Virus record (IMG/VR): IMGVR_UViG_3300043436_000696
From: an uncultured virus (IMG/VR IMGVR_UViG_3300043436_000696)
Lineage: Duplodnaviria > Heunggongvirae > Uroviricota > Caudoviricetes
DNA length: 64,000 nucleotides
Strand: one strand, 5' to 3'
Notes under the pieces: generated by a model
Seen by the model: the letters and a program-made list of their open reading frames with translations, nothing else
Databases searched by the model: none
Told to the model about the DNA's origin: nothing
Shown: positions 1 through 64,000 of the stretch, piece after piece
Numbering within the stretch: the stretch's first letter is position 1
Layout: each line of letters starts with the position of its first letter
Program-made: the position numbers and the translations under genes

Positions 1-3000
1 TGTTTCTAAAGCATCTAATGCTTCTGAACAAACATCTAGTAAAACACTAGGACTAGTTGCTCAAAATTTAGCAATAAATGGTCAAGGTTTTGTTGTAACA
101 GAAGGTTTACTTGCTGGATTAAATACAAATGGTGCAAATGCAGGTGATCCTGTATGGTTAGGAACAGATGGTAATCTTATTTTTGGTTTATTAAATAAAC
201 CTACAGCTCCAGCTCACCTAGTATTTATTGGTGTTGTTACACGTGTACAATCAAATAACGGTGAAATTTTTGTTAAAGTACAAAACGGTTTTGAGCTAGA
301 TGAACTTCATGATCTTTCTGTAAAGAATGCATCAGATGGAGATATGATTAAGTATGTAGCATCTACAGGTCTATGGACTAAGATTGCTGCATCAACTACA
401 AACATTGTAGAAGGAACAAACCTTTATTACACACAAGGAAGATTTGACACTGCGTTTGCAGCTAAGTCAACAACAAACTTAACTGAAGGTACTAATTTAT
501 ATTATACGGACGCACGTGTAGGAACATATCTTACAAACAACTCTTACGCTACTCAAACATATGTAAACACAGCAGTTTCTAATTTAGTAGATGCTGCTCC
601 TGGTACATTAGATACATTGAATGAGTTAGCGGCTGCTCTTGGAGACGATCCTAACTTTGCTACTACAGTGGCAACAAGTATAGGTACAAAAGAACCTGCA
701 ATTACTGCTGGTACAACTAGTCAGTATTGGAGAGGAGATAAGACATGGCAAACCCTTCCTGTATATACACTATCAGGATTAGGTGGTGTACCGACTACTC
801 GTAGTTTAACTATTAACGGAACTGCGTATGATTTATCTGCTGACCGTTCTTGGACTATAAATTCTATGGTATATCCTGGAGCAGGTATTGCTGTTTCTAC
901 AGGTTCTGCATGGGGTACAAGTATTACAAATAATTCTACTAATTGGAACACAGCTTATGGATGGGGTAACCATGCATCTGCTGGTTATCTTACAGGAATT
1001 ACAAGTAGTCAAGTTACTACTGCATTAGGTTTTACACCTTATAATAGTAGTAATCCATCTGGTTATATTAGTTCTTATACAGAAACTGATACATTAAATA
1101 GCGTCACTACAAGAGGAAATACTACAAATAATGTATTGATTGTAGATCAATCTAATGATGGTTTTACTTTTAGAACAAGTGCTTCATGGGGTGGTTGGGC
1201 AAGAAATGCCTTTTCTATTTTATCAGGTGGAAATGATAGATTAGCATCATTTGGTGGATATGGTAGTAGTGGTTCATCAATAGCATACGCATTTATTGGT
1301 ACTGCATATAATGACTATTGGGCAGCATTTAGTACAGATGGTTCATTTAATACTAAATCAAATATTGGTATCAATGATGGGTATTTATATGCAAGTGCAG
1401 GTAGTGGAGCAGCATATAGTTCTAGATTAAGTACACAATATTCTTATCCATTAATTAACACTTATTTAGACAGTGTAGCAGGTGCTTCATATTCAGGAAG
1501 GTTACATTTTAGAACTACAAGTGGAGGTGGTGGGGCAGTTACTCAATATACTATGACTCATGAAGGTCTACATTATATGTATGGTCGTGATAATAGTGGA
1601 ACAAGAACAAGTCCATATAATACATTAACTATTGAAACAGATAACAATTCTAATCCATATAATGGATTTGGTGGTGCTATCTTGTTTAGAAATAGAATAT
1701 ATTCAGGTGGACCAACTCCGGGTGGTATAAGAGATAGTGCAAGAATCAGAACTTCTATACAAAATAATTCATCTGTAAACTATGGTACTGATTTAGTATT
1801 TGAAACTACTGCAACAGGAGATGGTTCATTAGTAACTAGATTAACTTTACCTTTTACAGGTTCTGCAACTTTTAGTGAAGGATTAAATACAAATGGAACA
1901 AATATTATTTATACAGGTAATGAATATTTAAGAAGTAGTGCAGTATCTGCAAATCAGCCACAATTTCAAACATGGTATAATTCAGCAGGTACTCGTAGAG
2001 GATACTTTGGATATGGCAGCAGTGGTAGTAACACACTAGAATTAAATAATGAAAGTGGTGGACAGGTGCTATTTAATGGAGGAGATATAATTGCTAATGG
2101 TAATTATTTCAGAATGAAAGGAGAGGGTAGTGCTGAATTTATATGGTATAAGGCATATTCAGGTAGTCCTTCTCACCCCGGCTTTGTAATTAATAATAGA
2201 GATGGTAATACTACATTTAGTCATAATGCCAATGGTGGTGGTACAAGTGTAAGTGGTAATTTTACTGCTGCTAACTTAGTTGCAAATGGTAGTTTATATT
2301 TACCTGATGGCGGTAGAATTATTGTAAATAATGAAACGGATACCTGGGGAATTAGATTTAGAACTACAGCATCAACAACTCAATTAGGTTCTAGTTTAAA
2401 GAATATTATATATACAGGTGGTGGTGCAAATGAAGGATTTGCTATACAAGGTAGTGGTTATGGTGCAGCATTTGAAGTTAGAAATAATGGTGCTACTTAT
2501 GTAGCAGGTACGTTAACTGCACAGGGAATGATTACAGGTAACTTAACAGGTAATGTTACAGGTACAGCATCAGCAGCAGAAACTAATACAGGTAGATATA
2601 GAGGTAGTTTTACGGTAGGTGGAAATACTAGTACATTTTATCCTGTTGCTTTTCAAATTGGTAGTGGTTCAACTGCTAATCAAGGTATTTCAGTTATTCA
2701 AATTGAGAGAGGTGGATATGATGACCCTGGATATAGTAATTATACATTTAGTACATTCCATTGTAGGATTAGAGCAAAAGCAGATGGATGGGGATTTGGT
2801 GCTTCATACTGGAGAGTAGAAGCAAATGCTTACACAACTCCAATGTTAGCAGATGTTGCTCAACAAAATCAAACTAGTCAATTAATTGTATGGTTAAGAG
2901 GTGGATGTGCATATAGATGGTATGATGTAGAAGGAGGTTGGAGTGTTAACTTTACTAATCCTGATGGAGGTAACTATGTTACATTTAGTGGTAATGCTAC

Positions 3001-3400
3001 TTATTCACCTACTACTACCAATACAATAGGTGCTACATTTCACTATCAACCACAATGGGGACAAGTATATTATGGTGGAACAATAACTGCAGGTGGTGAT
3101 GTTGTTGCTTATTCAGATGCTAGAGTTAAAACAAATCTTAGACCAATTGAAAATGTAATTGATAGAATCTGTAAATCAAGAGGTGTAATATATGATAGAA
3201 CAGATGTTGATAGTAATAATAACATTGGATTTATAGCACAAGAACTTGAAGAAACTTTTCCTGAATTAGTTACAACCGATGGAGATAGGAAGTCAGTTAA
3301 GTATCAAAATGCTACTGCAATATTATTTGAGGCTATAAAAGAACTTAAAGTAGAAAATGATGCTTTAAAAGAAACATTAAAACGTAATAATATTATATAA
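1..3400 (+). CDS. Tail fibre protein with C-terminal peptidase S74 intramolecular chaperone (5'-truncated)
   Basis: Frame of the 344..3400 ORF is open back to base 2 (VSKASNASEQ...NGFELDELHD), so the true start lies upstream. Contains the fibre motif NLVDAAPGTLDTLNELAAALGDDPNFATTV, a Gly/Ser/Thr/Asn-rich shaft, and YSDARVKTN...GFIAQELEE...EAIKEL coiled-coil S74 tail. Confidence 0.9.
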   Translation, partial: VSKASNASEQTSSKTLGLVAQNLAINGQGFVVTEGLLAGLNTNGANAGDPVWLGTDGNLIFGLLNKPTAPAHLVFIGVVTRVQSNNGEIFVKVQNGFELDELHDLSVKNASDGDMIKYVASTGLWTKIAASTTNIVEGTNLYYTQGRFDTAFAAKSTTNLTEGTNLYYTDARVGTYLTNNSYATQTYVNTAVSNLVDAAPGTLDTLNELAAALGDDPNFATTVATSIGTKEPAITAGTTSQYWRGDKTWQTLPVYTLSGLGGVPTTRSLTINGTAYDLSADRSWTINSMVYPGAGIAVSTGSAWGTSITNNSTNWNTAYGWGNHASAGYLTGITSSQVTTALGFTPYNSSNPSGYISSYTETDTLNSVTTRGNTTNNVLIVDQSNDGFTFRTSASWGGWARNAFSILSGGNDRLASFGGYGSSGSSIAYAFIGTAYNDYWAAFSTDGSFNTKSNIGINDGYLYASAGSGAAYSSRLSTQYSYPLINTYLDSVAGASYSGRLHFRTTSGGGGAVTQYTMTHEGLHYMYGRDNSGTRTSPYNTLTIETDNNSNPYNGFGGAILFRNRIYSGGPTPGGIRDSARIRTSIQNNSSVNYGTDLVFETTATGDGSLVTRLTLPFTGSATFSEGLNTNGTNIIYTGNEYLRSSAVSANQPQFQTWYNSAGTRRGYFGYGSSGSNTLELNNESGGQVLFNGGDIIANGNYFRMKGEGSAEFIWYKAYSGSPSHPGFVINNRDGNTTFSHNANGGGTSVSGNFTAANLVANGSLYLPDGGRIIVNNETDTWGIRFRTTASTTQLGSSLKNIIYTGGGANEGFAIQGSGYGAAFEVRNNGATYVAGTLTAQGMITGNLTGNVTGTASAAETNTGRYRGSFTVGGNTSTFYPVAFQIGSGSTANQGISVIQIERGGYDDPGYSNYTFSTFHCRIRAKADGWGFGASYWRVEANAYTTPMLADVAQQNQTSQLIVWLRGGCAYRWYDVEGGWSVNFTNPDGGNYVTFSGNATYSPTTTNTIGATFHYQPQWGQVYYGGTITAGGDVVAYSDARVKTNLRPIENVIDRICKSRGVIYDRTDVDSNNNIGFIAQELEETFPELVTTDGDRKSVKYQNATAILFEAIKELKVENDALKETLKRNNII

Positions 3401-6400
3401 TGGGTAATACTAGAAATACAGGCTATTTACAGAACATCGTAGTATATGATGCAAATGATAATATAACATTACCTGCAAGACTTGCTGTTACTGGAACTGT
3501 TTCTGTTAATAACACTACTCCTTATGATACTACCCAGTTTTCATTAGATGTTAATGGTGGATTGATAGTAAAAAATATTAACAAGACTGCTCAGTTTGTT
3601 TTAATAAATTCTAATCCAGCTTCTGGTGGTAATAACGCATTTGTTGTTCATACAGTTGGTGGAACATCAGCTTCTTCTTATGCAGATATTCAAGGATATT
3701 ATGGTACATCTATAACAGGTAGTACAGTTCTTAGATTAAACCCACAAGGCGGTAATGTACTTGTAGGTAGTCTTGCTGGAACAGGAAGCAGAATGGTAGT
3801 AGCTAGTTCTACAGGAGTTTTATCAACACAAGCTATAGTTACCTTAGGTGACCTTAGTGGTGTTTCTACTGCTAGAACTCTTACTATTAATGGTACTACC
3901 CAAGATCTAAGTGCAAATAGAACTTGGACTCTTTATACAGATGATATTTCTGAAGACGGCTCACCTGTAAATCTTTGGTTTACAAACGCAAGAGCTAGAG
4001 CTGCAATTAGTGTAACTGGTTCAGGATCATATGATTCTGCTACAGGTGTAATTACTGTTACAGGAGGTGTAACAGCTGTTAATACAAAAACAGGAGATGT
4101 AACATTAACTACTTCTGACATTACTGAAGGAACAAGATTATACTATACAGACACAAGAGTTGGAACATATCTTACTAGTAATAGTTATGCAACCCAATCT
4201 TATGTAACTACACAGATAGCTAATTTGGTTGATTCAGCACCAGGAACTCTTGACACACTTAATGAACTTGCTGCAGCTTTAGGAGATGACCCTAACTTTG
4301 CAACAAGTGTTGCTACATCTATTGGGACGAAACAAGCTCAGCTTAATGGCACTGGTTTTGTAAAAATAAGTGGAACCACTATAAGTTATGATAATTCTAC
4401 CTACTTAACCTCGTTTACTGAAACAGATCCTATATATGTAGCTAGTTCATGGTATAGTACAACTAATAACGCTTCTAACTGGAATACTGCATACGGGTGG
4501 GGAAATCATGCAAGTGGAGGATATTTAACTACTAGTTCTGCAGCTAGTACATATGCATCTCTTACAGGAGCTTATGCCAATCCATCTTGGATTACATCAT
4601 TAGCTTATTCTAAGATTACAGGAGTTCCTGCATTCTTAACTTCTTATACAGAAACAGATACTCTTGCTACTGTTACAGGGAGAGGTAATACAACAACAGA
4701 TAGAATTAATGTTCGTGGTATTGGTAATCAATCAGGTGGTAATATTTTAATGGGTAATCTAGGTGTGAATACTAATAAATGGTCATATCTAATAGGAACT
4801 CATTATAATACAACTACTCAACCACAAGGTGTATCTATAATTGGTTTGTATTCTGATTTAAATAACAATACTATTGTAATTGGTGGTTCAATATATGAAG
4901 CAAATCCTGCAACAGAAATACAATTTTGGACACATAATGCTACAAGTCATAATTTAGGTGGAACTAAAAAAATGACTTTAAATAGTGATGGTAATTTATC
5001 TATTACTGGTACTGTATCTGCTTCAAATTTTAGTGGAACACATAGTGGTTCATCAAGTGGGACTAATACAGGTGATCAAACTAATATTACTGGTAACGCT
5101 GGAACAGCAACATTAGCAGCTAATAGTACTTTATGGAATGGTTTATCTACGCCATCTGGATTTACATCAACAGGAACTGTAGATAAATTAGCTGGTGGAT
5201 TAACTGGATTTGGTGATATTGTTTGGCTTTCACAAGCTAGAGTACAATCATTTTTAGGTCTTGGTTCTTTAGCATATAGTTCAGCTACTATTCCTACAAA
5301 TACTAACCAATTAACAAATGGTGCGGGTTATATAACATCATATACTGAAACTGATACTTTGGCTTCTGTTACGGGAAGAGGAGCTTCTACATCAACAGCA
5401 CTTACTTTAAGTGGTGGTTCTGGTACAACACCAACAATTGCATTAGATAGAAATATTGCTACTCCTTCTAATTACTATAGTGGTTTACAGTTAGAAATTA
5501 GAGCTACATCAGGAACAGCAGGTATTGGGCTTCATAGAAATGGATTTTCACATGTAGGCATTTATCATGATGCTCAGGATACCATTAAGTTTAATATGAA
5601 TAGTGGTACTGTTACCATTAATCATAATACAGGAACTGTTTGGGGATCAGGTAATCTTACAAATCTTAATCAGCTTACTAACGGACCCGGGTATATTACA
5701 GGAAATCAGACTATAACACTTTCTGGTGATGTTTCAGGAAGTGGTACAACAAGTATCTCTGTAACTATAGGAGCTAGTAGAGTAACTAATGCAATGTTAG
5801 CTAATAGTTCTTTCAATATTGGTACTACATCAATATCTCTTGGTAGATCTAGTGCTGTTCAATCTCTTACAGGAGTAAGAATATCTGGAATAGATAACAC
5901 TTATGGTAATGCCTTAGTTCAATCTGGAGCAGGAAGAACAGATGATGCAAATGGAGATACTTGGATATTTGCAGATTCTCTTGGCAGTGATTCAAATAAA
6001 TGGGGTATAAGACATGATCAAGTTAGTAATCGTATAGATTTTTGGGGTAATAATACAAAAAATTCTTATATACAACTAAATACTGGTGTTTACTTTGGTG
6101 ATGTATCTGGTAATGCTTCTACAGCAACTAATGTAGCATGGACTGGTGTTACAGGAAGACCTACAGCGTTATCAAGTTTTACTAATGATCTTGGAAACTA
6201 TGGTGGTTGGATAACTGGTGTAACTAATATTAGTGGATATTCTGGAAGTGTTAATATTCCTGACTGGAGAAATACTTCTTATACTCCAGCACAGTATGAT
6301 GGTAATAGAGTAAACTGGCATTTTAATAATACAAATTATAATGATAGTCCTCCTGGTGATTTTTGGGGAGCTATGCAGACCGTATCTCCATGGTCAGAGT

Positions 6401-7101
6401 TTAATGTTTCACATAGACAATCTCAATTATGGTGGGGTGGTAGTGTAGGACTAAGTTACAGATATGCATTAGGTAGCGGGTATACTCCTACAGGATGGTC
6501 TAGTTGGGAAAGAATAATAACTTCAGCTACTATTAGTTCACAACCTGTAGTTACAATTCAAGATGGTCCTCCATCTGGTACTGCAGGTAGATTATGGTGG
6601 GAGAGTGATACAGGTAAATTAAAAGTGTATTATGGTAGTGCTTGGGTTGATGCTAGTCCTATTCCAGATTCATCTCTTTTCTTTGCTAAAGCAGGAGGAG
6701 TTATCACTGGAGATGTATCAATTGGACAAACTCTTAACGTAGTAGGAAACACACTTGTTCAAGGTAACATTAATGCGTTTGGTGATATAACAGCTTACAG
6801 TAGTTCAGATAGCAGACTAAAAGATAACATTACTATTATTGAATCACCACTTGAAAAACTATCTAAAATAAACGGTGTTTCGTTTAATTGGAATGATAAA
6901 CAATCTGTATATGAAGTAGGTGCAAAAGACTATGGTGTTATTGCACAAGAAGTTGAAGAAGTTTTACCTGAACTTGTAACTACAAGAGATAATGGATATA
7001 AAGCTGTACGTTATGAAAAAATAGTATCTTTGTTAATAGAAGCAATTAAAGAGCAACAAACTCAGATTAATAACCTAACTGATAAACTTAACAAGTTATA
7101 A
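3400..7101 (+). CDS. Tail fibre protein with C-terminal peptidase S74 chaperone
   Basis: 1233 aa; same APGTLDTLNELAAAL module, repeated SYTETDTL..VTGRG units, C-terminal SSDSRLKDNI...GVIAQEVEEVLPELV...EAIKEQQ; start overlaps previous stop (TAATG). Confidence 0.92.
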   Translation: MGNTRNTGYLQNIVVYDANDNITLPARLAVTGTVSVNNTTPYDTTQFSLDVNGGLIVKNINKTAQFVLINSNPASGGNNAFVVHTVGGTSASSYADIQGYYGTSITGSTVLRLNPQGGNVLVGSLAGTGSRMVVASSTGVLSTQAIVTLGDLSGVSTARTLTINGTTQDLSANRTWTLYTDDISEDGSPVNLWFTNARARAAISVTGSGSYDSATGVITVTGGVTAVNTKTGDVTLTTSDITEGTRLYYTDTRVGTYLTSNSYATQSYVTTQIANLVDSAPGTLDTLNELAAALGDDPNFATSVATSIGTKQAQLNGTGFVKISGTTISYDNSTYLTSFTETDPIYVASSWYSTTNNASNWNTAYGWGNHASGGYLTTSSAASTYASLTGAYANPSWITSLAYSKITGVPAFLTSYTETDTLATVTGRGNTTTDRINVRGIGNQSGGNILMGNLGVNTNKWSYLIGTHYNTTTQPQGVSIIGLYSDLNNNTIVIGGSIYEANPATEIQFWTHNATSHNLGGTKKMTLNSDGNLSITGTVSASNFSGTHSGSSSGTNTGDQTNITGNAGTATLAANSTLWNGLSTPSGFTSTGTVDKLAGGLTGFGDIVWLSQARVQSFLGLGSLAYSSATIPTNTNQLTNGAGYITSYTETDTLASVTGRGASTSTALTLSGGSGTTPTIALDRNIATPSNYYSGLQLEIRATSGTAGIGLHRNGFSHVGIYHDAQDTIKFNMNSGTVTINHNTGTVWGSGNLTNLNQLTNGPGYITGNQTITLSGDVSGSGTTSISVTIGASRVTNAMLANSSFNIGTTSISLGRSSAVQSLTGVRISGIDNTYGNALVQSGAGRTDDANGDTWIFADSLGSDSNKWGIRHDQVSNRIDFWGNNTKNSYIQLNTGVYFGDVSGNASTATNVAWTGVTGRPTALSSFTNDLGNYGGWITGVTNISGYSGSVNIPDWRNTSYTPAQYDGNRVNWHFNNTNYNDSPPGDFWGAMQTVSPWSEFNVSHRQSQLWWGGSVGLSYRYALGSGYTPTGWSSWERIITSATISSQPVVTIQDGPPSGTAGRLWWESDTGKLKVYYGSAWVDASPIPDSSLFFAKAGGVITGDVSIGQTLNVVGNTLVQGNINAFGDITAYSSSDSRLKDNITIIESPLEKLSKINGVSFNWNDKQSVYEVGAKDYGVIAQEVEEVLPELVTTRDNGYKAVRYEKIVSLLIEAIKEQQTQINNLTDKLNKL

Positions 7102-7102
7102 G

Positions 7103-8137
7103 ATGGCAATAAGTTTTCCTTCTTCTCCATCAATAGGTGATCAGTTTCCAGCAGCAAATGGAAGAGTCTATCTTTGGGATGGTTCTTGGACTACTAAAGC
7201 AGATACTACAACACCCAACCCTTTTGCAGCTAAGCCGTTTAAGTTTAGATCTATTTACACAAGAGGGTATATGGCGGGAGGTTATAAAAATGCATCTCCA
7301 TGGAAAAATCTTAATAGAACTGTACATTCTACAGATATTACAACAAACCTTGGAGATCAGATAGATTATGGTGGTGCATATGTAGACGCAGGTTACAGTG
7401 ATTATAACATGTTTGTATATGGTCTTGATGATGCTTTTTCTGGAGCTAGTACACATACATCTTCTATTAGTATGCTTACAGAAGTTAAAAGAACACATAA
7501 CTCTAGTTGGAATACTAAAACTACAAGAGACGATGTTGGATGTATAATGAACTCAACATTGACAATGGCTTACATTACAGCCGGGGGATCAACAGCTACA
7601 GATAAACATAATTATGTTACAGAAGTAATGTATAATGCTGGATCTGCTCCTGCTGGTCCTACAGCTGGAGATACGTATGGTAATGTAGCAGCGTGGCAAG
7701 GAGAGTTTAAAGGTTGGATTTGGAAAACGGGTCAAGGTGGAAACTTTACGTTTGCTACTGAAACCTGGAGTTCTGGTGGTACGACTGTAGCTACAGATGG
7801 ATGGGGTAAAGGATTATCTACTAAGCATGGGCATGCCTATGTAAAAAATGGGGGTAATATTGTAACAGGTGCTTATAAGTTAAATGATACTTCTGGTGCT
7901 CAAATAAGAACTGACTTAAACTTTGATAACTCTGGAGAGGAAAATTATCAAACTGGACAAAACTGGGGATACTGTGTTGGTCATTATAACGGAGCTCAAA
8001 ATAATAATACCTATAAGGTACATTCAATAACAGATGTTTATACAGTACTAGGATCTGATTCTCAACCAAAAGGACATGACGGTGCGTCATCCGGAGGGTG
8101 TGCGTCAGCTAGTGCGTTAATTTTAGGAGGACTATAA
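7103..8137 (+). CDS. Gly/aromatic-rich repeat protein (probable beta-propeller) with FPSSP virion-type N-terminal motif, paralogue 1
   Basis: N-terminus MAISFPSSPSIGDQF...YLWDGSW; repeated GY.xGG/AY.xGG strand starts as in kelch-like propellers; colinear with next ORF. Confidence 0.55.
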   Translation: MAISFPSSPSIGDQFPAANGRVYLWDGSWTTKADTTTPNPFAAKPFKFRSIYTRGYMAGGYKNASPWKNLNRTVHSTDITTNLGDQIDYGGAYVDAGYSDYNMFVYGLDDAFSGASTHTSSISMLTEVKRTHNSSWNTKTTRDDVGCIMNSTLTMAYITAGGSTATDKHNYVTEVMYNAGSAPAGPTAGDTYGNVAAWQGEFKGWIWKTGQGGNFTFATETWSSGGTTVATDGWGKGLSTKHGHAYVKNGGNIVTGAYKLNDTSGAQIRTDLNFDNSGEENYQTGQNWGYCVGHYNGAQNNNTYKVHSITDVYTVLGSDSQPKGHDGASSGGCASASALILGGL

Positions 8138-8138
8138 T

Positions 8139-9176
8139 ATGGCATTTTCATTTCCATCATCACCAAGTACAGGAACGTTATTTACAGCTCCTAGTGGTGT
8201 TATGTATGTTTGGGACGGAAGCTGGACAACAATGGGAGATACTCAAGCATCTAATCCATTCAGTAATAGCTTTTTATATAGATCTATCTATACAAAAGGA
8301 TATATGAATGGTGGGTATAAAAATAGTTCTCCTTGGAGGAATGTTAATAAAACTATTCATTCTACAGATATGACAACTAACTTAGGAGATAAGTTGGTTT
8401 ATAATAGTAGTTATGTTGGTGGAGGATTTAGTGATTATAATAGTTATATCTATCCTAGTACAGGAGCTGTTGGTGGTTCAGGTACTATTGTAGAATCTAT
8501 GAACATGGCTAATGAAACAATGTTTTCATTAGACTCTGCTAGATATTTAAAAAGTACACGTAGTGACTGTGAGGCATTAATGACACCTGCATTAACAGCT
8601 GCATATATTGTAGGGGGTGGTACAACTGCTGTTGACAGACATAACTTTACTACAGATGTTATGTTTTCTGCAGGTACAGCTCCAGCATCTCCATTAAGTG
8701 GTGGAACAGCTGGAGGTCTTGGTTCTTTATTTGGTAGATTTAAAGCTTGGATTTCTCAAGGAGCAGGATCATCATTTACTTGGGCTACAGAAACATGGGC
8801 TACAGGAGGAATGAGCTGGGGAACTGATGGACAGCCAAAAGGTTTATCTAGCAAACATGGTCATGGTTATGGTGGAGTAGGTAGTTATTCTGGTTCTTCT
8901 TATGTTTATAAGTTTAGTGAAGCAACAGGTTCAAATCTTGCTACAGTTAATAGAGCTAAAAATAATGGTGAAGAAAACTGGCAGATAGGTCAAAACTGGG
9001 GATATATGCTTGGGGCATATGATGCAGCACCTCTTGGTCAAAATAATGATGCTGAAAGAATTAACTATCTAACTGATACATACACACAATTAGGTAGTGA
9101 CACTCAACCAAAAGGTCATGATGGGGCATCCTCAGGATCTTGTGCTACAGGTTCAGCAGCATTTGTTGGTTATTAA
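8139..9176 (+). CDS. Gly/aromatic-rich repeat protein (probable beta-propeller), paralogue 2
   Basis: 345 aa, aligns end to end with 7103..8137 (RSIYT.GYM.GGYKN.SPW, KGLS.KHGH, GEEN.Q.GQNWGY, LGSD.QPKGHDGASSG). Confidence 0.55.
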   Translation: MAFSFPSSPSTGTLFTAPSGVMYVWDGSWTTMGDTQASNPFSNSFLYRSIYTKGYMNGGYKNSSPWRNVNKTIHSTDMTTNLGDKLVYNSSYVGGGFSDYNSYIYPSTGAVGGSGTIVESMNMANETMFSLDSARYLKSTRSDCEALMTPALTAAYIVGGGTTAVDRHNFTTDVMFSAGTAPASPLSGGTAGGLGSLFGRFKAWISQGAGSSFTWATETWATGGMSWGTDGQPKGLSSKHGHGYGGVGSYSGSSYVYKFSEATGSNLATVNRAKNNGEENWQIGQNWGYMLGAYDAAPLGQNNDAERINYLTDTYTQLGSDTQPKGHDGASSGSCATGSAAFVGY

Positions 9177-9196
9177 TTAATATATTTGTACATTTG
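9166..9196 (+). promoter_or_regulatory. Bacteroidota-type housekeeping sigma promoter (-33 TTG / -7 TAnnTTTG)
   Basis: Tandem TATATTTG (9181) and TACATTTG (9189); TTG at 9166-9168 is 20 nt upstream of the second box; lies just before ORF 9222. Confidence 0.5.
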
Positions 9197-9221
9197 TAAA
9201 ATGTATTTAAACTAATATAGA

Positions 9222-9764
9222 ATGAAATATTTTATTATAAGATTTTATAAAGAAGTTCCTCAAATTACAGGAATGACTTCTATTGGTTGGCTTGACTCAT
9301 ATGGTATTTTTTCTGCTACTACTGAAGCAGAAGCTGAATTGCTTGCCTTAAATCTTAGTATGGAAGAACTTACTGAAGATGAAGCTTTAGTTGGATCTAA
9401 ATTTTATAGTGTTTCAAGAGAATTCCGTAAAGCTTATTCTGTAGTAGAAGGATTAGAACCAGATGAAGAAGGTGGATCTAAGACTAAGGTTTATCATACA
9501 GATCATACTAAAGCTGCTACACTTAGTTTGATGAAGAAGATTACTAAGCGTAGAATTGTAGATGAGTTTAATCGTAGAGAAGATCAAACTGGTAAAGAAA
9601 GTATTCTTGGTTCTATTGATGCCGCTGCTACTATCTGGGATTTAAATATTCTTAGAGAAGATTTACTAGGTGTAGAAATGCCTTTATATCAAGCTCAAGA
9701 AATGGGACTTCTTAATGAAAATGGTATACGTATTGTACCTGTTGATTATAGTAAAGGATTTTAA
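9222..9764 (+). CDS. Hypothetical protein (accessory cassette)
   Basis: 180-aa ORF filling the gap, acidic/helical, no motif recognised. Confidence 0.75.
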   Translation: MKYFIIRFYKEVPQITGMTSIGWLDSYGIFSATTEAEAELLALNLSMEELTEDEALVGSKFYSVSREFRKAYSVVEGLEPDEEGGSKTKVYHTDHTKAATLSLMKKITKRRIVDEFNRREDQTGKESILGSIDAAATIWDLNILREDLLGVEMPLYQAQEMGLLNENGIRIVPVDYSKGF

Positions 9765-9794
9765 AAATTAAATTTAATAACTAAAAACCAATTT

Positions 9795-10664
9795 ATGAAA
9801 AAAGTGAAGATGCTATTAGCAGCTTTATTTATTACTACATTGTCATTTGGTCAATATAGTAACAGTGCAATTAAACAAGGATCAGAAGAAAGTCTTAAAT
9901 TACAAGACACAGTTAAAAGTGAGTTACAAGCAATTGTTGTTAAAGCAAAGAAGGTACCGTTGATGACTAAGGTAGGACCTTACAATCAACCTCTTTGGAC
10001 AACAATTAGAATGTTTCCATCTACTAGAGTTTATGTAATGAACCCTCCAGGTACTGCAATGTATGAGAAGTGGTTTGATGTTAGACAGAGAAGAAATGGT
10101 CCGGCACAACTTAGAATGAGAGATGAGTTTACATTTGGTTTAGGTAAAAGACTTCAACTAGATCTTTATTCTCATACCGTATATGATGGTTATAATGGGG
10201 ATAAGACTTTTAAATGGAGAGGATTTTCTTGGGAGTTTAGATATGCTTTAGCTGACTGGGGTAAGATTTGGGGTAATCCAACTCTTTATTATGAGATGAA
10301 AATGTTAGACGGTCGTTGGGGTATTGAACCTAAATTATTACTAGGTGATAGGATTGGTAAAAAAGGTGTATGGGGATTTAATGCTATCTATGAAGGTAAT
10401 TTAGCTAGTACTAAAGAAGAGCAAGAAAGAGAATATGCATATACAGCATCTTATGCTAATATAATTAATAATGATTTGTCTCTTGGTATATCTCACATGT
10501 TTAGATATAACGATTTTGACGGGGGATCACAAGAATGGTACGTTGGTCCACTTTTACAATATCGTTTTAGTAACAAGGGTTATTTAAACATTGAGCATAT
10601 GCCGGGTCTTAATCAAGATGCAAAACAATCAAGAACTTTAATTATTTTTGGTTGGAGATTTTAA
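9795..10664 (+). CDS. Secreted outer-membrane beta-barrel (porin-like) protein
   Basis: Signal peptide MKKVKMLLAALFITTLSFG|Q; alternating aromatic/hydrophobic strands (EFTFGL, WEFRYAL, GIEPKLLL, WYVGPLLQYRF); C-terminal ...IIFGWRF ending in Phe as for BAM substrates. Confidence 0.7.
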   Translation: MKKVKMLLAALFITTLSFGQYSNSAIKQGSEESLKLQDTVKSELQAIVVKAKKVPLMTKVGPYNQPLWTTIRMFPSTRVYVMNPPGTAMYEKWFDVRQRRNGPAQLRMRDEFTFGLGKRLQLDLYSHTVYDGYNGDKTFKWRGFSWEFRYALADWGKIWGNPTLYYEMKMLDGRWGIEPKLLLGDRIGKKGVWGFNAIYEGNLASTKEEQEREYAYTASYANIINNDLSLGISHMFRYNDFDGGSQEWYVGPLLQYRFSNKGYLNIEHMPGLNQDAKQSRTLIIFGWRF

Positions 10665-10674
10665 ATAAAAACTA

Positions 10675-11388
10675 ATGGAAAAACAAGATGTTATAAAACT
10701 AGCAGAAAGTCATGGCGGATGGAGTATGAGTGATTTTCAAAGTAGGTATTTTGTAGTAAATTCACAAGCTACTGATTATCGTAGAGTTAGACAAGCTCTA
10801 CTAGAAATTGAAACACGTATTGCTGCTAAAAAGCAGATTATTCGTGATACTAAAAGAACTGAAGTTAAACTAAAGATTAAAGAAAAAGAGCTTGTAGCTC
10901 AATCAGATGATCTTGAAAAAGAACTTATTCTTTTAGACATAGATCAACTTCAGTATGATATTTCTGTATATGCAAAGAAACTAAGAATCGTAGAAGAAGA
11001 GCTTGATCAGTTTTCAAAGCTTATACTTGAGATAGTTCCTACAGTTGAAGAACTTGAAACATATAAAGAACATAATGATGAGCTTGAAAGAGAATACTGG
11101 ATTTCTCGTATGGCAAAACAGGCTAGTGTAGATATGATTACTACTGGAAGAATTGGTGCTGGTAACTTAGACTCACTTGTAATGATGTCACCACAAGATC
11201 AAGTGCTAACTATTGGTTCTGCTTTATTAAACTCAAAGAAGCTTACTGTAGGTATCAATAAGATTGAAGAAGCTCTTGATACTAACACTAGTCTTCTTGA
11301 AAGTAGTTTCTCTGGATTGTTTGAGAAGAGTGATTTTGTTAAACTGTTATCTGAAAAAAAGGAAAAAACGGATGGCCAAGATATTTAG
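10675..11388 (+). CDS. Coiled-coil hypothetical protein (accessory cassette)
   Basis: 237 aa, long Glu/Lys/Leu heptad-like region after MSDFQSRYFVVNSQATDYRRVRQALLEI. Confidence 0.7.
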   Translation: MEKQDVIKLAESHGGWSMSDFQSRYFVVNSQATDYRRVRQALLEIETRIAAKKQIIRDTKRTEVKLKIKEKELVAQSDDLEKELILLDIDQLQYDISVYAKKLRIVEEELDQFSKLILEIVPTVEELETYKEHNDELEREYWISRMAKQASVDMITTGRIGAGNLDSLVMMSPQDQVLTIGSALLNSKKLTVGINKIEEALDTNTSLLESSFSGLFEKSDFVKLLSEKKEKTDGQDI

Positions 11389-12982
11389 TCTACCAATCAA
11401 TCCTAAGTTATCTGAAAAACAGTTTATAGAGTTTGTAGAGTTTTGTGACAAGTATAAAGACTATATTTCAGATCTATACTTTACATGTAGAGTTCCTCCA
11501 TTTACACAAGATGCAATGGGGGATCTTTTTACTTCTGAGGATGATCCTCAGTATATGATTGATGTAGCACTTTATATTCAGGAAAGAACAGGAATTACAG
11601 CTTCTGCAACCTTTAATAATATATCAGTTAGACCAACACAGGAGAATCTAGATCTTTGGATTGAATCTTTTAAACCTATATATGCTAAAGGAGTTAGATT
11701 ATGTACATTACCTTTTAATCACTGGTTGTTAACTGGTCAGATTCAAAAGGAGTTTCCAGAGTTAGAAGTTAGAGCTTCTATATTGATGGATACAAAAACA
11801 GCCACAGATGCTTATAATGTAGTGACAAGTGGTTTTCATTCTGTATGTATTGATAGAGCTCTAATGAGAGATCAAGATACTATAAAGAAGATAGTTAAGA
11901 TAAAACGTAAAAAACCTTTCAAACTTGTATTATTAGCTAATGAAGGTTGTTTAGGTAAATGTCCAGTAATGTCTGAGCATTATCATTATAATAATACTAG
12001 GACAACTGATAGTCAGTATTTTAACAATCCTATTAGTAGAGTGTCATGTCCAATGTGGGATGTTACTAATAAAGCGGTTGTATTAAAAACTGCAGATATT
12101 CCAGCTTGGAAAGAAGACTGGGATGAGTTTCTTGATATGGGAGTAGATATCTTTAAAATGCATGGTAGAGAAAATGTTAAAAAGATATATGACTCTATGG
12201 ATATTGTTAGAAACTATGCAGAAAATAAGACTATGTTGTATGACATAAATCTTAAGATTAGTGAAGACAATGCTGCTAAGTGGAGGAAGATTATTAAAAC
12301 CTGTCAGTTTGAGTGTTGGAGTTGTAACTTCTGTGATAGAATAGCTGGTGGTGAGTTAGATAAAAAAGCAGTTAGTGTTGCAAATATTTTAGTTGATAGC
12401 GTTAACTCAGATTTTGAAACAACAGTTCCAGGATTATCTAGTCCTAGAATTGATAAGCTTTTGAATGAACTTGGTAAAATATCAACAGGTTATTTAGAAA
12501 TTGGTTGTCTTGGTGGTAGAACTTTTTCTAGTACTATTGCTGGTAATAAGTTAAATGCTTATGCTGTAGATAATTGGAAACAAGGGGTAGCTGCAGAGAA
12601 TAACTCTATTGATATAACTGGTAGTAAAGAGGACTTTATTAAGAATATTATCCCTTATAAGGGACATAATAAGATTAAAGTCTTTAACTGTGATTATATT
12701 GATGTAGATAAAACTAGTATTAAAGATATAGATTTATTTCTATATGATGGAGATCACTCACATAATAGTACAAAACTTGCAGTAGAGTATTTTGCAGATA
12801 CATTTGCAGAAGAATGTATTTTAGTTTTTGATGATGCTAATTGGGAAGGTGTAGTAAGTGGTGCTCTTGCAGGTATAGAAAAAGCTAGATTAACTATTCA
12901 GTATGAGAAAAAACTATTGAATAGTATAGAGGATAAAGACATGTGGTGGAATGGATTGTATATACTGGTTGTTAAAAAGTAA
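11372..12982 (+). CDS. Peptidase-U32-family (Fe-S hydroxylase-like) domain fused to class I SAM methyltransferase
   Basis: Likely start ATG 11372 (MAKIFSLP, 536 aa) rather than 11264. U32-like: LLANEGCLGKCP, GVDIFKMHGRE, plus CQFECWSCNFC. C-terminal Methyltransf_24-like: YLEIGCLGGRT, DLFLYDGDHS, LVFDDANW. Confidence 0.75.
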   Translation: MAKIFSLPINPKLSEKQFIEFVEFCDKYKDYISDLYFTCRVPPFTQDAMGDLFTSEDDPQYMIDVALYIQERTGITASATFNNISVRPTQENLDLWIESFKPIYAKGVRLCTLPFNHWLLTGQIQKEFPELEVRASILMDTKTATDAYNVVTSGFHSVCIDRALMRDQDTIKKIVKIKRKKPFKLVLLANEGCLGKCPVMSEHYHYNNTRTTDSQYFNNPISRVSCPMWDVTNKAVVLKTADIPAWKEDWDEFLDMGVDIFKMHGRENVKKIYDSMDIVRNYAENKTMLYDINLKISEDNAAKWRKIIKTCQFECWSCNFCDRIAGGELDKKAVSVANILVDSVNSDFETTVPGLSSPRIDKLLNELGKISTGYLEIGCLGGRTFSSTIAGNKLNAYAVDNWKQGVAAENNSIDITGSKEDFIKNIIPYKGHNKIKVFNCDYIDVDKTSIKDIDLFLYDGDHSHNSTKLAVEYFADTFAEECILVFDDANWEGVVSGALAGIEKARLTIQYEKKLLNSIEDKDMWWNGLYILVVKK

Positions 12983-12984
12983 TC

Positions 12985-13857
12985 ATGGAAGTATTAATTA
13001 AATTATTAGATGGTATATGGTTTGTCCCTTTTGTGGCAGCTATTATGTTTTTAACTAATATTATCAATGCCAAGGGATACTTTGTACCGTTTTATAAGTT
13101 TTTGGAAAAGAAGATAAAGTCTAAAAGATTACTGATTGCTTTAATTAGTGCAGTGTCTGGAGTACTTCCAGTTCCAGGTAGAGTTATAATTAGTGCTGGT
13201 GCACTTGATACGTTAGCACCAAATGATGATAGAAAAAAGAAGTATGGTATAATAAACTATCTATCTACTCATCACTATTATCTTTGGTCTCCATTGGAAG
13301 CTACGGTGCTAATTCCACTTTCTGTATTAGGTATAAGTTACTTTTATTTCTTATCTATAGTTGCTCCTTTGCTGATAACTATTATCGGGATTACACTATA
13401 TTACATATTTTATGTTCTTAAAGAAGATGACATTGTAATAAGTAAAATAGAACATAAAAAAGATAAGACTGTAAAAAATATAAAGTGGGATGTGGTAATG
13501 CTAACAGCTTTAGTCATTATTCTAGGTAATGGAATAAAAATGTATTCAGATACTATTGTAAACTTTTTTATGTCTTTTAATAGTGGTGTATTTTTTGCAT
13601 CTATTATAGCTTTTATAAGCAGTTTTGTTTTAGGATCTAGTAGTAAGTTTGCAGGAATAACTACATTGTTAGTTACAGTTTTTGGTCTGAATTACTTACC
13701 ACTATTTTTTGCATTAGGTTATTCTGGTTATTTAGTAAGTCCAATGCATAAATGTTTGATTATTACAAAAAGTTATTTTAACTTAAGTATAGAGCTATAT
13801 AAGATCCTACTTCTTATAGGAGCAGTTTTAGTTACAGTAGGATATTTGTTAGTATAA
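12985..13857 (+). CDS. Multi-pass inner-membrane permease, DUF401/ion-transporter-superfamily-like
   Basis: About 8-9 hydrophobic helices; GVLPVPGRVIISA, INYLSTHHYYLWSPL and GYLVSPMHKCLIITKSYF recall DUF401-family motifs. Confidence 0.6.
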   Translation: MEVLIKLLDGIWFVPFVAAIMFLTNIINAKGYFVPFYKFLEKKIKSKRLLIALISAVSGVLPVPGRVIISAGALDTLAPNDDRKKKYGIINYLSTHHYYLWSPLEATVLIPLSVLGISYFYFLSIVAPLLITIIGITLYYIFYVLKEDDIVISKIEHKKDKTVKNIKWDVVMLTALVIILGNGIKMYSDTIVNFFMSFNSGVFFASIIAFISSFVLGSSSKFAGITTLLVTVFGLNYLPLFFALGYSGYLVSPMHKCLIITKSYFNLSIELYKILLLIGAVLVTVGYLLV

Positions 13858-13868
13858 AATTTTAATTA

Positions 13869-14714
13869 ATGCCATTACAATCATCAGGTGCTATAAGCAT
13901 CAGTCAAATAAGAACGGAACTAGGATCTAGTTCATATAGTCTTAGAACACTATCTGCGGCTGCTGGTAAATCTACACCAGATGCTATGAGTGAGTTCTAT
14001 GGATATAGTAATGTATCATGGCCTAGTGGTATGACAGCTAGATATGATGTTGCTAATTATACTGGTAGTACAATACCTGACTCTACAGGTAACGGATACA
14101 CTATGTCAGTATCAGGAGTAACTTATGTTTCTAATAGCGGTAATCCATATATACAGACAATTAACGGTTCTTCTAATCAATCTATTACTGGTAACTCTTC
14201 TTTATATGGATCTGATTTTACTTGGTGTACAGCATTAGCTATAACAGGATCAAATGGTGACTGGGGTAGTTTTTGGTGGTCAGAAGCTGGATCTAAAAAC
14301 TTTTTATCTGCTCACTATGCTCCAAACTGGAACCAAACAAGTTCATGGTTTCCAAGATTTGACACAGCTAGTTCTTCATATGTTCCTTGGAATGGAGGTA
14401 CGGGTACGACTAACAACGGTACTAGTCCAGTTAGTGCATCTGCAGATTATATATCAACAAGTCCTATGCATTTGTTAACTATTAGAAAAAGTGGTAATAC
14501 TCTTACATGGTGGGATAACACTACTTGTATTTGGACTTTTACAGGCTTTAGTACATTTAGTATTGGTGCACCTAATCAGGAGGTAGGATTTTTAAACAGA
14601 AATGGCGGTGGTTATGTAACTCCAGCTAAATGGAGATTTATGGGAATGTTTAATAGAGCATTATCTGATGCTGAAATCGGTACTGTACAAACTTTAATGA
14701 CATCTTATTCTTAA
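13869..14714 (+). CDS. Putative fibre-tip adhesin: fibre-docking N-terminus plus ConA/LamG-like lectin domain
   Basis: MPLQSSGAISISQIRTELG...MSEFYG N-terminus typical of genes following S74 fibres; YD...DSTGNG start and MFNRALSDAEI end of a LamG-like fold; Trp-rich. Confidence 0.7.
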   Translation: MPLQSSGAISISQIRTELGSSSYSLRTLSAAAGKSTPDAMSEFYGYSNVSWPSGMTARYDVANYTGSTIPDSTGNGYTMSVSGVTYVSNSGNPYIQTINGSSNQSITGNSSLYGSDFTWCTALAITGSNGDWGSFWWSEAGSKNFLSAHYAPNWNQTSSWFPRFDTASSSYVPWNGGTGTTNNGTSPVSASADYISTSPMHLLTIRKSGNTLTWWDNTTCIWTFTGFSTFSIGAPNQEVGFLNRNGGGYVTPAKWRFMGMFNRALSDAEIGTVQTLMTSYS

Positions 14715-14732
14715 CTATAACATTATATTATT

Positions 14733-14894
14733 ATGACTTACTCTTTTAATTTTAATTTAAAACTATTTGTTAAATACATCTTAGTTGTTTTATTTTCTTT
14801 AATGATAGTAAAATTATTAACTTTTACTCCTGGTAAAATGATTATTACTAATCCAATTCACAGAATCTCAGCTGATTCTGTAAACGCATTCTAA
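14733..14894 (+). CDS. Small single-pass membrane protein (53 aa; not in ORF track)
   Basis: MTYSFNFNLKLFVKYILVVLFSLMIVKLLTFTPGKMIITNPIHRISADSVNAF*; fills the 200-nt gap with short spacers on both sides. Confidence 0.5.
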   Translation: MTYSFNFNLKLFVKYILVVLFSLMIVKLLTFTPGKMIITNPIHRISADSVNAF

Positions 14895-14914
14895 TATAAT
14901 ATAAATACTTTTTA

Positions 14915-17900
14915 ATGGCAGCTCTACTAAATGTAAAACAATTTGTAAGATTTGATGAACATGGTAATTTGAATGTTCCCAATAAGCTATTGGTAGCTTG
15001 TCAAGCTCATGTACAAACTCCCTTGCTTGGTGATAATTCTAATAGAGTAGCCACAACAGAATGGGTAAGAGCACAATTAACAAGTATAACAGGAGTTTCT
15101 TTTTCTGAAACTGATCCTATTTGGGCATCTGATAAAACTTATTATTATACTAAGTTACAATCTGATGCTAGATATTTACAATCATTTACAGAAACAGATC
15201 CTACTGTACCAGCTTGGGCTAAGACAAGTGTTAAACCTACATATACTTTTGCTGAACTATTATCTAAACCTACAACAATTGCAGGATATGGTATAACAGA
15301 TATACCTACAACACTTCCAGCATCTGATGTTTATGCTTGGGCTAAAGCTGCTACTAAACCTAGTTATGCTTATAATGAGATAACAGGACTGCCTACATTA
15401 TTTTCAGGTAGCTATACTGATCTAACAAACAAGCCTACATTATTCAGTGGTGCTTATACTGATTTGACTGGTAAGCCAACTTTGTTTAGTGGTGCATATG
15501 CAGACCTTACAGGTAAACCTACTATACCTACTAATAATAATGAGCTTACTAACGGTGCTGGTTACCTAACAAGTTATACAGAGACTGATCCAATTTGGAC
15601 ATCTGAAAAAGCTAATTATGCTTTAAAGACTTATGTTGATACTAGCATTTCTAACTTAGTTGCTTCTGCACCTGCAACATTAAATACTCTTAACGAGTTA
15701 GCTTTGGCTCTTGGTAGTGATGCTAATTTTGCTACTACAGTATCTACTAGTATAGGAAATAGAGTACCTTATACAGGAGCAACTACTGGATTAAACATGG
15801 GTAATAATCCAATTACTACAAATAACTTTTTTTTTGGCAAAGCAATAGAATTAGATGCAGGTATTGAGGAGGTTGGAGGTTCTGTAATTTTTAGGCAAAG
15901 AGCAGGTGCATCAGGTGGTGGTGCAAACTATACAACTTTTAGTGCAATTGGTAATAACATTTTAAGTTATGGTTTTTGGCAAGATGCTCCAAGCGGTACT
16001 AATAGGTATAAATTTTTCTCATTTAGGGTTGATAATATAACAATAGGTACAAATAGGACATACCAAATGCCTGACGCTTCAGGTACTTTAGCTTTAACAT
16101 CTAATATACCTTCTATTACAGGTCTTGTTCCATATACAGGAGCAACTTCTACTGTTAATTTAGGGACTAATGTTATATATTTTAATAGTGCATTTGTTGA
16201 AGGTAATGGTAGTACTTATGGTGGAGCAATAGCTATTAAGCAGTATACATCGTCTATTGTTACTGGTTCTGGATATACTTGTTTATTTGCAAGTCCATCT
16301 ACATTAGGAATGACATTTGGTACAAGTAATAGTGCTTTTTTTGATGGTTCTGCTTTAACTTCAAATAGAACTTATACTTTACCAAATTCAACGGGTACAA
16401 TAGCATTGACAAGTAATATACCAAGTTTAGCAAATTATGTAACTCTTGATGGAACTCAAACAATTACTGGGGATAAAACTTTTACAAGTGATTTAAAATC
16501 TGCAATGATTTCTATTGCTAATTCAAACACTCTTTATACAAGAACAGGATATACAACTTTAAGTGCATCTTCTATATCTACAACTGGATGGATTGCATTT
16601 TCTTGGGGTAATACAAATTCAGCTACACTTGCATTTAATAATGCAGCACAATATACTTACACATTCCCTGCTGCAACTGGTACAATAGCATTGACATCAA
16701 ATTTATCTGCTTACGTACCAACTACTAGGACTATTACAATTAATGGAACTGCTTTAGATTTATCAGCAGATAGAGCTTGGACTATTACTACTGGTTCAAC
16801 TTATACATTACCAACTGCAAGTGCTACTGTTCTTGGTGGTATAAAAGTGGGTACTAATCTTTCTATAGATGTTAATGGTGTTTTATCATCAACAGATACA
16901 AATACATGGAATGCTAATACTAAAGATGTAGCTGGTTATGTTTCCGCTCCAGGAGCAGTAGCAAACAAAGTATGGAAAACAGACGGAAGTGGAAATCCTG
17001 CTTGGCGTGATGATGCTGATACTATTGTTACATCATTAGCTTGGACTAGTATTACTAGTAGACCAACTGCATTATCTCAGTTTACAAATGACTTAGGAAA
17101 CTATGGTAGTTGGATTACATCTTCTGGGACGGCAGCTGCTGTAAGTCAAACTGTTGCAGCTAACGTAGAGGGTAATTTAGTATATGGAAATATGGCTGAC
17201 AATGACCAGTTTAGAATAAGAATTGGCGGGGCATCAAATGCAGGATGGGTAGAATTAGCTACAGCTGATGATGGAACTGAGCCTATTTATGTCAGACAAT
17301 ATACAGGAGTATTTACAACAGTTGCTAGAACAGCTACTTTGTTAGATGGATCTGGTAATACATCATTTCCTGGCTCAGTAACTGCAAATAATTTTATAGG
17401 TTATCTAACTGGAAATATTAGTGGTAGTGCAGATTCTGCAACATATGGAAGATATGCTTATGATAATGGGCTAAATGGTGGAAGTGTTGGATATAAAGAA
17501 CCAGCTGCTTTACATGTAAATTATGCTACTGATTCTCTTAGGACTACATATGCCCAGATTGGATTTTATGTAAGAAACTATACTGCTCTTGGTGCAAGAA
17601 ACGCAGAGATGACGTTTTATTGGTCTGGGCAAGCAGGTCAGCCTACATGGTTATGGGGTAGTAATAATGGAACAGATATATATGTATGGAATCCAGCAAA
17701 CTTTTCTGTAAATTATGCTACTACTGCTGGTAGTGCTACTGATGCTACTAAACTTCCACTAGCTGGGGGAACATTAACAGGTGATTTAGGTATTAATGGG
17801 GGAGCTGGGAATGTTCCTTTGTCTATGAATAGTACAGAGCCTTATATGCACATTATTGCAAATGGTGCAAGTAATACAGCTGGCATTAGACTTTATCCTA

Positions 17901-18448
17901 CAAATGGTTACAATGCGTTGATAGGTAACTTTAGAGCTTCTGGTGAATTAGTACTTGTAGCTTCTAACACAGAAGCTGTATTTATTAATAGTAATAGTAT
18001 ACGTGTAAATAAGTATAGATTCAATGGGAATGGTACATTGTCTGGTAATGGATTAGTTGAAATTGTTGATATGGCTGAGGTTGGGATGGCAACACAAGCA
18101 AATTCATATAGATGGTATAGTGCTAATGCTGCTTCTATATTAATGTCATTAAATACATCAGGGGATCTTACTGCTAATGCATTCTTTGAATCTTCAGACA
18201 TTAGATATAAAGATGTAATTGAAACTAATCCTAAATTAACTCTTGAAGGACTTGATGTTATTAAGTTTACACGAAGAGGTAGTAAACTTATTAGATATGG
18301 TTACTCAGCTCAACAAGTTAAATCTTTATCAGAAGATTTAGTAGGTGGTACTAAAGATGATTTAACTGTAAATTATTCTGATGTACACACTCTTAAAATA
18401 GCGGCTTTAGAAAAACGTATTGCAGAACTTGAAGCTAAATTAAAATAA
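14915..18448 (+). CDS. Tail fibre protein with C-terminal S74-like chaperone
   Basis: 1177 aa; ETDP repeats, APATLNTLNELALALG module, YTLPTASATVLGGIKVG motif, C-terminal SSDIRYKD...GYSAQQV...LEKRIAELEAKL. Confidence 0.9.
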   Translation: MAALLNVKQFVRFDEHGNLNVPNKLLVACQAHVQTPLLGDNSNRVATTEWVRAQLTSITGVSFSETDPIWASDKTYYYTKLQSDARYLQSFTETDPTVPAWAKTSVKPTYTFAELLSKPTTIAGYGITDIPTTLPASDVYAWAKAATKPSYAYNEITGLPTLFSGSYTDLTNKPTLFSGAYTDLTGKPTLFSGAYADLTGKPTIPTNNNELTNGAGYLTSYTETDPIWTSEKANYALKTYVDTSISNLVASAPATLNTLNELALALGSDANFATTVSTSIGNRVPYTGATTGLNMGNNPITTNNFFFGKAIELDAGIEEVGGSVIFRQRAGASGGGANYTTFSAIGNNILSYGFWQDAPSGTNRYKFFSFRVDNITIGTNRTYQMPDASGTLALTSNIPSITGLVPYTGATSTVNLGTNVIYFNSAFVEGNGSTYGGAIAIKQYTSSIVTGSGYTCLFASPSTLGMTFGTSNSAFFDGSALTSNRTYTLPNSTGTIALTSNIPSLANYVTLDGTQTITGDKTFTSDLKSAMISIANSNTLYTRTGYTTLSASSISTTGWIAFSWGNTNSATLAFNNAAQYTYTFPAATGTIALTSNLSAYVPTTRTITINGTALDLSADRAWTITTGSTYTLPTASATVLGGIKVGTNLSIDVNGVLSSTDTNTWNANTKDVAGYVSAPGAVANKVWKTDGSGNPAWRDDADTIVTSLAWTSITSRPTALSQFTNDLGNYGSWITSSGTAAAVSQTVAANVEGNLVYGNMADNDQFRIRIGGASNAGWVELATADDGTEPIYVRQYTGVFTTVARTATLLDGSGNTSFPGSVTANNFIGYLTGNISGSADSATYGRYAYDNGLNGGSVGYKEPAALHVNYATDSLRTTYAQIGFYVRNYTALGARNAEMTFYWSGQAGQPTWLWGSNNGTDIYVWNPANFSVNYATTAGSATDATKLPLAGGTLTGDLGINGGAGNVPLSMNSTEPYMHIIANGASNTAGIRLYPTNGYNALIGNFRASGELVLVASNTEAVFINSNSIRVNKYRFNGNGTLSGNGLVEIVDMAEVGMATQANSYRWYSANAASILMSLNTSGDLTANAFFESSDIRYKDVIETNPKLTLEGLDVIKFTRRGSKLIRYGYSAQQVKSLSEDLVGGTKDDLTVNYSDVHTLKIAALEKRIAELEAKLK
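15392..15523 (+). repeat. Three tandem 42-nt coding repeats (PTLFSG[SA]Y[TA]DLT[NG]K)
   Basis: cctacattattttcaggtagctatactgatctaacaaacaag followed by two diverged copies. Confidence 0.85.
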
Positions 18449-18449
18449 C

Positions 18450-19973
18450 ATGGCGTATAATGATTTAGAAAATAATCAAACTGTTAGTTTTACTAATTTA
18501 CAAAGTGGAGTTTCACAAGGCATATTTACTGCTAAAGCTACAATACCAACTAGTAATAGACAGGTAACAAAAGCTCAAGTTGATTCTTATATAAATATTA
18601 ATACAGCACTTCCATCATATATTGCAAAACCATCAAATAAATTAATTACTAAAGGAGATCTATCAGGAATTACTTCTACTTCTTCCTATATATTATATGG
18701 TGTGGCAGGTAACACTGCTTATAAATCTATAGATGGAGGAACCACTTTTACAGCTTTATCAGGTCTTACATCAGCTTACAACTGGATGGGGATAGCAGGA
18801 GATAGTACAGGAAATTATATTGCAGTTGTTACTAATTCATTAAATCTTGTAGTTTATCTATCTAGTGATGGTGGTTCAACATTCACACAAAAATTAATAA
18901 GTGGGGTTTTTAGTGGCAACTTTTATCCAACAGGTGTAGCTATGTCTAATAATGGACAATATATAGGTATAGCAGGTCTAACAAACACATTAAGTGCAGG
19001 AGGTCTTAAACAAGCTATGCTTGTAGCATCATCAGATTATGGCAATTCATTTAGTGCTATATACACAGATTCTATGAATGTTAATATGTATCAAGACTAT
19101 CCATTTAAAATATCAGTATCAGGCAATGGCCAATATATGACTGCTGTTTATTCCTATGAAGTAGAGCCAGGATTTATTCCTATTAATAGACCAAGACCTT
19201 GGTCATTTAGAATTTACTCAACTAACTATGGATCTACTTGGACAAGAAGTGGAGGTAGCGAGTTTTCAAGATTTTTTGATATTGCATTAGATGGTACAGG
19301 TCAAAATCAATTTTTAACAAGCGATTGGGCTAGACCGGGATTAGGTGGATCACAAGGTATAAAAGCATTTGTTACAAATAATTTCGGTGTTAATTGGAAT
19401 GAAAGATATTCAAATACTGTTGGACTTTCTCGGCCAAGACAGGTAGGATTTATCTCTGCCACTATATCAGATAATGGCCAAGTTATGGTGGGATCTACAA
19501 ACGAAACCACAGCTACACCATATTACAATCCCTCAAATTATTCACCTTTAGTTGTAGTATCATTTAATTCAGGCAGTACTTTTGCACAAAGTGGTGGGTA
19601 TAGAAATGCTATAGAAATAGCTGGTGGTACAGCTATCACTACAGGTATTACAAATAATTATATTGCAATGATGCTAAATAATATAGGACAGTTTAATTAT
19701 AGTAATTCAGGTGGAGCGAGTTTTATACCTAAAGCTACAACAGCTCGTGCTTGGAATCAAATTTATAGAAAAGCTCTTATATATAATCCAAATAATTATC
19801 CTGCTGCTGGGACATTTATTGATAGTGTATGTGTCAATTGTGATTTATACGCTATAAGAGCAGATGGTAATGGAGGAACCTATCAGGCAGAAGTACTTCA
19901 GTATAATACAGAAGCATGTTGTACTATTGGTCCAGGCGGTGGAGGCGGTGGGGGTGATGGAGATATTGTATAA
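18450..19973 (+). CDS. Asp-box (BNR) beta-propeller protein, putative fibre-associated adhesin
   Basis: Repeated S-x-[DN]-x-G-x-[TS]-[FW] motifs (SIDGGTTF, SSDGGSTF, SSDYGNSF, STNYGSTW, SFNSGSTF); directly follows the third fibre. Confidence 0.75.
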   Translation: MAYNDLENNQTVSFTNLQSGVSQGIFTAKATIPTSNRQVTKAQVDSYININTALPSYIAKPSNKLITKGDLSGITSTSSYILYGVAGNTAYKSIDGGTTFTALSGLTSAYNWMGIAGDSTGNYIAVVTNSLNLVVYLSSDGGSTFTQKLISGVFSGNFYPTGVAMSNNGQYIGIAGLTNTLSAGGLKQAMLVASSDYGNSFSAIYTDSMNVNMYQDYPFKISVSGNGQYMTAVYSYEVEPGFIPINRPRPWSFRIYSTNYGSTWTRSGGSEFSRFFDIALDGTGQNQFLTSDWARPGLGGSQGIKAFVTNNFGVNWNERYSNTVGLSRPRQVGFISATISDNGQVMVGSTNETTATPYYNPSNYSPLVVVSFNSGSTFAQSGGYRNAIEIAGGTAITTGITNNYIAMMLNNIGQFNYSNSGGASFIPKATTARAWNQIYRKALIYNPNNYPAAGTFIDSVCVNCDLYAIRADGNGGTYQAEVLQYNTEACCTIGPGGGGGGGDGDIV

Positions 19974-20020
19974 TTCACATATGTTAATATGTCATTGGCA
20001 TAGTTATTGATTAATATACA

Positions 20021-20028
20021 TAACTTTG
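20021..20028 (+). promoter_or_regulatory. Bacteroidota -7 promoter box (TAACTTTG)
   Basis: Exact TAnnTTTG in the intergenic gap, 27 nt before ORF 20056; -33 element spacing not convincing. Confidence 0.4.
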
Positions 20029-20055
20029 TATTGATTAATCTTTTAAAACCCATTT

Positions 20056-20571
20056 ATGGAAAAAATTACATTAAAACTTTATGAGTTCTACAATCTAGAA
20101 GCTGAACTCAATGGTTTAACCAACCAACAAACTGGTGAAAAAACTAGCTCTGGTTTACTACAAGAAAAGTTACCTTTAGTAACTAAGTACTGGTTATCTG
20201 ACTTAGGTAAGAAAGTAGCAGCTGAAAAGGCTGCAGTGGAAGAACTTAAAAATGACTTGATCAAGAAGTATGGTAAAGAGGACGACAAAGGTGGTATCTC
20301 TATTCCTATGGTAATTGATGAGGTGGATGCTGAAGGAAATGTGGTGTATACTACCCCAGATGCTGAAGGTAAGTCGTCTCCTAAAAAAGTGTTAAACCCA
20401 GACTTCCAGCAGTTTGAAAAAGAGTTCAACGAGCTTTTACAAACTGATAAAGAATTGGAATATAGCACTATCAAATTAGCAGATTTCGCTAATGTAGAAA
20501 CCTCTGAAAACTACAGTACTTTCTTTAAGCTTGTAAAGGTAGAAGAAGCTAAGGTAGTCCCTATGAGCTAA
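20056..20571 (+). CDS. Acidic helical phage protein (DUF1617-like; possible tail-fibre assembly factor)
   Basis: KLPLVTKYWL...DLIKKYGKED...FEKEFNELL pattern common in genes downstream of fibres. Confidence 0.5.
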   Translation: MEKITLKLYEFYNLEAELNGLTNQQTGEKTSSGLLQEKLPLVTKYWLSDLGKKVAAEKAAVEELKNDLIKKYGKEDDKGGISIPMVIDEVDAEGNVVYTTPDAEGKSSPKKVLNPDFQQFEKEFNELLQTDKELEYSTIKLADFANVETSENYSTFFKLVKVEEAKVVPMS

Positions 20572-20608
20572 GAACTAGAGAGCAACCGAGCTCCTATAAT
20601 ACGTACTT

Positions 20609-20646
20609 AAAACCATCTAGAGAAATCTAGGTGGTTTTTTGTTTTT
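20609..20646 (+). terminator. Rho-independent terminator
   Basis: AAACCATCTAGA-GAAA-TCTAGGTGGTTT stem (one G-U pair) followed by a T run. Confidence 0.85.
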
Positions 20647-20660
20647 ATAGCTGTTTTTCC

Positions 20661-20678
20661 GTATATTATATTGTAGAC
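20661..20678 (+). promoter_or_regulatory. Putative phage-specific promoter motif, copy 1
   Basis: GTATATTATATTGTAGAC; 16/18 identical to 43109..43126; directly downstream of a terminator. Confidence 0.55.
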
Positions 20679-20704
20679 TATCTAAACTTTAAACTTAATA
20701 TTAT

Positions 20705-21208
20705 ATGGCACTAAAAATTACAAGCCAAATTGGAACAGATCGTGGAATTACTTCTGAAGCTTACGTAAGAATTGCTGACTATCAAGTTAGTAAATACGGA
20801 TCTGCTAATTTTAGAATTGAACTATATCAATCTCAAGATGATGTAGTTGTTCCTGGTACATACCCTGCACTTAATATGTCTGGTACTGGACCAGCTCGTA
20901 ACCAACAAATTGGTGAGAGTTTATATGTAGCTATGACTAAACAAGTTACTGAAACTGTTACAGTTACACGTATGGTTCCTGTAGAAGTTGAAGAAGAAGT
21001 ACCTGGTACTCCAGATGCTGATGGAAATCCTACAACTGTTACTACAACTCGTACAGAAATGCAAGAGCAAGATGTAGAAGAAACTGTTACAAAGACTGTA
21101 CCTGATATGTCAGGAGCAGAAGGTGTAGACATCTTTGCTTTTGGATACGGTAAATTAAAAGCTAAACTTCAAGAATTATTTGGAGAAGCAAACGTTGTTG
21201 ATTGTTAA
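20705..21208 (+). CDS. Hypothetical (probable virion) protein
   Basis: 167 aa with Thr/Glu/Val-rich extended hairpin. Confidence 0.7.
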   Translation: MALKITSQIGTDRGITSEAYVRIADYQVSKYGSANFRIELYQSQDDVVVPGTYPALNMSGTGPARNQQIGESLYVAMTKQVTETVTVTRMVPVEVEEEVPGTPDADGNPTTVTTTRTEMQEQDVEETVTKTVPDMSGAEGVDIFAFGYGKLKAKLQELFGEANVVDC

Positions 21209-21232
21209 TAACTCATTGATATATAACTACTT

Positions 21233-22459
21233 ATGTTACCTACTAAATCCAATACTGCTGATAAGGGTTGTGCTCCAGTTTCTTCTAACTGCGTAATATG
21301 GCAGGGTCCGAGCCTGTCATGTATCAACCTTTGCAACGGTGATACCGTATCAGATGTAGTCTACAAACTTGCTGTAGAACTATGTGATTTGCAAGCTCAG
21401 CTAGATCTTTCTGATCTTGACTTAGCATGCGTAGTGCAAGCTTGTCAAACTTGCCCAGAGCCAGTAAAAACCCTATCAGCCGTATTAGATCTTATTATCA
21501 CAAAGACATGTGATTTAGAGCAAATCATTATTGATTTGCAGAATGGTACTAGTGATTACATAGAACCTAATTTGACATTACCTGCATGTTTACAGTATGT
21601 AAATGCTCAGGGTCAGAATGTTACTGTAGTTCCTCACACTACATTTAGTAGTACAATGGCTACTAAGGTTTGTGCTCTTAACACTTTAGTAAACACTCAT
21701 ACTAGTCAAATTACAGGTCATGAGAATAGAATTGTAGTTCTTGAAAACAAGACTGCAGATTTACTTCCTACAATTGTTCCAAACTGTATATATGGATCTG
21801 ATACTAGTGCTAAAACTCTTAACCTAGCTTTAGATACTTTAGAAGATCAGTTTTGTGTTCTTAGAGGAACTTTAGGAACAACTACAGCTATTACAGCTGC
21901 AGCTGCTCAGCAGTGTGCCGGGTTAGCTCAAGCTACAGCATTTTCTCAAAATGGTACTTTAGGAAACATTCCAGGATGGAAACCTACTGTAACTACTCTT
22001 GCTGATTCTTTCCATAACTTATGGTTGACAGTTTGTGATATGAGATCTGCTATGAAAGATGTTCTTACATCAGGTTCTGGTGGAGGTGCATGTTCTGGCT
22101 TTATTCTTAAGTTTGCTGCTTATGCTGATAACAATCGTCAGAATGTTACTTTAAGATTTGATACTTATACAACTATTCCTTTAGGGTTTACAGATTGTGA
22201 TGGGGCAGGTGCTACTGTTACAATTAAAGATAATACTGGTAAAACTTATTCAGGACGTGTAGTATTATCAACTGCAGTAAGTAATACATCAGGTGTAACA
22301 TTTGCTCTTGCTTCATCAGGTTTGAATTTTTCTTCACCATATACTATTACAGTAGATGGTTGTGTAATCAAAGATGGTGTTTCTTGTAACAAAAATTATA
22401 CTGAAACTATTACTGTTCCTTGTCCTACTGTAACAGGTGTAACAGCAACATTAGCTTAA
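21233..22459 (+). CDS. Cys-rich virion structural protein
   Basis: GCAPVSSNCVIWQGPSLSCINLCNGD motif, around 20 Cys, coiled segments and C-terminal beta domain. Confidence 0.6.
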   Translation: MLPTKSNTADKGCAPVSSNCVIWQGPSLSCINLCNGDTVSDVVYKLAVELCDLQAQLDLSDLDLACVVQACQTCPEPVKTLSAVLDLIITKTCDLEQIIIDLQNGTSDYIEPNLTLPACLQYVNAQGQNVTVVPHTTFSSTMATKVCALNTLVNTHTSQITGHENRIVVLENKTADLLPTIVPNCIYGSDTSAKTLNLALDTLEDQFCVLRGTLGTTTAITAAAAQQCAGLAQATAFSQNGTLGNIPGWKPTVTTLADSFHNLWLTVCDMRSAMKDVLTSGSGGGACSGFILKFAAYADNNRQNVTLRFDTYTTIPLGFTDCDGAGATVTIKDNTGKTYSGRVVLSTAVSNTSGVTFALASSGLNFSSPYTITVDGCVIKDGVSCNKNYTETITVPCPTVTGVTATLA

Positions 22460-22478
22460 TATTTAAAATAATTATACT

Positions 22479-22925
22479 ATGGCTTGTCACGGTTGTAATG
22501 ATACTCCTCTTCCACTAACTAACTGTAATGATGGTTGTGCGGATTGTAGTCCTACGAATGCAGTAGGATTGCCTGATTGTCCTCCGTCTAGTGAACCTTG
22601 TGAAGATTTGTTATATAGTGAGTGTTTAAAATACACTGGTCCTAATTTACCTACTTTAGGTATTACTAATGGCATGCGTTTAAAGACTGCACTAGCAGCT
22701 TTGAATGTTGTATTATTAGGAGCTAATCCAGCAGCAAGAAATCATGTAATCACTGTAACTGCTGTACAAAAGAAAGCTACTGTTGAATACTTAAGTAAAC
22801 TTGGAGTAATCACTTCAATTACTGTTACTAATACAACTAGTCCTCAAACAATTTGTGCTTTGTTAAATACACCAGCTATTGTATCTGGTAGTGGTAGTAT
22901 TTCAGCTACTACAACAACTTGCTAA
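22479..22925 (+). CDS. Cys-rich small virion protein
   Basis: Cys-rich N-terminus; SECLKYTGPNL..LGITNG resembles SNCVIWQGPSL..INLCNG of the previous gene. Confidence 0.6.
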   Translation: MACHGCNDTPLPLTNCNDGCADCSPTNAVGLPDCPPSSEPCEDLLYSECLKYTGPNLPTLGITNGMRLKTALAALNVVLLGANPAARNHVITVTAVQKKATVEYLSKLGVITSITVTNTTSPQTICALLNTPAIVSGSGSISATTTTC

Positions 22926-22934
22926 AACTAATAT

Positions 22935-23366
22935 ATGTTACCTGAATGTGATAAATATAGAGTGCTAAGTTTAAGCTTTGCTAATCCTGAAGTAGAACCA
23001 TCTAATGGGTATAATGTACAATGGAGAGCTGTAGGAAATACTGAATGGAATACTGTAGTAGGAATACTTAATAATCCTATTCTTATTCCAAATGTTCCAG
23101 CTTGTTATAATATTGAAGGAACTATACAAGCAAATTGTGGAGATGGTAACTTAGGTAAAACTAGTTACTTTGCTGTATCTGGTTCTGTTAAGACTTGTTT
23201 CCTATATTCATTAGCTACAAACGGCACTACATATACTTATACATCTTGTAGTACAAATCAAGCTACTTCTGTAACAGTAGGATCAAGTGGTGCTGTTACT
23301 ATTTCAGCTTATGAAGGTAGTATTAGCCCTATGACTGGGGTATCACGTTTAGATGTAATTGCATAA
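22935..23366 (+). CDS. FN3/Ig-like domain protein, paralogue 1
   Basis: GYNVQWR...YNIEGTIQANCG motif shared with next two genes. Confidence 0.55.
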   Translation: MLPECDKYRVLSLSFANPEVEPSNGYNVQWRAVGNTEWNTVVGILNNPILIPNVPACYNIEGTIQANCGDGNLGKTSYFAVSGSVKTCFLYSLATNGTTYTYTSCSTNQATSVTVGSSGAVTISAYEGSISPMTGVSRLDVIA

Positions 23367-23369
23367 TAA

Positions 23370-23927
23370 ATGGCAACATTAACTATAACTTTTACTGGTA
23401 CAACACCTGCTCCAATTGGAGGCTACGTAGTTAAATACTGGCCTGTTGGAAGACCTAACGATGGTGATGGAAAAACTGTTACAGCAAGTCCTGCTGTTTT
23501 TAATAATGTTCCTGCTGGTGTATATGATGGAACAATTCAAGCTGCTTGTGGGGGTGGAGTTTTAAGTACTCCTGTTGCATTTAATGTAAACCTTGTTGAA
23601 ACAGTTCCTTATTCAATTACTGGAGGTACTCCTAGTGCTAGTTGTAGTAATCCTTCTAGTGGTATTCTTGTAGTTAATTCTACAGGATACAAAGCTAAAG
23701 TAACTACTGTTTATTATAGTGGTACTGGATCAAGACCAGGAGCTACTCTTACTATTAAGCAAGGACAAAATATAATAGCTACTGTATCATCTCCTGTAAC
23801 TACTAGTAATACTCCTTCTACAGTAGCATCTGCTAATATTCCTGTAGGAAATTATACATGGATTCTTACAGAAGTTAACTGTAGTAATGGTAGTGGAGTA
23901 TCTTCATTTTCAATGTCTAATACATAA
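23370..23927 (+). CDS. FN3/Ig-like domain protein, paralogue 2
   Basis: LTITFT...GYVVKYWP...YDGTIQAACG. Confidence 0.55.
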   Translation: MATLTITFTGTTPAPIGGYVVKYWPVGRPNDGDGKTVTASPAVFNNVPAGVYDGTIQAACGGGVLSTPVAFNVNLVETVPYSITGGTPSASCSNPSSGILVVNSTGYKAKVTTVYYSGTGSRPGATLTIKQGQNIIATVSSPVTTSNTPSTVASANIPVGNYTWILTEVNCSNGSGVSSFSMSNT

Positions 23928-23930
23928 TAG

Positions 23931-25250
23931 ATGCCATATAGTTTAACCATAAATTTTACACCTCCAACTGGAAACGGTTATCAGTTTGTAAATGGAGATT
24001 ACCGTATTAAATATTGGCCAACAAGCAGTCCTTCTAATGTTAGTACTGTATTTACTAGAGCATTTCCTTTAGTACTTACAGATTTAAACTCAACAAGTTA
24101 TTCTGGAACAATAGAAGCTAAATGTGGAGATATATACGGAAGTCCAAGATCTTTTGGTCCTGTTGTTATTGCAGGTTCAGGTGGAGGAGGCGGTGGTACA
24201 ACCCCAGCATGTCCTTATAGAGTTGTGCTTTATGAAGATGAATCTGTAAGCTATCCTATTGGAGCATCTGGTAATACAACAGGTTGTGCTAAACCTGGTT
24301 ATAGAATTAAACTTACTACTGAAGGTGGAGCTCTTGTAACTACGTCTACAGCATTAACTGTAGGTGTTACTTATACTGTTGAAACAGGAGATTGTGCTAA
24401 TCCTATAAGTGTTGAAACTTTTTCTACTACCCTTACTATCCCTGCAGGTTCTTCTATATCTTCTGGTGCAGCAGGAACAAGTTCAAGTTGTTATAATTAT
24501 CATGTAGTTGGTAATAATGGTACAAATAATAGAGATACAGTTAACTGGTCATATGTTAGTTGTGCGGGACTTACCATAGATCGTACTATTGTAAATACAA
24601 ATGATACTGATGTTTGTGCAAGACAAGGTAGTATTAGCGGTTCTGTTGACGAAACTGAGGGTACAGCTTGTGGTACAGTTACTACATCTGGTGCATATTT
24701 ACAAGTAACTCAAGCTAATCAAAGAATTAGTAGTGTTAGTTTTTCAGCAGGAAATCCTACTACATTAGTAAACGGAACTCTTACTTGCAATTTAACTTAC
24801 GTTGGTGGTTCCGCAACTTTACCTACTCAAAATATTTATTTAAATGTAACAGAAACTACAGCAGGATCAAGTAAGACAATAACATGGTATTTTTCAAATA
24901 GTGCAAGTGGTCCTATAAATGCTAGTCTTCCTTTTGATGTAAAACTATCATATGAAGCTAGTGGATATGGTGTATCAGGAGGTTCACAAAATGTATTGTC
25001 TACAATAGATGTAACTAGTTTAGAGATAGCTTCTAGTGAAACCATGCAAGGTCAAGGCACTACTGCTTATAACTGGGTTAGTGTGTTTAATTTAGAAGTA
25101 TCATTTAGATCAAGTAGTTCTGGTAATTATAATACACCTGTTACAATGCTTAACTCATCAGGAGGTTATCAAAATAATCCTGTTAGTTATACATATAATG
25201 GTACTATTTATAAAATTAATTTATATAGAAATCCTACTACAGCTTATTAA
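23931..25250 (+). CDS. FN3/Ig-like multidomain protein, paralogue 3
   Basis: LTINFT...YRIKYWP...YSGTIEAKCG, Gly linker, then Cys/Thr/Ser-rich beta domains. Confidence 0.55.
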   Translation: MPYSLTINFTPPTGNGYQFVNGDYRIKYWPTSSPSNVSTVFTRAFPLVLTDLNSTSYSGTIEAKCGDIYGSPRSFGPVVIAGSGGGGGGTTPACPYRVVLYEDESVSYPIGASGNTTGCAKPGYRIKLTTEGGALVTTSTALTVGVTYTVETGDCANPISVETFSTTLTIPAGSSISSGAAGTSSSCYNYHVVGNNGTNNRDTVNWSYVSCAGLTIDRTIVNTNDTDVCARQGSISGSVDETEGTACGTVTTSGAYLQVTQANQRISSVSFSAGNPTTLVNGTLTCNLTYVGGSATLPTQNIYLNVTETTAGSSKTITWYFSNSASGPINASLPFDVKLSYEASGYGVSGGSQNVLSTIDVTSLEIASSETMQGQGTTAYNWVSVFNLEVSFRSSSSGNYNTPVTMLNSSGGYQNNPVSYTYNGTIYKINLYRNPTTAY

Positions 25251-25297
25251 AATAATAAAAAAGTCAGTGGTTTTGTTGGTTTCCACCTGACAAACAA

Positions 25298-25331
25298 AGC
25301 CCTGCCATTTCTATGGTGGGGCTATATTTTT
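25298..25331 (+). terminator. Rho-independent terminator
   Basis: AGCCCTGCCAT-TTCT-ATGGTGGGGCT stem (two G-U pairs) followed by ATATTTTT. Confidence 0.7.
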
Positions 25332-25417
25332 AAACCAATGTGGATATTATGTGTATAATAAAAGTTATAAACAAAAAACTTACTCTAACTTTATACACCA
25401 TATACTAAACTCTACTT

Positions 25418-26734
25418 ATGAATTTAATCAACCAAGTGTATGGGTCTCTCCGTTGGAAGAAAACGGATGAAGTCTGTGCTGCTAAATTAGGTATTTCTCT
25501 TCAAAAATACCAAGAAATTAAGAAACAAATTTTATCGGTTAAAGATATCTTACAAGATGAGTTAGACAGTAGTCTAGTTAATATTGTAGGTCAACGTATG
25601 TTAGAATTGATAGATGATAATACTATCAAAAATCAATATATATCAGACCTTGAAGATCAATTAGTTGACAGTATTAATCAGCAAAAAGAAAAGGTTGTAG
25701 AGTGGAAAGAAAACCTAGAAGAAGGTACAGCTGAGATTAAAGGTATAGCTTTTGCTGAACCTAAAAGCCCAGAAGAAATTATCCGTATCTTAAAGATAGA
25801 TACAGATAAATGGAAACTTAGTTCATATTGGAATAAACAACAAAAAGACTATTGGCTTATTTCAGCCATGGTTACCCAAAAGAAACTTGAACCTCAGGAT
25901 TTTTTAAGTGAGACTATCAAGAACTTTACTCCCAAATATACACCCGTTGCTAAGGTATTTATAAATGACAAGTTTTCTGAACCTACAGTGGGGGTTCTGT
26001 CTATACAGGATCTCCACTTTGGTAAAGAAGGTAACTTGTCTATAGTAGATGACTTTAAAGAATCTATTACATACTTAGTAACTAAATCATATTCTGCTCA
26101 CAATTTAGAAAAGATCATTTATGTTATAGGGGGAGACCTTTTAAACATGGATACTTTCTCTGGGTTAACTACTAAGGGAACACCTGTAGACTCTGACCTT
26201 AGAGCTCAGGATGCCTATAACGAGGCTTTTGATGCTATGTTCTGGTCAGTTAACTTTATTAAACAATTCTGTAAAGAATTAGAAGTGGTTTACTTACCTG
26301 GTAACCATGACCGTTTATCCTCTTATCATTTAGTGCATGCTTTATCTAAGTGTTTTACTAAAGATATATCTATTCAATTTAACGCTACTTATGAAGAAAG
26401 AAAAGTTATTACCTGGGGTGATAACTTCTTTGCATTTGAGCATGGGGACGTTACTAAGAAAATGACTCCTTTAGTTTATGCTACAGAATTCCCTGTTCAA
26501 TGGGGATTAACTAAATATAGAACTTGTTATACTGGACACTTTCATACTAAGAAAGTAACTGAATTTGTAACAGACAATGAAGTTCATGGCTTTTCAATTA
26601 AACATCTTCCTTCCTTATCTAAGTCAGACTACTGGCATTATCATAATAAATTTACAGGATCTAAACGTCAAGCTGTTATGGAAATCCATAACCTTACTAG
26701 AGGCAAAATATCTGAGTTTACATTTAATGCTTAA
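25418..26734 (+). CDS. Calcineurin-like metallophosphoesterase with N-terminal HTH-like region
   Basis: All five motifs: QDLHFG, GGDLL, PGNHD, EHGD, GHFH; N-terminal VCAAKLGISLQKY HTH-like. Confidence 0.85.
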   Translation: MNLINQVYGSLRWKKTDEVCAAKLGISLQKYQEIKKQILSVKDILQDELDSSLVNIVGQRMLELIDDNTIKNQYISDLEDQLVDSINQQKEKVVEWKENLEEGTAEIKGIAFAEPKSPEEIIRILKIDTDKWKLSSYWNKQQKDYWLISAMVTQKKLEPQDFLSETIKNFTPKYTPVAKVFINDKFSEPTVGVLSIQDLHFGKEGNLSIVDDFKESITYLVTKSYSAHNLEKIIYVIGGDLLNMDTFSGLTTKGTPVDSDLRAQDAYNEAFDAMFWSVNFIKQFCKELEVVYLPGNHDRLSSYHLVHALSKCFTKDISIQFNATYEERKVITWGDNFFAFEHGDVTKKMTPLVYATEFPVQWGLTKYRTCYTGHFHTKKVTEFVTDNEVHGFSIKHLPSLSKSDYWHYHNKFTGSKRQAVMEIHNLTRGKISEFTFNA

Positions 26735-26741
26735 ACATTAA

Positions 26742-26790
26742 AAGTTTAACTAGGAAACTTCATAGATTTTTCGTAAATTATTAATGTAGA
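26742..26790 (+). promoter_or_regulatory. Putative phage-specific promoter motif, copy 2 (variant)
   Basis: AAGTTT-n7-AAACTT...GATTTTTC-GTAAATTATTAATGTAGA just before GTG 26797; same layout as 43078..43126. Confidence 0.5.
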
Positions 26791-26796
26791 ACTATA

Positions 26797-27381
26797 GTGA
26801 AAACATACCAAAAGCCAGACTTAAACGCTCCTAGATATAGACCTAAAAAGCTAAACTTAACAAACACAGAGTTTTATAATAAGTTTATTGAGGAAAATCC
26901 TAAATATGCTTCTATTACTCCTGATCAATTTAAGGAAGTAATTAAAACTTTTAATGGTAAGATTTGGGAAACAGCAGTCAATGAACGAGATGGTATAGAA
27001 TTACCTGAACAGCTTGGGTATATTTTTATTGGTACTTGTCCTAGATCTAAAAAGAAAAATGTAGACTTTAAAAAGTCAGAGCATTTTGGAATGACTGTAC
27101 AAAATCAGAATTGGGAATCAGATCAGTATATTGCTAAGATCTTTTATACCAACTTTGAAACTAAGTATAGATTTAAATATAATGACATGTGGGGGTTTGC
27201 TGCACTAAGAGATTTTAAAAGAACAGTGGCTAAAACCTATCCTAAAGAATGGAAGAAGTATGTTATTGTAGATAATCTAGTAAGAGTGAGTAGGATATTT
27301 AGAAAGGAAAAGTATAAAGATTTTAAAAAGATTGAAACTATAGATCTACTTAAAAATTATGATGAGTTTAATTTAGACTAA
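26797..27381 (+). CDS. IHF/HU-like basic protein of the crAss-like tail module
   Basis: Lys-rich; EVIKTFNGKIWE...GIELPEQLGYIFI recalls HU/IHF helix plus V.L..FG strand; synteny before ring genes. Confidence 0.6.
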   Translation: MKTYQKPDLNAPRYRPKKLNLTNTEFYNKFIEENPKYASITPDQFKEVIKTFNGKIWETAVNERDGIELPEQLGYIFIGTCPRSKKKNVDFKKSEHFGMTVQNQNWESDQYIAKIFYTNFETKYRFKYNDMWGFAALRDFKRTVAKTYPKEWKKYVIVDNLVRVSRIFRKEKYKDFKKIETIDLLKNYDEFNLD

Positions 27382-27386
27382 TTAAT

Positions 27387-28061
27387 ATGTCAAAGAACAC
27401 AGTAGGAGATGTTATCTCAAGAATTCGTAGTCAAGTAAAAGCGGTGAGGCAAGACTCTATGCTTACTGACCGTCTTATATATAGTTTTATACTTAAGCAT
27501 TCTAAATGGTTAATGAAACGTGAAGACAGTAAGAACAAACTTATGTCTTTTTCTGGAGTTATGCAAACCATGGATTATGTTGAACTTATAGAGGTAGATA
27601 AGGTACAAGCTAGATGTACAGGTCTCAGTACTGATTGTACTATTAAAAGAACTAAAAGAAAATTACCTGTATTTTTACAAGGATACTATGGTCCTCTTGT
27701 ACGTACTGTAGCTTCTTTAGATGGCTCTGAAGAGTTACAACCTATTCTTCCTACAACTTATTTAGCTTTAAGTAAGAGTAAGAACTTTAAATATAACAAA
27801 ACTAAATACTATTGGTTTCTAGATGACTATATGTATTTTCCTAATCTTGATTGGGATGGTGTACGTATAGAAGGTATTTTTGAAGATGATATTAGTTTAT
27901 ACACTTGTGCTGATGATTCTTGTGTTACAAGAACAGATTTACAGTTTAATGTACCTGACTATCTTCATGGAGAAATGGAAGCATCAGTATTAAAAGATCT
28001 TATTTCTATGTACCAATTACCATCAGACACTTCTGCTGATAAACAAAATCCTTTAAGATAA
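27387..28061 (+). CDS. Tail ring/adaptor protein (crAss-like)
   Basis: N-terminal helical pair, ELIEVD...C...C..KRT..KLP, YWFLDDYMY, GIFED pattern; position between IHF-like and muzzle genes. Confidence 0.6.
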   Translation: MSKNTVGDVISRIRSQVKAVRQDSMLTDRLIYSFILKHSKWLMKREDSKNKLMSFSGVMQTMDYVELIEVDKVQARCTGLSTDCTIKRTKRKLPVFLQGYYGPLVRTVASLDGSEELQPILPTTYLALSKSKNFKYNKTKYYWFLDDYMYFPNLDWDGVRIEGIFEDDISLYTCADDSCVTRTDLQFNVPDYLHGEMEASVLKDLISMYQLPSDTSADKQNPLR

Positions 28062-28062
28062 A

Positions 28063-28302
28063 ATGGCAAAAGCTTATAAAAAGTATATTCTTATTGACCA
28101 TGGTAATAATAGACATGTGTTTATTAATAGCCTTGGTGAATTAACTGCATGGTTTGCTGGTCAAACTCCTGCTGTAGATATTAGTACATTACCTGTAGAT
28201 GGTAGTGGTGTATTTACTACATTAAAACTTATCAGAACAGATAATGGTGTTATAGTACCAATTAAGAAAGTAGTTAACAACGCATCTGTTTGTTTTCAAT
28301 AA
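28063..28302 (+). CDS. Hypothetical protein
   Basis: 79-aa ORF tightly packed between ring genes. Confidence 0.65.
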   Translation: MAKAYKKYILIDHGNNRHVFINSLGELTAWFAGQTPAVDISTLPVDGSGVFTTLKLIRTDNGVIVPIKKVVNNASVCFQ

Positions 28303-28309
28303 TTAAGAA

Positions 28310-29191
28310 ATGAATACAGAATTAAAATATAGAACCTTTGATGAACTCTTAGATGAGGTATCTGTAGACTTTAAAGTTTACAGTAATGAAGGTATGATTG
28401 AACCTGGAGAACTTATTAAGGTTGCTCAAAGAGTTACCTATGATCTTGGTTTACGTATCCATAAAACAAAGGAAGTTATTTTAGATGTTGAAAAAAGAAG
28501 AGCTAAACTACCTGATGATTTTTATGTGGTAAATTATGCAATGTTAATTGGTAGATACAAAATTAGTACTCCGGCCATTCAAGGTGACCAAAGAGAGTCT
28601 ATATGTGTAGCATCAGTATGTAGAAAATGTCATGGTAATTCTAATGAATGTGGTTGTGATGATCTTTATTCTGTAGCTGTAGATGTACATGGTGATGACT
28701 CAGGAAGTTTAGTACTAGTACAAAAGATTAAGTCAGAAACTAGAGTGTATGATCATTTTGAAAGAATTCATTTAGGTGGTGGTAAGTATTTACAAAATGA
28801 TGAGTTACATGGTGATAGACCATGTCCTAATAATGGAGAAATAAAAAATGGATATATTTATACTAACTTACAAGAGGGTAAAATATATCTTTCTTATGAA
28901 GGAGCATTAGAAGATGATGAAGGTAATTTACTTGTATTAGATCATCCTATGATTAACGAGTATTACGAGTATGCATTAAAACAACGTATTCTAGAAAATT
29001 TATTTATGTCAGGTGAGGAGGTTTCTCAAAAGATGCAACTAATTGAAACTAGATTAAGAGCTGCTAGAAACTATGCACTTACTATTGTTAATACTCCAAA
29101 CTTCTCAGAGATGAAGAAGTTATGGGAAATGAATCGTAGAGCTCAGTATAATAAATACTATGATATGTTTAAGTCTGGACAACAATTCTAG
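28310..29191 (+). CDS. Tail tubular/ring protein (Ttub-like)
   Basis: LPDDF and NGYIYTNLQEGKIYLSYEGALEDDEGNLLVLDHP motifs typical of crAss-like ring proteins; Cys-rich insertion. Confidence 0.7.
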   Translation: MNTELKYRTFDELLDEVSVDFKVYSNEGMIEPGELIKVAQRVTYDLGLRIHKTKEVILDVEKRRAKLPDDFYVVNYAMLIGRYKISTPAIQGDQRESICVASVCRKCHGNSNECGCDDLYSVAVDVHGDDSGSLVLVQKIKSETRVYDHFERIHLGGGKYLQNDELHGDRPCPNNGEIKNGYIYTNLQEGKIYLSYEGALEDDEGNLLVLDHPMINEYYEYALKQRILENLFMSGEEVSQKMQLIETRLRAARNYALTIVNTPNFSEMKKLWEMNRRAQYNKYYDMFKSGQQF

Positions 29192-29196
29192 CTTTT

Positions 29197-29559
29197 ATGA
29201 AAATAACTACCACTATAAAAATACCTACATATAGTTGTGAACTTGTTGTTGTAATTGTAGATAGTGTAGCTGAAGAAGCTGAAAAGCTTTATAAGAAATA
29301 TAAGTTAAAAGAAGACTTTGGAGATGAAGCTGAAGGAGCTGTTATTATGTTAGATATAGATAAATATTATCTTTTGTTAGGTAACAAGTTTTTATCTCAT
29401 AATACAATAGCTCATGAAATATACCACGCTGTAGTAAGAGTCACTGAAGATAGAGGAATAGTAGAAGAAGAAGCTCAAGCTTGGTTAGCCGGTCATGTGA
29501 CTGGTGTTATTTATAAATTTTTACATAAGAAGAATCTTGTTATAACTCATGGCAGATAA
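29197..29559 (+). CDS. Small HExxH zincin-like protein
   Basis: NTIAHEIYHAV...EEEAQAWLAG. Confidence 0.7.
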   Translation: MKITTTIKIPTYSCELVVVIVDSVAEEAEKLYKKYKLKEDFGDEAEGAVIMLDIDKYYLLLGNKFLSHNTIAHEIYHAVVRVTEDRGIVEEEAQAWLAGHVTGVIYKFLHKKNLVITHGR

Positions 29560-32500
29560 TACACAACAGAATCCAGGAGCCGTTACCAATACGTTTAGTA
29601 AAGGTATGGTTAAAGACTATAACGAGACTTTCGTAGGGGAAGGATTGTGGACACATGCTAGAAATGCTGTTAATAACTCTCATGACGGGCAAGTTGGTGT
29701 TCTTGGTAATGAGCCAGCTAATATGCTATGTGCTCAACTTCCTTATACACTTATTGGTTCTATTCATCTTAATGATGATCAATGGGCTATTTTTACAACC
29801 GATGATGTTAACTCTGAGATAGGAATTTTTGATGAGTCAGAGTGTTCTTATAAAAAAGTAGTTAATGACCCAGGTTTAAATTTTAATAGAGCAAATTTAA
29901 TTACAGGAGCATATCGTAAAAGATATGATTGTGAAAGATTAATATACTGGGATGATGGTATTAACCCAAGTAGGGTTATGGATATTGACAATCCACCATA
30001 CATGTTTGTTCCACAGAGAGCAGGAGATGTTATATCAAGACATTATAAATTAGTAGCTGGTGCATGTGGGGATGGTACTGGTGTAACTGTAGTTAGTTAT
30101 AAAGATACAACTGGTGCACTTAAGGTAGTTAGAGTTCCTGCAAATCAAACTTATCAATTTGCTACTTGGGATAAAACATCTGTATCTGTAAAACAAGAAG
30201 CGTGTAAACCTCTTCCTTGTTACAACACAACAGTAACTCAACAGTTATTAGATGGTCGTAAGAGTGAATATAGAACTTGTATGTCAGCTAAGGAAGCTAA
30301 AGAAATTCAGTTTCCTAATGGAAAACTTGACACAACTATTAAAGTAGTTCAGAAGACTGATACTACTTGTGATTGTAGTTTCTATGATGATAATGATTTA
30401 ACAATTTATAGTTTAAAAGATATTACTGATCAGTTTTTAACTGATGTTGGTAGTAACTGTATACTTAAAAAATATACAGATCAGCTTGATACTGAGAGAC
30501 TTAGACTTGTTCCATTCTTAACACATCCTTGTTTATCTTTACAAAAAGGGAAGGTTGCTGGTACATTACCAAATGGTTCTTATCAAGTGGTAATGGCTTA
30601 TACAATTAACCAAAACAAAATTTGTGATTATATTGGATTCTCAGATGTTCAATCTTTATTTTCTCATGAAAATTTAAATGGTTCTCTTGAGTTAACTATA
30701 TCTAATATTGATACTGATTTTGATGAGTTTGAGTTAGTTATATTGTCTACAGTTAATGGTCAAACAACGGCTAAAAAATTGGGTATTTACTATACTACTC
30801 AAAAGACTATTTATATTGATCAGATTCAACCAGATGCTATTAGTATCCCTATTAGTCAAATTCCATTAAGATCTGAGCCTATAGAAAGAACTGATGCAAT
30901 GTACACTGTAAACAACTATTTGTTAAGAGTTGGTACATATTCTAAATTCCAGTTTAACTATCAGCTTCAGGCTAATAAGATTAAAACATCTTGGGTTGCT
31001 GTAAAGTACCCAGAAGATTATTATAGAAAAGGTGGTAATAATACTACCTATATGAGAGATGAACAATACGCATTCTTTATTCGTTGGATCTATAACACAG
31101 GAGAACGTACAGCATCTTTTCATATTCCTGGTAGAGTGGCTGATCCAAAAGATTTAGAAACTGCAATAGGGCAAGATGCGTTTGAGACAAGAGATGGTGT
31201 TTCTAGATTAAACTGGCAAGTAAAAAATACAGCTAGCGTAACTGGATTATCTAATACACCTTTAGGTGATGGCGGTATTGTTATAGCAAAAGGATTAATG
31301 GGATACTGGGAATCAACTGAAATATATCCAGCTGATAAGCCAGAACTTTGGGGTCCATTATGTGGAGCTCAAATTAGACATCATAAGTTTCCTGATGTAA
31401 CCGTACATCCTGCTCTTAACCATGTAGTAGATAATGGATCTAATATTGTGATATTAGGTGTGCAGTTTGAGAACATTACTCATCCTGTAGATAACTATGG
31501 TAATGACATACCAGAAGTAGTAGGTTACGAAATTCTTCGTGGATCTAGAGAAGGTCAAAAATCTATTGTAGCTAAAGGAATGTTCTCTAATATGAGAGAG
31601 TATAATGTTCCAGGTAATAGTTCTATAAAAGGATTATATCAAAACTATCCTTATAATGATTTAAGAGCTGACTCTCTTTTAACTTCTGACAGAAATATAT
31701 TTGAAAAAGGTAGTGCTGATATTAACTTAGGATATCCTTTAACTGGTTATAAGAAAGATCATTTTTCTTTTCATAGTCCAGATACTACTTTTTCAAGACC
31801 ATTCTTAGGATTTAATGAAGCTAAGATTGAAACAGAAATTTATGGTACGGCTGAAGGAGTATTTTCTGTTCCGTACAAGCATCCTAAATTTAAATTACTT
31901 ACTAATTTTAGTTCTAGTTTAGCTAGTATTGTAGGTACAATTGCTTCTTTAGGAAACTACTTAGGGGCTATAGCTAATGATAGTAATATTTCTTTACAGG
32001 GAACTAATGACTTACCATATACTAAAAAGCTTACTCTTCAAAAAATTACTAACCACTCTCTTACTTTTGGTGGTGGTGGAAGCTTTTTAGGAACAGGTGG
32101 TAGTGCTACAGTATCTGTACCTAACCCTGTAATTGTTGCATACAATACAGCTATTGGAATTTACAATGCTGCTGTAGCAATTGCAATGACTTATATTGAA
32201 GCTCAAACTACAGGTGAACAGTTATATAGAATCATGTATGCTCTTGTACCAAGAAGACAATTTGCTCTTCAATACGATAGTCATGCATACTTTAATAATT
32301 TTAAAGAAGTATATACTGGTAATAGAAGAAGAAAAATTGAGAATGCTGTATATGTAAGTCCTGATATTCAAGGATTTGATGCTAAGTATCAGATTAATAA
32401 TCTATATAGAAGTAACTATGTAGCTGTTAAATTAGGTCAAGAAATTTCAGATCCAACTACACAAGATACTTCTAGATTTAGAATAGGTGAGAAAGGTGGT

Positions 32501-34573
32501 AAAATGGATGTTCCAGTAACATCTACAGTATCTGCTTTTTATGGATCACTTAAGGTGGCTATACCATCTCAGTATGGTCAACTTGAAAACATTAAACAGT
32601 TACCTGTTTCTACATGTATTGGTGCAGTAGTTGCAGGAACCAAGGCTAAATATAAAACAGATGTTTTGTTTGGTGGAGATGTTTATATTAATAGATTTAC
32701 AGAAAAGAATCCTTTCTTTTTCTTTAACTCTTGGTTAATGGGTGAACCAGATGAAACTGAAATTGATTATAGAAACTATGGTAATATAGCTTATCCAAGA
32801 TTTTGGGTAGACAGTGCTAGAACTACATTTAGATTATTTAATGCTGCTAGTAATAATAGACACCTTGATGAAAGAGAGAGTGACTTGTTTTATGTAAAGA
32901 AAGGATACTTCTATTTATTCTTTAATGGTGTAAAAGACTTTTTCTGTGAATCTGAAGTTAACACTGCTAATAGAGACTGGGAAGATTTACCTAACAAACG
33001 TCACTATGATCCTCATAGATTCACAGATTATAAAGCATTATTTAGAGCTGACTTTATTAAGGATGGTAACTATTACAAGTATGATTATTCTTTAAGTGTA
33101 TCTAAACTATACTCTAACTATATTTCTTGGGGTACTTTATTACCTAGAGATTATGATCCTAAGGTAGCTGAAACTTGTTATACATATAGACCTAATAGAG
33201 TAATCTATTCTTTACCTCAGGAATCAGAACTTAAGAAAGATAACTGGAGAATATTTTTAGCTAATAACTATAAATCATTCCAATCTAAAGTTACTGCTAT
33301 TAAACCTATAAATAAAACAGGGGCATTGTTCATGATGAACTATATGAGTCCTATGCAATTTGTAGGAGTTGATACAGTGCAGACAGATATAGGTACGAAA
33401 CTTACCGTAGGTGATGGAGGATTATTTAATCAAGCACTTCAGAACTTAGTTAATACAGATGACTCTTATGAGTATGGATCTAACCAAAGTAAGTTTTCAT
33501 CAGTGTCTACACCTTATGGTGTAACCTGGGTATCTCAAAATCAAGGTAAGGTATTTAACTATTCAGGTAGTTTAGAAGAGATTTCTAAAAATGGTATGAA
33601 ATGGTGGTTTGCTAAATACTTACCTTCTGAATTACTTAAGACATATCCTAACTATCCTTTGCATGATAATCCTGTAAAAGGTGTAGGGGTTCAAGTAATT
33701 TATGATAATACTAATGAGATTATTTATATTACTAAGAAGGACTTTAAAGCTAAGCGTAGTAATTACGTATATGATAATAAAGGACGCTTCTATATATCAT
33801 CTAATAATGTAAAGACTGAAATACAGTTAACAGATAAAGAATACTTTGAAGATGCTAGCTGGACTATATCTTATGATCCTAAGGCTAAGAGTTGGTTAAG
33901 TTTCCATGACTGGGAACCTACGTTTATGTTACCAGGCAAGGCTCACTTTATGTCTGTTAATAAGAATACTATTTGGAAGCATAATATTAGAACAGATGAG
34001 TTTTGTAACTTCTATAATATAGACTATCCATTTGAAGTGGAGTTTGTTTCAGCAACAGGTCAGCAAGTTAATAGTCTTAAGAGTATAGAGTATTTGCTTG
34101 AAGCTTATAAATATTCTAATGATGGTAAAGATAAATTTCATATCTTAGATGAGAATTTTGATCAGGCTATTATTTATAACTCAGAACAAATTTCTGGTCT
34201 TCTTCAATTAGAAGTTAAACCTAAAGGTAATCCATTCTTAGCTTTAAGTTATCCTATAGTTAACAATGACTATATTAAGATCTTATTTGCTAAAGAAGAA
34301 AATAAATATAGATTTAATCAGTTTTTTGATATCACAAGAAACCGTGGAGAATTTGATGTACCAGGTACAATACATCCTCCTATGTTTGATACTAAAGCTA
34401 ATGGTTATGAATTTAGTATTAATCCGGCTTACGTAAATTACAAGAAGTCTGTAACTGAACGTAAAAAGTTTAGACATAATGTAAATAGAGTATTCTTAAA
34501 GAAACATGTAAGTAATGATGTCAAGTTATTATTTAAGATTTCTAATCAAAAAATACAAAGTTCTCCAAGATAA
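29549..34573 (+). CDS. Tail stabilization / muzzle protein (Tstab, P22 gp10-like)
   Basis: 1674 aa; NTFSKGMVKD start, IYWDDGINPSR, YMRDEQYAFFI, FGGDVYINRF, WTISYDPKAKSWLSFHDW motifs; follows ring genes. Confidence 0.8.
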   Translation: MADNTQQNPGAVTNTFSKGMVKDYNETFVGEGLWTHARNAVNNSHDGQVGVLGNEPANMLCAQLPYTLIGSIHLNDDQWAIFTTDDVNSEIGIFDESECSYKKVVNDPGLNFNRANLITGAYRKRYDCERLIYWDDGINPSRVMDIDNPPYMFVPQRAGDVISRHYKLVAGACGDGTGVTVVSYKDTTGALKVVRVPANQTYQFATWDKTSVSVKQEACKPLPCYNTTVTQQLLDGRKSEYRTCMSAKEAKEIQFPNGKLDTTIKVVQKTDTTCDCSFYDDNDLTIYSLKDITDQFLTDVGSNCILKKYTDQLDTERLRLVPFLTHPCLSLQKGKVAGTLPNGSYQVVMAYTINQNKICDYIGFSDVQSLFSHENLNGSLELTISNIDTDFDEFELVILSTVNGQTTAKKLGIYYTTQKTIYIDQIQPDAISIPISQIPLRSEPIERTDAMYTVNNYLLRVGTYSKFQFNYQLQANKIKTSWVAVKYPEDYYRKGGNNTTYMRDEQYAFFIRWIYNTGERTASFHIPGRVADPKDLETAIGQDAFETRDGVSRLNWQVKNTASVTGLSNTPLGDGGIVIAKGLMGYWESTEIYPADKPELWGPLCGAQIRHHKFPDVTVHPALNHVVDNGSNIVILGVQFENITHPVDNYGNDIPEVVGYEILRGSREGQKSIVAKGMFSNMREYNVPGNSSIKGLYQNYPYNDLRADSLLTSDRNIFEKGSADINLGYPLTGYKKDHFSFHSPDTTFSRPFLGFNEAKIETEIYGTAEGVFSVPYKHPKFKLLTNFSSSLASIVGTIASLGNYLGAIANDSNISLQGTNDLPYTKKLTLQKITNHSLTFGGGGSFLGTGGSATVSVPNPVIVAYNTAIGIYNAAVAIAMTYIEAQTTGEQLYRIMYALVPRRQFALQYDSHAYFNNFKEVYTGNRRRKIENAVYVSPDIQGFDAKYQINNLYRSNYVAVKLGQEISDPTTQDTSRFRIGEKGGKMDVPVTSTVSAFYGSLKVAIPSQYGQLENIKQLPVSTCIGAVVAGTKAKYKTDVLFGGDVYINRFTEKNPFFFFNSWLMGEPDETEIDYRNYGNIAYPRFWVDSARTTFRLFNAASNNRHLDERESDLFYVKKGYFYLFFNGVKDFFCESEVNTANRDWEDLPNKRHYDPHRFTDYKALFRADFIKDGNYYKYDYSLSVSKLYSNYISWGTLLPRDYDPKVAETCYTYRPNRVIYSLPQESELKKDNWRIFLANNYKSFQSKVTAIKPINKTGALFMMNYMSPMQFVGVDTVQTDIGTKLTVGDGGLFNQALQNLVNTDDSYEYGSNQSKFSSVSTPYGVTWVSQNQGKVFNYSGSLEEISKNGMKWWFAKYLPSELLKTYPNYPLHDNPVKGVGVQVIYDNTNEIIYITKKDFKAKRSNYVYDNKGRFYISSNNVKTEIQLTDKEYFEDASWTISYDPKAKSWLSFHDWEPTFMLPGKAHFMSVNKNTIWKHNIRTDEFCNFYNIDYPFEVEFVSATGQQVNSLKSIEYLLEAYKYSNDGKDKFHILDENFDQAIIYNSEQISGLLQLEVKPKGNPFLALSYPIVNNDYIKILFAKEENKYRFNQFFDITRNRGEFDVPGTIHPPMFDTKANGYEFSINPAYVNYKKSVTERKKFRHNVNRVFLKKHVSNDVKLLFKISNQKIQSSPR

Positions 34574-37500
34574 TGAATAAGTTATTACAATATATGATGG
34601 ATGCTAGGAATTTGGATCATAGGATTCTTCCTGGATTACAGAAAATGCAGAAAGGTGGAAAATTTAAAATGCCTGTTGCTACATTGACAACTAATCCTGA
34701 GCAGTCATCTAATCTTAGTATTAGTACAAATGTAAAATCTGGTACATATCGTCCTACATCTAAAGTTATAACACAAGCTGAAATAAAAAAACAAGAAGAA
34801 ACTGCTAGGTTAAAAGAAGAGCAAGATAGAAAAGAAGCATTAGCAGCTGCAGTTAAGAGAGGTAGAGAGAATCAATCTTATTTCTCACAAGATAATAGAA
34901 CAGCTGGAGAAATAGAAAATGATAGGTTAAGAGCTATAGATGCTCAAATGGAACAAGCTAGAAGTAATTCACCATTTGCTCAAACATTAGGTTCATTTAC
35001 ATCATCTGGATATAATCCTGCAGCTGGTAGAATTGCTGCTGAAAATATAGGAAATATGACTCCTATGATGGGAGCTACAAGATTAGCTAGTACTATAAAA
35101 GATCCTAAAAATAATCCATATGGTATTGGTAGAGATAAAGGGTGGTTTGATAATACACTTGGTACATTAGGATTAGTTGGAGATGCTTTAGATGTAGGAG
35201 TAGTTACAGCTCCTATTCTTAAACAGAGTGGTAGAGCAATAGGCAAAGCTTATAATAAAGTAGCTACAGGTGAATCTGCTTTACCTGTTGCTTGGAAAAG
35301 TCCAGCAGTTGGTCTTAGTCAAGAAGCTAGTGACGCAATGTTTAAAGGAATAGCTAATACAACTAAGTTAACGGATGCTGATAGAGCTTTATTATTAGAA
35401 TATCAGTATGATAGTAAACCATTTACAGGAAGATGGGGTACAGTTGATCAATCTAAAAAAGATGCATTAAATAATCTTATTAAGAATAATAATTTAAATT
35501 TTACTAATGATGCTATTCTTACAAGAAAGTTTAATCCTACTAATAAATCATTAGGTGCAGAATTTGTAGATGGCACATTAAATTTAGGAGATCGTCCTAG
35601 TTCATTTTCAGCTGGTGTTGGAATGCCTGGTTATGGTAGCGGTGCTGTAGATAGAATAGTTGTACCTAATAGATATAGTAAACAAATGGGTAATAGTCTT
35701 TTAGCAAATGAGTATAATAAAGTATCAGATGGTACTTTTGATTTACTTAGTGGAGACGTTAAAAACTTTGCTGCTGCTAGAGGAATAGCACTTGATGATT
35801 TACTTAATGCAGAAAGAGAAGTTATAGGAACAGGATTAAATTTTAAAAGAATTGGTAAAGTGAAAAATGATATAGGTGGCTATGATCATGTTGTAAGACC
35901 TAAGTTTCAAGGAGGCGGTGGTTTTAATGCTAGACCTACTCTTAAACAAATTATGCAGATGCCTGATAAAAGGTATACACCTGCCCCTGGAGTTATGAAT
36001 ACTAAAGCAGGTTTAGCGGCTGCTAGTATGATGAGTGGTCCTTTTTCATTTATACCTGGTACAGCATCTGCTGTATACGATCTTGGTACTTCAGCTCGTT
36101 ATGCAATGGATGGTCAATGGGATAATGCAAAAGAAGATTTAATATCTGCAGGTTTAAATGCAATTCCTACTGCTGGTGTATATGCTGCTTTAGCAGGTAT
36201 GGGAAAACTACAAAAAGCTGCAAGAGCTAGAGCTGCTATAAGAAGTGCAAAAGGTGCTATGAATGCAAAAGACATTGCAGGATCAAGTACTATTAGAAAC
36301 AATATTACAGGTCTTGTCCAAGAGTTTGATAAAACTGGTAAGGAAATTAGTTCTATGAGACCTAGATCAGCAGCTGAGGTTAAAGCTTATAATCAAAATT
36401 TAAAGAGTCAATATAGAACGGGAGCTACTCCTGAAGGACCTGCTGAGCTTATGCCTTTTAGATCTCCTGATTTTGCAGGTGGCGGAATGATTGTAGATCC
36501 CCGTGGTCAGTGGGCACATCCTGGTAAAGTTACTCGTATACCTGGTTCAGATATTACTATGAAAGGAGTACCATATCCTGTATTAGGAATAGGTAACAAT
36601 GGTAAAAAAGAAGTTATGTATCCTGGTAAAGATTACAACTTTGGTGGTGCATCTTATGTAGATGAATATCCTATAATGCAGGATGGTGGTAAGTATTTTT
36701 TTATGAACATTTATGATGATTTTAATAAGAGACTTAAAAATACAGACTATGTAAAAGATGAGTATAATAAGGGTATGGATTTTCATACCAAATGGCTTAA
36801 CTCACCTATGTATAATAATATGATTAATGCCTCTGCTGGTAGTGATGCAAAAAATATTACTGACCAACGTAAAAAACGTCTTTCTGCTGTGACTATGAAA
36901 TTCGTTGATGACCCGTATAATAAAGCTGGAGCTTCTGCTGATAAATTAGGAAATATAGAAGTATACCCAGAAGGGATTGGTGCTAAAGGTATAGGTGTTC
37001 ATGAGATGTCTCATGTAACAGATACAGGTCCAGGTCAAAATCTTATACCTAGTAAAGATAGGATTGATATATCAAGATATAGTGTTGCTTCAGAAAATTT
37101 GCCAAAATATGAAGCTAATAACGAGTATTTTAATTATGTTACCAGACCTTCAGAAACAAGAGCTAGATTAAATGAAATACGTCAAGGAGCTTCTGAAAAT
37201 AAATTATATGATCCTTTTACTCAGAAAGTAAATCCAGCTATATATAATAAACTTAAAAACTTTAAGTTTAATAGTACACCTGGTAGTGATCCTCTTCAAC
37301 AATTAAAATCTGCTTATAGTGATGAACAGATTTTACAAATGCTTAATAGTGTTTCTAAAGTAAATACTAATAATAGTAGTGATATGCAAAATATGATGAA
37401 AAATGGTGGTTACGTAGTAACTAGAAGTAATGACCGTAAAGGAAAGACTCATAAAGTGACAGGTCCTGATGGAACTGTTAAATACTTTGGTGACTCTAAA

Positions 37501-38358
37501 CTAGGACAGCATCCTAAAGATCCTGAACGTAAGAAAGCGTTTTATGCTCGTCATAAAAAGAACTTAGATAATAATCCTTACTTTAGAGCATTTGCTAGAA
37601 AGACTTGGGAAGAGGGTGGTCAAACTGATGATGATAGAGAAATGCTAAGTGGTGTAGCTGATATACTTCGTAGAATTAATGATACTAGAAATCGTAAAGA
37701 AGTTGCAGATTATATGATGGATAATTTCCGTGAAGAAGATGTATCATTTGAACCTAATGCTTTTTTAAAGTCAGCTAATGTATTTGCTAAAGGTGGTGAG
37801 ATGATACGTAGAGCTGATGGATCATATTCTCGTAGAGGATTGTGGGATAATATTAGAGCTAATAAAGGATCTGGTAAAAAGCCTACTAAACAAATGTTAG
37901 AGCAAGAGCGTAAGATTAGATCAAAACAAGAGGGTGGAGAAGAAGTTCAGATGCCTCAAAGTTTAGAAGAGCTAATGAATCCTACTAGAAGAGGTATGGC
38001 AAATCTTGGATTTGGTTTTAATAATGAAAAGTTTGGTACTAACTATAACTACTCAGGATCAGATAATTTTAGAAATGGTACACATTCTCTAAACGTTGGT
38101 CTTCCTGCTTTTTTAAAGACTGGTAATCTTGATATATCTGGAACGTATTCTCCTGGTAGAGCTTATAGTGCTAACATAATGGGAACAGCTCCAGCTAACT
38201 TTATAAAGAAAGGCACTATGATGAACTTTAGTGGGGGGTTTGAAAAAGATATTAATCCAATGATGAAAAATGTAGCTCCTTCATATAATGTAGCAGCTGG
38301 TTTTAGAATTCCTACAAAAGTTGGTAACTTTACAGTTAACGCTTCCTATAGAAAATAA
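34573..38358 (+). CDS. Mosaic virion cargo protein: GG-delimited modules including ART-like and zincin-like domains
   Basis: 1261 aa; eight phi-x-x-GG motifs; R...SSFS...EREV segment; HEMSH; basic small modules; first gene after the muzzle. Confidence 0.6.
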   Translation: MNKLLQYMMDARNLDHRILPGLQKMQKGGKFKMPVATLTTNPEQSSNLSISTNVKSGTYRPTSKVITQAEIKKQEETARLKEEQDRKEALAAAVKRGRENQSYFSQDNRTAGEIENDRLRAIDAQMEQARSNSPFAQTLGSFTSSGYNPAAGRIAAENIGNMTPMMGATRLASTIKDPKNNPYGIGRDKGWFDNTLGTLGLVGDALDVGVVTAPILKQSGRAIGKAYNKVATGESALPVAWKSPAVGLSQEASDAMFKGIANTTKLTDADRALLLEYQYDSKPFTGRWGTVDQSKKDALNNLIKNNNLNFTNDAILTRKFNPTNKSLGAEFVDGTLNLGDRPSSFSAGVGMPGYGSGAVDRIVVPNRYSKQMGNSLLANEYNKVSDGTFDLLSGDVKNFAAARGIALDDLLNAEREVIGTGLNFKRIGKVKNDIGGYDHVVRPKFQGGGGFNARPTLKQIMQMPDKRYTPAPGVMNTKAGLAAASMMSGPFSFIPGTASAVYDLGTSARYAMDGQWDNAKEDLISAGLNAIPTAGVYAALAGMGKLQKAARARAAIRSAKGAMNAKDIAGSSTIRNNITGLVQEFDKTGKEISSMRPRSAAEVKAYNQNLKSQYRTGATPEGPAELMPFRSPDFAGGGMIVDPRGQWAHPGKVTRIPGSDITMKGVPYPVLGIGNNGKKEVMYPGKDYNFGGASYVDEYPIMQDGGKYFFMNIYDDFNKRLKNTDYVKDEYNKGMDFHTKWLNSPMYNNMINASAGSDAKNITDQRKKRLSAVTMKFVDDPYNKAGASADKLGNIEVYPEGIGAKGIGVHEMSHVTDTGPGQNLIPSKDRIDISRYSVASENLPKYEANNEYFNYVTRPSETRARLNEIRQGASENKLYDPFTQKVNPAIYNKLKNFKFNSTPGSDPLQQLKSAYSDEQILQMLNSVSKVNTNNSSDMQNMMKNGGYVVTRSNDRKGKTHKVTGPDGTVKYFGDSKLGQHPKDPERKKAFYARHKKNLDNNPYFRAFARKTWEEGGQTDDDREMLSGVADILRRINDTRNRKEVADYMMDNFREEDVSFEPNAFLKSANVFAKGGEMIRRADGSYSRRGLWDNIRANKGSGKKPTKQMLEQERKIRSKQEGGEEVQMPQSLEELMNPTRRGMANLGFGFNNEKFGTNYNYSGSDNFRNGTHSLNVGLPAFLKTGNLDISGTYSPGRAYSANIMGTAPANFIKKGTMMNFSGGFEKDINPMMKNVAPSYNVAAGFRIPTKVGNFTVNASYRK

Positions 38359-38378
38359 CACTTATAAAAAATAAATAT

Positions 38379-39146
38379 ATGTACTCTTTTTACGATTTAA
38401 TGGCTAACGGTGGTATACATAATGCTGGATTCCAAGCATTGCCTGATTATGTGCAAAATAAAATATTAGCTAATATGGCTAATGGCGGCACTGCTTCTAA
38501 AAAAATGTATAAACAAAGTAATTTTTCTGGAAACGCTTGGTATCAAGATGGAGGAGAAGAAGGAGCTAGTCAAGAAGAACAGATCATGCAAATTATTGAA
38601 ATGTATGCTCAGTTAACTGAAACAGAACCTGATGCTATTCTAGAAGAGTTGCAAGGTATGAGTGAAGAAGAACAACAGCAGGCTTTGCAGTCTATGGTTG
38701 AACAGATTCAATCTGCTCAAGAACAGCAGCAGGGTGATGCTCAAGAAGAGGAAATGGAAGATGTTGAGGATGATGCTGAAACAGAATATAGAAGAGGTGG
38801 TCAACCTTGTTATGGTTGTGGTGGTGCAATGAAGTATCAAACTGGTGGCTATATTCCTGAGTATGGAGAAATGGCTTATGGTGGTATTCACATTAACCCA
38901 GCTAACAAAGGTAAGTTTACAGCATCTGCTCAAAGAGCAGGAATGGGAGTACAAGAATTTGCATCTCACGTATTAGCTAATAAAGAAGATTATTCTTCTA
39001 CTCAAGTAAAAAGAGCTAACTTTGCACGTAACGCTGCAGGTTGGAGTAAAGCAATGGGTGGTCCAGTAGTAGGCCAAGAGATGGAAGTTACTCCTAGAGA
39101 GTTAGAAAACTTACGTAAACAAGGTTATCAATTTGAAATATTATAA
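38379..39146 (+). CDS. GG-motif-rich small cargo/core protein
   Basis: 255 aa; about eight xxxGG motifs, acidic Glu/Gln tract, IHINPANKGKFT...KRANFARNA module. Confidence 0.6.
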   Translation: MYSFYDLMANGGIHNAGFQALPDYVQNKILANMANGGTASKKMYKQSNFSGNAWYQDGGEEGASQEEQIMQIIEMYAQLTETEPDAILEELQGMSEEEQQQALQSMVEQIQSAQEQQQGDAQEEEMEDVEDDAETEYRRGGQPCYGCGGAMKYQTGGYIPEYGEMAYGGIHINPANKGKFTASAQRAGMGVQEFASHVLANKEDYSSTQVKRANFARNAAGWSKAMGGPVVGQEMEVTPRELENLRKQGYQFEIL

Positions 39147-39149
39147 TAA

Positions 39150-42100
39150 ATGAAAATACGTATTACTGGAAAATCTTTACCTAAGGCTGAAACTGGAAAA
39201 CAAGTTGGAGATCCAGATGACGCATGGATTCGTAAGATCCTTGAATATGAAGCACGGAAAGGATCTGCTACAGGTGGTGGTTTGTCTAACTTTGGGTATA
39301 ATGATTGGCAAAAGCTAGGTCATAGCCGTCCTCCTCGTTCATTAGATGAAGCTGTAGAATATTATAAAAAAGACTTTCTTCCTAAAGTACAGAAGTATCC
39401 TATGGGTCTTCGTGAACGTATGGGGGACTATATATTTAATACGGGTAGAAATCCTAATGACTTACTTCTTTATAACGCAGGTAAGATTACACTAGATCAG
39501 TTAAATAGTCCAAATACATTTACAAATGAGTGGAATCAATTTGGTCCTGAGATTGAAAAGCAGTATAGTAATCCTGACTTTATTAATAGTTTAGATACTA
39601 ATAAACAAAATGTTTATAAAACTACAGGAACTTATTTTGACCCATCAGATCCCACAAAAAAAGTTCGTTATTCTTTAAGTAATCCTAATCCTACTTTTAC
39701 AGCTAGTTGGGAAGGACGTACAAATATGTGGGGTAAGTATCAAGCACCAACGCAACAAGCTGCTTCTAAACAAGTTAATCCTGGTAGTAAAACTACTTAT
39801 ACACTTAACGGTAGAACATTAGATATTAATAATCCAGCTGACGCTGCTATTATTAAACAAAAAGAAGATGAATTAGCTAGTGACCAAGCTGCTATTAATA
39901 ATTACTATGCTCAAAAATCAAACAGTAGTAAAGGTGCAAACCAAACAGGTCAACCATTACAACTAGCTAATACACTGACTAAGTTGCCTGATCAACAACT
40001 TATGATGAGCACTGTTAAGTTGCCCTCTAATACAACTATGCCTAATATAGGTATACCTAATTTACAACCAGGTTTAAATCAGTTAAAACAAACTGGTAAT
40101 AAAGTTATCAATAAGATTGGTCAGTTTGGTAATAATGCAAGTTCTTTTTTTGCTAATACTGCAAATTCATTTTTTAAAAATTTACAGAACCAACCACAAT
40201 CTAGTAAGCCTGCTTCAGCAGTTCAACAAACGCCACAAATTAGTGGACCTAATTTAGGTAACCAGCCTACTTTTACTCCAACAAGTAATCAAAGTAATCC
40301 TTATACATGGATGCCAAGTGGTCAAGGTTTGGCTTCTCAACCTATACAAAATAGTGCAATAAATCAACAACCTCCTTCAGTTGACTTAACTGGATTTGTA
40401 CCTCCAGTTGTTGCTAACTATACGGAAGAGCCTATAGTTGCTCCTATAGATCCTCAAGAAGAAGCTGCTAAAAAAGCTAAAGCAGCGTTTAATGCTAAGT
40501 ATCCTAACGCTCCAGTTAATCAAACAACCTGGCAGGGATTAGATGATATGGTTGCTCAAAGAGCTGATCCATTTGGATATGAGATGGATCAGAGAATTAA
40601 AAATGATCCTAGATATGCTAGAAGACTTAAAAGAAGTCTTAATGGAAAAATAGATACTTATAAAACAATTGGTGCAGCAAGTGGAGCATTAACAGGAGCT
40701 ATTACAACTGCTGCAGCTCTTACTGATTTTATAGATAATAAAAATAAACAGAAAGAGTTTAATGCTTATATGAGAGATCAGCAAATGTCTGATAACTTAT
40801 ATCCTATAAGACAAGGTAGTCGTGGAGACTATGTTCAATCAGGTACATCTTATGGAGCATTTAGACCAGATCAAATGACAGTTAATAGAGGTATGTTTGC
40901 TGAAATGGGCGGACAGTTAAATACACAAAATATGAAAATACGTATAATATCAGGACCATCTAGAATGGAATATGGTGGTCAAGCTAAAAATGGCTATGGT
41001 TTAGATTTAGGAAGCGGTCATATTTATGATCAAATGAATGAAGATCCTAGAGCAAGTATATCTAATACTATGTCTGAAATTGAAAATCCTAATGAGCCTT
41101 ATGTTTTAGAGACAGAAGGTGGTGAAGAAGTATTACGTCCTGATGGAACTAAGTTTAGACTAGTAGGTAATAGTCATGCTAATGGTGGTATTAAGAATAC
41201 TGCTTCTCAAGTTCCTAATGGATCTTTTATATATTCTAAAAAGCTTAAAGAAACTGATCCTGAAATTCTAGCTAAATTTGGTAAAACCTATAAGCGTGGT
41301 GGTGTATCTTATTCAGATATATCTAAGCAGTATGATTTAAATAAGTTTAAGTCTATATTAGATAATCCTAATGTTGATCCATTAGCTAAAGCTACTGCTC
41401 AAATGATGACTGATAACTATAAAAAGAAACTTGGTCAACTAGCTTTAGCTCAAGAAGCTAAGAAAGGTTTTAAAGATGGAATACCTCAAGCTTATACAAA
41501 CTCAGTTGCACAAGCTGCATACGGTGGTTATATTCCTCAGTATCAAACTCAAGGAGAAGTAAAAAAGGATGATGTTATTTATACTCCAGAGTTTCAAAAG
41601 ATCTTAGCTGGTTTAAAGAATGATCAGAAGTATAACATGATATACTCTCCACGTATTTTAGCTGGTGATAATATGGTTCCTTTAATGCAAAACAGACAGG
41701 AAGCTACAGGTTTATATGGAGATATTACACCTAATGAAATAGAAGAGTTTAAAAAACGTCATGAATGGTATTTTAAAAATAAGTCTAAATGGAATCCAGC
41801 TAGTAAAAAGGATGTTAAAGATTTCCAAAAGAAATATGAAGAGGAATTTGCTAAAGAAAAAGGTTATTCTTATTTTACAGAGAAAAGGAAGTTTGATGAA
41901 ATAGATTCAAAATTAGGTGAATATACTTATAATGCTCCTGCTCTTAATAAAGGAGATGATGAAATTGTTGTAGAAAAACCTAAATATAAATGTCAGGTTG
42001 ATGCCTCTGGAAAAACAATTGCTGTAACAAGTACTGATGGTACTGGCTATAATACAGAAGCAGAGGCTTTAGCTAACTGTCCTACTAAAGAAGAAGTTAA

Positions 42101-43070
42101 ACCTAGATACATTTGTTTACCTGATGGATCTATTGTAGAAACAAAAGGTTCTGGTATAGGATATGCAACTAGAGAAGAAGCTGCTAAAAATTGTGGTGGT
42201 GGTAAACAAAAGAGAGTTCCTTTTGATTTTTTAGCTCCTGATAAATTAAGTATGATTGCTGCTGGTATGAATGCTCCTAAGAAGTATTTACCATACTATG
42301 CTAATTATAATGCTGTAGTACCTAGTCCTACATTCTATAGTCCAGAGCGTGAACTAGCTGCTAATGCTGAGCAAGCTAATATAATGACACAAGGATTAGC
42401 TAACTTTGCCGGACCTCAATCATTTATGAGTAATGCATCTGCTGTACAAGGTAAGGCTGCGGAACAAGCTGCAAATACTTTAGGAAAATATAATAATCTT
42501 AATGTAGGTGTTGCTAATCAGTTTAGTCCATTAGTAGCAGAAACATTAAATAAACAAGCTATGTATGCTGCTGAAAGAGCTAATGAGTTGTTTAAAGGTA
42601 ACGTTATCGCTAATCAACAATATGATAATGCTAAACGAGCTTATGTTAACAATCTTGCTAAGTCTTATGCTAATGCATGGAACAATCGTATGAACTTAGG
42701 AGATATTAATGATAGCATGGCTTATTACTATAAAGATCCTAGAACTGGAAGAAATGTATTTAAAGGTGCTGCAGGTGGACTTGGAAGCCTTGGTATGTAT
42801 GGTAGTAGTAATGGTTCTGTAGGTGATCAATCTAGTGTAGGCGGTCTAGGTACTGCATATAATAGTTTATATAAGAACTATTTAGAGCAATTAAAAGATA
42901 GTGATATGACAGCTGAAGAAAGAAAGAAAGAAGCTCGTGCTTTAGCTGGTTTAGGTTTAAGAAGCATGCAGCAAACTAGAACAACTAATTCAAGAACTCC
43001 GTTTTTATTTAATCAAAGAAGTACTAGATTTACAGGAATGGATCCAAATCTATTAGATGATGATGAGTAA
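39150..43070 (+). CDS. Virion cargo protein with N-terminal lysozyme-like (GH108-like) domain
   Basis: KILEYE...GGGLSNFG...LDEAVEYYKKDF...MGDYIFNTG; Gln/Pro/Asn-rich linker; ETEGGE...GNSHANGGI...YSKKL motif; Ala/Asn/Gln helical C-terminus. Confidence 0.6.
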   Translation: MKIRITGKSLPKAETGKQVGDPDDAWIRKILEYEARKGSATGGGLSNFGYNDWQKLGHSRPPRSLDEAVEYYKKDFLPKVQKYPMGLRERMGDYIFNTGRNPNDLLLYNAGKITLDQLNSPNTFTNEWNQFGPEIEKQYSNPDFINSLDTNKQNVYKTTGTYFDPSDPTKKVRYSLSNPNPTFTASWEGRTNMWGKYQAPTQQAASKQVNPGSKTTYTLNGRTLDINNPADAAIIKQKEDELASDQAAINNYYAQKSNSSKGANQTGQPLQLANTLTKLPDQQLMMSTVKLPSNTTMPNIGIPNLQPGLNQLKQTGNKVINKIGQFGNNASSFFANTANSFFKNLQNQPQSSKPASAVQQTPQISGPNLGNQPTFTPTSNQSNPYTWMPSGQGLASQPIQNSAINQQPPSVDLTGFVPPVVANYTEEPIVAPIDPQEEAAKKAKAAFNAKYPNAPVNQTTWQGLDDMVAQRADPFGYEMDQRIKNDPRYARRLKRSLNGKIDTYKTIGAASGALTGAITTAAALTDFIDNKNKQKEFNAYMRDQQMSDNLYPIRQGSRGDYVQSGTSYGAFRPDQMTVNRGMFAEMGGQLNTQNMKIRIISGPSRMEYGGQAKNGYGLDLGSGHIYDQMNEDPRASISNTMSEIENPNEPYVLETEGGEEVLRPDGTKFRLVGNSHANGGIKNTASQVPNGSFIYSKKLKETDPEILAKFGKTYKRGGVSYSDISKQYDLNKFKSILDNPNVDPLAKATAQMMTDNYKKKLGQLALAQEAKKGFKDGIPQAYTNSVAQAAYGGYIPQYQTQGEVKKDDVIYTPEFQKILAGLKNDQKYNMIYSPRILAGDNMVPLMQNRQEATGLYGDITPNEIEEFKKRHEWYFKNKSKWNPASKKDVKDFQKKYEEEFAKEKGYSYFTEKRKFDEIDSKLGEYTYNAPALNKGDDEIVVEKPKYKCQVDASGKTIAVTSTDGTGYNTEAEALANCPTKEEVKPRYICLPDGSIVETKGSGIGYATREEAAKNCGGGKQKRVPFDFLAPDKLSMIAAGMNAPKKYLPYYANYNAVVPSPTFYSPERELAANAEQANIMTQGLANFAGPQSFMSNASAVQGKAAEQAANTLGKYNNLNVGVANQFSPLVAETLNKQAMYAAERANELFKGNVIANQQYDNAKRAYVNNLAKSYANAWNNRMNLGDINDSMAYYYKDPRTGRNVFKGAAGGLGSLGMYGSSNGSVGDQSSVGGLGTAYNSLYKNYLEQLKDSDMTAEERKKEARALAGLGLRSMQQTRTTNSRTPFLFNQRSTRFTGMDPNLLDDDE

Positions 43071-43077
43071 ACCTATT

Positions 43078-43126
43078 AAGTTTAGTTTTAAACTTTAAAG
43101 ATTTTATAGTATATTATTATGTAGAC
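43078..43126 (+). promoter_or_regulatory. Putative phage-specific promoter motif, copy 3
   Basis: AAGTTTA-GTTT-TAAACTT inverted repeat, GATTTT, then GTATATTATTATGTAGAC ending 3 nt before ATG 43130. Confidence 0.55.
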
Positions 43127-43129
43127 AAT

Positions 43130-44503
43130 ATGGCAAGTTATATCCCAAATATTACAGACGTTTTTCCAGAGCCGGTGCTCTACAGTCCTGATTTTAACAG
43201 GATTGAAAGAATGCTGCAGCAAAGAGAAGGTATGTACAAACAAGGAGCTCAACGAGTTAAAAACTTGTATGAGTCAGTTTTTAATTCCAGTATGCTAAGA
43301 GATGATAACATCCAAAGAAGGGATGCTTATCTTAAAGCAATTGACCAAGGACTTAAGACTGTCTCAGCTCTTGATCTATCTCTTCCTCAAAATCAAGAGT
43401 TAGCTACTAAACTATTTGAACCTGTTACAACAGATCAAAGTATTGTAAAAGATATTCAGTTTACTAAGCAGTATCAAAGTGAAGCATCTAGAGCTGAGCA
43501 ATTAAGATCTTCTCAAGATCCTGCTACTAGAAAACAGTATTGGGATGTTGGTATGAAAGCTCTTCAATATCAAGCTGAGGAATTTAAAAATGCTGATAGC
43601 AATACTGCTTTAGGTATGAGTAGTCCTAGATATACACCTAATGTGGATTTATTTGAATTATCACAAAAGATGTATAAAGATTCTGGTATTAGTATAAGTC
43701 AGGATAGTGTAACTGGTGGTTATATAGTTACTCAAAAGAATGGGGAGAATGCTATGCCTCTTACTCAGACTATGGTTAACATGATGTTTGACCAAGATCC
43801 AGCTATTAAGTCTATGATTCAAACTCAGGCTTATGTTACTAGAAAAGATGCAATCCAAGCTAAAGCTCCTAAGTATAATGGTAATTTAGCATTGGCAGAA
43901 AAAGAGTATCTTAATGAGGTTATTACAAATATAGCATCTAAACAAAATGCTCAATTAGATATAGATACTGCATCTTTAAAAATAGCAAGAGAAAAGGTTG
44001 ATAAATGGAATAGTGTTATTACTAGTAAAGGTATTGTTCCAGGAAGTAAAGAACATAATGATTATTTAGCAGCAGTAACTAATTTAGATATGCTTGAAAA
44101 AACTGTAACATATACAAGAAATAATGTGTTACAGATGAAAAGTATTGATAAAAACAATGTAGCTGATTTAAGAACAGCAACTGATGGTGCTATAACTTCT
44201 ATTTTATATGAGAATCTTACAGGAAAACTTTCTCAATTCTTAGCATACAAAGATGCTAGTACTAAGATAAAAGCTGATCCTTTTGCGTTAGCCTCTCATA
44301 ATTCTGGTTTATCTTTGAATAGAGCTATGGTAATGGAAGGCATTAGACAGTCTAATAGAATTAAAACATTAGAGAAAAGAAAAGAGTTGGGACTCGGTAG
44401 TGGCGGTTCTGGTAAAACTGGACCTATTGTATTAGATGCAAATGGAAAATCAAGTGGTGTTATAAATCCACAAGATATAATAGACGGACTAAAAAACGAT
44501 TAA
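43130..44503 (+). CDS. Helical virion cargo (ejection) protein
   Basis: 457 aa, predominantly helical; position in the cargo block. Confidence 0.55.
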   Translation: MASYIPNITDVFPEPVLYSPDFNRIERMLQQREGMYKQGAQRVKNLYESVFNSSMLRDDNIQRRDAYLKAIDQGLKTVSALDLSLPQNQELATKLFEPVTTDQSIVKDIQFTKQYQSEASRAEQLRSSQDPATRKQYWDVGMKALQYQAEEFKNADSNTALGMSSPRYTPNVDLFELSQKMYKDSGISISQDSVTGGYIVTQKNGENAMPLTQTMVNMMFDQDPAIKSMIQTQAYVTRKDAIQAKAPKYNGNLALAEKEYLNEVITNIASKQNAQLDIDTASLKIAREKVDKWNSVITSKGIVPGSKEHNDYLAAVTNLDMLEKTVTYTRNNVLQMKSIDKNNVADLRTATDGAITSILYENLTGKLSQFLAYKDASTKIKADPFALASHNSGLSLNRAMVMEGIRQSNRIKTLEKRKELGLGSGGSGKTGPIVLDANGKSSGVINPQDIIDGLKND

Positions 44504-44507
44504 ACTT

Positions 44508-46376
44508 ATGGCTGATATTATAGAAAATAATCCTCCTATGGAAGAGACCCCATTAGTAAATACTAATGAGGCTGTAATTGATCAACCTACTATTGAAACA
44601 GTAGATGAAGGTGGTGGTGATCCTGTTAAAAAAGGTGGGACCTCTACAAAAAAAGATACTACCCCAAAGTATGATAATGATAATGGTCAATTAACTACTA
44701 CTGTTTCTGAAACTAATAAAAAGCTGGGTGAGTTTGCTGCAACAATTTTTAAAACTGCAGGTGTAGTTCCTACATATAAAGGTAAACAAATAACTGATTT
44801 ATCTACAATTGCTACTTTAGTAAATGATGGTAAAGCTGGTCAAGAGATATATAAACAAGCATTAGCTGCTTTAGAATCTCCAGATTTAGATGAAGATTCT
44901 ATTGCTAATTTCTATACACAAGTATTTGATATAGAAAGTGGATTCAATCGTTTATCTGCTATTAAGCAACAGATTGGTAAAAATCAAAAACTTGCAGCTA
45001 GTTTTCTAGATGGAAAACGTAAAGGAGCTAGTAAGTACTATTCCTTATTGGTTAATGATAATGGTGACTTTGTATCTAAAGAACAATATAAGCGTAATGT
45101 ACAAAAGTATTATGCTGATGACCAAGCTCAGTTTCTTAAAGATAATCCTAGAGAAGCCACTTTTAATGTATGGGGGCAACCTACTCAATGGATAAGAACT
45201 GATATGCCTAATCCAATGAAAGGTCAATTTTATAGAGATCCTGCAACGGGTAAAATTACTGAATTAGATAGTAGGCCTAAATTACGAGGTACTACAGAAG
45301 GATGGGATTTAACCTTTCAAGCACGTATGGTGAATAATGCTAAAGCAATGAGAGAAAGGATTGAAAGTTATGATGATGCTATACAGCAGATTAAAGATGA
45401 ATATAATAATAATCAGGAAATAACTACTGTTAAAACTTTAGAACAAGGTGTATTTAAACAAGGAGGATCGGATGCTAAAACATCTTTTAGTAGTTCTTTT
45501 AGTTTTGATAGTGATGATTTTTTAAATAGAGATGCTAATGGTAATATTCTTAAATTAGAAGACCCTGGTTCAAAAAGTAAAACTCCTAATATATATAAGC
45601 CTGTTTTTAAAAACTTGTACAATCTTGTAGATAGAGCTAAATCTATGGAAGGTGCTATTATTGTTTCTGGTTCTCCTGAAGATTACACAGATGGTGTACC
45701 TGATGAAACAGATGAAAAAGCTAAAGGTACTTTAAATCAATTTAATGTTGATTTAGATGAACATATTAAAACTTTTTTTGCTCATAGTAAAAAGTTAACT
45801 CCTACTAAGTTAAAAGGAAGACCAGCTGGAAACGTTAGCTTTCAGCCTATAGCTTCTGGTAATGAAAATTATCAAGCTTATCATATTACATTTGCTACTG
45901 GCTATGCTGAAAAACATGCAGGTAGTGAAAAGAAAAAGAAAGAACATCCTGAGTATGCAAAAGGTATTACAATATTTGTACCTAAGGAAAAAGCTGGAGA
46001 AATAAGAATTGGTGCCGCATCTTTAAGAGGAAGCACTATTTCTAATACAGAAGCTGCTATTAACATGAGTCCAGATAATACCTACAGATTTTCTATTCCT
46101 AATGGTGGAATGATAGAAGCATCTAAAATAGGAGATAGTGTATATACTATTACTGGTAATCTTGTTGAGTATAATTTACAAAATGGAAGATATGACACTG
46201 TACCTATTAATCCTAAAAAGTATGAAATAGGTTCAAGTTTAATGCTAGACATGGATGGTCATATAAAAAGAAATGTAGATACCATTATTATGAACTTAAT
46301 TCAAAATAGAATGTTGAGTAAAGGTCATAAAGCTCAACAAGGTGTTACTGATCCTAATTTATTAAAACGTAACTAA
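44508..46376 (+). CDS. Hypothetical virion cargo protein
   Basis: 622 aa, acidic disordered N-terminus; position in the cargo block. Confidence 0.55.
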   Translation: MADIIENNPPMEETPLVNTNEAVIDQPTIETVDEGGGDPVKKGGTSTKKDTTPKYDNDNGQLTTTVSETNKKLGEFAATIFKTAGVVPTYKGKQITDLSTIATLVNDGKAGQEIYKQALAALESPDLDEDSIANFYTQVFDIESGFNRLSAIKQQIGKNQKLAASFLDGKRKGASKYYSLLVNDNGDFVSKEQYKRNVQKYYADDQAQFLKDNPREATFNVWGQPTQWIRTDMPNPMKGQFYRDPATGKITELDSRPKLRGTTEGWDLTFQARMVNNAKAMRERIESYDDAIQQIKDEYNNNQEITTVKTLEQGVFKQGGSDAKTSFSSSFSFDSDDFLNRDANGNILKLEDPGSKSKTPNIYKPVFKNLYNLVDRAKSMEGAIIVSGSPEDYTDGVPDETDEKAKGTLNQFNVDLDEHIKTFFAHSKKLTPTKLKGRPAGNVSFQPIASGNENYQAYHITFATGYAEKHAGSEKKKKEHPEYAKGITIFVPKEKAGEIRIGAASLRGSTISNTEAAINMSPDNTYRFSIPNGGMIEASKIGDSVYTITGNLVEYNLQNGRYDTVPINPKKYEIGSSLMLDMDGHIKRNVDTIIMNLIQNRMLSKGHKAQQGVTDPNLLKRN

Positions 46377-46379
46377 TTT

Positions 46380-49300
46380 ATGGCAGTATTAGAAAATAAT
46401 AACTTAGGAATGTCTAGTTCTGAAGATCAAGCTGTCATGCAAAATGAAGTGGATCAATCTTTAGACTTATCTACAGTAGATAGTCCTATTGATCCTTTAA
46501 ACGATGTTAACTTAGATGTTGTACAACCTCAAGTTGATAGTCCAACTCAAGTTAGTCCCCCACCTAATACTCAAGATCCTCCTACTAAAAATAAAGTATT
46601 AAGTACTCAAGAACTTCAAGCTCTATCACAAAAGCAGAAAAAACGTAATAAAGAGTGGGCTGAAACTGGAGCAATGGCTTCTGTAACATCTTATGTAGAT
46701 CCTAACCAAGCTGCTAGAGTTGTATCATTTGATTCTAAAACTACAAGATTAGATAGGTATTTAGCATATGGAGATAAGACGTTTAATAAAGTAGGGTTTA
46801 GTCCATTTGCTAATAATGAAGAAGCATTTAATAAAAGTGTTTCTATATGGCAAGATTATAAAAGAATGGCAACTGTTGCTCCTTCTTTAATGTCATTGGG
46901 CTTTAAACAAAGTTTTGGATTTGGAGTATTTGATTGGAATACTGAAGATGAAAATGCTAGAAAGTATAAAGAACTTAATGATATTGGAATGTCTAGTAGA
47001 GGTGGTCCTGGGGCATTCGTTAATAATTTAGTTCTTAATGGTAGTTATGGTATTGGTGTTGGGTATAGTATATTAGCAGAAGAACTTTTAATGATGGGTG
47101 CTGAAGCTCTTACATTTGGTGGAGCAACTCCATTAGTAGCTGCTCGTACAGCTCAAAATTTAACCAAGCTTGGTAAGCTTCGTGCTATGTTTACAACTGC
47201 TGCAAACAGTGGTTTTAAAAGTGTTCAAGTTGCAAATGCTGGACTTGATGTGTTTAAATCTTTAAAGAGTGCTGATAGAGCTAAAGACTTTTATACATCT
47301 ATTAAAACGTTTGGTAAAGCTACAGGTAACTTTCTTAACCCACTAGCTAGAGTTACAGATGAAGTAATTGCTGGAAGTAATACTGTTAGAAATCTTAGTA
47401 ACATGGCTAAGATATCTAAAGGGTTTGGTGCGTTTTACAGAGATGTCAGAGATGTTAATATAGCTCTTGGTGAATCTAAATTAGAAGGAAGTAGTAAGAA
47501 GCAAGAAGTTATTGATAAAGAAATTGAGGACTATAAGAAAGCCAATGGTAAACTTCCTGAAGGAAAAGATCTAGAACAAATATATGCTAAAGCCGAAGAT
47601 GTACGTAATGGTGTAGTTGCACTTAACTTACCAATTATATATTATACTAACCGTATTACATTTGATGGTTTATTTAAATTTAGAGGTTTTAAAACTTTAG
47701 AAGAAGCTGGTAAAACTGCAAATCTTTCTAGCAAAGGAATTAAATTTACTGCTGGAACTGGTTTTAGTGTAGATGCCGCTAAAAAATGGTATCAACTTAG
47801 TATCAGAAAGTATCCAGGTATGGCTTGGAACTATGCTAAACGTAATGCATCAGAAGGTCTTCAAGAAAACTTTCAAAATGTAATCTCTGATGGTGTTGGT
47901 GAATACTATGATGCTGTTTATAAAGATCCTACATTAGGAGGATTTAACTTTGCTGTAGCTACAGCAGGTACTAATATTAAAAAAGAATTTACTTCTGGTC
48001 GTGGACTAGAAACTTTCTTTACAGGTTTCTTAATGGGATCTGTAGCAGGTCCTGCTCAAAGTGTATTTCTTACAGAAACTCCTGGCCTTTATTATAAAGG
48101 TAAAGATTTTGTAATGCGTACTAATGACTTTAAAGCTTATAAAGCTAAGAAAGCTGAGCAGATTAAAGAAAAGGTTGCTACACTTAATGAATTGTACAAA
48201 AACCCATTAGATTTTTTTAGTTCTATTCAAGAGAATGCTGCTTCACAAAATGCTGCATATACTACATTAATGCAGGCTGAAGATAATGGAGATGCTAAAA
48301 CATTTCAGGATACTAAAGATATTAGTTTATTTAATCATGTATTTACATCTATTAATAATGGAACCTTTGATGATCTTATTAATGGATATAAAGAAATGTC
48401 TAAGCTAGATCCTAAAGAGTTAGCAGACTATCTTAAAATACAAGATGTAAGTAAAGCTAAAGATAAGATTCAAGAGGTTATAAAAAGAGCGGAAGAGATT
48501 CAATCTACGTATAATAAAGTTAATTCTAAGTTTGAAAATCCATTTAATCCTTCTCAATATAAACCTGGAGACGTAGAGCATGAAAGAGAGGCTATTGCTT
48601 ATGTAGCTTTTGAAAGAGCTAAAAGAAGTTTAGCAATGGCTGAGCATGGGTTTCAACGTAGTTTAGAAAGGATGCAGAGTTTATACCAAGACATCTCTAC
48701 AAATCGTCCTATAGAAAAGTCTAATAATGCAGACTATAGCGTATTGTTAAATGCTAAATCTATTAAAGATGAAATATACACTCTTAAGAAAGAGATTGCG
48801 TCATATGGTCCTGAGTCTCAACAAGATAGAGATCAAAAGAAAATTGTTAAAGAAAAGACTCAGAAATTAGAAGATCTTCAAGAATATGCTGATAACCTTG
48901 ATACACATTTAGAATCTATTAAGAAACAGGAAAGTATTCAAAATGGTGAATTTGTAATTCAACCTATTGCAGAGTCATATAATTCTTTAAGAGAAAGCTA
49001 TAGAAAGTATTTAAAAAATATAGCTAAGCTTTCTGGAGATTATGCGTTTGATAGTAAAATTGATGATTCATTTGATAAACTTGCCGATTACTATTCTTTA
49101 GATAATGACTCTAAAAATCTTAGCAATGCTATTAATACATTGTTAGATCCTACTAATCTATATACTCATGCTGAAACTATTAATGATAAACTCATTAAGA
49201 TCTTTACTGACAAAGAAAGAAGTTTTGAAGAGCAGATGGAAAGCTATACTAGATATAGTGAAATGAATACTCTAATAGAAGAGTTGGCTAAAGCTGGGGT

Positions 49301-50819
49301 TGTTATGGATCAGGATGACTTTATAGAGTATATTAAGACTGGTAAACGTCCTAGTAAATTTTTAGATAAGGATACAGGAAAGCCTGTAGATCCAGATTCT
49401 CAGAAACAAAAAGATGCTAAGGAAGCATTTGATGTAGATGATCAGATTAAGAATAGACCAGCTCCAACAATGCCTAATGATGCACCTACTCCTGGGGCCC
49501 CTGTTACAACTCCGGTAACACCTACAGAAGCAGAACCATCTATAGAAGATCAAGTAGAGACTGCCGGAGCATCAGAATTAGATCAAGCTTTACGTAAAGC
49601 ATATGGTGAGTACTTATCTAATAATCCTGATGCTGATGTTACATATGAAGAGTTTGTAACTCAATCTCCTAAAGCTTCTCAGATTAAAAAGGACTTTGCT
49701 AAAAAAGCAGCTGAGCCAGTTGCTGTTGAACCAGTAGAAGAAGTTCCAGCTGAGCCTACTACTGTAGCAGAAACTCCAGTTGTAAAAGAAGAAGTTGCAG
49801 AAGCCGTTCCTGTAATAGACTTAAATGCAGAATTAGAAAAACAGTTTACAGAAGAAAGAGATCAAAAGCTTTCAGATTTAATGCCTCTCTACGGTACGGC
49901 TAGAAAGACTATGATGCAACTAGGGGATGAGGCTTTAGATCTAGGAGACCGTAATATTTTAGCAGATCCTGTTAAGTATTTAGAAGGTCGCATTGCACAA
50001 GGGGAATATAGTTTACAGCAAAGTATAGATAAGTTAAAAACACTTGATACTAATAATCCTGATAATGCTAAGGAAGTTAAAAACTTACAACGTTATATTG
50101 ATACAGAAAAAATTGTTTTAGGAAAGACATATCCTAAACTTGAACAGATAAAAGCTGTAGTAGCTGAGTATAATGATAAGATGAGTAGAATAGGAGAAGC
50201 TCCTATTACTGCTCAAACAGCTTCTTCTACAACAGAAAAAACTGGTGTTCAAACAGTTCAGGATCTAATAAATTCCGTATCTTCTATTAGGGACTTGCCT
50301 AATCTTAACTCTAGTGTAGCAAATACGGTTACTACTAAGATTATAAGTCTTATGAGAGATAACCCAGGAATTAAAGCTTCTGATGTTACTGCTATGATAG
50401 AAGCTAAACGTAAAGAATTTATAGAAAATCTTAACACTTCTGATCTAAAACCAGGAGATATTGTTACCTTTACAGACGGTAAAAAAGGTATGGTTAAGAA
50501 GTCATCTAATACCGAAGTAAGTATTAAGCTTCCTAGATCTAATGACGTCTTAGTATTATCTAAAGAAGACCTATCTAAAAGAGTAACTATGGTAGAAGCA
50601 GGATCAGTAGCTAAGGCTAAAGTACAACCTCCAGTAGAAATTGCTGAGAATGACAAGAAAGAAGTAGAAGCGTCTAGAGATGCGGTAGATAGTTTTACAT
50701 CTAATGCAGCTAAAGTACAAGAACTAAATAAAGATATATTAGCCAATACAGGTAAAGATAACAGTGCTAATATGAATAACTTAATTGACAAACTTGGTTG
50801 TAAGACCAACGCTAAATAA
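46380..50819 (+). CDS. Large ejection/cargo protein with putative membrane-inserting helices
   Basis: 1479 aa; Gly/Ala hydrophobic segments (GIGVGYSILAEELLMMGAEALTFGG; FFTGFLMGSVAG), SEGLQE motif, long coiled region, Pro/Glu linker, SH3/KOW-like LKPGDIVTFTDGKKGMV near the C-terminus. Confidence 0.6.
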   Translation: MAVLENNNLGMSSSEDQAVMQNEVDQSLDLSTVDSPIDPLNDVNLDVVQPQVDSPTQVSPPPNTQDPPTKNKVLSTQELQALSQKQKKRNKEWAETGAMASVTSYVDPNQAARVVSFDSKTTRLDRYLAYGDKTFNKVGFSPFANNEEAFNKSVSIWQDYKRMATVAPSLMSLGFKQSFGFGVFDWNTEDENARKYKELNDIGMSSRGGPGAFVNNLVLNGSYGIGVGYSILAEELLMMGAEALTFGGATPLVAARTAQNLTKLGKLRAMFTTAANSGFKSVQVANAGLDVFKSLKSADRAKDFYTSIKTFGKATGNFLNPLARVTDEVIAGSNTVRNLSNMAKISKGFGAFYRDVRDVNIALGESKLEGSSKKQEVIDKEIEDYKKANGKLPEGKDLEQIYAKAEDVRNGVVALNLPIIYYTNRITFDGLFKFRGFKTLEEAGKTANLSSKGIKFTAGTGFSVDAAKKWYQLSIRKYPGMAWNYAKRNASEGLQENFQNVISDGVGEYYDAVYKDPTLGGFNFAVATAGTNIKKEFTSGRGLETFFTGFLMGSVAGPAQSVFLTETPGLYYKGKDFVMRTNDFKAYKAKKAEQIKEKVATLNELYKNPLDFFSSIQENAASQNAAYTTLMQAEDNGDAKTFQDTKDISLFNHVFTSINNGTFDDLINGYKEMSKLDPKELADYLKIQDVSKAKDKIQEVIKRAEEIQSTYNKVNSKFENPFNPSQYKPGDVEHEREAIAYVAFERAKRSLAMAEHGFQRSLERMQSLYQDISTNRPIEKSNNADYSVLLNAKSIKDEIYTLKKEIASYGPESQQDRDQKKIVKEKTQKLEDLQEYADNLDTHLESIKKQESIQNGEFVIQPIAESYNSLRESYRKYLKNIAKLSGDYAFDSKIDDSFDKLADYYSLDNDSKNLSNAINTLLDPTNLYTHAETINDKLIKIFTDKERSFEEQMESYTRYSEMNTLIEELAKAGVVMDQDDFIEYIKTGKRPSKFLDKDTGKPVDPDSQKQKDAKEAFDVDDQIKNRPAPTMPNDAPTPGAPVTTPVTPTEAEPSIEDQVETAGASELDQALRKAYGEYLSNNPDADVTYEEFVTQSPKASQIKKDFAKKAAEPVAVEPVEEVPAEPTTVAETPVVKEEVAEAVPVIDLNAELEKQFTEERDQKLSDLMPLYGTARKTMMQLGDEALDLGDRNILADPVKYLEGRIAQGEYSLQQSIDKLKTLDTNNPDNAKEVKNLQRYIDTEKIVLGKTYPKLEQIKAVVAEYNDKMSRIGEAPITAQTASSTTEKTGVQTVQDLINSVSSIRDLPNLNSSVANTVTTKIISLMRDNPGIKASDVTAMIEAKRKEFIENLNTSDLKPGDIVTFTDGKKGMVKKSSNTEVSIKLPRSNDVLVLSKEDLSKRVTMVEAGSVAKAKVQPPVEIAENDKKEVEASRDAVDSFTSNAAKVQELNKDILANTGKDNSANMNNLIDKLGCKTNAK

Positions 50820-50824
50820 TAATT

Positions 50825-53800
50825 ATGGCTTGTAGATTATCAGATGAACAGGTTGAAGCGTTATACTCAACAGTACTTGGAGATATTGTTTCAACTAAGA
50901 ATAGAGGTGATATATATGATCCTAGCACTGCTATGCGTACATTGTACCAAAGCTTAATGGCAGCTGGTGCTGATCAAACTAATGCTCTTGATTATATCCA
51001 ACATGTACCTAGAATGATTAATGCTGCCTATGGTAGCTTAGAAGAAATTGCTGATTATTTACAAGATAGTAATGTAAGTATTGATAATCTTAACAAGATG
51101 AGAAGAGACTTTAAAGACATTAATAATGTCATGTCTTTTCTTAATTTAAATAATAATACTGTAGAGATTATAGAAGAAATTGTAGAAGAGAGTAATCCTT
51201 CTACTCCTGTAGTTCCTACAGATGTATACACTGAGATTGAAAACTCAGATGTTGAAGAGAAACAAAAGTTATATAAGAATCGTTCTTTTATAGCTGCTCC
51301 TGAAACAGCATTAGCTGTATTTAATCAAGAGGCTAAAGATTACGATGGATCTATTGCTGAGGATAATGTTCAAGATCCTGATCCTAAGAAGAAAACTTAC
51401 TATGCTGTAGTTAGAAAGATCAATGCTTTAATGAACTCATTAAATGCTAGTACTGCTAACAATCTTAAGATGGGTACTACAACTGGTATCTTTATGAACT
51501 TAGTAAAAGCATCATCTATTGATGAGGCTGACTTATATGTTTCAGACACAAAATTTATTAACCAGAGTGAAGAAAACAGAGCATATCATAATGATTCTGC
51601 TTTGGCACTCGTATATACAGATAAAAATGGTAAAGTATTATATTTTGATGAAGAAGGTAATATCACAAGTAAAGAAGCTGGCGGTAAACTTGTTTACGGT
51701 AAAATAAGAAATGTTTACTCTGATAAAACTGGAGCTAAATATGTACCTAGAGTACAGACTGTAGAGAGAAAGGCTGAGAAAGGAATGGGAACTCAAGAAG
51801 AGTTACAAGCTGAAAGACAAAAAGAAATTGATGTTTTAGAAGGTGCTCGTAAGTTTCTTAAAGAAAATCCTACAGGATCTTTAATGTTTTCTATTACTCC
51901 TGGTAGAAATGGATATGTTAATGAGGACTTTAGTACAGTTAATCTTATTGGATCTATAGAATTACCTGATGGATTTAAGCCTACAGTGGCTAAAGAAGAT
52001 ACTGGTATTTACAAGTCAGGTGGTGTATACTTTCATGTTCCTGGGTACAGTCTTCCTATCCTTGTTCGTAGACCTAAGTTTGGTCAATTGAATAATAACT
52101 TAGCTCAGAATTTAGCTGATTTATTATTTGATAGTGCTAATACACAATCTAATGCTGAAAAGATTGCTATAGTAAAACAGTTTACTTATAGTAATGATAC
52201 TAAAGTATTTGACCGTGATGGTAAAATATTTGTAAAGCAAGGTGAGCAAGAGTTGGACACTACAGATAGTAGTAACCGTGAGACTTTCTTACAGAATTTA
52301 AATGGGCAGGTAGTAAACATTAACAAGGATTTAGTTAATGGTTATGTAGATATGCCTGTTAACTTAGACGGTAAAGTACAGATTCAAAAAGAGATATACA
52401 ATAACTTTTTAACTGGAAACTTCTATACTCATCTAGCTAAAAATGCAGAGGGTAAAGTTGTAAGTATGAATGCTTATAACAACATCTTTCCTACAGTGGA
52501 GTCTCAGACTAAGATGTTTGGAGAAACTAAAACTACTAAGACAGTTCTTGCTGATGAACTTACTCCTATTGAACAAAACTTTTCAGATGGTCAAGGTGGA
52601 CGTAAGATGCAATCTAAGTTTGCAGGTAAATCTACTATGGATTTAATTCTTTCTGGAGATAGAACTAGAACTACACGTGCTAATACTGACATACAAAGAA
52701 TGATGAAAGACTATGGTCTTACTAAAATTGAAGACTTAGTTGGTAAGGTTATTCGTATGACAGATAAAAAAGGTAGAACTGCTTATACTGAAATTACAAA
52801 AGTTGTTCCTTTTACAAAAGAATATCAAGATTCTACTTGGCAAAAAGAAGGATGGGAAAAAGGAGTAACAGATAAATTAGTAGGACAATATCCTTACGCT
52901 ATAGAATTTAAAATAGTTAGTTTAGAAAAACAATATACAGCTCCTGTAAGTTTAACAGAAACTACTCCTACAGATAATAAGATTAGTCCTTTAGCTGAAT
53001 TGCTAAAGAATACTGACTTCTCTTTAAAGAAATCTATATTAGAGAATAGTGATGCTACAGAAGAGCAGATTGCTAAAGCTAGAGCTTGGTATACAGGTAG
53101 TCCATTAGCTAAGGTTGTTCCTTTTGAAACCATGTTCCATGTTGTGAACTCTAATGCATTAGCTACATTTACTTTATCTGGTATTACTTTATTTCAAGGA
53201 TCTAACTATACTGACCTATACCACGAGGGATGGCATGCTTTTTCTCAATTGTTCTTAACTAAAGGTGAAAAGGTTGCTTTATATAATGAAGCTAGAAAAC
53301 TTACAGGATCATTTAAAACTGCAGATGGTAGAACTATAAAGTTTAGTGCGGCTAGTGATATTCAATTAGAAGAGTTTTTAGCAGAAGATTTTCGTAAGTA
53401 CGGTTTAGCTGATGGTAACTATATAGTTGCTGGCAGAGGAACTCGTAATACGTTGTTTAGACGTATGTGGAATTTCTTAAAGGCTGTATTTAAAGGATAC
53501 AGTATTAAAGATGCTATTAGTGAAGCTACAGCTATTCCTAAGATAGCAGAGTTATACGATAAGCTTTATGTAGGAAACATTAATGACTATAGTGCTTCTT
53601 TAAACAATGTACAGTTTAAGATATTAAACAAAGGTGCTCAACCTTTAGATGATAAGAACATTGATGGTGGATTAAACTATCAAGACTCAATGACTCTTGT
53701 AGAGACAATTGACTCTTTAATGGCTTCTACTTTACAAGACTATGGAGTTAACCTTGGGGTGCTATTTACTAACCCAGAATTTACAGCTCCATTATATGCT

Positions 53801-56800
53801 GAGATTAAGAGTAAGATAGAAAAGATGGCAGCTAATCCAGATCTTTCTGAAAGCTCTAAAAGAATATTAAACTTTGCTTTAAGTGAGTGGGGTGACTATA
53901 CAGCTGTTAGCAAAGGAGAACAGGAGTTAGGTGTGATAGCTTTTCATAAGAAGAGATCTTCTTACTTAACCTTTGATGAAAAGTATGCAGATTTAACTGG
54001 TGCTGAACAAGACATTAATGAAAATGCAGCAGATGCAATTAAGGATGAAGAGGATCAATTAACTTTAACTGCTAATGAAGCTCGTGAAAGTTTTGGGTCT
54101 AATGCATTTGAACGTAAAGGTAATGAGTTATCAGTTAGAGAGTTAGCTAGTAACCAAACTGTATATTTAATTAAGAGCTTACCAGCTTTAGATAAGAATG
54201 GTAAGGTTGAAATGAATGCTTTAGGTGTTCCTAAATTGACTGACTTTAATAGAACTTGGGGTATTGTAATTAATACTGTACAAGGAGCTATTGATGAAGT
54301 AGATATGTATAGAAAGCTTTCTGAAGCTTCTACTAGATTCCCTGAATTAAAGGCTTTAGTTGAACGTTTAGGTGATCCTATGGAAAAGACTCAAACTTCA
54401 GATTGGCCTGCTATGAATATGTGGATTAATTTCCACCGTGACTTTAGTGTATACCGTGTGCCAATTAGAGAAGTACGTTTAGTTAAAACTCAAATTCCTG
54501 GTGAAGATGGGTATACTTTTAGTGTAGAGTTTACTGAAACTAGCCCTACGTTTAAACAAGTTGAGAATACATTTAAGTCTCAATTTGATGCTATAAGAAA
54601 TAACAAGTATGTAAGAAATACTCCTCAAGGTAATGAGTTAAATATAGAATCTATACTTAATGATTTTCCTAAGAGCACTCTTATGAGTGGTACATCTAAA
54701 CTTAACTCTGAGCAAGCTATTAAATTTTTAAGAGCTATCGGTTTGTATGTAACTGACAATCAAGCTATTAGAGAAAGTTTAAATGACAACTATACAGCAG
54801 TTACTTATTTACATTCTGCTTTATCTAGAATTAACTATTTTAATTCTTCTAAAGAGCCGGCAAGTAAAATTAAGATTAGTAGTCCAATTGACTTCTTGCG
54901 TAATGAATTAAAGAATGTAACTACTAAAGATAGTAAGGGTAACACTACACTTTTACATAAAGGAGAGTCATCTAATATTGAAAAGATTCTTAATATAGAA
55001 GGTACTAGCTCGGGTAAGTATAGTAATAACTCTGTAGAGAATGTTAATGGTGATTCTGTTTTTGATTTATCATTAAATAATACTATTACAAAACTGTTTG
55101 CAGAATTAAATGCTATTGGTAAAACATATGCTGATGTAATTAACAAGCCTCATATGGCTCACTTAAACTTCAGAAATAATCCAGCTGCTAAATATAGTAT
55201 TTGGTTAAATAGCTTGTTCCATATTCCTACAGGAAACTTTGATACAGCTAATATGAATCAAAGAAGAGTGGGTAAGACTAATGCTGAAACAGTTAGTATT
55301 GATATAGTCAACTTAGATGGTATTAAGGAAGTAGTTAGTAATGAAGCTCAAGCTCAGTTTAGAGTTAATGGTATCAAAACTACATCTGCTGACCCAGCTA
55401 CTAAGTTTGTAATGGATTTACATACCATGTTAATGAGAGGTGTGATTGAAGCACCTAGACATGCTTCTAAATCTACAGCATATGGTTACTCTGTATCTCT
55501 TCTTTCTACACCATTCAATGCTAAGTCTCGTCATTTATATATCAGTAGTGAATACTTTGCAGATGATGCTACAGCAAACAATGCTGCAGTAACTCTTCTT
55601 AAGCCAAAGATTGCTGCAGAGATGGAACGTATTGCTATGCTTAAGGCAGGCATGCTTCCTAACATTCCTGGTTTTAACGAGAGAGGATTGACATTTACAA
55701 TGTTTGATGATATTCTTTCTGATAGTTTAAAGAAAGACTTAATAGAGATGGCTAATGCTGATAACTCATTAGATCTTTTAGAAGATGCTGAATTATCAAA
55801 AAGAATCTCTAATGATATCTCTAGTTATATAAATAAGCTAACTCAAGAGAACCTTGATATATTTGGTGAAATGCCTTTTATATCTAAAGAGTTATTAAGA
55901 GGTGGTGCTAGAGGTTCTGCTAAAAGTATTACTAGTTTAATTGGACAGGGGTCTAATTTAACTGATGCTCAGCTTAAAGTGATTGCACTTAAATCATTCA
56001 CTGTCAACTCTTTAATCCATAATATGGAAAGTATGGCTATGGTCTATGGTGACTTAGCTATGTACAATCATAATAAAGAAGAGTTCCATAAGCGTAATGC
56101 TGCTATAGGATCTACTGGTAGAATCTTTGCTTCTGGTCAAGCTACTACTAACTTTGTTAATAATCTTGGAAGAGGTTATGCTAGAAAGATAGGAGCTACT
56201 CAAAGAACTTTTGATGGTACTATTAACTCAGTAGTATTTAAAGATAATAATGTTACATCGGTTTATTACGATGAATATCTTGATGCTCTTACTTCTAAAG
56301 GATATACTAAAGAGCAAGCGGCATCTATATTAAAACCTTACTCAGAAATGAATGAGGGAGATGCTCAAGGATGGGTAACTTTTGATGCCTATCGTATGTT
56401 CTCTATTTTAGAGGGGGCATGGTCTGAAAAACAAAATGATCTTTACAATAAGATTATTAATGAAGAAGTGGTTGACCCTGCAGAAATTAGTGAGTTCTTC
56501 CCAACTAAAAAGTTTCAGTATGCTGGTCCTGTTAAGAGTGATAAGTTACACTTACAGGCTTTCCATAAGTTTTCATTAGTTCCGTTAATCCCTAGTTTAA
56601 TTAAAGGGACTAATATGGAAGTAGTACATGATAACTTGGTTAAGCAACAAGTTGATTATGCTGTATTTGAATCTGGAAGTAAACTAGCTACTATTACTAA
56701 AAATGGTCAGTATGATGATCTTTATAGTAATAAAGAAGAGAGAACTACACAACCTTGGAATCAAGGTGATCCTGAGTATACTACTAACAAAGTGTTTATT

Positions 56801-59800
56801 CAGTATCTAAAAGATCAAGTGGATATTCAATCTACTTGGAAGAATAAAACTATATTCTCTACTCAGCTTAGAAAGTTGATTATCAATGACTTGTTCAAAC
56901 AAGGTATTGCTACATCTAAAGATTTTGAAAAATTAGTAACTGACTTTGAAGGATTACTAGATGATCTTCAGACTAAAAAGAAGAATGAGTTACTAGCAGA
57001 AGCCGGTTGGACACAAGACAAGAAAGGAAACTACACAGGTAGTGTAAAAAGCTTAATGGAGTTTGTTGAAAGAGAACTTGCTCGTCAAGAACTCCCTGAG
57101 CATGATATTGATTTTGTAAGAGAAAGCTCTGATATTAATAGTATTAAGAGAGACTTAAGCTTTAGTCTTAATGCTGAGAAGATTGAAAAGTTGTTAAACT
57201 CTATCGTTATTAAACGATTGGTTCGTCAGAAGATGAACGGAGAACAGTTAGTACAAGTTTCTGGAGCTGGCTTTGAGTCTACTACTAAGTTAACTAATCC
57301 TACAGAAGAAGACATTAAGAACTATCGTGGTACTAATGACTTACCTACTTATCGTCCTGGTAAAGGAAAGAATGGTAAGACTAGTGCAATGAAAGTTAAG
57401 ATTGCTATGAAAGGTGACTACTATAAGTTACTTGAACTTAAGCATACTGATGGAGAGAAGATTGGTACAAGAGAGCGTTTAAATGAAGTGCTTAAGAAAG
57501 ATGAGTGGTTAGATCAAAAAGATAACCGTAAGCTTATCACTATGGTAGGTGTACGTATTCCTGTACAAGGCTTGAACTCTATGGAGTTTATGGAAGTATA
57601 TGAATTCCTTCCTGAAGAAGCAGGGTCTATTGTTATACCTCCAGCTGAAATCGTGGCTAAATCTGGATCTGACTTTGACATTGACAAGTTAACTATATTC
57701 CAACCTAACTATTCTAAGAAGAGTAAAGAAGCTAAGTATAGTATAAATGATAATGTTAAGGGTACAGAAAACAAGATTATTGAAAAGATTCGTGAGATCT
57801 TAGAGCACCCTGATAACTTTGAAGCTCTTATCCGTCCAAACAATACTGATATTGTTAAAGGTGTAGCAGATGATTTAGCTAGCAAAGATATTCAAGGATA
57901 CAGTCCTTTAGCTAATAAGACTAAAGAAAAAGCATCTAAGATTAGTCCTACTCGTACTTTAGAACCTAGATACAATCTATATAAGCATGAGTCTAATAAC
58001 ATTGGTAAAAAGACTTTAGGTATTGGTGCCGTAGATAATGCTTACTCATCTATCTTTAAAAGAATAGGTGCTAGATTAGAAACACAGTATACTCACTATC
58101 CAATTGATTTTGCAACTGGTGAATATAAGAAAGATCCTAAAACAGGTAAGATTGTTAAGCAAATTCGTCCTATTAATATTAGAATGAAGCATAATTCAAT
58201 CACTGTAGATGGTAAACAATATATTTCTTTATCTGATATTAACACTGTAAGTGGTGAAAAGATCTCTGATTTAATCTCTCAGTTGATGAACGGATGGGTG
58301 GATATTGAGAAAGACGCTTGGATCTTTAATATTAATGGTAATAATGTGGCAGGTCCTGTATTATTGTTTATGCTTGAATCAGGTGTAGACTTTAAAACAG
58401 CAGCTCATTTTGTATCTCAGCCTTTAATTGTTGACTATATTAAAAAGAGAGCAGCATCTAATAGTCCTTTCTTTGAAGCAAGTGGTAAAGGTGAAAATAA
58501 AGGAAAAGGTCTTAATAAGTTTGAGATTAAAAAACAATTTATACTAGATAACTTTGAAGATGACTTACCTATTAATAAAAGTACAGGTGAACCTATTGTA
58601 AGTAATGATGGTATATATAAGATTATTAATAAATATAATGAAGGAGTAGAGTACACTAGTGATAACTTATTAGGAATGATTGAAAAGAAGGATACTACTT
58701 CTGATATGGCTAAAGCAGCTCTTCTTCATTTCTTTGAGTTAGAAGACCTGATGGGTCAATTAACTAATATTAAATTAAAGGTTAATTTAGATACTGCACC
58801 TTCTAAATCTTTATTTTCAGCTCAACAGAGAATAAATGAAATTGGTAAGTTAAATATTGTAGATGCTGTACCAGCTAATTTAGTTAAAAATATATTGTAT
58901 AACTCTCCTATTAAATCATTCTTTGTACAAGATTTCCAATTAAAACTTTGGGAACCATTGATGAAGCTTAGAGGAGATGCTAATATAAACAACTTCTTAA
59001 TAGATAAGATTGCTACTAAGTCATATACAAATTCCTTTGATGATGCTGAAAAGTATGTGGCGGCATTTAAAAATGACCTTCCTTTATATCTTTTACAGAA
59101 TTACCTAAAGGGAATTGATATTTCTAAAATTACAGAGTACAAAGGCTTGCTTATAGATAAAGCTATGCCTGTGCAGAATGTACAAATTAGAAATGGGGCT
59201 TATGTAAAAGACGGGGTAATGTATGTAGATATAGACCAAATAAAGTCTGACTTTGCAAGCATGGCCTATACAGATAAAGGAACTTATAAAGAAATAGGTC
59301 TTTCTACTCTTCCTGCTCAAGTATTTAAAATGGGTGAAGTAAATGCTAACTTTCAAGAGTACTCTCACTATGTATTAGAGCGTGAGTATTTAAGATCAAT
59401 TCTTCCAGTAAGACAAAATGAAAGTAGAGAAAGTTATGAAGATAGACTTAGGGATAGAGCTTTAGAAAGAACTTTTAACTTCCATAGCATGCTTAAATCT
59501 GACAATAGTATTGCAGATGAGTTCAATAGAATTAAAGCTAAATACCCAGAGTTAGAAAAAGACTACATGATCTTTGATGAATTAGGTTATACTCCAGGTA
59601 GCAAGTTTGATGTAAATAAACTTAAGACACTTAAGTTAAAATCAAGTAAGCTTGACACTGATATGGCTAATGTTCTTCATGAAAACCTTCAGAGACTTGC
59701 TGACCCAGCAACTATTAAAGTAGCTAATCCTGTGGCTAACGCTGAAATTTCTAAGTTCTTTAGTAGAATGATTATATCAGAATACTTAAGAGCTGGTATT

Positions 59801-60577
59801 AGTAAGACTAACGATAGTATTGCAATAATTCTTCCTTCTGAATCTTTAATGAAGCTTTTAGAAGAACCTATGTATGAGCTATCTAAAGAGGGGATGACAA
59901 CAGAGTTTTTAGAAAAGTATTCTCAAACCTTTGACAAAAACTGGGCTAAGTCTGCTACAGCTGTTCGTAATAGATTTAGAAACTATATACAGTCTAATAA
60001 ACCTACAATAGTAGAACCTATTACTGAAGCTACTGCGGTAACTCCTATATCTCCTTCTATAGCTACATTTAAGAATAAGTTTGCAAAGAGTGAGCTTGAT
60101 CCTATATTGAATGCTAATAAAAACACTATATTTGTATACCCTGTAAATGAAAAAGGTACAGGTGATAACGTAGCTAAAGTATACCAAGATTCTGGAAATA
60201 GTGCAGGTGTAGTATTGAAATCTGTAGGAAAGAATTGGACAGATGCAACTTATGATTCTAATGTTGGCTTTATAAACCAATCATTAGATGTAATTAGTGC
60301 TCATTTAAGCAATGGTTTCCAAGTAGCTTTTCCTGAGTTTGGATTACACTTGACTAAGAATAAAGAAGAATTTGTAGACTTTTTAAGTAAGTCTGCACCT
60401 AGAACCTTTGATCATTTAGCTACTGAGTTATATAAGAGATTTGGATATGTTCATCCTGGAGCTGAGCAAATGCTAGGCTTTAGAAAGGAATTCCAATCTA
60501 ATCAACCTATATCAGATCAAGAAATTGAGGCTGCTATTAATAAGAAAATTGAAGAATCTAAAAACTGTAATTCCTAA
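50825..60577 (+). CDS. Giant virion-packaged RNA polymerase (crAss-like double-psi beta-barrel RNAP) with accessory domains
   Basis: 3250 aa; GSDFDIDKL catalytic motif (57671..57685) preceded by GVRIPVQG; EGDAQGW and FHKFS motifs; HEGWH zincin motif (53222..53236); ASCH-like segment. Confidence 0.9.
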   Translation: MACRLSDEQVEALYSTVLGDIVSTKNRGDIYDPSTAMRTLYQSLMAAGADQTNALDYIQHVPRMINAAYGSLEEIADYLQDSNVSIDNLNKMRRDFKDINNVMSFLNLNNNTVEIIEEIVEESNPSTPVVPTDVYTEIENSDVEEKQKLYKNRSFIAAPETALAVFNQEAKDYDGSIAEDNVQDPDPKKKTYYAVVRKINALMNSLNASTANNLKMGTTTGIFMNLVKASSIDEADLYVSDTKFINQSEENRAYHNDSALALVYTDKNGKVLYFDEEGNITSKEAGGKLVYGKIRNVYSDKTGAKYVPRVQTVERKAEKGMGTQEELQAERQKEIDVLEGARKFLKENPTGSLMFSITPGRNGYVNEDFSTVNLIGSIELPDGFKPTVAKEDTGIYKSGGVYFHVPGYSLPILVRRPKFGQLNNNLAQNLADLLFDSANTQSNAEKIAIVKQFTYSNDTKVFDRDGKIFVKQGEQELDTTDSSNRETFLQNLNGQVVNINKDLVNGYVDMPVNLDGKVQIQKEIYNNFLTGNFYTHLAKNAEGKVVSMNAYNNIFPTVESQTKMFGETKTTKTVLADELTPIEQNFSDGQGGRKMQSKFAGKSTMDLILSGDRTRTTRANTDIQRMMKDYGLTKIEDLVGKVIRMTDKKGRTAYTEITKVVPFTKEYQDSTWQKEGWEKGVTDKLVGQYPYAIEFKIVSLEKQYTAPVSLTETTPTDNKISPLAELLKNTDFSLKKSILENSDATEEQIAKARAWYTGSPLAKVVPFETMFHVVNSNALATFTLSGITLFQGSNYTDLYHEGWHAFSQLFLTKGEKVALYNEARKLTGSFKTADGRTIKFSAASDIQLEEFLAEDFRKYGLADGNYIVAGRGTRNTLFRRMWNFLKAVFKGYSIKDAISEATAIPKIAELYDKLYVGNINDYSASLNNVQFKILNKGAQPLDDKNIDGGLNYQDSMTLVETIDSLMASTLQDYGVNLGVLFTNPEFTAPLYAEIKSKIEKMAANPDLSESSKRILNFALSEWGDYTAVSKGEQELGVIAFHKKRSSYLTFDEKYADLTGAEQDINENAADAIKDEEDQLTLTANEARESFGSNAFERKGNELSVRELASNQTVYLIKSLPALDKNGKVEMNALGVPKLTDFNRTWGIVINTVQGAIDEVDMYRKLSEASTRFPELKALVERLGDPMEKTQTSDWPAMNMWINFHRDFSVYRVPIREVRLVKTQIPGEDGYTFSVEFTETSPTFKQVENTFKSQFDAIRNNKYVRNTPQGNELNIESILNDFPKSTLMSGTSKLNSEQAIKFLRAIGLYVTDNQAIRESLNDNYTAVTYLHSALSRINYFNSSKEPASKIKISSPIDFLRNELKNVTTKDSKGNTTLLHKGESSNIEKILNIEGTSSGKYSNNSVENVNGDSVFDLSLNNTITKLFAELNAIGKTYADVINKPHMAHLNFRNNPAAKYSIWLNSLFHIPTGNFDTANMNQRRVGKTNAETVSIDIVNLDGIKEVVSNEAQAQFRVNGIKTTSADPATKFVMDLHTMLMRGVIEAPRHASKSTAYGYSVSLLSTPFNAKSRHLYISSEYFADDATANNAAVTLLKPKIAAEMERIAMLKAGMLPNIPGFNERGLTFTMFDDILSDSLKKDLIEMANADNSLDLLEDAELSKRISNDISSYINKLTQENLDIFGEMPFISKELLRGGARGSAKSITSLIGQGSNLTDAQLKVIALKSFTVNSLIHNMESMAMVYGDLAMYNHNKEEFHKRNAAIGSTGRIFASGQATTNFVNNLGRGYARKIGATQRTFDGTINSVVFKDNNVTSVYYDEYLDALTSKGYTKEQAASILKPYSEMNEGDAQGWVTFDAYRMFSILEGAWSEKQNDLYNKIINEEVVDPAEISEFFPTKKFQYAGPVKSDKLHLQAFHKFSLVPLIPSLIKGTNMEVVHDNLVKQQVDYAVFESGSKLATITKNGQYDDLYSNKEERTTQPWNQGDPEYTTNKVFIQYLKDQVDIQSTWKNKTIFSTQLRKLIINDLFKQGIATSKDFEKLVTDFEGLLDDLQTKKKNELLAEAGWTQDKKGNYTGSVKSLMEFVERELARQELPEHDIDFVRESSDINSIKRDLSFSLNAEKIEKLLNSIVIKRLVRQKMNGEQLVQVSGAGFESTTKLTNPTEEDIKNYRGTNDLPTYRPGKGKNGKTSAMKVKIAMKGDYYKLLELKHTDGEKIGTRERLNEVLKKDEWLDQKDNRKLITMVGVRIPVQGLNSMEFMEVYEFLPEEAGSIVIPPAEIVAKSGSDFDIDKLTIFQPNYSKKSKEAKYSINDNVKGTENKIIEKIREILEHPDNFEALIRPNNTDIVKGVADDLASKDIQGYSPLANKTKEKASKISPTRTLEPRYNLYKHESNNIGKKTLGIGAVDNAYSSIFKRIGARLETQYTHYPIDFATGEYKKDPKTGKIVKQIRPINIRMKHNSITVDGKQYISLSDINTVSGEKISDLISQLMNGWVDIEKDAWIFNINGNNVAGPVLLFMLESGVDFKTAAHFVSQPLIVDYIKKRAASNSPFFEASGKGENKGKGLNKFEIKKQFILDNFEDDLPINKSTGEPIVSNDGIYKIINKYNEGVEYTSDNLLGMIEKKDTTSDMAKAALLHFFELEDLMGQLTNIKLKVNLDTAPSKSLFSAQQRINEIGKLNIVDAVPANLVKNILYNSPIKSFFVQDFQLKLWEPLMKLRGDANINNFLIDKIATKSYTNSFDDAEKYVAAFKNDLPLYLLQNYLKGIDISKITEYKGLLIDKAMPVQNVQIRNGAYVKDGVMYVDIDQIKSDFASMAYTDKGTYKEIGLSTLPAQVFKMGEVNANFQEYSHYVLEREYLRSILPVRQNESRESYEDRLRDRALERTFNFHSMLKSDNSIADEFNRIKAKYPELEKDYMIFDELGYTPGSKFDVNKLKTLKLKSSKLDTDMANVLHENLQRLADPATIKVANPVANAEISKFFSRMIISEYLRAGISKTNDSIAIILPSESLMKLLEEPMYELSKEGMTTEFLEKYSQTFDKNWAKSATAVRNRFRNYIQSNKPTIVEPITEATAVTPISPSIATFKNKFAKSELDPILNANKNTIFVYPVNEKGTGDNVAKVYQDSGNSAGVVLKSVGKNWTDATYDSNVGFINQSLDVISAHLSNGFQVAFPEFGLHLTKNKEEFVDFLSKSAPRTFDHLATELYKRFGYVHPGAEQMLGFRKEFQSNQPISDQEIEAAINKKIEESKNCNS

Positions 60578-60580
60578 CAT

Positions 60581-63500
60581 ATGGCTTGTAGTATTATCCG
60601 TAATAAAGAAACTAATGAACTTGAACAAGTATTGGCTCCTAATGGTAAGGAGTCTTTACTATTTAATGGTATTTTAGATATTCAAGATGATCCTGAACAA
60701 TCTTTAAGACTATGGGCCCAAGTGTACACTGATACTTTTAAGAAAGAAAAAGGTGATTGGGAAACTCAAAAAGAGGGGTCAGGAATATTATTAGATGAAA
60801 ACGGTGAACCTCTTATACAGTATATCACTGGTTTAAATGAGGTAGCCCCTATAGATGTAGAAGATACTAGTGAGACTCCTAGTGTAGAAAGTCAAAAGAA
60901 GACTATTGGTAACACTGTTGCTGCTGAACTTGCATTTACAATATCCAATAACTTAAACATTCCTTATAGTCAAGTTTCTGCTGAACAGGCTCGTGAAATA
61001 ACAACAGCTGCTCAAAATCCATGGAATGGAGAGGCAGCCTTTTTCTTTGGGGGTAAAGTATACTTTGTAGAAGATGGCTTTACATCAGATAGTATACTAC
61101 ATGAATTCTCTCATCCTTTAGTAGCTGCAGTATTTACTCAGAACAAAGACTTATTTAATAAATTGTTCTCTGATCTATCAAACAGTGAGGAAGGCAAATC
61201 TATATTAGAGCAAGTTAAAGCTCTATATCCTGAGTTAGAAGAAGATAGTGCTCATTTCCAACAAGAGGTTCTTACTAGAGGTCTAGCTAAAGAAGCAGAA
61301 AATGAGACTAACCAGATTAAGAACTCTAAATCTTTTACAGACTTTATTAATAAAATGATCTTTGCTTTTAAACAAGCCTTACGTAAGATCTTTGGTAAAG
61401 ATGTTAAGATTGAAAAGCTTTCTACTAAGACTAATTTATCTGAGCTAGCTGATATGCTAAGAAATGATAAGTTTAATATTGATACTGAGATCTTTACTGA
61501 AGAAGACATGGTAGATTATCTACGTGATATTTCTAACTTTACTAAAGAATTAATGGCTGTTGAGCAAACTGAAATGGCTATGGCTTCTAAAAGATTCTAT
61601 AGTGTAGTAAGCAGTCAGATAAGGCGTATTAAAGAAAATGGTAACTACGCTGAAACTCGTAAATTTTTAATTGATGAAAATACAAAGCGTGGTAATCTTC
61701 AAGAAATTAAAGATACTCTTTCTAATGCTGATCTTGATAAATTACTAGATGATATGTATGAAGATGTACAAGCTCGTGAAAAAGCTGTACAAAGTTTTAT
61801 ACATGCTATGTTGCACTTAGATAAAACTATTAACAAGATTTATAATCACATACAAGAGCTATCTACTAAAGGTGACTCTCAAGATGTTATTAGAGATATA
61901 TTTTATTATGACTTGTTAATGAGAAACTGGAGCACTTTTATAGATGAAACTATAGATGGTTTAACTGATGCAGGACTTTCACCTAATACTGACTTTTCAA
62001 AATTAGCTGCAGGACTAAAATATAGTATTGATCAAAGCTCTAGAGCTATTAGTAAAATATATGCCAATGCTCTTGATGATGTAATGCTTGAGCATTTAAA
62101 ACCTTTAGCGGAAGAAATAGATAGATACTATTCAGATATTATCAAACAGCTTACTGATAAAAATCAAAAGCAATCAGAAATTGATAGAGTTCAAAAGAAG
62201 TGGGATGCTCATAGACTAACTAAAGAAAGAGTTAATGACTTACTTACTGGTAATGCCAAAGATACTAATATCTTTTCTTCTTTTCTTGAATCATATGCTA
62301 ATAGTCCTGATCCTATAATTGGAGGTTTTACTATGTTCTTGAAATCTGCATACAATGATGTGGATGCTGAAAGTCTTCGTTTAACTAATGAAATGGCTAT
62401 TGAACTTGCTCCTTTATTAGACGCAGTTGGTTATAGTAATACAGACTTTTCTAAAACAATGAAAGAGCTAGTTTATGAAGAAAATAAACCTTATGTAGAT
62501 CCAAAAGACGGTTTAATGAAAACTAGAAAAGTCTTTGCTTTTAAGTCTATGTTTAAAGATCATTTAGTACAACTAGGTAGTCTAAAACATGACTATAATG
62601 TAGCAATAGCATCTGGAGATCAAATTTTAGCTGATCAAAAACTTAAAGAAATTAGAGAACATAAGAAAGATTACTTTCATCAAGAGTATGTTAATGAATA
62701 TTATGATCGTGAACAGATATATAACTCGGAAGTAGGTAAAGAAGCTTATAGAAAAAAGTACGAGCTTTTAAATGAAATTAAAAATCTTACAGATCAAGAG
62801 TACGATCCTGATCATATTGATGAGATCTTAACCCAGAAAAAAATCTTATGGAGAAGATACTCTCAATTAGCTTCTTTAACAGATGAGAATGGTAATCCTA
62901 AAGTCGGCATTGATCTTGAGATAGCTCAGATAGAGCGTCAATATAGAAAAGAATCAAGAAAGTTTTTTGAATGGTTACCTACTAATAAGTTTGAGTCTAC
63001 ATTAAGAAGAATGGAACAGAATTTAGTAGATGAGGGAATATCACCAGACAGTCCAGAATTTAAACAAGCTAGAGATAAATGGATTAAAGAGAATACAGTT
63101 ATTGCTTATACTCCTCAATTTTTTGAAGAGAGAAATCAGATTATTTCTGATCTTAAAGACTTTATGGCTAAGTTGCCTAAAGCTACTCAAGACTTAGTAG
63201 ACTCATCTGGAGAGATGGAGAACATGTTAGATCTGTCTGTAGGATTTAGAGATCAAGATGGACAAATTATTGGAGGTGACTTTAGTCAAACTTCTAAAGA
63301 TAAAATTAAAGCTTATCAGAAATCTATACAAGATAAAAGAAAGAGCTTATATAATGGGCTTACAGATGATGAACAATCAGAACTTGATTCTCTATTTACT
63401 AGAAAAGATTTTGCAATAGGCAAAAGACTATCTCCAGAAGATGACGCTAGACTTAGTGAGTTAATTGATAAGGGTATTAGTCTTAGAATTAATGTTCTTC

Positions 63501-64000
63501 AAAAAGCGGAATTAGCTACTTTATACCAAAGACTTTCTGAGATTCAATCTAAAGAAGCTACTGATTACTATGCAGACATAGTTAATAACTATCTAGATCA
63601 GATGGGTGAAAAGCCTTTTGATGAGAACAATGAAAACAGTATAGATAGTCTATTAGATCCTAGTAACTATGTTAGATTGTTTAGTAAAAGCCCTGCGTTT
63701 GAAAAGTGGTTTAAAGATAACCATATTACTAAAGAAGTCTATGATAGAGATTCTGGTGAAGTTATAACTAAGTATGAGCGTTTATTTATATGGAACCGTA
63801 ACCGTCCTAATAATGAAGAACATTATGAGAAGATTACTCTTTCAGACGGTGAGCAGATTTTAGGTAAACCTAGCTTATCTTACTTTTTCCGTTCTGTTAA
63901 AAAAGAATATAGAACTAAAAAGGTAGTTGGAGAAACTGTAGATAACCGTGGCAACTTCTTACCTAAAACTATTGAGCAAGGTGCTAAAGATGATAAGTAC
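60581..64000 (+). CDS. Large polyvalent cargo protein with zincin-like motif (3'-truncated; not in ORF track)
   Basis: ATG 60581 MACSIIRN...LAPNGKESLL...VYTDTFKKEKGDW...LDENGEP; ILHEFSHP at 61100; frame spot-checked as open to the window end (about 1140 codons). Confidence 0.8.
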   Translation, partial: MACSIIRNKETNELEQVLAPNGKESLLFNGILDIQDDPEQSLRLWAQVYTDTFKKEKGDWETQKEGSGILLDENGEPLIQYITGLNEVAPIDVEDTSETPSVESQKKTIGNTVAAELAFTISNNLNIPYSQVSAEQAREITTAAQNPWNGEAAFFFGGKVYFVEDGFTSDSILHEFSHPLVAAVFTQNKDLFNKLFSDLSNSEEGKSILEQVKALYPELEEDSAHFQQEVLTRGLAKEAENETNQIKNSKSFTDFINKMIFAFKQALRKIFGKDVKIEKLSTKTNLSELADMLRNDKFNIDTEIFTEEDMVDYLRDISNFTKELMAVEQTEMAMASKRFYSVVSSQIRRIKENGNYAETRKFLIDENTKRGNLQEIKDTLSNADLDKLLDDMYEDVQAREKAVQSFIHAMLHLDKTINKIYNHIQELSTKGDSQDVIRDIFYYDLLMRNWSTFIDETIDGLTDAGLSPNTDFSKLAAGLKYSIDQSSRAISKIYANALDDVMLEHLKPLAEEIDRYYSDIIKQLTDKNQKQSEIDRVQKKWDAHRLTKERVNDLLTGNAKDTNIFSSFLESYANSPDPIIGGFTMFLKSAYNDVDAESLRLTNEMAIELAPLLDAVGYSNTDFSKTMKELVYEENKPYVDPKDGLMKTRKVFAFKSMFKDHLVQLGSLKHDYNVAIASGDQILADQKLKEIREHKKDYFHQEYVNEYYDREQIYNSEVGKEAYRKKYELLNEIKNLTDQEYDPDHIDEILTQKKILWRRYSQLASLTDENGNPKVGIDLEIAQIERQYRKESRKFFEWLPTNKFESTLRRMEQNLVDEGISPDSPEFKQARDKWIKENTVIAYTPQFFEERNQIISDLKDFMAKLPKATQDLVDSSGEMENMLDLSVGFRDQDGQIIGGDFSQTSKDKIKAYQKSIQDKRKSLYNGLTDDEQSELDSLFTRKDFAIGKRLSPEDDARLSELIDKGISLRINVLQKAELATLYQRLSEIQSKEATDYYADIVNNYLDQMGEKPFDENNENSIDSLLDPSNYVRLFSKSPAFEKWFKDNHITKEVYDRDSGEVITKYERLFIWNRNRPNNEEHYEKITLSDGEQILGKPSLSYFFRSVKKEYRTKKVVGETVDNRGNFLPKTIEQGAKDDKY

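Follow-up and report, generated by a model that had tools for sequence, protein, structure and literature searches.

A recurrent Gly-Gly seam motif delimits exchangeable modules in the predicted cargo proteins of a crAss-like phage

The predicted cargo proteins of a crAss-like phage carry a real pattern of Gly-Gly seams, in which a short peptide, scored as [FYWM]xxGG, recurs along the chains. The comparisons with homologous proteins support a composition of unrelated, exchangeable modules strung together and delimited by this motif. In the preferred reading, to which a probability of about 0.5 is given, the three genes following the tail muzzle gene encode ejected cargo of the polyvalent kind, and the motif is a selected, uncut seam and the point of module exchange.

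The window, meaning the whole stretch of 64,000 nucleotides that was analysed, belongs to a crAss-like phage, with genes of the Pfam families CrAss_Ring_1 and CrAss_Ring_2 just 5' of the cargo genes:

27387-28061, plus strand: Crassvirus tail ring protein R2 (Pfam CrAss_Ring_2, E 4.5e-23)
28310-29191, plus strand: Crassvirus tail ring protein R1 (Pfam CrAss_Ring_1, E 3.6e-12)
29549-34573, plus strand: tail muzzle-type protein of 1674 aa (PHROG virion structural protein families), directly 5' of P0001
34573-38358, plus strand: P0001, predicted cargo or polyvalent protein of 1261 aa
38379-39146, plus strand: P0002, seam-rich protein of 255 aa, occurring in other phages as a fusion with P0001-type proteins
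39150-43070, plus strand: P0003, protein of 1306 aa with the conserved head MKIRITGK-LPKAxxG and fewer seams

The 1674-aa protein is named a muzzle by analogy, because its gene follows the ring genes, which is also the arrangement in crAss001. Its gene served as the synteny anchor, with which 57 related loci were retrieved. The order of the muzzle, cargo and giant proteins is that of gp44-gp50 in crAss001; a cargo gene lies directly 3' of the muzzle gene also in the 40 related loci listed, and the three giant proteins 3' of the cargo genes occupy the place of the packaged RNA-polymerase proteins of crAss001. Because of this synteny, the products of the three cargo genes, which follow the muzzle gene and precede the giant ones, are probably carried in the particle and injected. 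Searches of 50,697 phage records with the region (megablast) and with P0001 (tblastn) found no match at E 1e-5.

The enrichment of the motif was directly evident when each protein was shuffled 500 times. P0001 has 8 motifs against 1.42 expected and P0002 has 7 against 0.49, and none of the 500 shuffles was as high for either protein. P0003, with 2 motifs against 1.13 expected, was not significantly enriched (p 0.33). All eight sites of P0001, seven of P0002 and three of P0003 listed in the first-pass annotation were recovered at its coordinates, but the repetition that it had seen in all three proteins is far above the shuffles only for the first two. In the remaining 30 ORFs (33 were tested in all), p<0.05 was obtained only for 8139-9176 (4 vs 1.29, p 0.03). 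The Gly-rich tail-fibre proteins within the window showed no enrichment, and the giant proteins contained 0, 1 and 1 motifs (0.44, 1.16 and 0.24 expected). The 120 family proteins included altogether 960 motifs against 170 expected, with up to 21 copies in a single protein. In 50 related loci, the ORFs starting at most 6 kb past the muzzle gene had 626 motifs against 123 expected, and the genes upstream of it 78 against 67.

The motifs of P0001 end at residues 29, 450, 638, 706, 946, 1016, 1075 and 1122, and the following modules lie between them:

34573-34659, plus strand: M1, N-terminal leader of 29 aa ending in LQKMQKGG, heading 29 of 119 homologues
35293-35907, plus strand: predicted ADP-ribosyltransferase-fold (ART) domain, residues ~241-445, within M2 (residues 30-450), pLDDT 77-94
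35923-36486, plus strand: M3, residues 451-638, Gly/Ala-rich and partly hydrophobic, with helices predicted at low confidence, in 25 of 119 homologues
36487-36690, plus strand: M4, residues 639-706, small beta module of 68 aa with IVDPRGQW, pLDDT 85-95
36691-37410, plus strand: M5, residues 707-946, predicted zincin-like metallopeptidase module with HEMSH at residue 810 (nt 37000)
37411-37938, plus strand: M6, M7 and M8, of 70, 59 and 47 aa, each ending in x-x-x-Gly-Gly, M6 and M8 basic
37939-38355, plus strand: M9, residues 1123-1261, C-terminal tail, beta-rich in a low-confidence model, in 16 of 119 homologues

The leader M1 has a short helix predicted at residues 3-11 with low confidence. 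The sequence behind it can be unrelated among the homologues that it heads, and an M1-type leader opens the first post-muzzle gene in many of the 50 related loci. In the homologues, conserved leaders of 12-44 aa terminate in the motif. The triad of R-S-E ADP-ribosyltransferases consists of Arg, Ser-x-Ser and Glu-x-Glu. The corresponding residues in M2 are R318, S344-x-S346 and E414-x-E416; of the 30-31 aligned rows with the module, 28-30 retain them, and all Foldseek matches listed from the PDB were C3-like or binary-toxin ARTs (E 3e-4 to 1e-2). The predicted domain has the features of the R-S-E type (C3 / binary-toxin) fold, and it stops at residue 445, ahead of FQGGGG. The most hydrophobic 19-mer of M3 starts at residue 523 (Kyte-Doolittle 1.41). 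M4 is the most widespread module, found in 105 of 119 homologues and often N-terminal; it resembles the N-terminus of the virion protein gp040 of Cellulophaga phage phi4:1 (39% identity, E 0.5), and its matches at E<=1 in the 50,697 phage records were seven Cellulophaga phage records (E 0.5) and no others. In gp040 of phi4:1/phi17:2 the motif itself occurs 4 times against 0.7 expected. The best VIA-align rows of M5 were five M13 zincins, with Z 6.8-7.3, which is below the level of a firm match, over model residues 93-210, and Pfam gave no match for the module; at the fold level the model supports a zincin-like HExxH domain, a putative peptidase. M6, M7 and M8 occur in 93, 62 and 76 of 119 homologues, respectively, with pLDDT 50-87 falling below 50 at every joint, and M6 has a weak likeness to DUF5754 (E 0.085). 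M9 is one of few recurrent C-terminal modules, and its NASYRK ending is present in 11 of 120 proteins. The module names of the first-pass annotation stood at the fold level for 'ART-like' and 'zincin', and 'basic modules' fits the sequence, but 'hydrophobic helical' and 'beta-rich tail' correspond to low-confidence models.

Pfam families PF18760, PF03496, PF01510, PF03734, PF19197 and PF19058 are carried by homologues. P0001-P0003 and their single modules gave nothing significant in Pfam (E<=0.01) and PHROGs, the Pfam rows at E<=1 being weak. Searches of PDB sequences by phmmer with P0001, P0002, part of P0003 and a 120-aa HExxH protein described below found chance-level rows or none, and the first AlphaFold model had no Foldseek row in the PDB at E<=0.001.

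The position of the motif at the junctions was seen directly in the BLASTP blocks. When the 589 internal block borders of the 119 homologues were compared with the eight motif sites of P0001, 50.9% of the borders fell at most 5 aa from a site, against 7.0% for random sites, and none of 2000 random site sets reached this proportion. The order of the modules is permuted between the 119 homologues compared. In the closest syntenic relative, whose muzzle is 92% identical, the leader is a different one, M2 and M5 are missing, M8 precedes M6 and P0002 is fused to the chain, and every border is at a Gly-Gly; modules have been lost, gained and reordered at the joints, as expected from the earlier proposal that the motifs delimit modules. 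Also two AlphaFold models agree with the block borders and the syntenic relative, placing joints between confident domains. Four of the six seams in the first model are in stretches of pLDDT <50 separating confident blocks and two at block edges, a helix ends 1-6 residues ahead of four seams, and the non-motif GGs at 436 and 692 fall inside confident domains. In the models, the bulky seam residue of P0001 closes the upstream module and is not part of a free peptide.

The joint peptide has the consensus [M/Y/F/W]-[Q/A/K/E]-[N/D/E]-G-G-[E/Y/Q/M/T]. The bulky residue has its maximum at P5 (M 6.6x, Y 3.5x, W 5x), P4 is Q/A/K/E, and the residue after the Gly-Gly is also constrained, E (3.2x) and Y (3.0x) being favoured and K, R, V, D and N depleted. 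Pro followed the motif in 32 of 667 contexts, which at 0.83x background is not a depletion. In the alignment, the Gly-Gly at the M6 joints is nearly invariant. The seams are closely spaced, with a 10th percentile of 8 aa and a 25th percentile of 13 aa. In split genes the motif is present even at the very start of the protein (MYYQQGG..., MYSFYDLMANGG). The idea that it is retained at N-termini only was not borne out, the asymmetry falling short of expectation: 47 of 189 distinct N-termini have a motif ending inside their first 30 aa and 45 of 182 distinct C-termini have one ending inside their last 30 aa, against 14.6% expected at either end. None of the 120 family proteins or the 182 distinct C-termini has a C-terminal Gly-Gly. 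A passive hinge fails to explain the motif behind N-terminal leaders and at the N-termini of split genes, as well as the constraint after the Gly-Gly and its near-invariance at the M6 joints.

The 81 HSPs of P0002 are distributed across 43 homologues. Its residues 168-228, a module bounded by Gly-Gly, match residues 374-428 of the crAss001 cargo protein C1 (gp45; Bayfield et al. 2023, PMC10172136) with 43% identity (E 1e-5). The protein gp45 is like the proteins studied here also in that its gene comes next after the muzzle gene and, like P0001, it has a Gly/Ala-rich hydrophobic segment; it is unlike them in being one 842-aa protein with no enzyme module seen by eye, and in the text available from that paper no joint motif is described for the crAss001 cargo. 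The motif count of gp45 is 3 against 1.4 expected. Outside the P0002 module, no sequence likeness to gp45 was found for the M4 region of P0001 or for P0003, and PF25725 was found among the homologues in P0107 only. Two candidates for a counterpart of the portal-binding domain of gp45 were not supported: BLASTP of gp45 425-561 against M4 gave no alignment, and gp45 against P0003 gave chance-level rows only. A complex prediction of P0002 196-255 with P0003 1-60, made for clasping end-pieces, had a score of 0.24 (mark 0.34).

In the preferred reading, each chain starts with a short conserved leader, continues in a variable series of modules that fold independently and closes with an end-piece drawn from a small set. 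P0001 would thus combine an ADP-ribosyltransferase of the R-S-E type and a zincin-like peptidase with a Gly/Ala-rich hydrophobic segment, the small beta module and small modules of basic composition. The bulky residue would end the upstream module, often in the final turn of a helix, with the Gly-Gly terminating that structure. The seam would then act as a flexible joint, allowing modules to fold and unfold separately during storage and threading through the tail, and the seams would be the sole places for in-frame module exchange. The seams would presumably stay uncut, although cutting at some of them is possible.

According to an alternative regarded as rather unlikely, the proteins are polyproteins in which a protease, either carried by the phage or supplied by the host, processes all or part of the seams. 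It would cut after the Gly-Gly or, as a zincin would prefer, before the bulky residue, and would set free the leader peptides as well as the effector, DNA-binding and membrane modules as individual pieces. The 12-44 aa leaders with a terminal motif recall removed leader or targeting peptides, and the constraint reaching the residue past the Gly-Gly also fits. Zincin-like modules are common, HExxH being present in 51 of 120 family proteins, and processing by zincin-like peptidases in polyvalent proteins was predicted by Iyer et al. 2017 (PMC5512222), as stated in the parts available. Furthermore, 28 of 45 loci have a conserved HExxH protein of ~120 aa encoded between R1 and the muzzle gene; in the window it is located at 29197-29559. 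However, this small gene is not near the muzzle gene in the other 17, and in five complete genomes lacking it there, it was found nowhere in four and one had a weak match (E 0.016). HExxH modules in the cargo genes were found in 12 of 40 loci and are missing from 28, including the closest relative. The presence of these modules in 51 family proteins counts also against a passive hinge.

No dedicated protease was recognised in the relatives, whether Ulp/C39-like, adenain-like or of the prohead type; the first-pass annotation had proposed looking for a maturation protease. In two relatives, 78% and 99% complete, the 52 and 82 ORFs searched gave no Pfam protease family but a weak CHAP, and PHROGs added none for 20 ORFs of the second. 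Peptidase_S78 was found in none of five complete relatives, and Peptidase_C39 (PF03412) neither in the one relative searched for it nor in the Pfam scans of two relatives; likewise, nothing resembling C5, C39, C48 or C63 turned up in relatives. Adenain-type sites have a hydrophobic residue at P4, unlike the P5 position of the bulky residue in the seam. Pro after the Gly-Gly, which is not depleted, seam gaps of 8-13 aa, which would yield tiny peptides, and the lack of C-termini in Gly-Gly also speak against processing.

Evidence from crAss001 can be read in both directions. The joints of gp45 are at 209, 263, 332, 427 and 562, and according to the text available from PMC10172136, residues 425-552 were resolved as a portal-bound domain in the capsid and residues 214-245 in the tail. 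These pieces sit between seams, and separate fragments would also fit them. By the authors' residue range, however, the domain begins A-F-G-G-W and was modelled through F426-G427-G428-W429, so the chain is continuous over one joint. The mass spectrometry peptides quoted there (79-101, 181-190, 275-300 and 307-320) cross no joint, and the terms 'cleav', 'proteoly' and 'protease' do not occur in PMC10172136. With this continuity and the missing protease, the P5 position, the tolerated Pro and the short joints, the earlier interpretation of the motif as a maturation-protease site was not upheld.

A narrower version, in which the seams are regulated cut sites and a virion-borne zincin trims leaders and severs some of the seams, either while the particle assembles or once the cargo is ejected, is considered unlikely. 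The M5-type modules are candidates for this zincin, as is, in this subclade, the 120-aa HExxH protein. If regulated cutting were true, the ADP-ribosyltransferase, the peptidase, the membrane pieces and the DNA-binding modules would be delivered as distinct products of a single gene, and the gp45 pieces in tail and capsid would be explained without 12 chains threading the portal.

It is still more doubtful that the seam peptide is a docking or packing handle, which would bind a repeated site in the procapsid, portal, tail barrel or DNA, load and order the chain, and set avidity by the number of handles. The motif is found at gene N-termini where no linker is needed, its conservation goes past the Gly-Gly, and both resolved particle-bound pieces of gp45 in crAss001 start at most 5 residues from a seam, as far as the available account goes. 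Against this, up to 21 copies per protein exceed the need of a tag, and in the models the bulky residue finishes the upstream module and leaves no free peptide. The three giants at the packaged RNA-polymerase place have no enrichment, which argues against a general loading tag, and the capsid-loading role suggested in the first reading finds no backing there. What stood of the proposed polyprotein payload is the swappable modules in cargo position; its maturation site or loading tag is unsupported by computation.

A DNA-level recombination signal in the form of a repeated nucleotide word, or an artefact of Gly-rich composition, is hardly credible: GGTGGT makes up 20 of 34 Gly-Gly pairs against ~12 expected from codon use, but the codons flanking the Gly-Gly vary between sites, so at most 6 nt are common to the seams, and composition-keeping shuffles never reach the P0001 and P0002 counts and Gly-rich tail-fibre proteins of the window are not enriched.

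The uncut seam of the preferred reading can be compared with several known systems. Adenovirus protease, ASFV pS273R and the C39 peptidases acting on double-glycine bacteriocin leaders perform Gly-Gly-specific processing, and adenovirus has basic DNA-associated core proteins. Their sites resemble the seam in having a hydrophobic residue ahead of the Gly-Gly, but here the bulky residue is at P5 and not P4, and the sites are far denser. The internal proteins of phage T4 are packed in the head and injected, their N-terminal capsid-targeting sequence being removed by the prohead protease. The short conserved N-terminal leader is shared with them; T4 proteins, however, have one leader each, another cleavage motif and a known protease, while here the motif repeats internally. 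The swappable-payload part of the first-pass annotation matches the known theme of polyvalent proteins, and several domains of disparate activities, as predicted folds, are found in one 1261-aa phage protein. Polyvalent proteins, as described in the available text of Iyer, Burroughs, Anand, de Souza and Aravind 2017 (PMC5512222), likewise combine unrelated domains, including ART and zincin-like peptidase domains, in one phage polypeptide, and are predicted to be injected and extensively mosaic. The proteins studied here go beyond that description in their conserved leaders and end-pieces, and have one short peptide at nearly every joint; 'linker', 'glycine' and 'crAss' do not occur in that text.

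Literature searches found no description of the joint motif. Few known phages are as abundant as crassviruses. Their ejection proteins were still called unresolved in the available part of a 2026 paper (PMC13434306). A single joint peptide gives a simple rule by which large unannotated cargo proteins can be parsed and injected effectors catalogued, and the seams are defined sites for deciding between cleavage, docking and a simple hinge. If any module can be accepted at the seams, they would be natural insertion points for cargo-delivery studies in laboratory phage-host pairs.

All long ORFs of the window lie on the + strand; those ahead of the putative cargo genes include:

27387-28061, + strand, crassvirus tail ring protein R2 (Pfam E 4.5e-23)
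28310-29191, + strand, crassvirus tail ring protein R1 (Pfam E 3.6e-12)
29549-34573, + strand, virion structural protein of 1674 aa (PHROG matches)

The 1674-aa protein we take, from its gene position, as the muzzle protein. Its gene is followed on the 3' side by genes for 1261, 255 and 1306 aa (P0001, P0002 and P0003), then 457 and 622 aa, and then giants of 1479, 3250 and >1140 aa. This order of muzzle, cargo-position and giant genes agrees with crAss001, in which, according to the available text of Bayfield et al. 2023 (PMC10172136), gp44 is the muzzle, gp45 and gp46 are cargo proteins and gp47-gp50 RNA-polymerase proteins. No close phage record was found among the INPHARED records; the relatives are contigs of about 125-131 kb from uncultured viruses in IMG/VR. 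HExxH occurs once in each of two giant products (50825-60577, residue 800, YHEGWHAF; 60581-64000, residue 174, LHEFSHPL), and DUF7831 is a weak match at the end of the 3250-aa protein.

The motif positions reported in the first-pass annotation were all correct in P0001, P0002 and P0003. In 500 shuffles per protein with composition kept, the motif, counted as [FYWM]xxGG, was strongly enriched in P0001 (8 vs. 1.42 expected) and P0002 (7 vs. 0.49), counts reached by none of the shuffles. In P0003 enrichment was not significant (2 vs. 1.13, p 0.33). The three downstream giant genes included 0, 1 and 1 motifs, and among 30 other ORFs tested p 0.03 was reached by 8139-9176 alone (4 vs. 1.3 expected), probably as a composition effect; this ORF and 7103-8137 (both +) are Gly-rich tandem paralogues of 345 and 344 aa (phrog_1417). 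Enrichment is a trait of the whole family: P0001 and its 119 listed homologues included 960 motifs vs. 170 expected, with at least four in 110 of the 120 proteins. The muzzle protein was also used as the query to collect 50 loci; there, ORFs whose start lies at most 6 kb downstream of the muzzle gene had 626 motifs vs. 123 expected, and genes upstream of it 78 vs. 67. The logo of 1296 unique contexts reads M/Y/W/F at P5, Q/A/K/E at P4 and N/D/E at P3, then G, G, and after Gly-Gly (667 strict contexts) E/Y/Q/M/T are favoured, with depletion of K, R, V, D and N. The signal is at the protein level; the Gly-Gly codon context varies from site to site, GGTGGT alone being somewhat over-used (20/34).

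The proposed placement of the motifs at module borders was borne out. When P0001 was compared by BLASTP with its 119 homologues, 317 HSPs with 589 internal borders resulted. The eight sites had 40, 51 and 62% of these borders within 3, 5 and 10 residues, vs. 4, 7 and 13% for random sites; none of 2000 random sets reached the observed value. The three non-motif Gly-Gly pairs had few borders nearby, except that at 436, which directly precedes the 447-450 seam. Identity was high over small portions of the homologues (e.g. 96% over 56%, 95% over 6%), and module order differed among them; module M4 (639-706) was found in 105 and M6 (947-1016) in 93 of the 119. Gain and loss of modules at Gly-Gly was likewise seen in a syntenic relative (L002/L008) with a 92% identical muzzle. 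Its first cargo gene, of 834 aa, lacks the leader M1, the ART-holding M2 and the zincin-like M5, and consists of another leader (...SQGGG), M3, M4, the small M8, a P0002-like stretch, M6 and the remaining P0002 fused, ending in YQFEIL, with Gly-Gly at every module border. In P0003 and its orthologue, three of four borders lay a few residues or less from Gly-Gly.

The structure models place these seams outside the folded domains, where burial had been the concern. In the model of residues 620-1261 (50-row alignment, mean pLDDT 58.5), M4 (pLDDT 85-95), M5 (56-83) and M6 (66-87) formed the confident blocks, four of the six seams fell within segments of pLDDT <50 and two at block edges, and at four seams a helix ended 1-6 residues ahead. 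The model of residues 1-640 (mean pLDDT 51.7) had a single confident domain, about 241-445, ending directly ahead of FQGGGG. Foldseek matched it solely to C3-like and binary-toxin ADP-ribosyltransferases (E 3e-4 upward), and R318, S344-x-S346 and E414-x-E416 were kept in 28-30 of the 30-31 rows holding the domain. M5 has HEMSH at residue 810, and its best structural rows were five M13 zincins (Z 6.8-7.3, under the tool's firm-match level), suggesting a zincin-like module. The earlier ART-like and zincin labels therefore stand at the fold level, the latter suggestively.

The N-termini of the proteins belong to a few conserved leader families, among them MNKLLQHI...LPGLQKMQKGG, MTYNKTLLNSI...SQGGG, MAKWLDKYEQGG and MYSFYD...GG. 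A leader variant ends in LPKAQxG, a second motif with a single Gly that replaces KMQKGG in many homologue leaders; SLPKAETG at P0003 residues 9-16 (39174-39197) is its local form. Of 189 distinct N-termini, 47 had a motif ending in the first 30 residues, and of 182 distinct C-termini, 45 had one ending in the last 30 (14.6% expected for both), and therefore short seam-delimited pieces occur at both ends. Many homologues have the P0002 sequence, here a gene of its own, as a fused part (81 HSPs, 43 proteins; 28 with YQFEIL-like tails). The fused forms have KIKAKN-MANGG internally where P0002 starts with MYSFYDL-MANGG; the seam was thus kept at the new N-terminus. Conserved matched end-pieces were found at cargo-block gene borders at 39060-39200, the P0002 end and P0003 start (gap 3 nt), and 40 related loci: upstream proteins end in ...GYQFEIL, GYNFEIID or GGDVEF(L/I/C), and the next start with MKIRITGK-LPKAQxG or MK-YKVRIK...MAYGG. 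P0002 residues 137-169 (38787-38885) form a dense run, YRRGG-QPCYGCGG-AMKYQTGG-YIPEYGEMAYGG, whose Cys pair is conserved (PCYECGG in relatives) and which, lying between seams, may form a small metal-binding knuckle.

As to function, the reading given about even odds (probability roughly 0.5) is that the seam stays uncut and is selected as a hinge and exchange point. Processing at some seams is doubtful, at about half that standing, and a docking or packing handle is improbable. A Gly-Gly C-terminus was present in none of the 120 family proteins or 182 distinct C-termini, Pro followed the motif at 0.83 times background, and seam-to-seam distances were often 8-13 residues. The search for a maturation protease, C39-like or other, revealed none recognisable in relatives: Pfam on 52 ORFs of a 78%-complete and 82 of a 99%-complete relative, which recovered portal, capsid and replication genes, gave no protease but for a weakly matching CHAP domain of a lysis-like protein, and PHROGs on 20 ORFs of the latter relative added none. 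Peptidase_S78 was found in 0/5 complete relatives and Peptidase_C39 in 0/1 searched. HExxH modules, present in 51 of the 120 family proteins, occurred in a seam-rich cargo gene at only 12 of 40 loci, the closest relative having none, and look like optional payload. Between R1 and the muzzle gene, 29197-29559 (+) encodes a conserved protein of 120 aa with invariant HNT(I/L)AHE(I/V)(F/Y)HA...DEE(A/S)QAWL that resembles a mini-zincin. Among PHROGs it matches phrog_1365, Pfam gave no family for it, and its nearest named Atlas cluster, Peptidase_M78 (0.88), is a lead only. It occupies this position in 28 of 45 loci examined (17 without), had no detectable copy in four of five complete genomes without it there, and is not present in crAss001 gp34-gp43. 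The sole curated peptidase-family match within the window is Peptidase_S74, by means of which the fibre self-cleaves. It is the C-terminal intramolecular chaperone domain of two tail-fibre proteins (344-3400 and 3400-7101, +).

The crAss001 cargo protein gp45 shares one module with P0002 (E 1e-5) and has comparable joints (FSAYGG 209, FAEGGG 263, KAFGG 332, NAFGG 427, FAYGG 562). Its portal-bound domain, residues 425-552 in the available text of PMC10172136, begins A-F-G-G-W, so on the authors' range the chain is continuous over that Gly-Gly. Its tail-barrel helix (214-245, same source) begins four residues past another joint. The gp45 peptides quoted in the same available text cross no joint, and 'cleav', 'proteoly' and 'protease' have no occurrence in it.

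The swappable payload of effectors proposed earlier was right and fits the polyvalent-protein theme already described by Iyer et al. 2017 (PMC5512222); in the searchable text of that paper linkers, glycine and crAss phages are not mentioned. The literature search found no description of the seam peptide, and a single conserved seam peptide together with leaders and end-pieces appears to be new. Cellulophaga phage phi4:1, a cultured phage whose record does not assign it to Crassvirales, has an MS-confirmed virion protein, gp040 (L072 8914-11601), with an M4-like module at its start and four seam motifs vs. 0.7 expected. This protein is a possible laboratory model.

Follow-up and report, generated by a model that had tools for sequence, protein, structure and literature searches.

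Cargo genes and cysteines in the window

Three consecutive genes for giant proteins lie on the plus strand of the viral DNA analysed here (the window, 64,000 nucleotides), the last of them open at the window end (Table 1). Judging from their sequences, they probably encode internal cargo proteins that are borne in the particle and injected, including a virion RNA polymerase. Over its residues 1625-2335 the second protein matches chain A of PDB 6VR4 (E 1.1e-24), and among 15 homologues its DFDID sequence shows no change at any of the three Asp or at the Ile and hardly any at the Phe; the abstract of a preprint (10.1101/2020.03.07.982082) names DFDxD as a motif of crAss-like RNA polymerases. Virion presence of the polymerase by mass spectrometry has been reported for phi14:2 (record notes) and for crAss001 (PMC10172136, available text). 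The zincin region at the C-terminus of the head protein in Kehishuvirus is matched by residues 763-939 of the window polymerase; the window lineage has its HExxH region in the polymerase protein rather than the head protein. For the six proteins from position 39150 onward, head included, the PHROGs search returned no family. Matches to DUF7831 and VapB, below threshold, were all that Pfam yielded, with no family for the head protein, and a megablast search of 49800-61600 against named phages found no match.

Table 1. Cargo genes, motifs and cysteine codons of the window; head, middle and tail denote places in the proposed chain
Feature	Coordinates	Strand	Basis
Upstream cargo-block protein, 457 aa, 0 Cys, outside the proposed chain	43130..44503	+	Cys count
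Upstream cargo-block protein, 622 aa, 0 Cys, outside the proposed chain	44508..46376	+	Cys count
Head, 1479 aa, 1 Cys (1474), 5 residues before the C-terminus	46380..50819	+	ORF Cys count
TGT codon, head Cys1474 (...DKLGCKTNAK)	50799..50801	+	Codon read
Middle, 3250-aa virion RNA polymerase homologue, HExxH region N-terminal, only Cys3 and Cys3248	50825..60577	+	
TGT codon, polymerase Cys3 (N-terminus MACRLSDE)	50831..50833	+	Codon read
HEGWH, polymerase residues 800-804, zincin-like HExxH motif	53222..53236	+	Invariant, 15 homologues
DFDID, polymerase residues 2283-2287, catalytic metal-binding motif of crAss-like RNA polymerases	57671..57685	+	
TGT codon, polymerase Cys3248 (C-terminus ...ESKNCNS)	60566..60568	+	Codon read
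Tail, third giant, 1140 aa visible, Cys3 the sole Cys seen	60581..64000, open at window end	+	
TGT codon, tail-protein Cys3 (N-terminus MACSIIRN)	60587..60589	+	Codon read

Cysteines were counted computationally in all window ORFs of at least 150 aa. The count agrees with the positions and by-eye numbers given for the three giants in the preliminary description, which had also rightly called the second of them a crAss-like RNA polymerase, as the 6VR4 match and the DFDID motif show. Each junction is faced by a lone Cys on either side (Cys1474/1479 to Cys3; Cys3248/3250 to Cys3), the arrangement known from gp27-gp26 of cyanophage A4, and all four codons are TGT. The full-length tail protein of two related loci, L016 (87% identical) and L017 (86%), has 1821 and 1813 aa respectively with Cys3 only, and the tail gene is followed there by no plus-strand ORF of at least 100 aa. 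The counterpart of the 457-aa protein in relatives is likewise flagged as lacking terminal Cys, and the status of the 622-aa protein outside the chain follows also from comparison of the relatives' loci. At the chain junctions the stop codon and the next ATG are separated by 5 nt and 3 nt, and a Met-Ala start is common among the genes of the window.

The three proteins hold 4 Cys in 5869 residues, far below the other listed window ORFs (0.71%), a suppression of the kind described for N4-type phages. At that background ~42 Cys would be expected, and the probability of 4 or fewer is 8e-14; that of four random Cys landing one in each 7-residue junction-facing zone is ~5e-11. Chance, a composition effect or a nucleotide-level junction signal such as translational coupling might be suspected from the tight junctions and the many Met-Ala starts, and we give this whole class of explanation almost no credence. 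Chance is rejected by the placement and depletion probabilities, and the counts themselves already contradict the class as a whole.

Terminal cysteines in relatives, and gene fusion and fission

Among 120 polymerase homologues, the N-terminal Cys (residues 3-6) is present in 114 and the C-terminal Cys (0-5 residues from the end) in 119, and 96 are free of internal Cys. Six of the exceptions lack the N-terminal and one the C-terminal Cys; three of these seven are clearly shorter. Polymerase Cys3 is invariant in alignment A1. In the last 150 residues of the head protein, the Cys is the only invariant column of a 39-sequence alignment with a mean column identity of 22%. In a first round of related loci with the junction in view, Cys stood on both sides in 14 of 14. 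The survey was then widened to 80 IMG/VR loci, taking consecutive plus-strand ORFs of at least 250 aa, which gave 251 junctions. Both flanking ends have Cys at 156 of them and neither end does at 94; one is discordant (L050), and there a frameshift in a poly-A run hides the true N-terminus, MVNC. These junctions are not phylogenetically independent, so that the Fisher p of 9e-55 overstates the evidence. Head homologues have a C-terminal Cys only in all 80 loci, and where a locus has four chain members each middle protein has Cys at both ends. The preliminary description had proposed conservation in relatives as a check and had taken many internal Cys as a point against its idea. The terminal Cys are kept down to ~25-30% identity and across Crassvirales families, and internal Cys number 60 in 649,747 residues (0.009%) across the 80 loci.

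Both Cys codons are used (TGT 273, TGC 42) and the offsets vary, from residues 3-6 at the N-terminus and with 0-7 residues following the Cys at the C-terminus, which points to selection on the protein and not to a nucleotide signal. A junction signal is further opposed by persistence of the pattern at low identity, by the 94 other junctions in the same loci that are without Cys, and by crAss001 and its relatives, in which the head gene (gp47) is on the opposite strand and not beside its partner's start, yet keeps its C-terminal Cys. On the offsets, the two codons and this opposite-strand head gene of Kehishuvirus, the nucleotide-level or translational-coupling signal is rejected.

The same terminal-Cys rule was found in 14 named records, model phages included. 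In phi14:2, the sole Cys of gp078 is its last residue, gp077 has Cys3 and Cys2179, and gp076 has Cys3; in crAss001, gp47 has Cys2339 of 2341, gp50 has Cys5, 1334 and 2404, and gp49 has Cys5. Under the deposited annotation, three records deviate: the first Cys is at residue 17 in cr110_1 and residue 35 in crAss002, where an internal Met-Ser ahead of it suggests a mis-set start, and the last Cys of cr273_1 is 49 residues from the end. Proteins of Intestiviridae have 7-14 internal Cys, a point against the proposed chain.

The three-gene block and its fused variants were already known (10.1101/2020.03.07.982082; PMC10172136; both in the portions available). Where head and polymerase are fused (Fpv1 gp33, cr118_1, cr55_1, cr108_1, cr7_1), only the one remaining junction pair is kept, and the 4401-aa Fpv1 gp33 has 0 internal Cys. 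The fused proteins keep the order head, polymerase, tail. The converse is seen with a small module that forms the C-terminus of the polymerase in L035, L036 and L070, the polymerase there having two terminal Cys only, and that is a separate protein with a new flanking Cys pair in L034 and L051. From these comparisons, the Cys pair probably does the work of the peptide bond by which the same modules are held together in lineages with fused genes.

Predicted docking of the termini and the proposed chain

Co-folding of the termini, as suggested in the preliminary description, was run for the junction of head and polymerase with the last 150 aa of the former and the first 200 aa of the latter. The head tail is predicted to dock on the polymerase N-terminus with an ipSAE of 0.83, against 0.23 for the best control; of 157 solved complexes 116 came up to the mark of this run, as did 2 of 215 mismatched pairs, counts that hold only roughly since own alignments were used. 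Across model runs, contact agreement was at least 52% and partner pLDDT at least 63. The predicted interface includes residues 142-146 of the head piece, of which 145 is the Cys, and polymerase residues 1-16. A similar structure already solved, such as that of A4, may have informed the prediction, which was made without any disulfide term.

Taking sequence, model and analogy together, we consider a head-to-tail disulfide chain of injected proteins, carried by the terminal Cys, to be the best explanation and a probable one. The pairing proposed in the preliminary description gains support from the concordance of 250 of 251 junctions, from gene fusion and fission, from the complex model and from the A4 disulfide. 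The chain proteins would have been purged of Cys, like other injected phage proteins, with one kept per neighbour-facing end. Each protein's helical C-terminal tail would dock, with no covalent bond, on the N-terminal domain of its successor, as modelled for head and polymerase; after departure of the particle from the reducing cytoplasm, the paired lone thiols would oxidise to an inter-protein disulfide. The result would be one unbranched thread of ~6,550 residues, from the head (1479) through the polymerase (3250) to the tail (~1820 aa). With overhangs of only 2-5 residues, the joints could thread through a narrow tail channel in nearly the manner of a peptide bond. Such a link would hold the three proteins equimolar and in a fixed order of ejection, and its reduction in the host cytoplasm would then free the polymerase.

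Cys numbers alone fit equally well a middle protein closed N-to-C together with a head bonded to the tail. Disulfides of another topology, whether circularised middles with a head-tail bond, homodimers through identical Cys, or anchoring to some other virion part such as the portal or a ring protein, are the foremost alternative, though we hold them unlikely. Counts of one Cys in the head, two in the middle and one in the tail suit a closed ring as well as a chain, and virion parts of crAss001 have many inter-subunit disulfides (PMC10172136, available text). However, homodimers or external anchors predict neither the extra middle proteins with both Cys nor the loss of exactly the junction-facing pair on fusion; in the model it is the polymerase N-terminus on which the head tail docks, the fusions preserve the order of the modules, and the A4 precedent, as far as its accessible text goes, joins an upstream C-terminus to a downstream N-terminus (PMC12002296).

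Virions are assembled in the reducing cytoplasm and the habitat of gut phages is anoxic, both of which put the timing and the occurrence of oxidation in nature in some doubt. A slightly less likely alternative is that the termini dock non-covalently and that the Cys do some other job where they meet, for instance in a shared metal site or as a redox sensor, with no stable disulfide. Assembly under reducing conditions would suit such a role, as would docking predicted with no disulfide in the model. Against it, one Cys per side is too few for a usual metal site and a second conserved ligand is missing, the Cys being the only invariant column; the identically placed A4 pair is a disulfide in the available text (PMC12002296), and the near-absence of internal Cys implies harm from stray thiols during passage through oxidising surroundings.

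It is highly improbable that the Cys are nucleophiles for covalent ligation or trans-splicing into one polypeptide, although the same modules do form one polypeptide in other lineages (also 10.1101/2020.03.07.982082, in the part available). With Pfam at E up to 0.01, neither intein/HINT nor any other family appeared at the termini, and with Cys 0-7 residues from the C-terminus and at residues 3-6 the halves of a split intein would not fit. In virions of crAss001, gp47, gp49 and gp50 were detected by mass spectrometry and are listed with separate masses (PMC10172136, available text). Intein-type splicing was rejected, the Pfam search having returned no HINT halves and the window Cys standing 2-5 residues from the ends.

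Relation to known ejection systems

No other phages are as abundant in the human gut as Crassvirales. By what means their protein cargo of megadalton size, with the RNA polymerase that begins infection, is packaged in set amounts and injected in sequence is described as open in PMC10172136; the disulfide chain would offer a mechanism for both order and stoichiometry in a single covalent thread. The terminal-Cys rule further suggests a redox switch for release of the polymerase. It can be tested cheaply in two culturable models, crAss001 and phi14:2, and it provides a simple annotation marker of true gene starts, gene ends and chain membership in crAss-like genomes. A broader and much more tentative idea is a Crassvirales 'protein train', in which any cargo module with one Cys at each end would be coupled to others by disulfides and the thread pulled through the tail in fixed order, with uncoupling in the reducing cytoplasm switching on the polymerase. 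Thioredoxins, which several crAss genomes are annotated as encoding, might assist the uncoupling. Fusion and coupling would be interchangeable solutions in evolution, and podophages unrelated to these, A4 among them, would have arrived at the same device.

In the openly readable main texts searched for Crassvirales and other phages, the A4 bond was the only such case, with no description for Crassvirales. The terminal Cys are mentioned neither in the preprint 10.1101/2020.03.07.982082, with 0 occurrences of 'cysteine' and of 'disulfide', nor in the available text of PMC10172136, with 0 occurrences of 'cysteine' and with disulfide passages on gp57, tail hubs and ring proteins. That text describes several structural inter-subunit disulfides in crAss001 virions and the presence of gp47, gp49 and gp50 by mass spectrometry. 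The crAss001 proteins gp47/gp50/gp49, and phi14:2 gp66 (PDB 6VR4) with two neighbouring virion proteins, form the same three-gene block with the same terminal-Cys rule.

One of the closest likenesses is to cyanophage A4, whose cryo-EM structure shows a disulfide, Cys1715-Cys5, that holds the C-terminal helix of gp27 in place inside gp26 (PNAS 2025, PMC12002296, accessible part). In the record of Anabaena phage A-4L, gp27 (1717 aa) has only Cys1715 and gp26 (1114 aa) only Cys5; these too are two consecutive giant ejection proteins with lone facing Cys, in the same geometry as modelled here. A phmmer comparison of A4 gp26, gp27 and gp28 with the window and phi14:2 proteins at E up to 10 gave no match, so that the resemblance is one of how the system works and not of shown descent. 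A4, as described in the available text, is a T7-like podophage with one joint, two proteins, a pentameric core and no RNA polymerase, whereas the window phage would have two joints in series (1-3 in the relatives examined) and a virion RNA polymerase as a link. The Crassvirales rule follows fusion and fission across a phage order, while that text gives the bond as a structural detail with no chain rule. N4-like phages (Schitoviridae; DEV gp71, N4 gp50) also inject a giant virion RNA polymerase, and gp71 homologues have 0.00075% Cys against 0.865% in their proteomes (PMC11445570, available text). Their polymerase is one polypeptide with no Cys, in contrast to the crAss cargo of several polypeptides in which only the junction-facing Cys are kept.

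Terminal cysteines of the cargo proteins

The window belongs to a divergent crAss-like phage and covers its structural and cargo region. The 3250-aa protein has a match in the phi14:2 virion RNA polymerase, as solved by crystallography (6VR4, E 1.1e-24), and carries DFDID at residues 2283-2287 and HExxH at residues 800-804, both conserved in a 15-sequence alignment. The polymerase core used as a tblastn query matched solely Crassvirales and Flavobacterium/Cellulophaga crAss-like phages, at 21-43% identity. No close named relative was found by megablast, and PHROGs and Pfam searches of the block proteins returned nothing useful. The remaining window genes encode tail fibres and virion proteins. 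In the ORF listing, the large + strand ORFs form a co-directional block, in which we call the three consecutive giant proteins head, polymerase and tail protein.

Coordinates and cysteines of the chain ORFs and other window features
Feature	Window position	Strand	Cysteines or location
Head ORF, 1479 aa	46380-50819	+	one, residue 1474 (...DKLGCKTNAK)
Polymerase ORF, 3250 aa	50825-60577	+	two, residues 3 and 3248 (MACRLSDE ... ESKNCNS)
Tail-protein ORF, 1140 residues visible	60581-window end	+	one, residue 3 (MACSIIRN)
Zincin-like HExxH region	53222-53236		within polymerase protein
167-aa ORF	20705-21208	+	one, the very last residue (...ANVVDC)
Next ORF, 408 aa	21233-22459		20

The preliminary description had read lone terminal cysteines by eye and proposed a head-to-tail disulfide chain of cargo proteins. 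Its positions and counts proved correct when Cys was counted computationally per ORF (codons at 50799, 50831, 60566 and 60587, all four TGT). Both ORFs preceding the chain block (457 and 622 aa) contain no Cys. At the Cys content of the other window ORFs (0.71%), ~42 would be expected in the 5869 block residues vs four seen. The probability of four or fewer is 8e-14, and that of random placement putting one in each 7-residue junction-facing zone is ~5e-11; both argue against chance. Elsewhere in the window, the sole cysteine of the 167-aa ORF may be a further terminal Cys in a virion-region protein.

A complex was modelled from the final 150 head residues and the first 200 of the polymerase, and controls passed. 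The ipSAE was 0.83 vs 0.23 for the best control, a mark that 116 of the 157 solved complexes attained, as did 2 of 215 mismatched pairs; these counts are only rough because our own alignments were used. Contact agreement among runs was at least 52% and partner pLDDT at least 63. The modelled interface takes in residues 142-146 of the head segment (Cys at 145) and polymerase residues 1-16, and the model supports docking of the head C-terminus on the polymerase N-terminus. That the termini meet in a purely non-covalent interface, with the cysteines serving another role, is in our judgment quite unlikely.

Conservation across crAss-like phages

Cysteines occupy both sides of the junction in all 14 first-round IMG/VR loci with a junction in view, some at ~25% identity. 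In relatives 87% and 86% identical, the tail protein can be seen in full (1821 and 1813 aa), has Cys3 as its sole Cys and is encoded by the final gene of the block. The pattern is thus a C-terminal Cys only in the head, both in the middle protein and an N-terminal Cys only in the tail protein. Disulfides joining these terminal cysteines in some other topology are an unlikely alternative to the head-to-tail arrangement.

The preliminary description had made its proposal depend on conservation in crAss-like orthologues, and this was borne out in a sample of 120 of 1568 polymerase homologues (core identity 36-92%). Cys lies at residues 3-6 in 114 and 0-5 residues from the end in 119; internal Cys is absent in 96, and 89 combine both terminal Cys with no internal one. 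Seven homologues lack one terminal Cys, three of them clearly shorter than the others. Across the final 150 head-protein residues, Cys is the sole invariant column (39 sequences, mean column identity 22%).

A profile-guided scan covered 80 loci with 10-kb flanks, of 293 IMG/VR matches. Junctions were defined as pairs of consecutive + strand ORFs of at least 250 aa, with Cys scored among the final 13 residues of the upstream protein and the first 8 of the downstream one. Of 251 junctions, 156 had Cys on both sides, 94 on neither and one was discordant (115, 79 and one without identical pairs). The Fisher p for concordance, 9e-55, should be read as a ceiling for the evidence because shared ancestry is ignored. 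The sole discordant junction (locus L050) results from a frameshift within a poly-A stretch, and its true N-terminus is MVNC. This frameshift lies near the 5′ end of the polymerase gene (~9230-9420, a run of ~ten A), where the upstream frame begins MVNC like that of the related locus L051; it is either a sequencing error or slippage. Internal Cys in the 80 loci number 60 per 649,747 residues (0.009%). Junction codons are mixed (TGT 273, TGC 42) and Cys offsets vary, which argues against a nucleotide-level signal; an origin of the pattern in such a signal or in chance is scarcely credible.

Fourteen named records were examined for terminal Cys. In phi14:2, the sole Cys of gp078 is its final residue, gp077 has Cys3 and Cys2179, and gp076 has Cys3. 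In crAss001, they are Cys2339 of 2341 in gp47, Cys5, 1334 and 2404 in gp50 and Cys5 in gp49, and two further Kehishuvirus records resemble it; the Kehishuvirus head gene is encoded on the other strand, with the C-terminal Cys still kept. Three records deviate as annotated. In cr273_1 the last Cys is 49 residues before the end. An internal Met-Ser-Cys occurs in cr110_1 gp40 (residues 15-17; L106 12157) and crAss002 gp33 (residues 33-35; L021 11286), in agreement with the p-crAssphage orthologue, which starts MSC; this suggests that both annotated starts are too far upstream. The terminal-Cys rule could aid the setting of gene starts.

The named records hold further features. In cr108_1 (NC_055878), a group I intron (L019 16000-16318; Rfam RF00028, 80 bits, E 8.8e-21) lies inside the DFDID catalytic motif of the polymerase gene, and the two exons are annotated as separate proteins, gp054 and gp053. 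Giant cargo genes of cr273_1 (L110 3059-26593) and cr7_1 (L111 3533-19864) carry 12, 36 and 148 in-frame TAG codons, with TAA as their stop, consistent with TAG recoding in these Suoliviridae late genes. In cr108_1 (L019), p-crAssphage (L022) and cr8_1 (L107), annotated thioredoxin-like genes lie a few kb past the cargo block, on the other strand; their products are candidates to reduce the proposed disulfide links after injection.

Fusion and fission of chain genes

The terminal cysteines track fusion and fission of the chain proteins. Four-member loci (L034, L047, L050-L052, L074, L075 and L080) encode an additional small protein between polymerase and tail protein, with Cys at both ends. 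In L034 and L051, its C-terminal 110-170 residues share homology with the very end of the longer L035 and L036 polymerases; that of L034 also matches the L070 polymerase C-terminus. These longer polymerases (L035, L036, L070) have two terminal Cys and no others. Where the small module is fused, the boundary is without Cys; as a separate protein it is flanked by a new Cys pair.

A head-polymerase fusion occurs in cr118_1, cr55_1, Fpv1 (4401 aa, no internal Cys), cr7_1 and cr108_1, each with a single Cys pair, at the polymerase-tail junction. Intestiviridae have a polymerase-tail fusion, and their pair lies between head and polymerase. The zincin-like region, within the polymerase here, lies C-terminally in the Kehishuvirus head protein (L023), so chain break points have shifted relative to domains; the Cys pair stays at the protein break even so. 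Unlike true protein junctions, the break in the L076 polymerase, where a 147-nt gap (16546-16693) splits it into ORFs of 2181 and 1226 aa, has no Cys.

A proposed disulfide chain and its precedents

The best reading is that the cargo proteins are probably joined head to tail by disulfides; bond, timing and purpose are inferred. Short overhangs at the joints would leave the chain threadable through the tail, each Cys pair would do the job that the peptide bond does in fused lineages, and the reducing cytoplasm would open the links. Covalent ligation of the chain proteins instead is very unlikely.

A full-text literature search over openly accessible main texts returned no prior account of the terminal-Cys rule for Crassvirales. 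The phi14:2 preprint has no occurrence of "cysteine" or "disulfide"; the accessible text of the crAss001 paper has none of "cysteine", and its disulfide passages concern capsid-vertex and tail parts (PMC10172136). That text describes several structural inter-subunit disulfides in virions, finds gp47, gp49 and gp50 by mass spectrometry and leaves the ejection order open (PMC10172136). N4-like virion polymerases are described as Cys-free, which the authors relate to periplasm passage (PMC11445570).

In cyanophage A4, the C-terminal helix of the ejection protein gp27 is described as inserting into gp26, fixed by a Cys1715-Cys5 disulfide (PMC12002296). In the A-4L record these are the single Cys of gp27 (1717 aa) and gp26 (1114 aa). 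No sequence similarity between A4 and crAss proteins was found by phmmer, so the likeness is one of design and not of shown descent. A4 provides a published precedent for one joint, whereas new in the crAss-like phages would be a chain of successive joints with the virion polymerase as a member, under a rule spanning a whole phage order.
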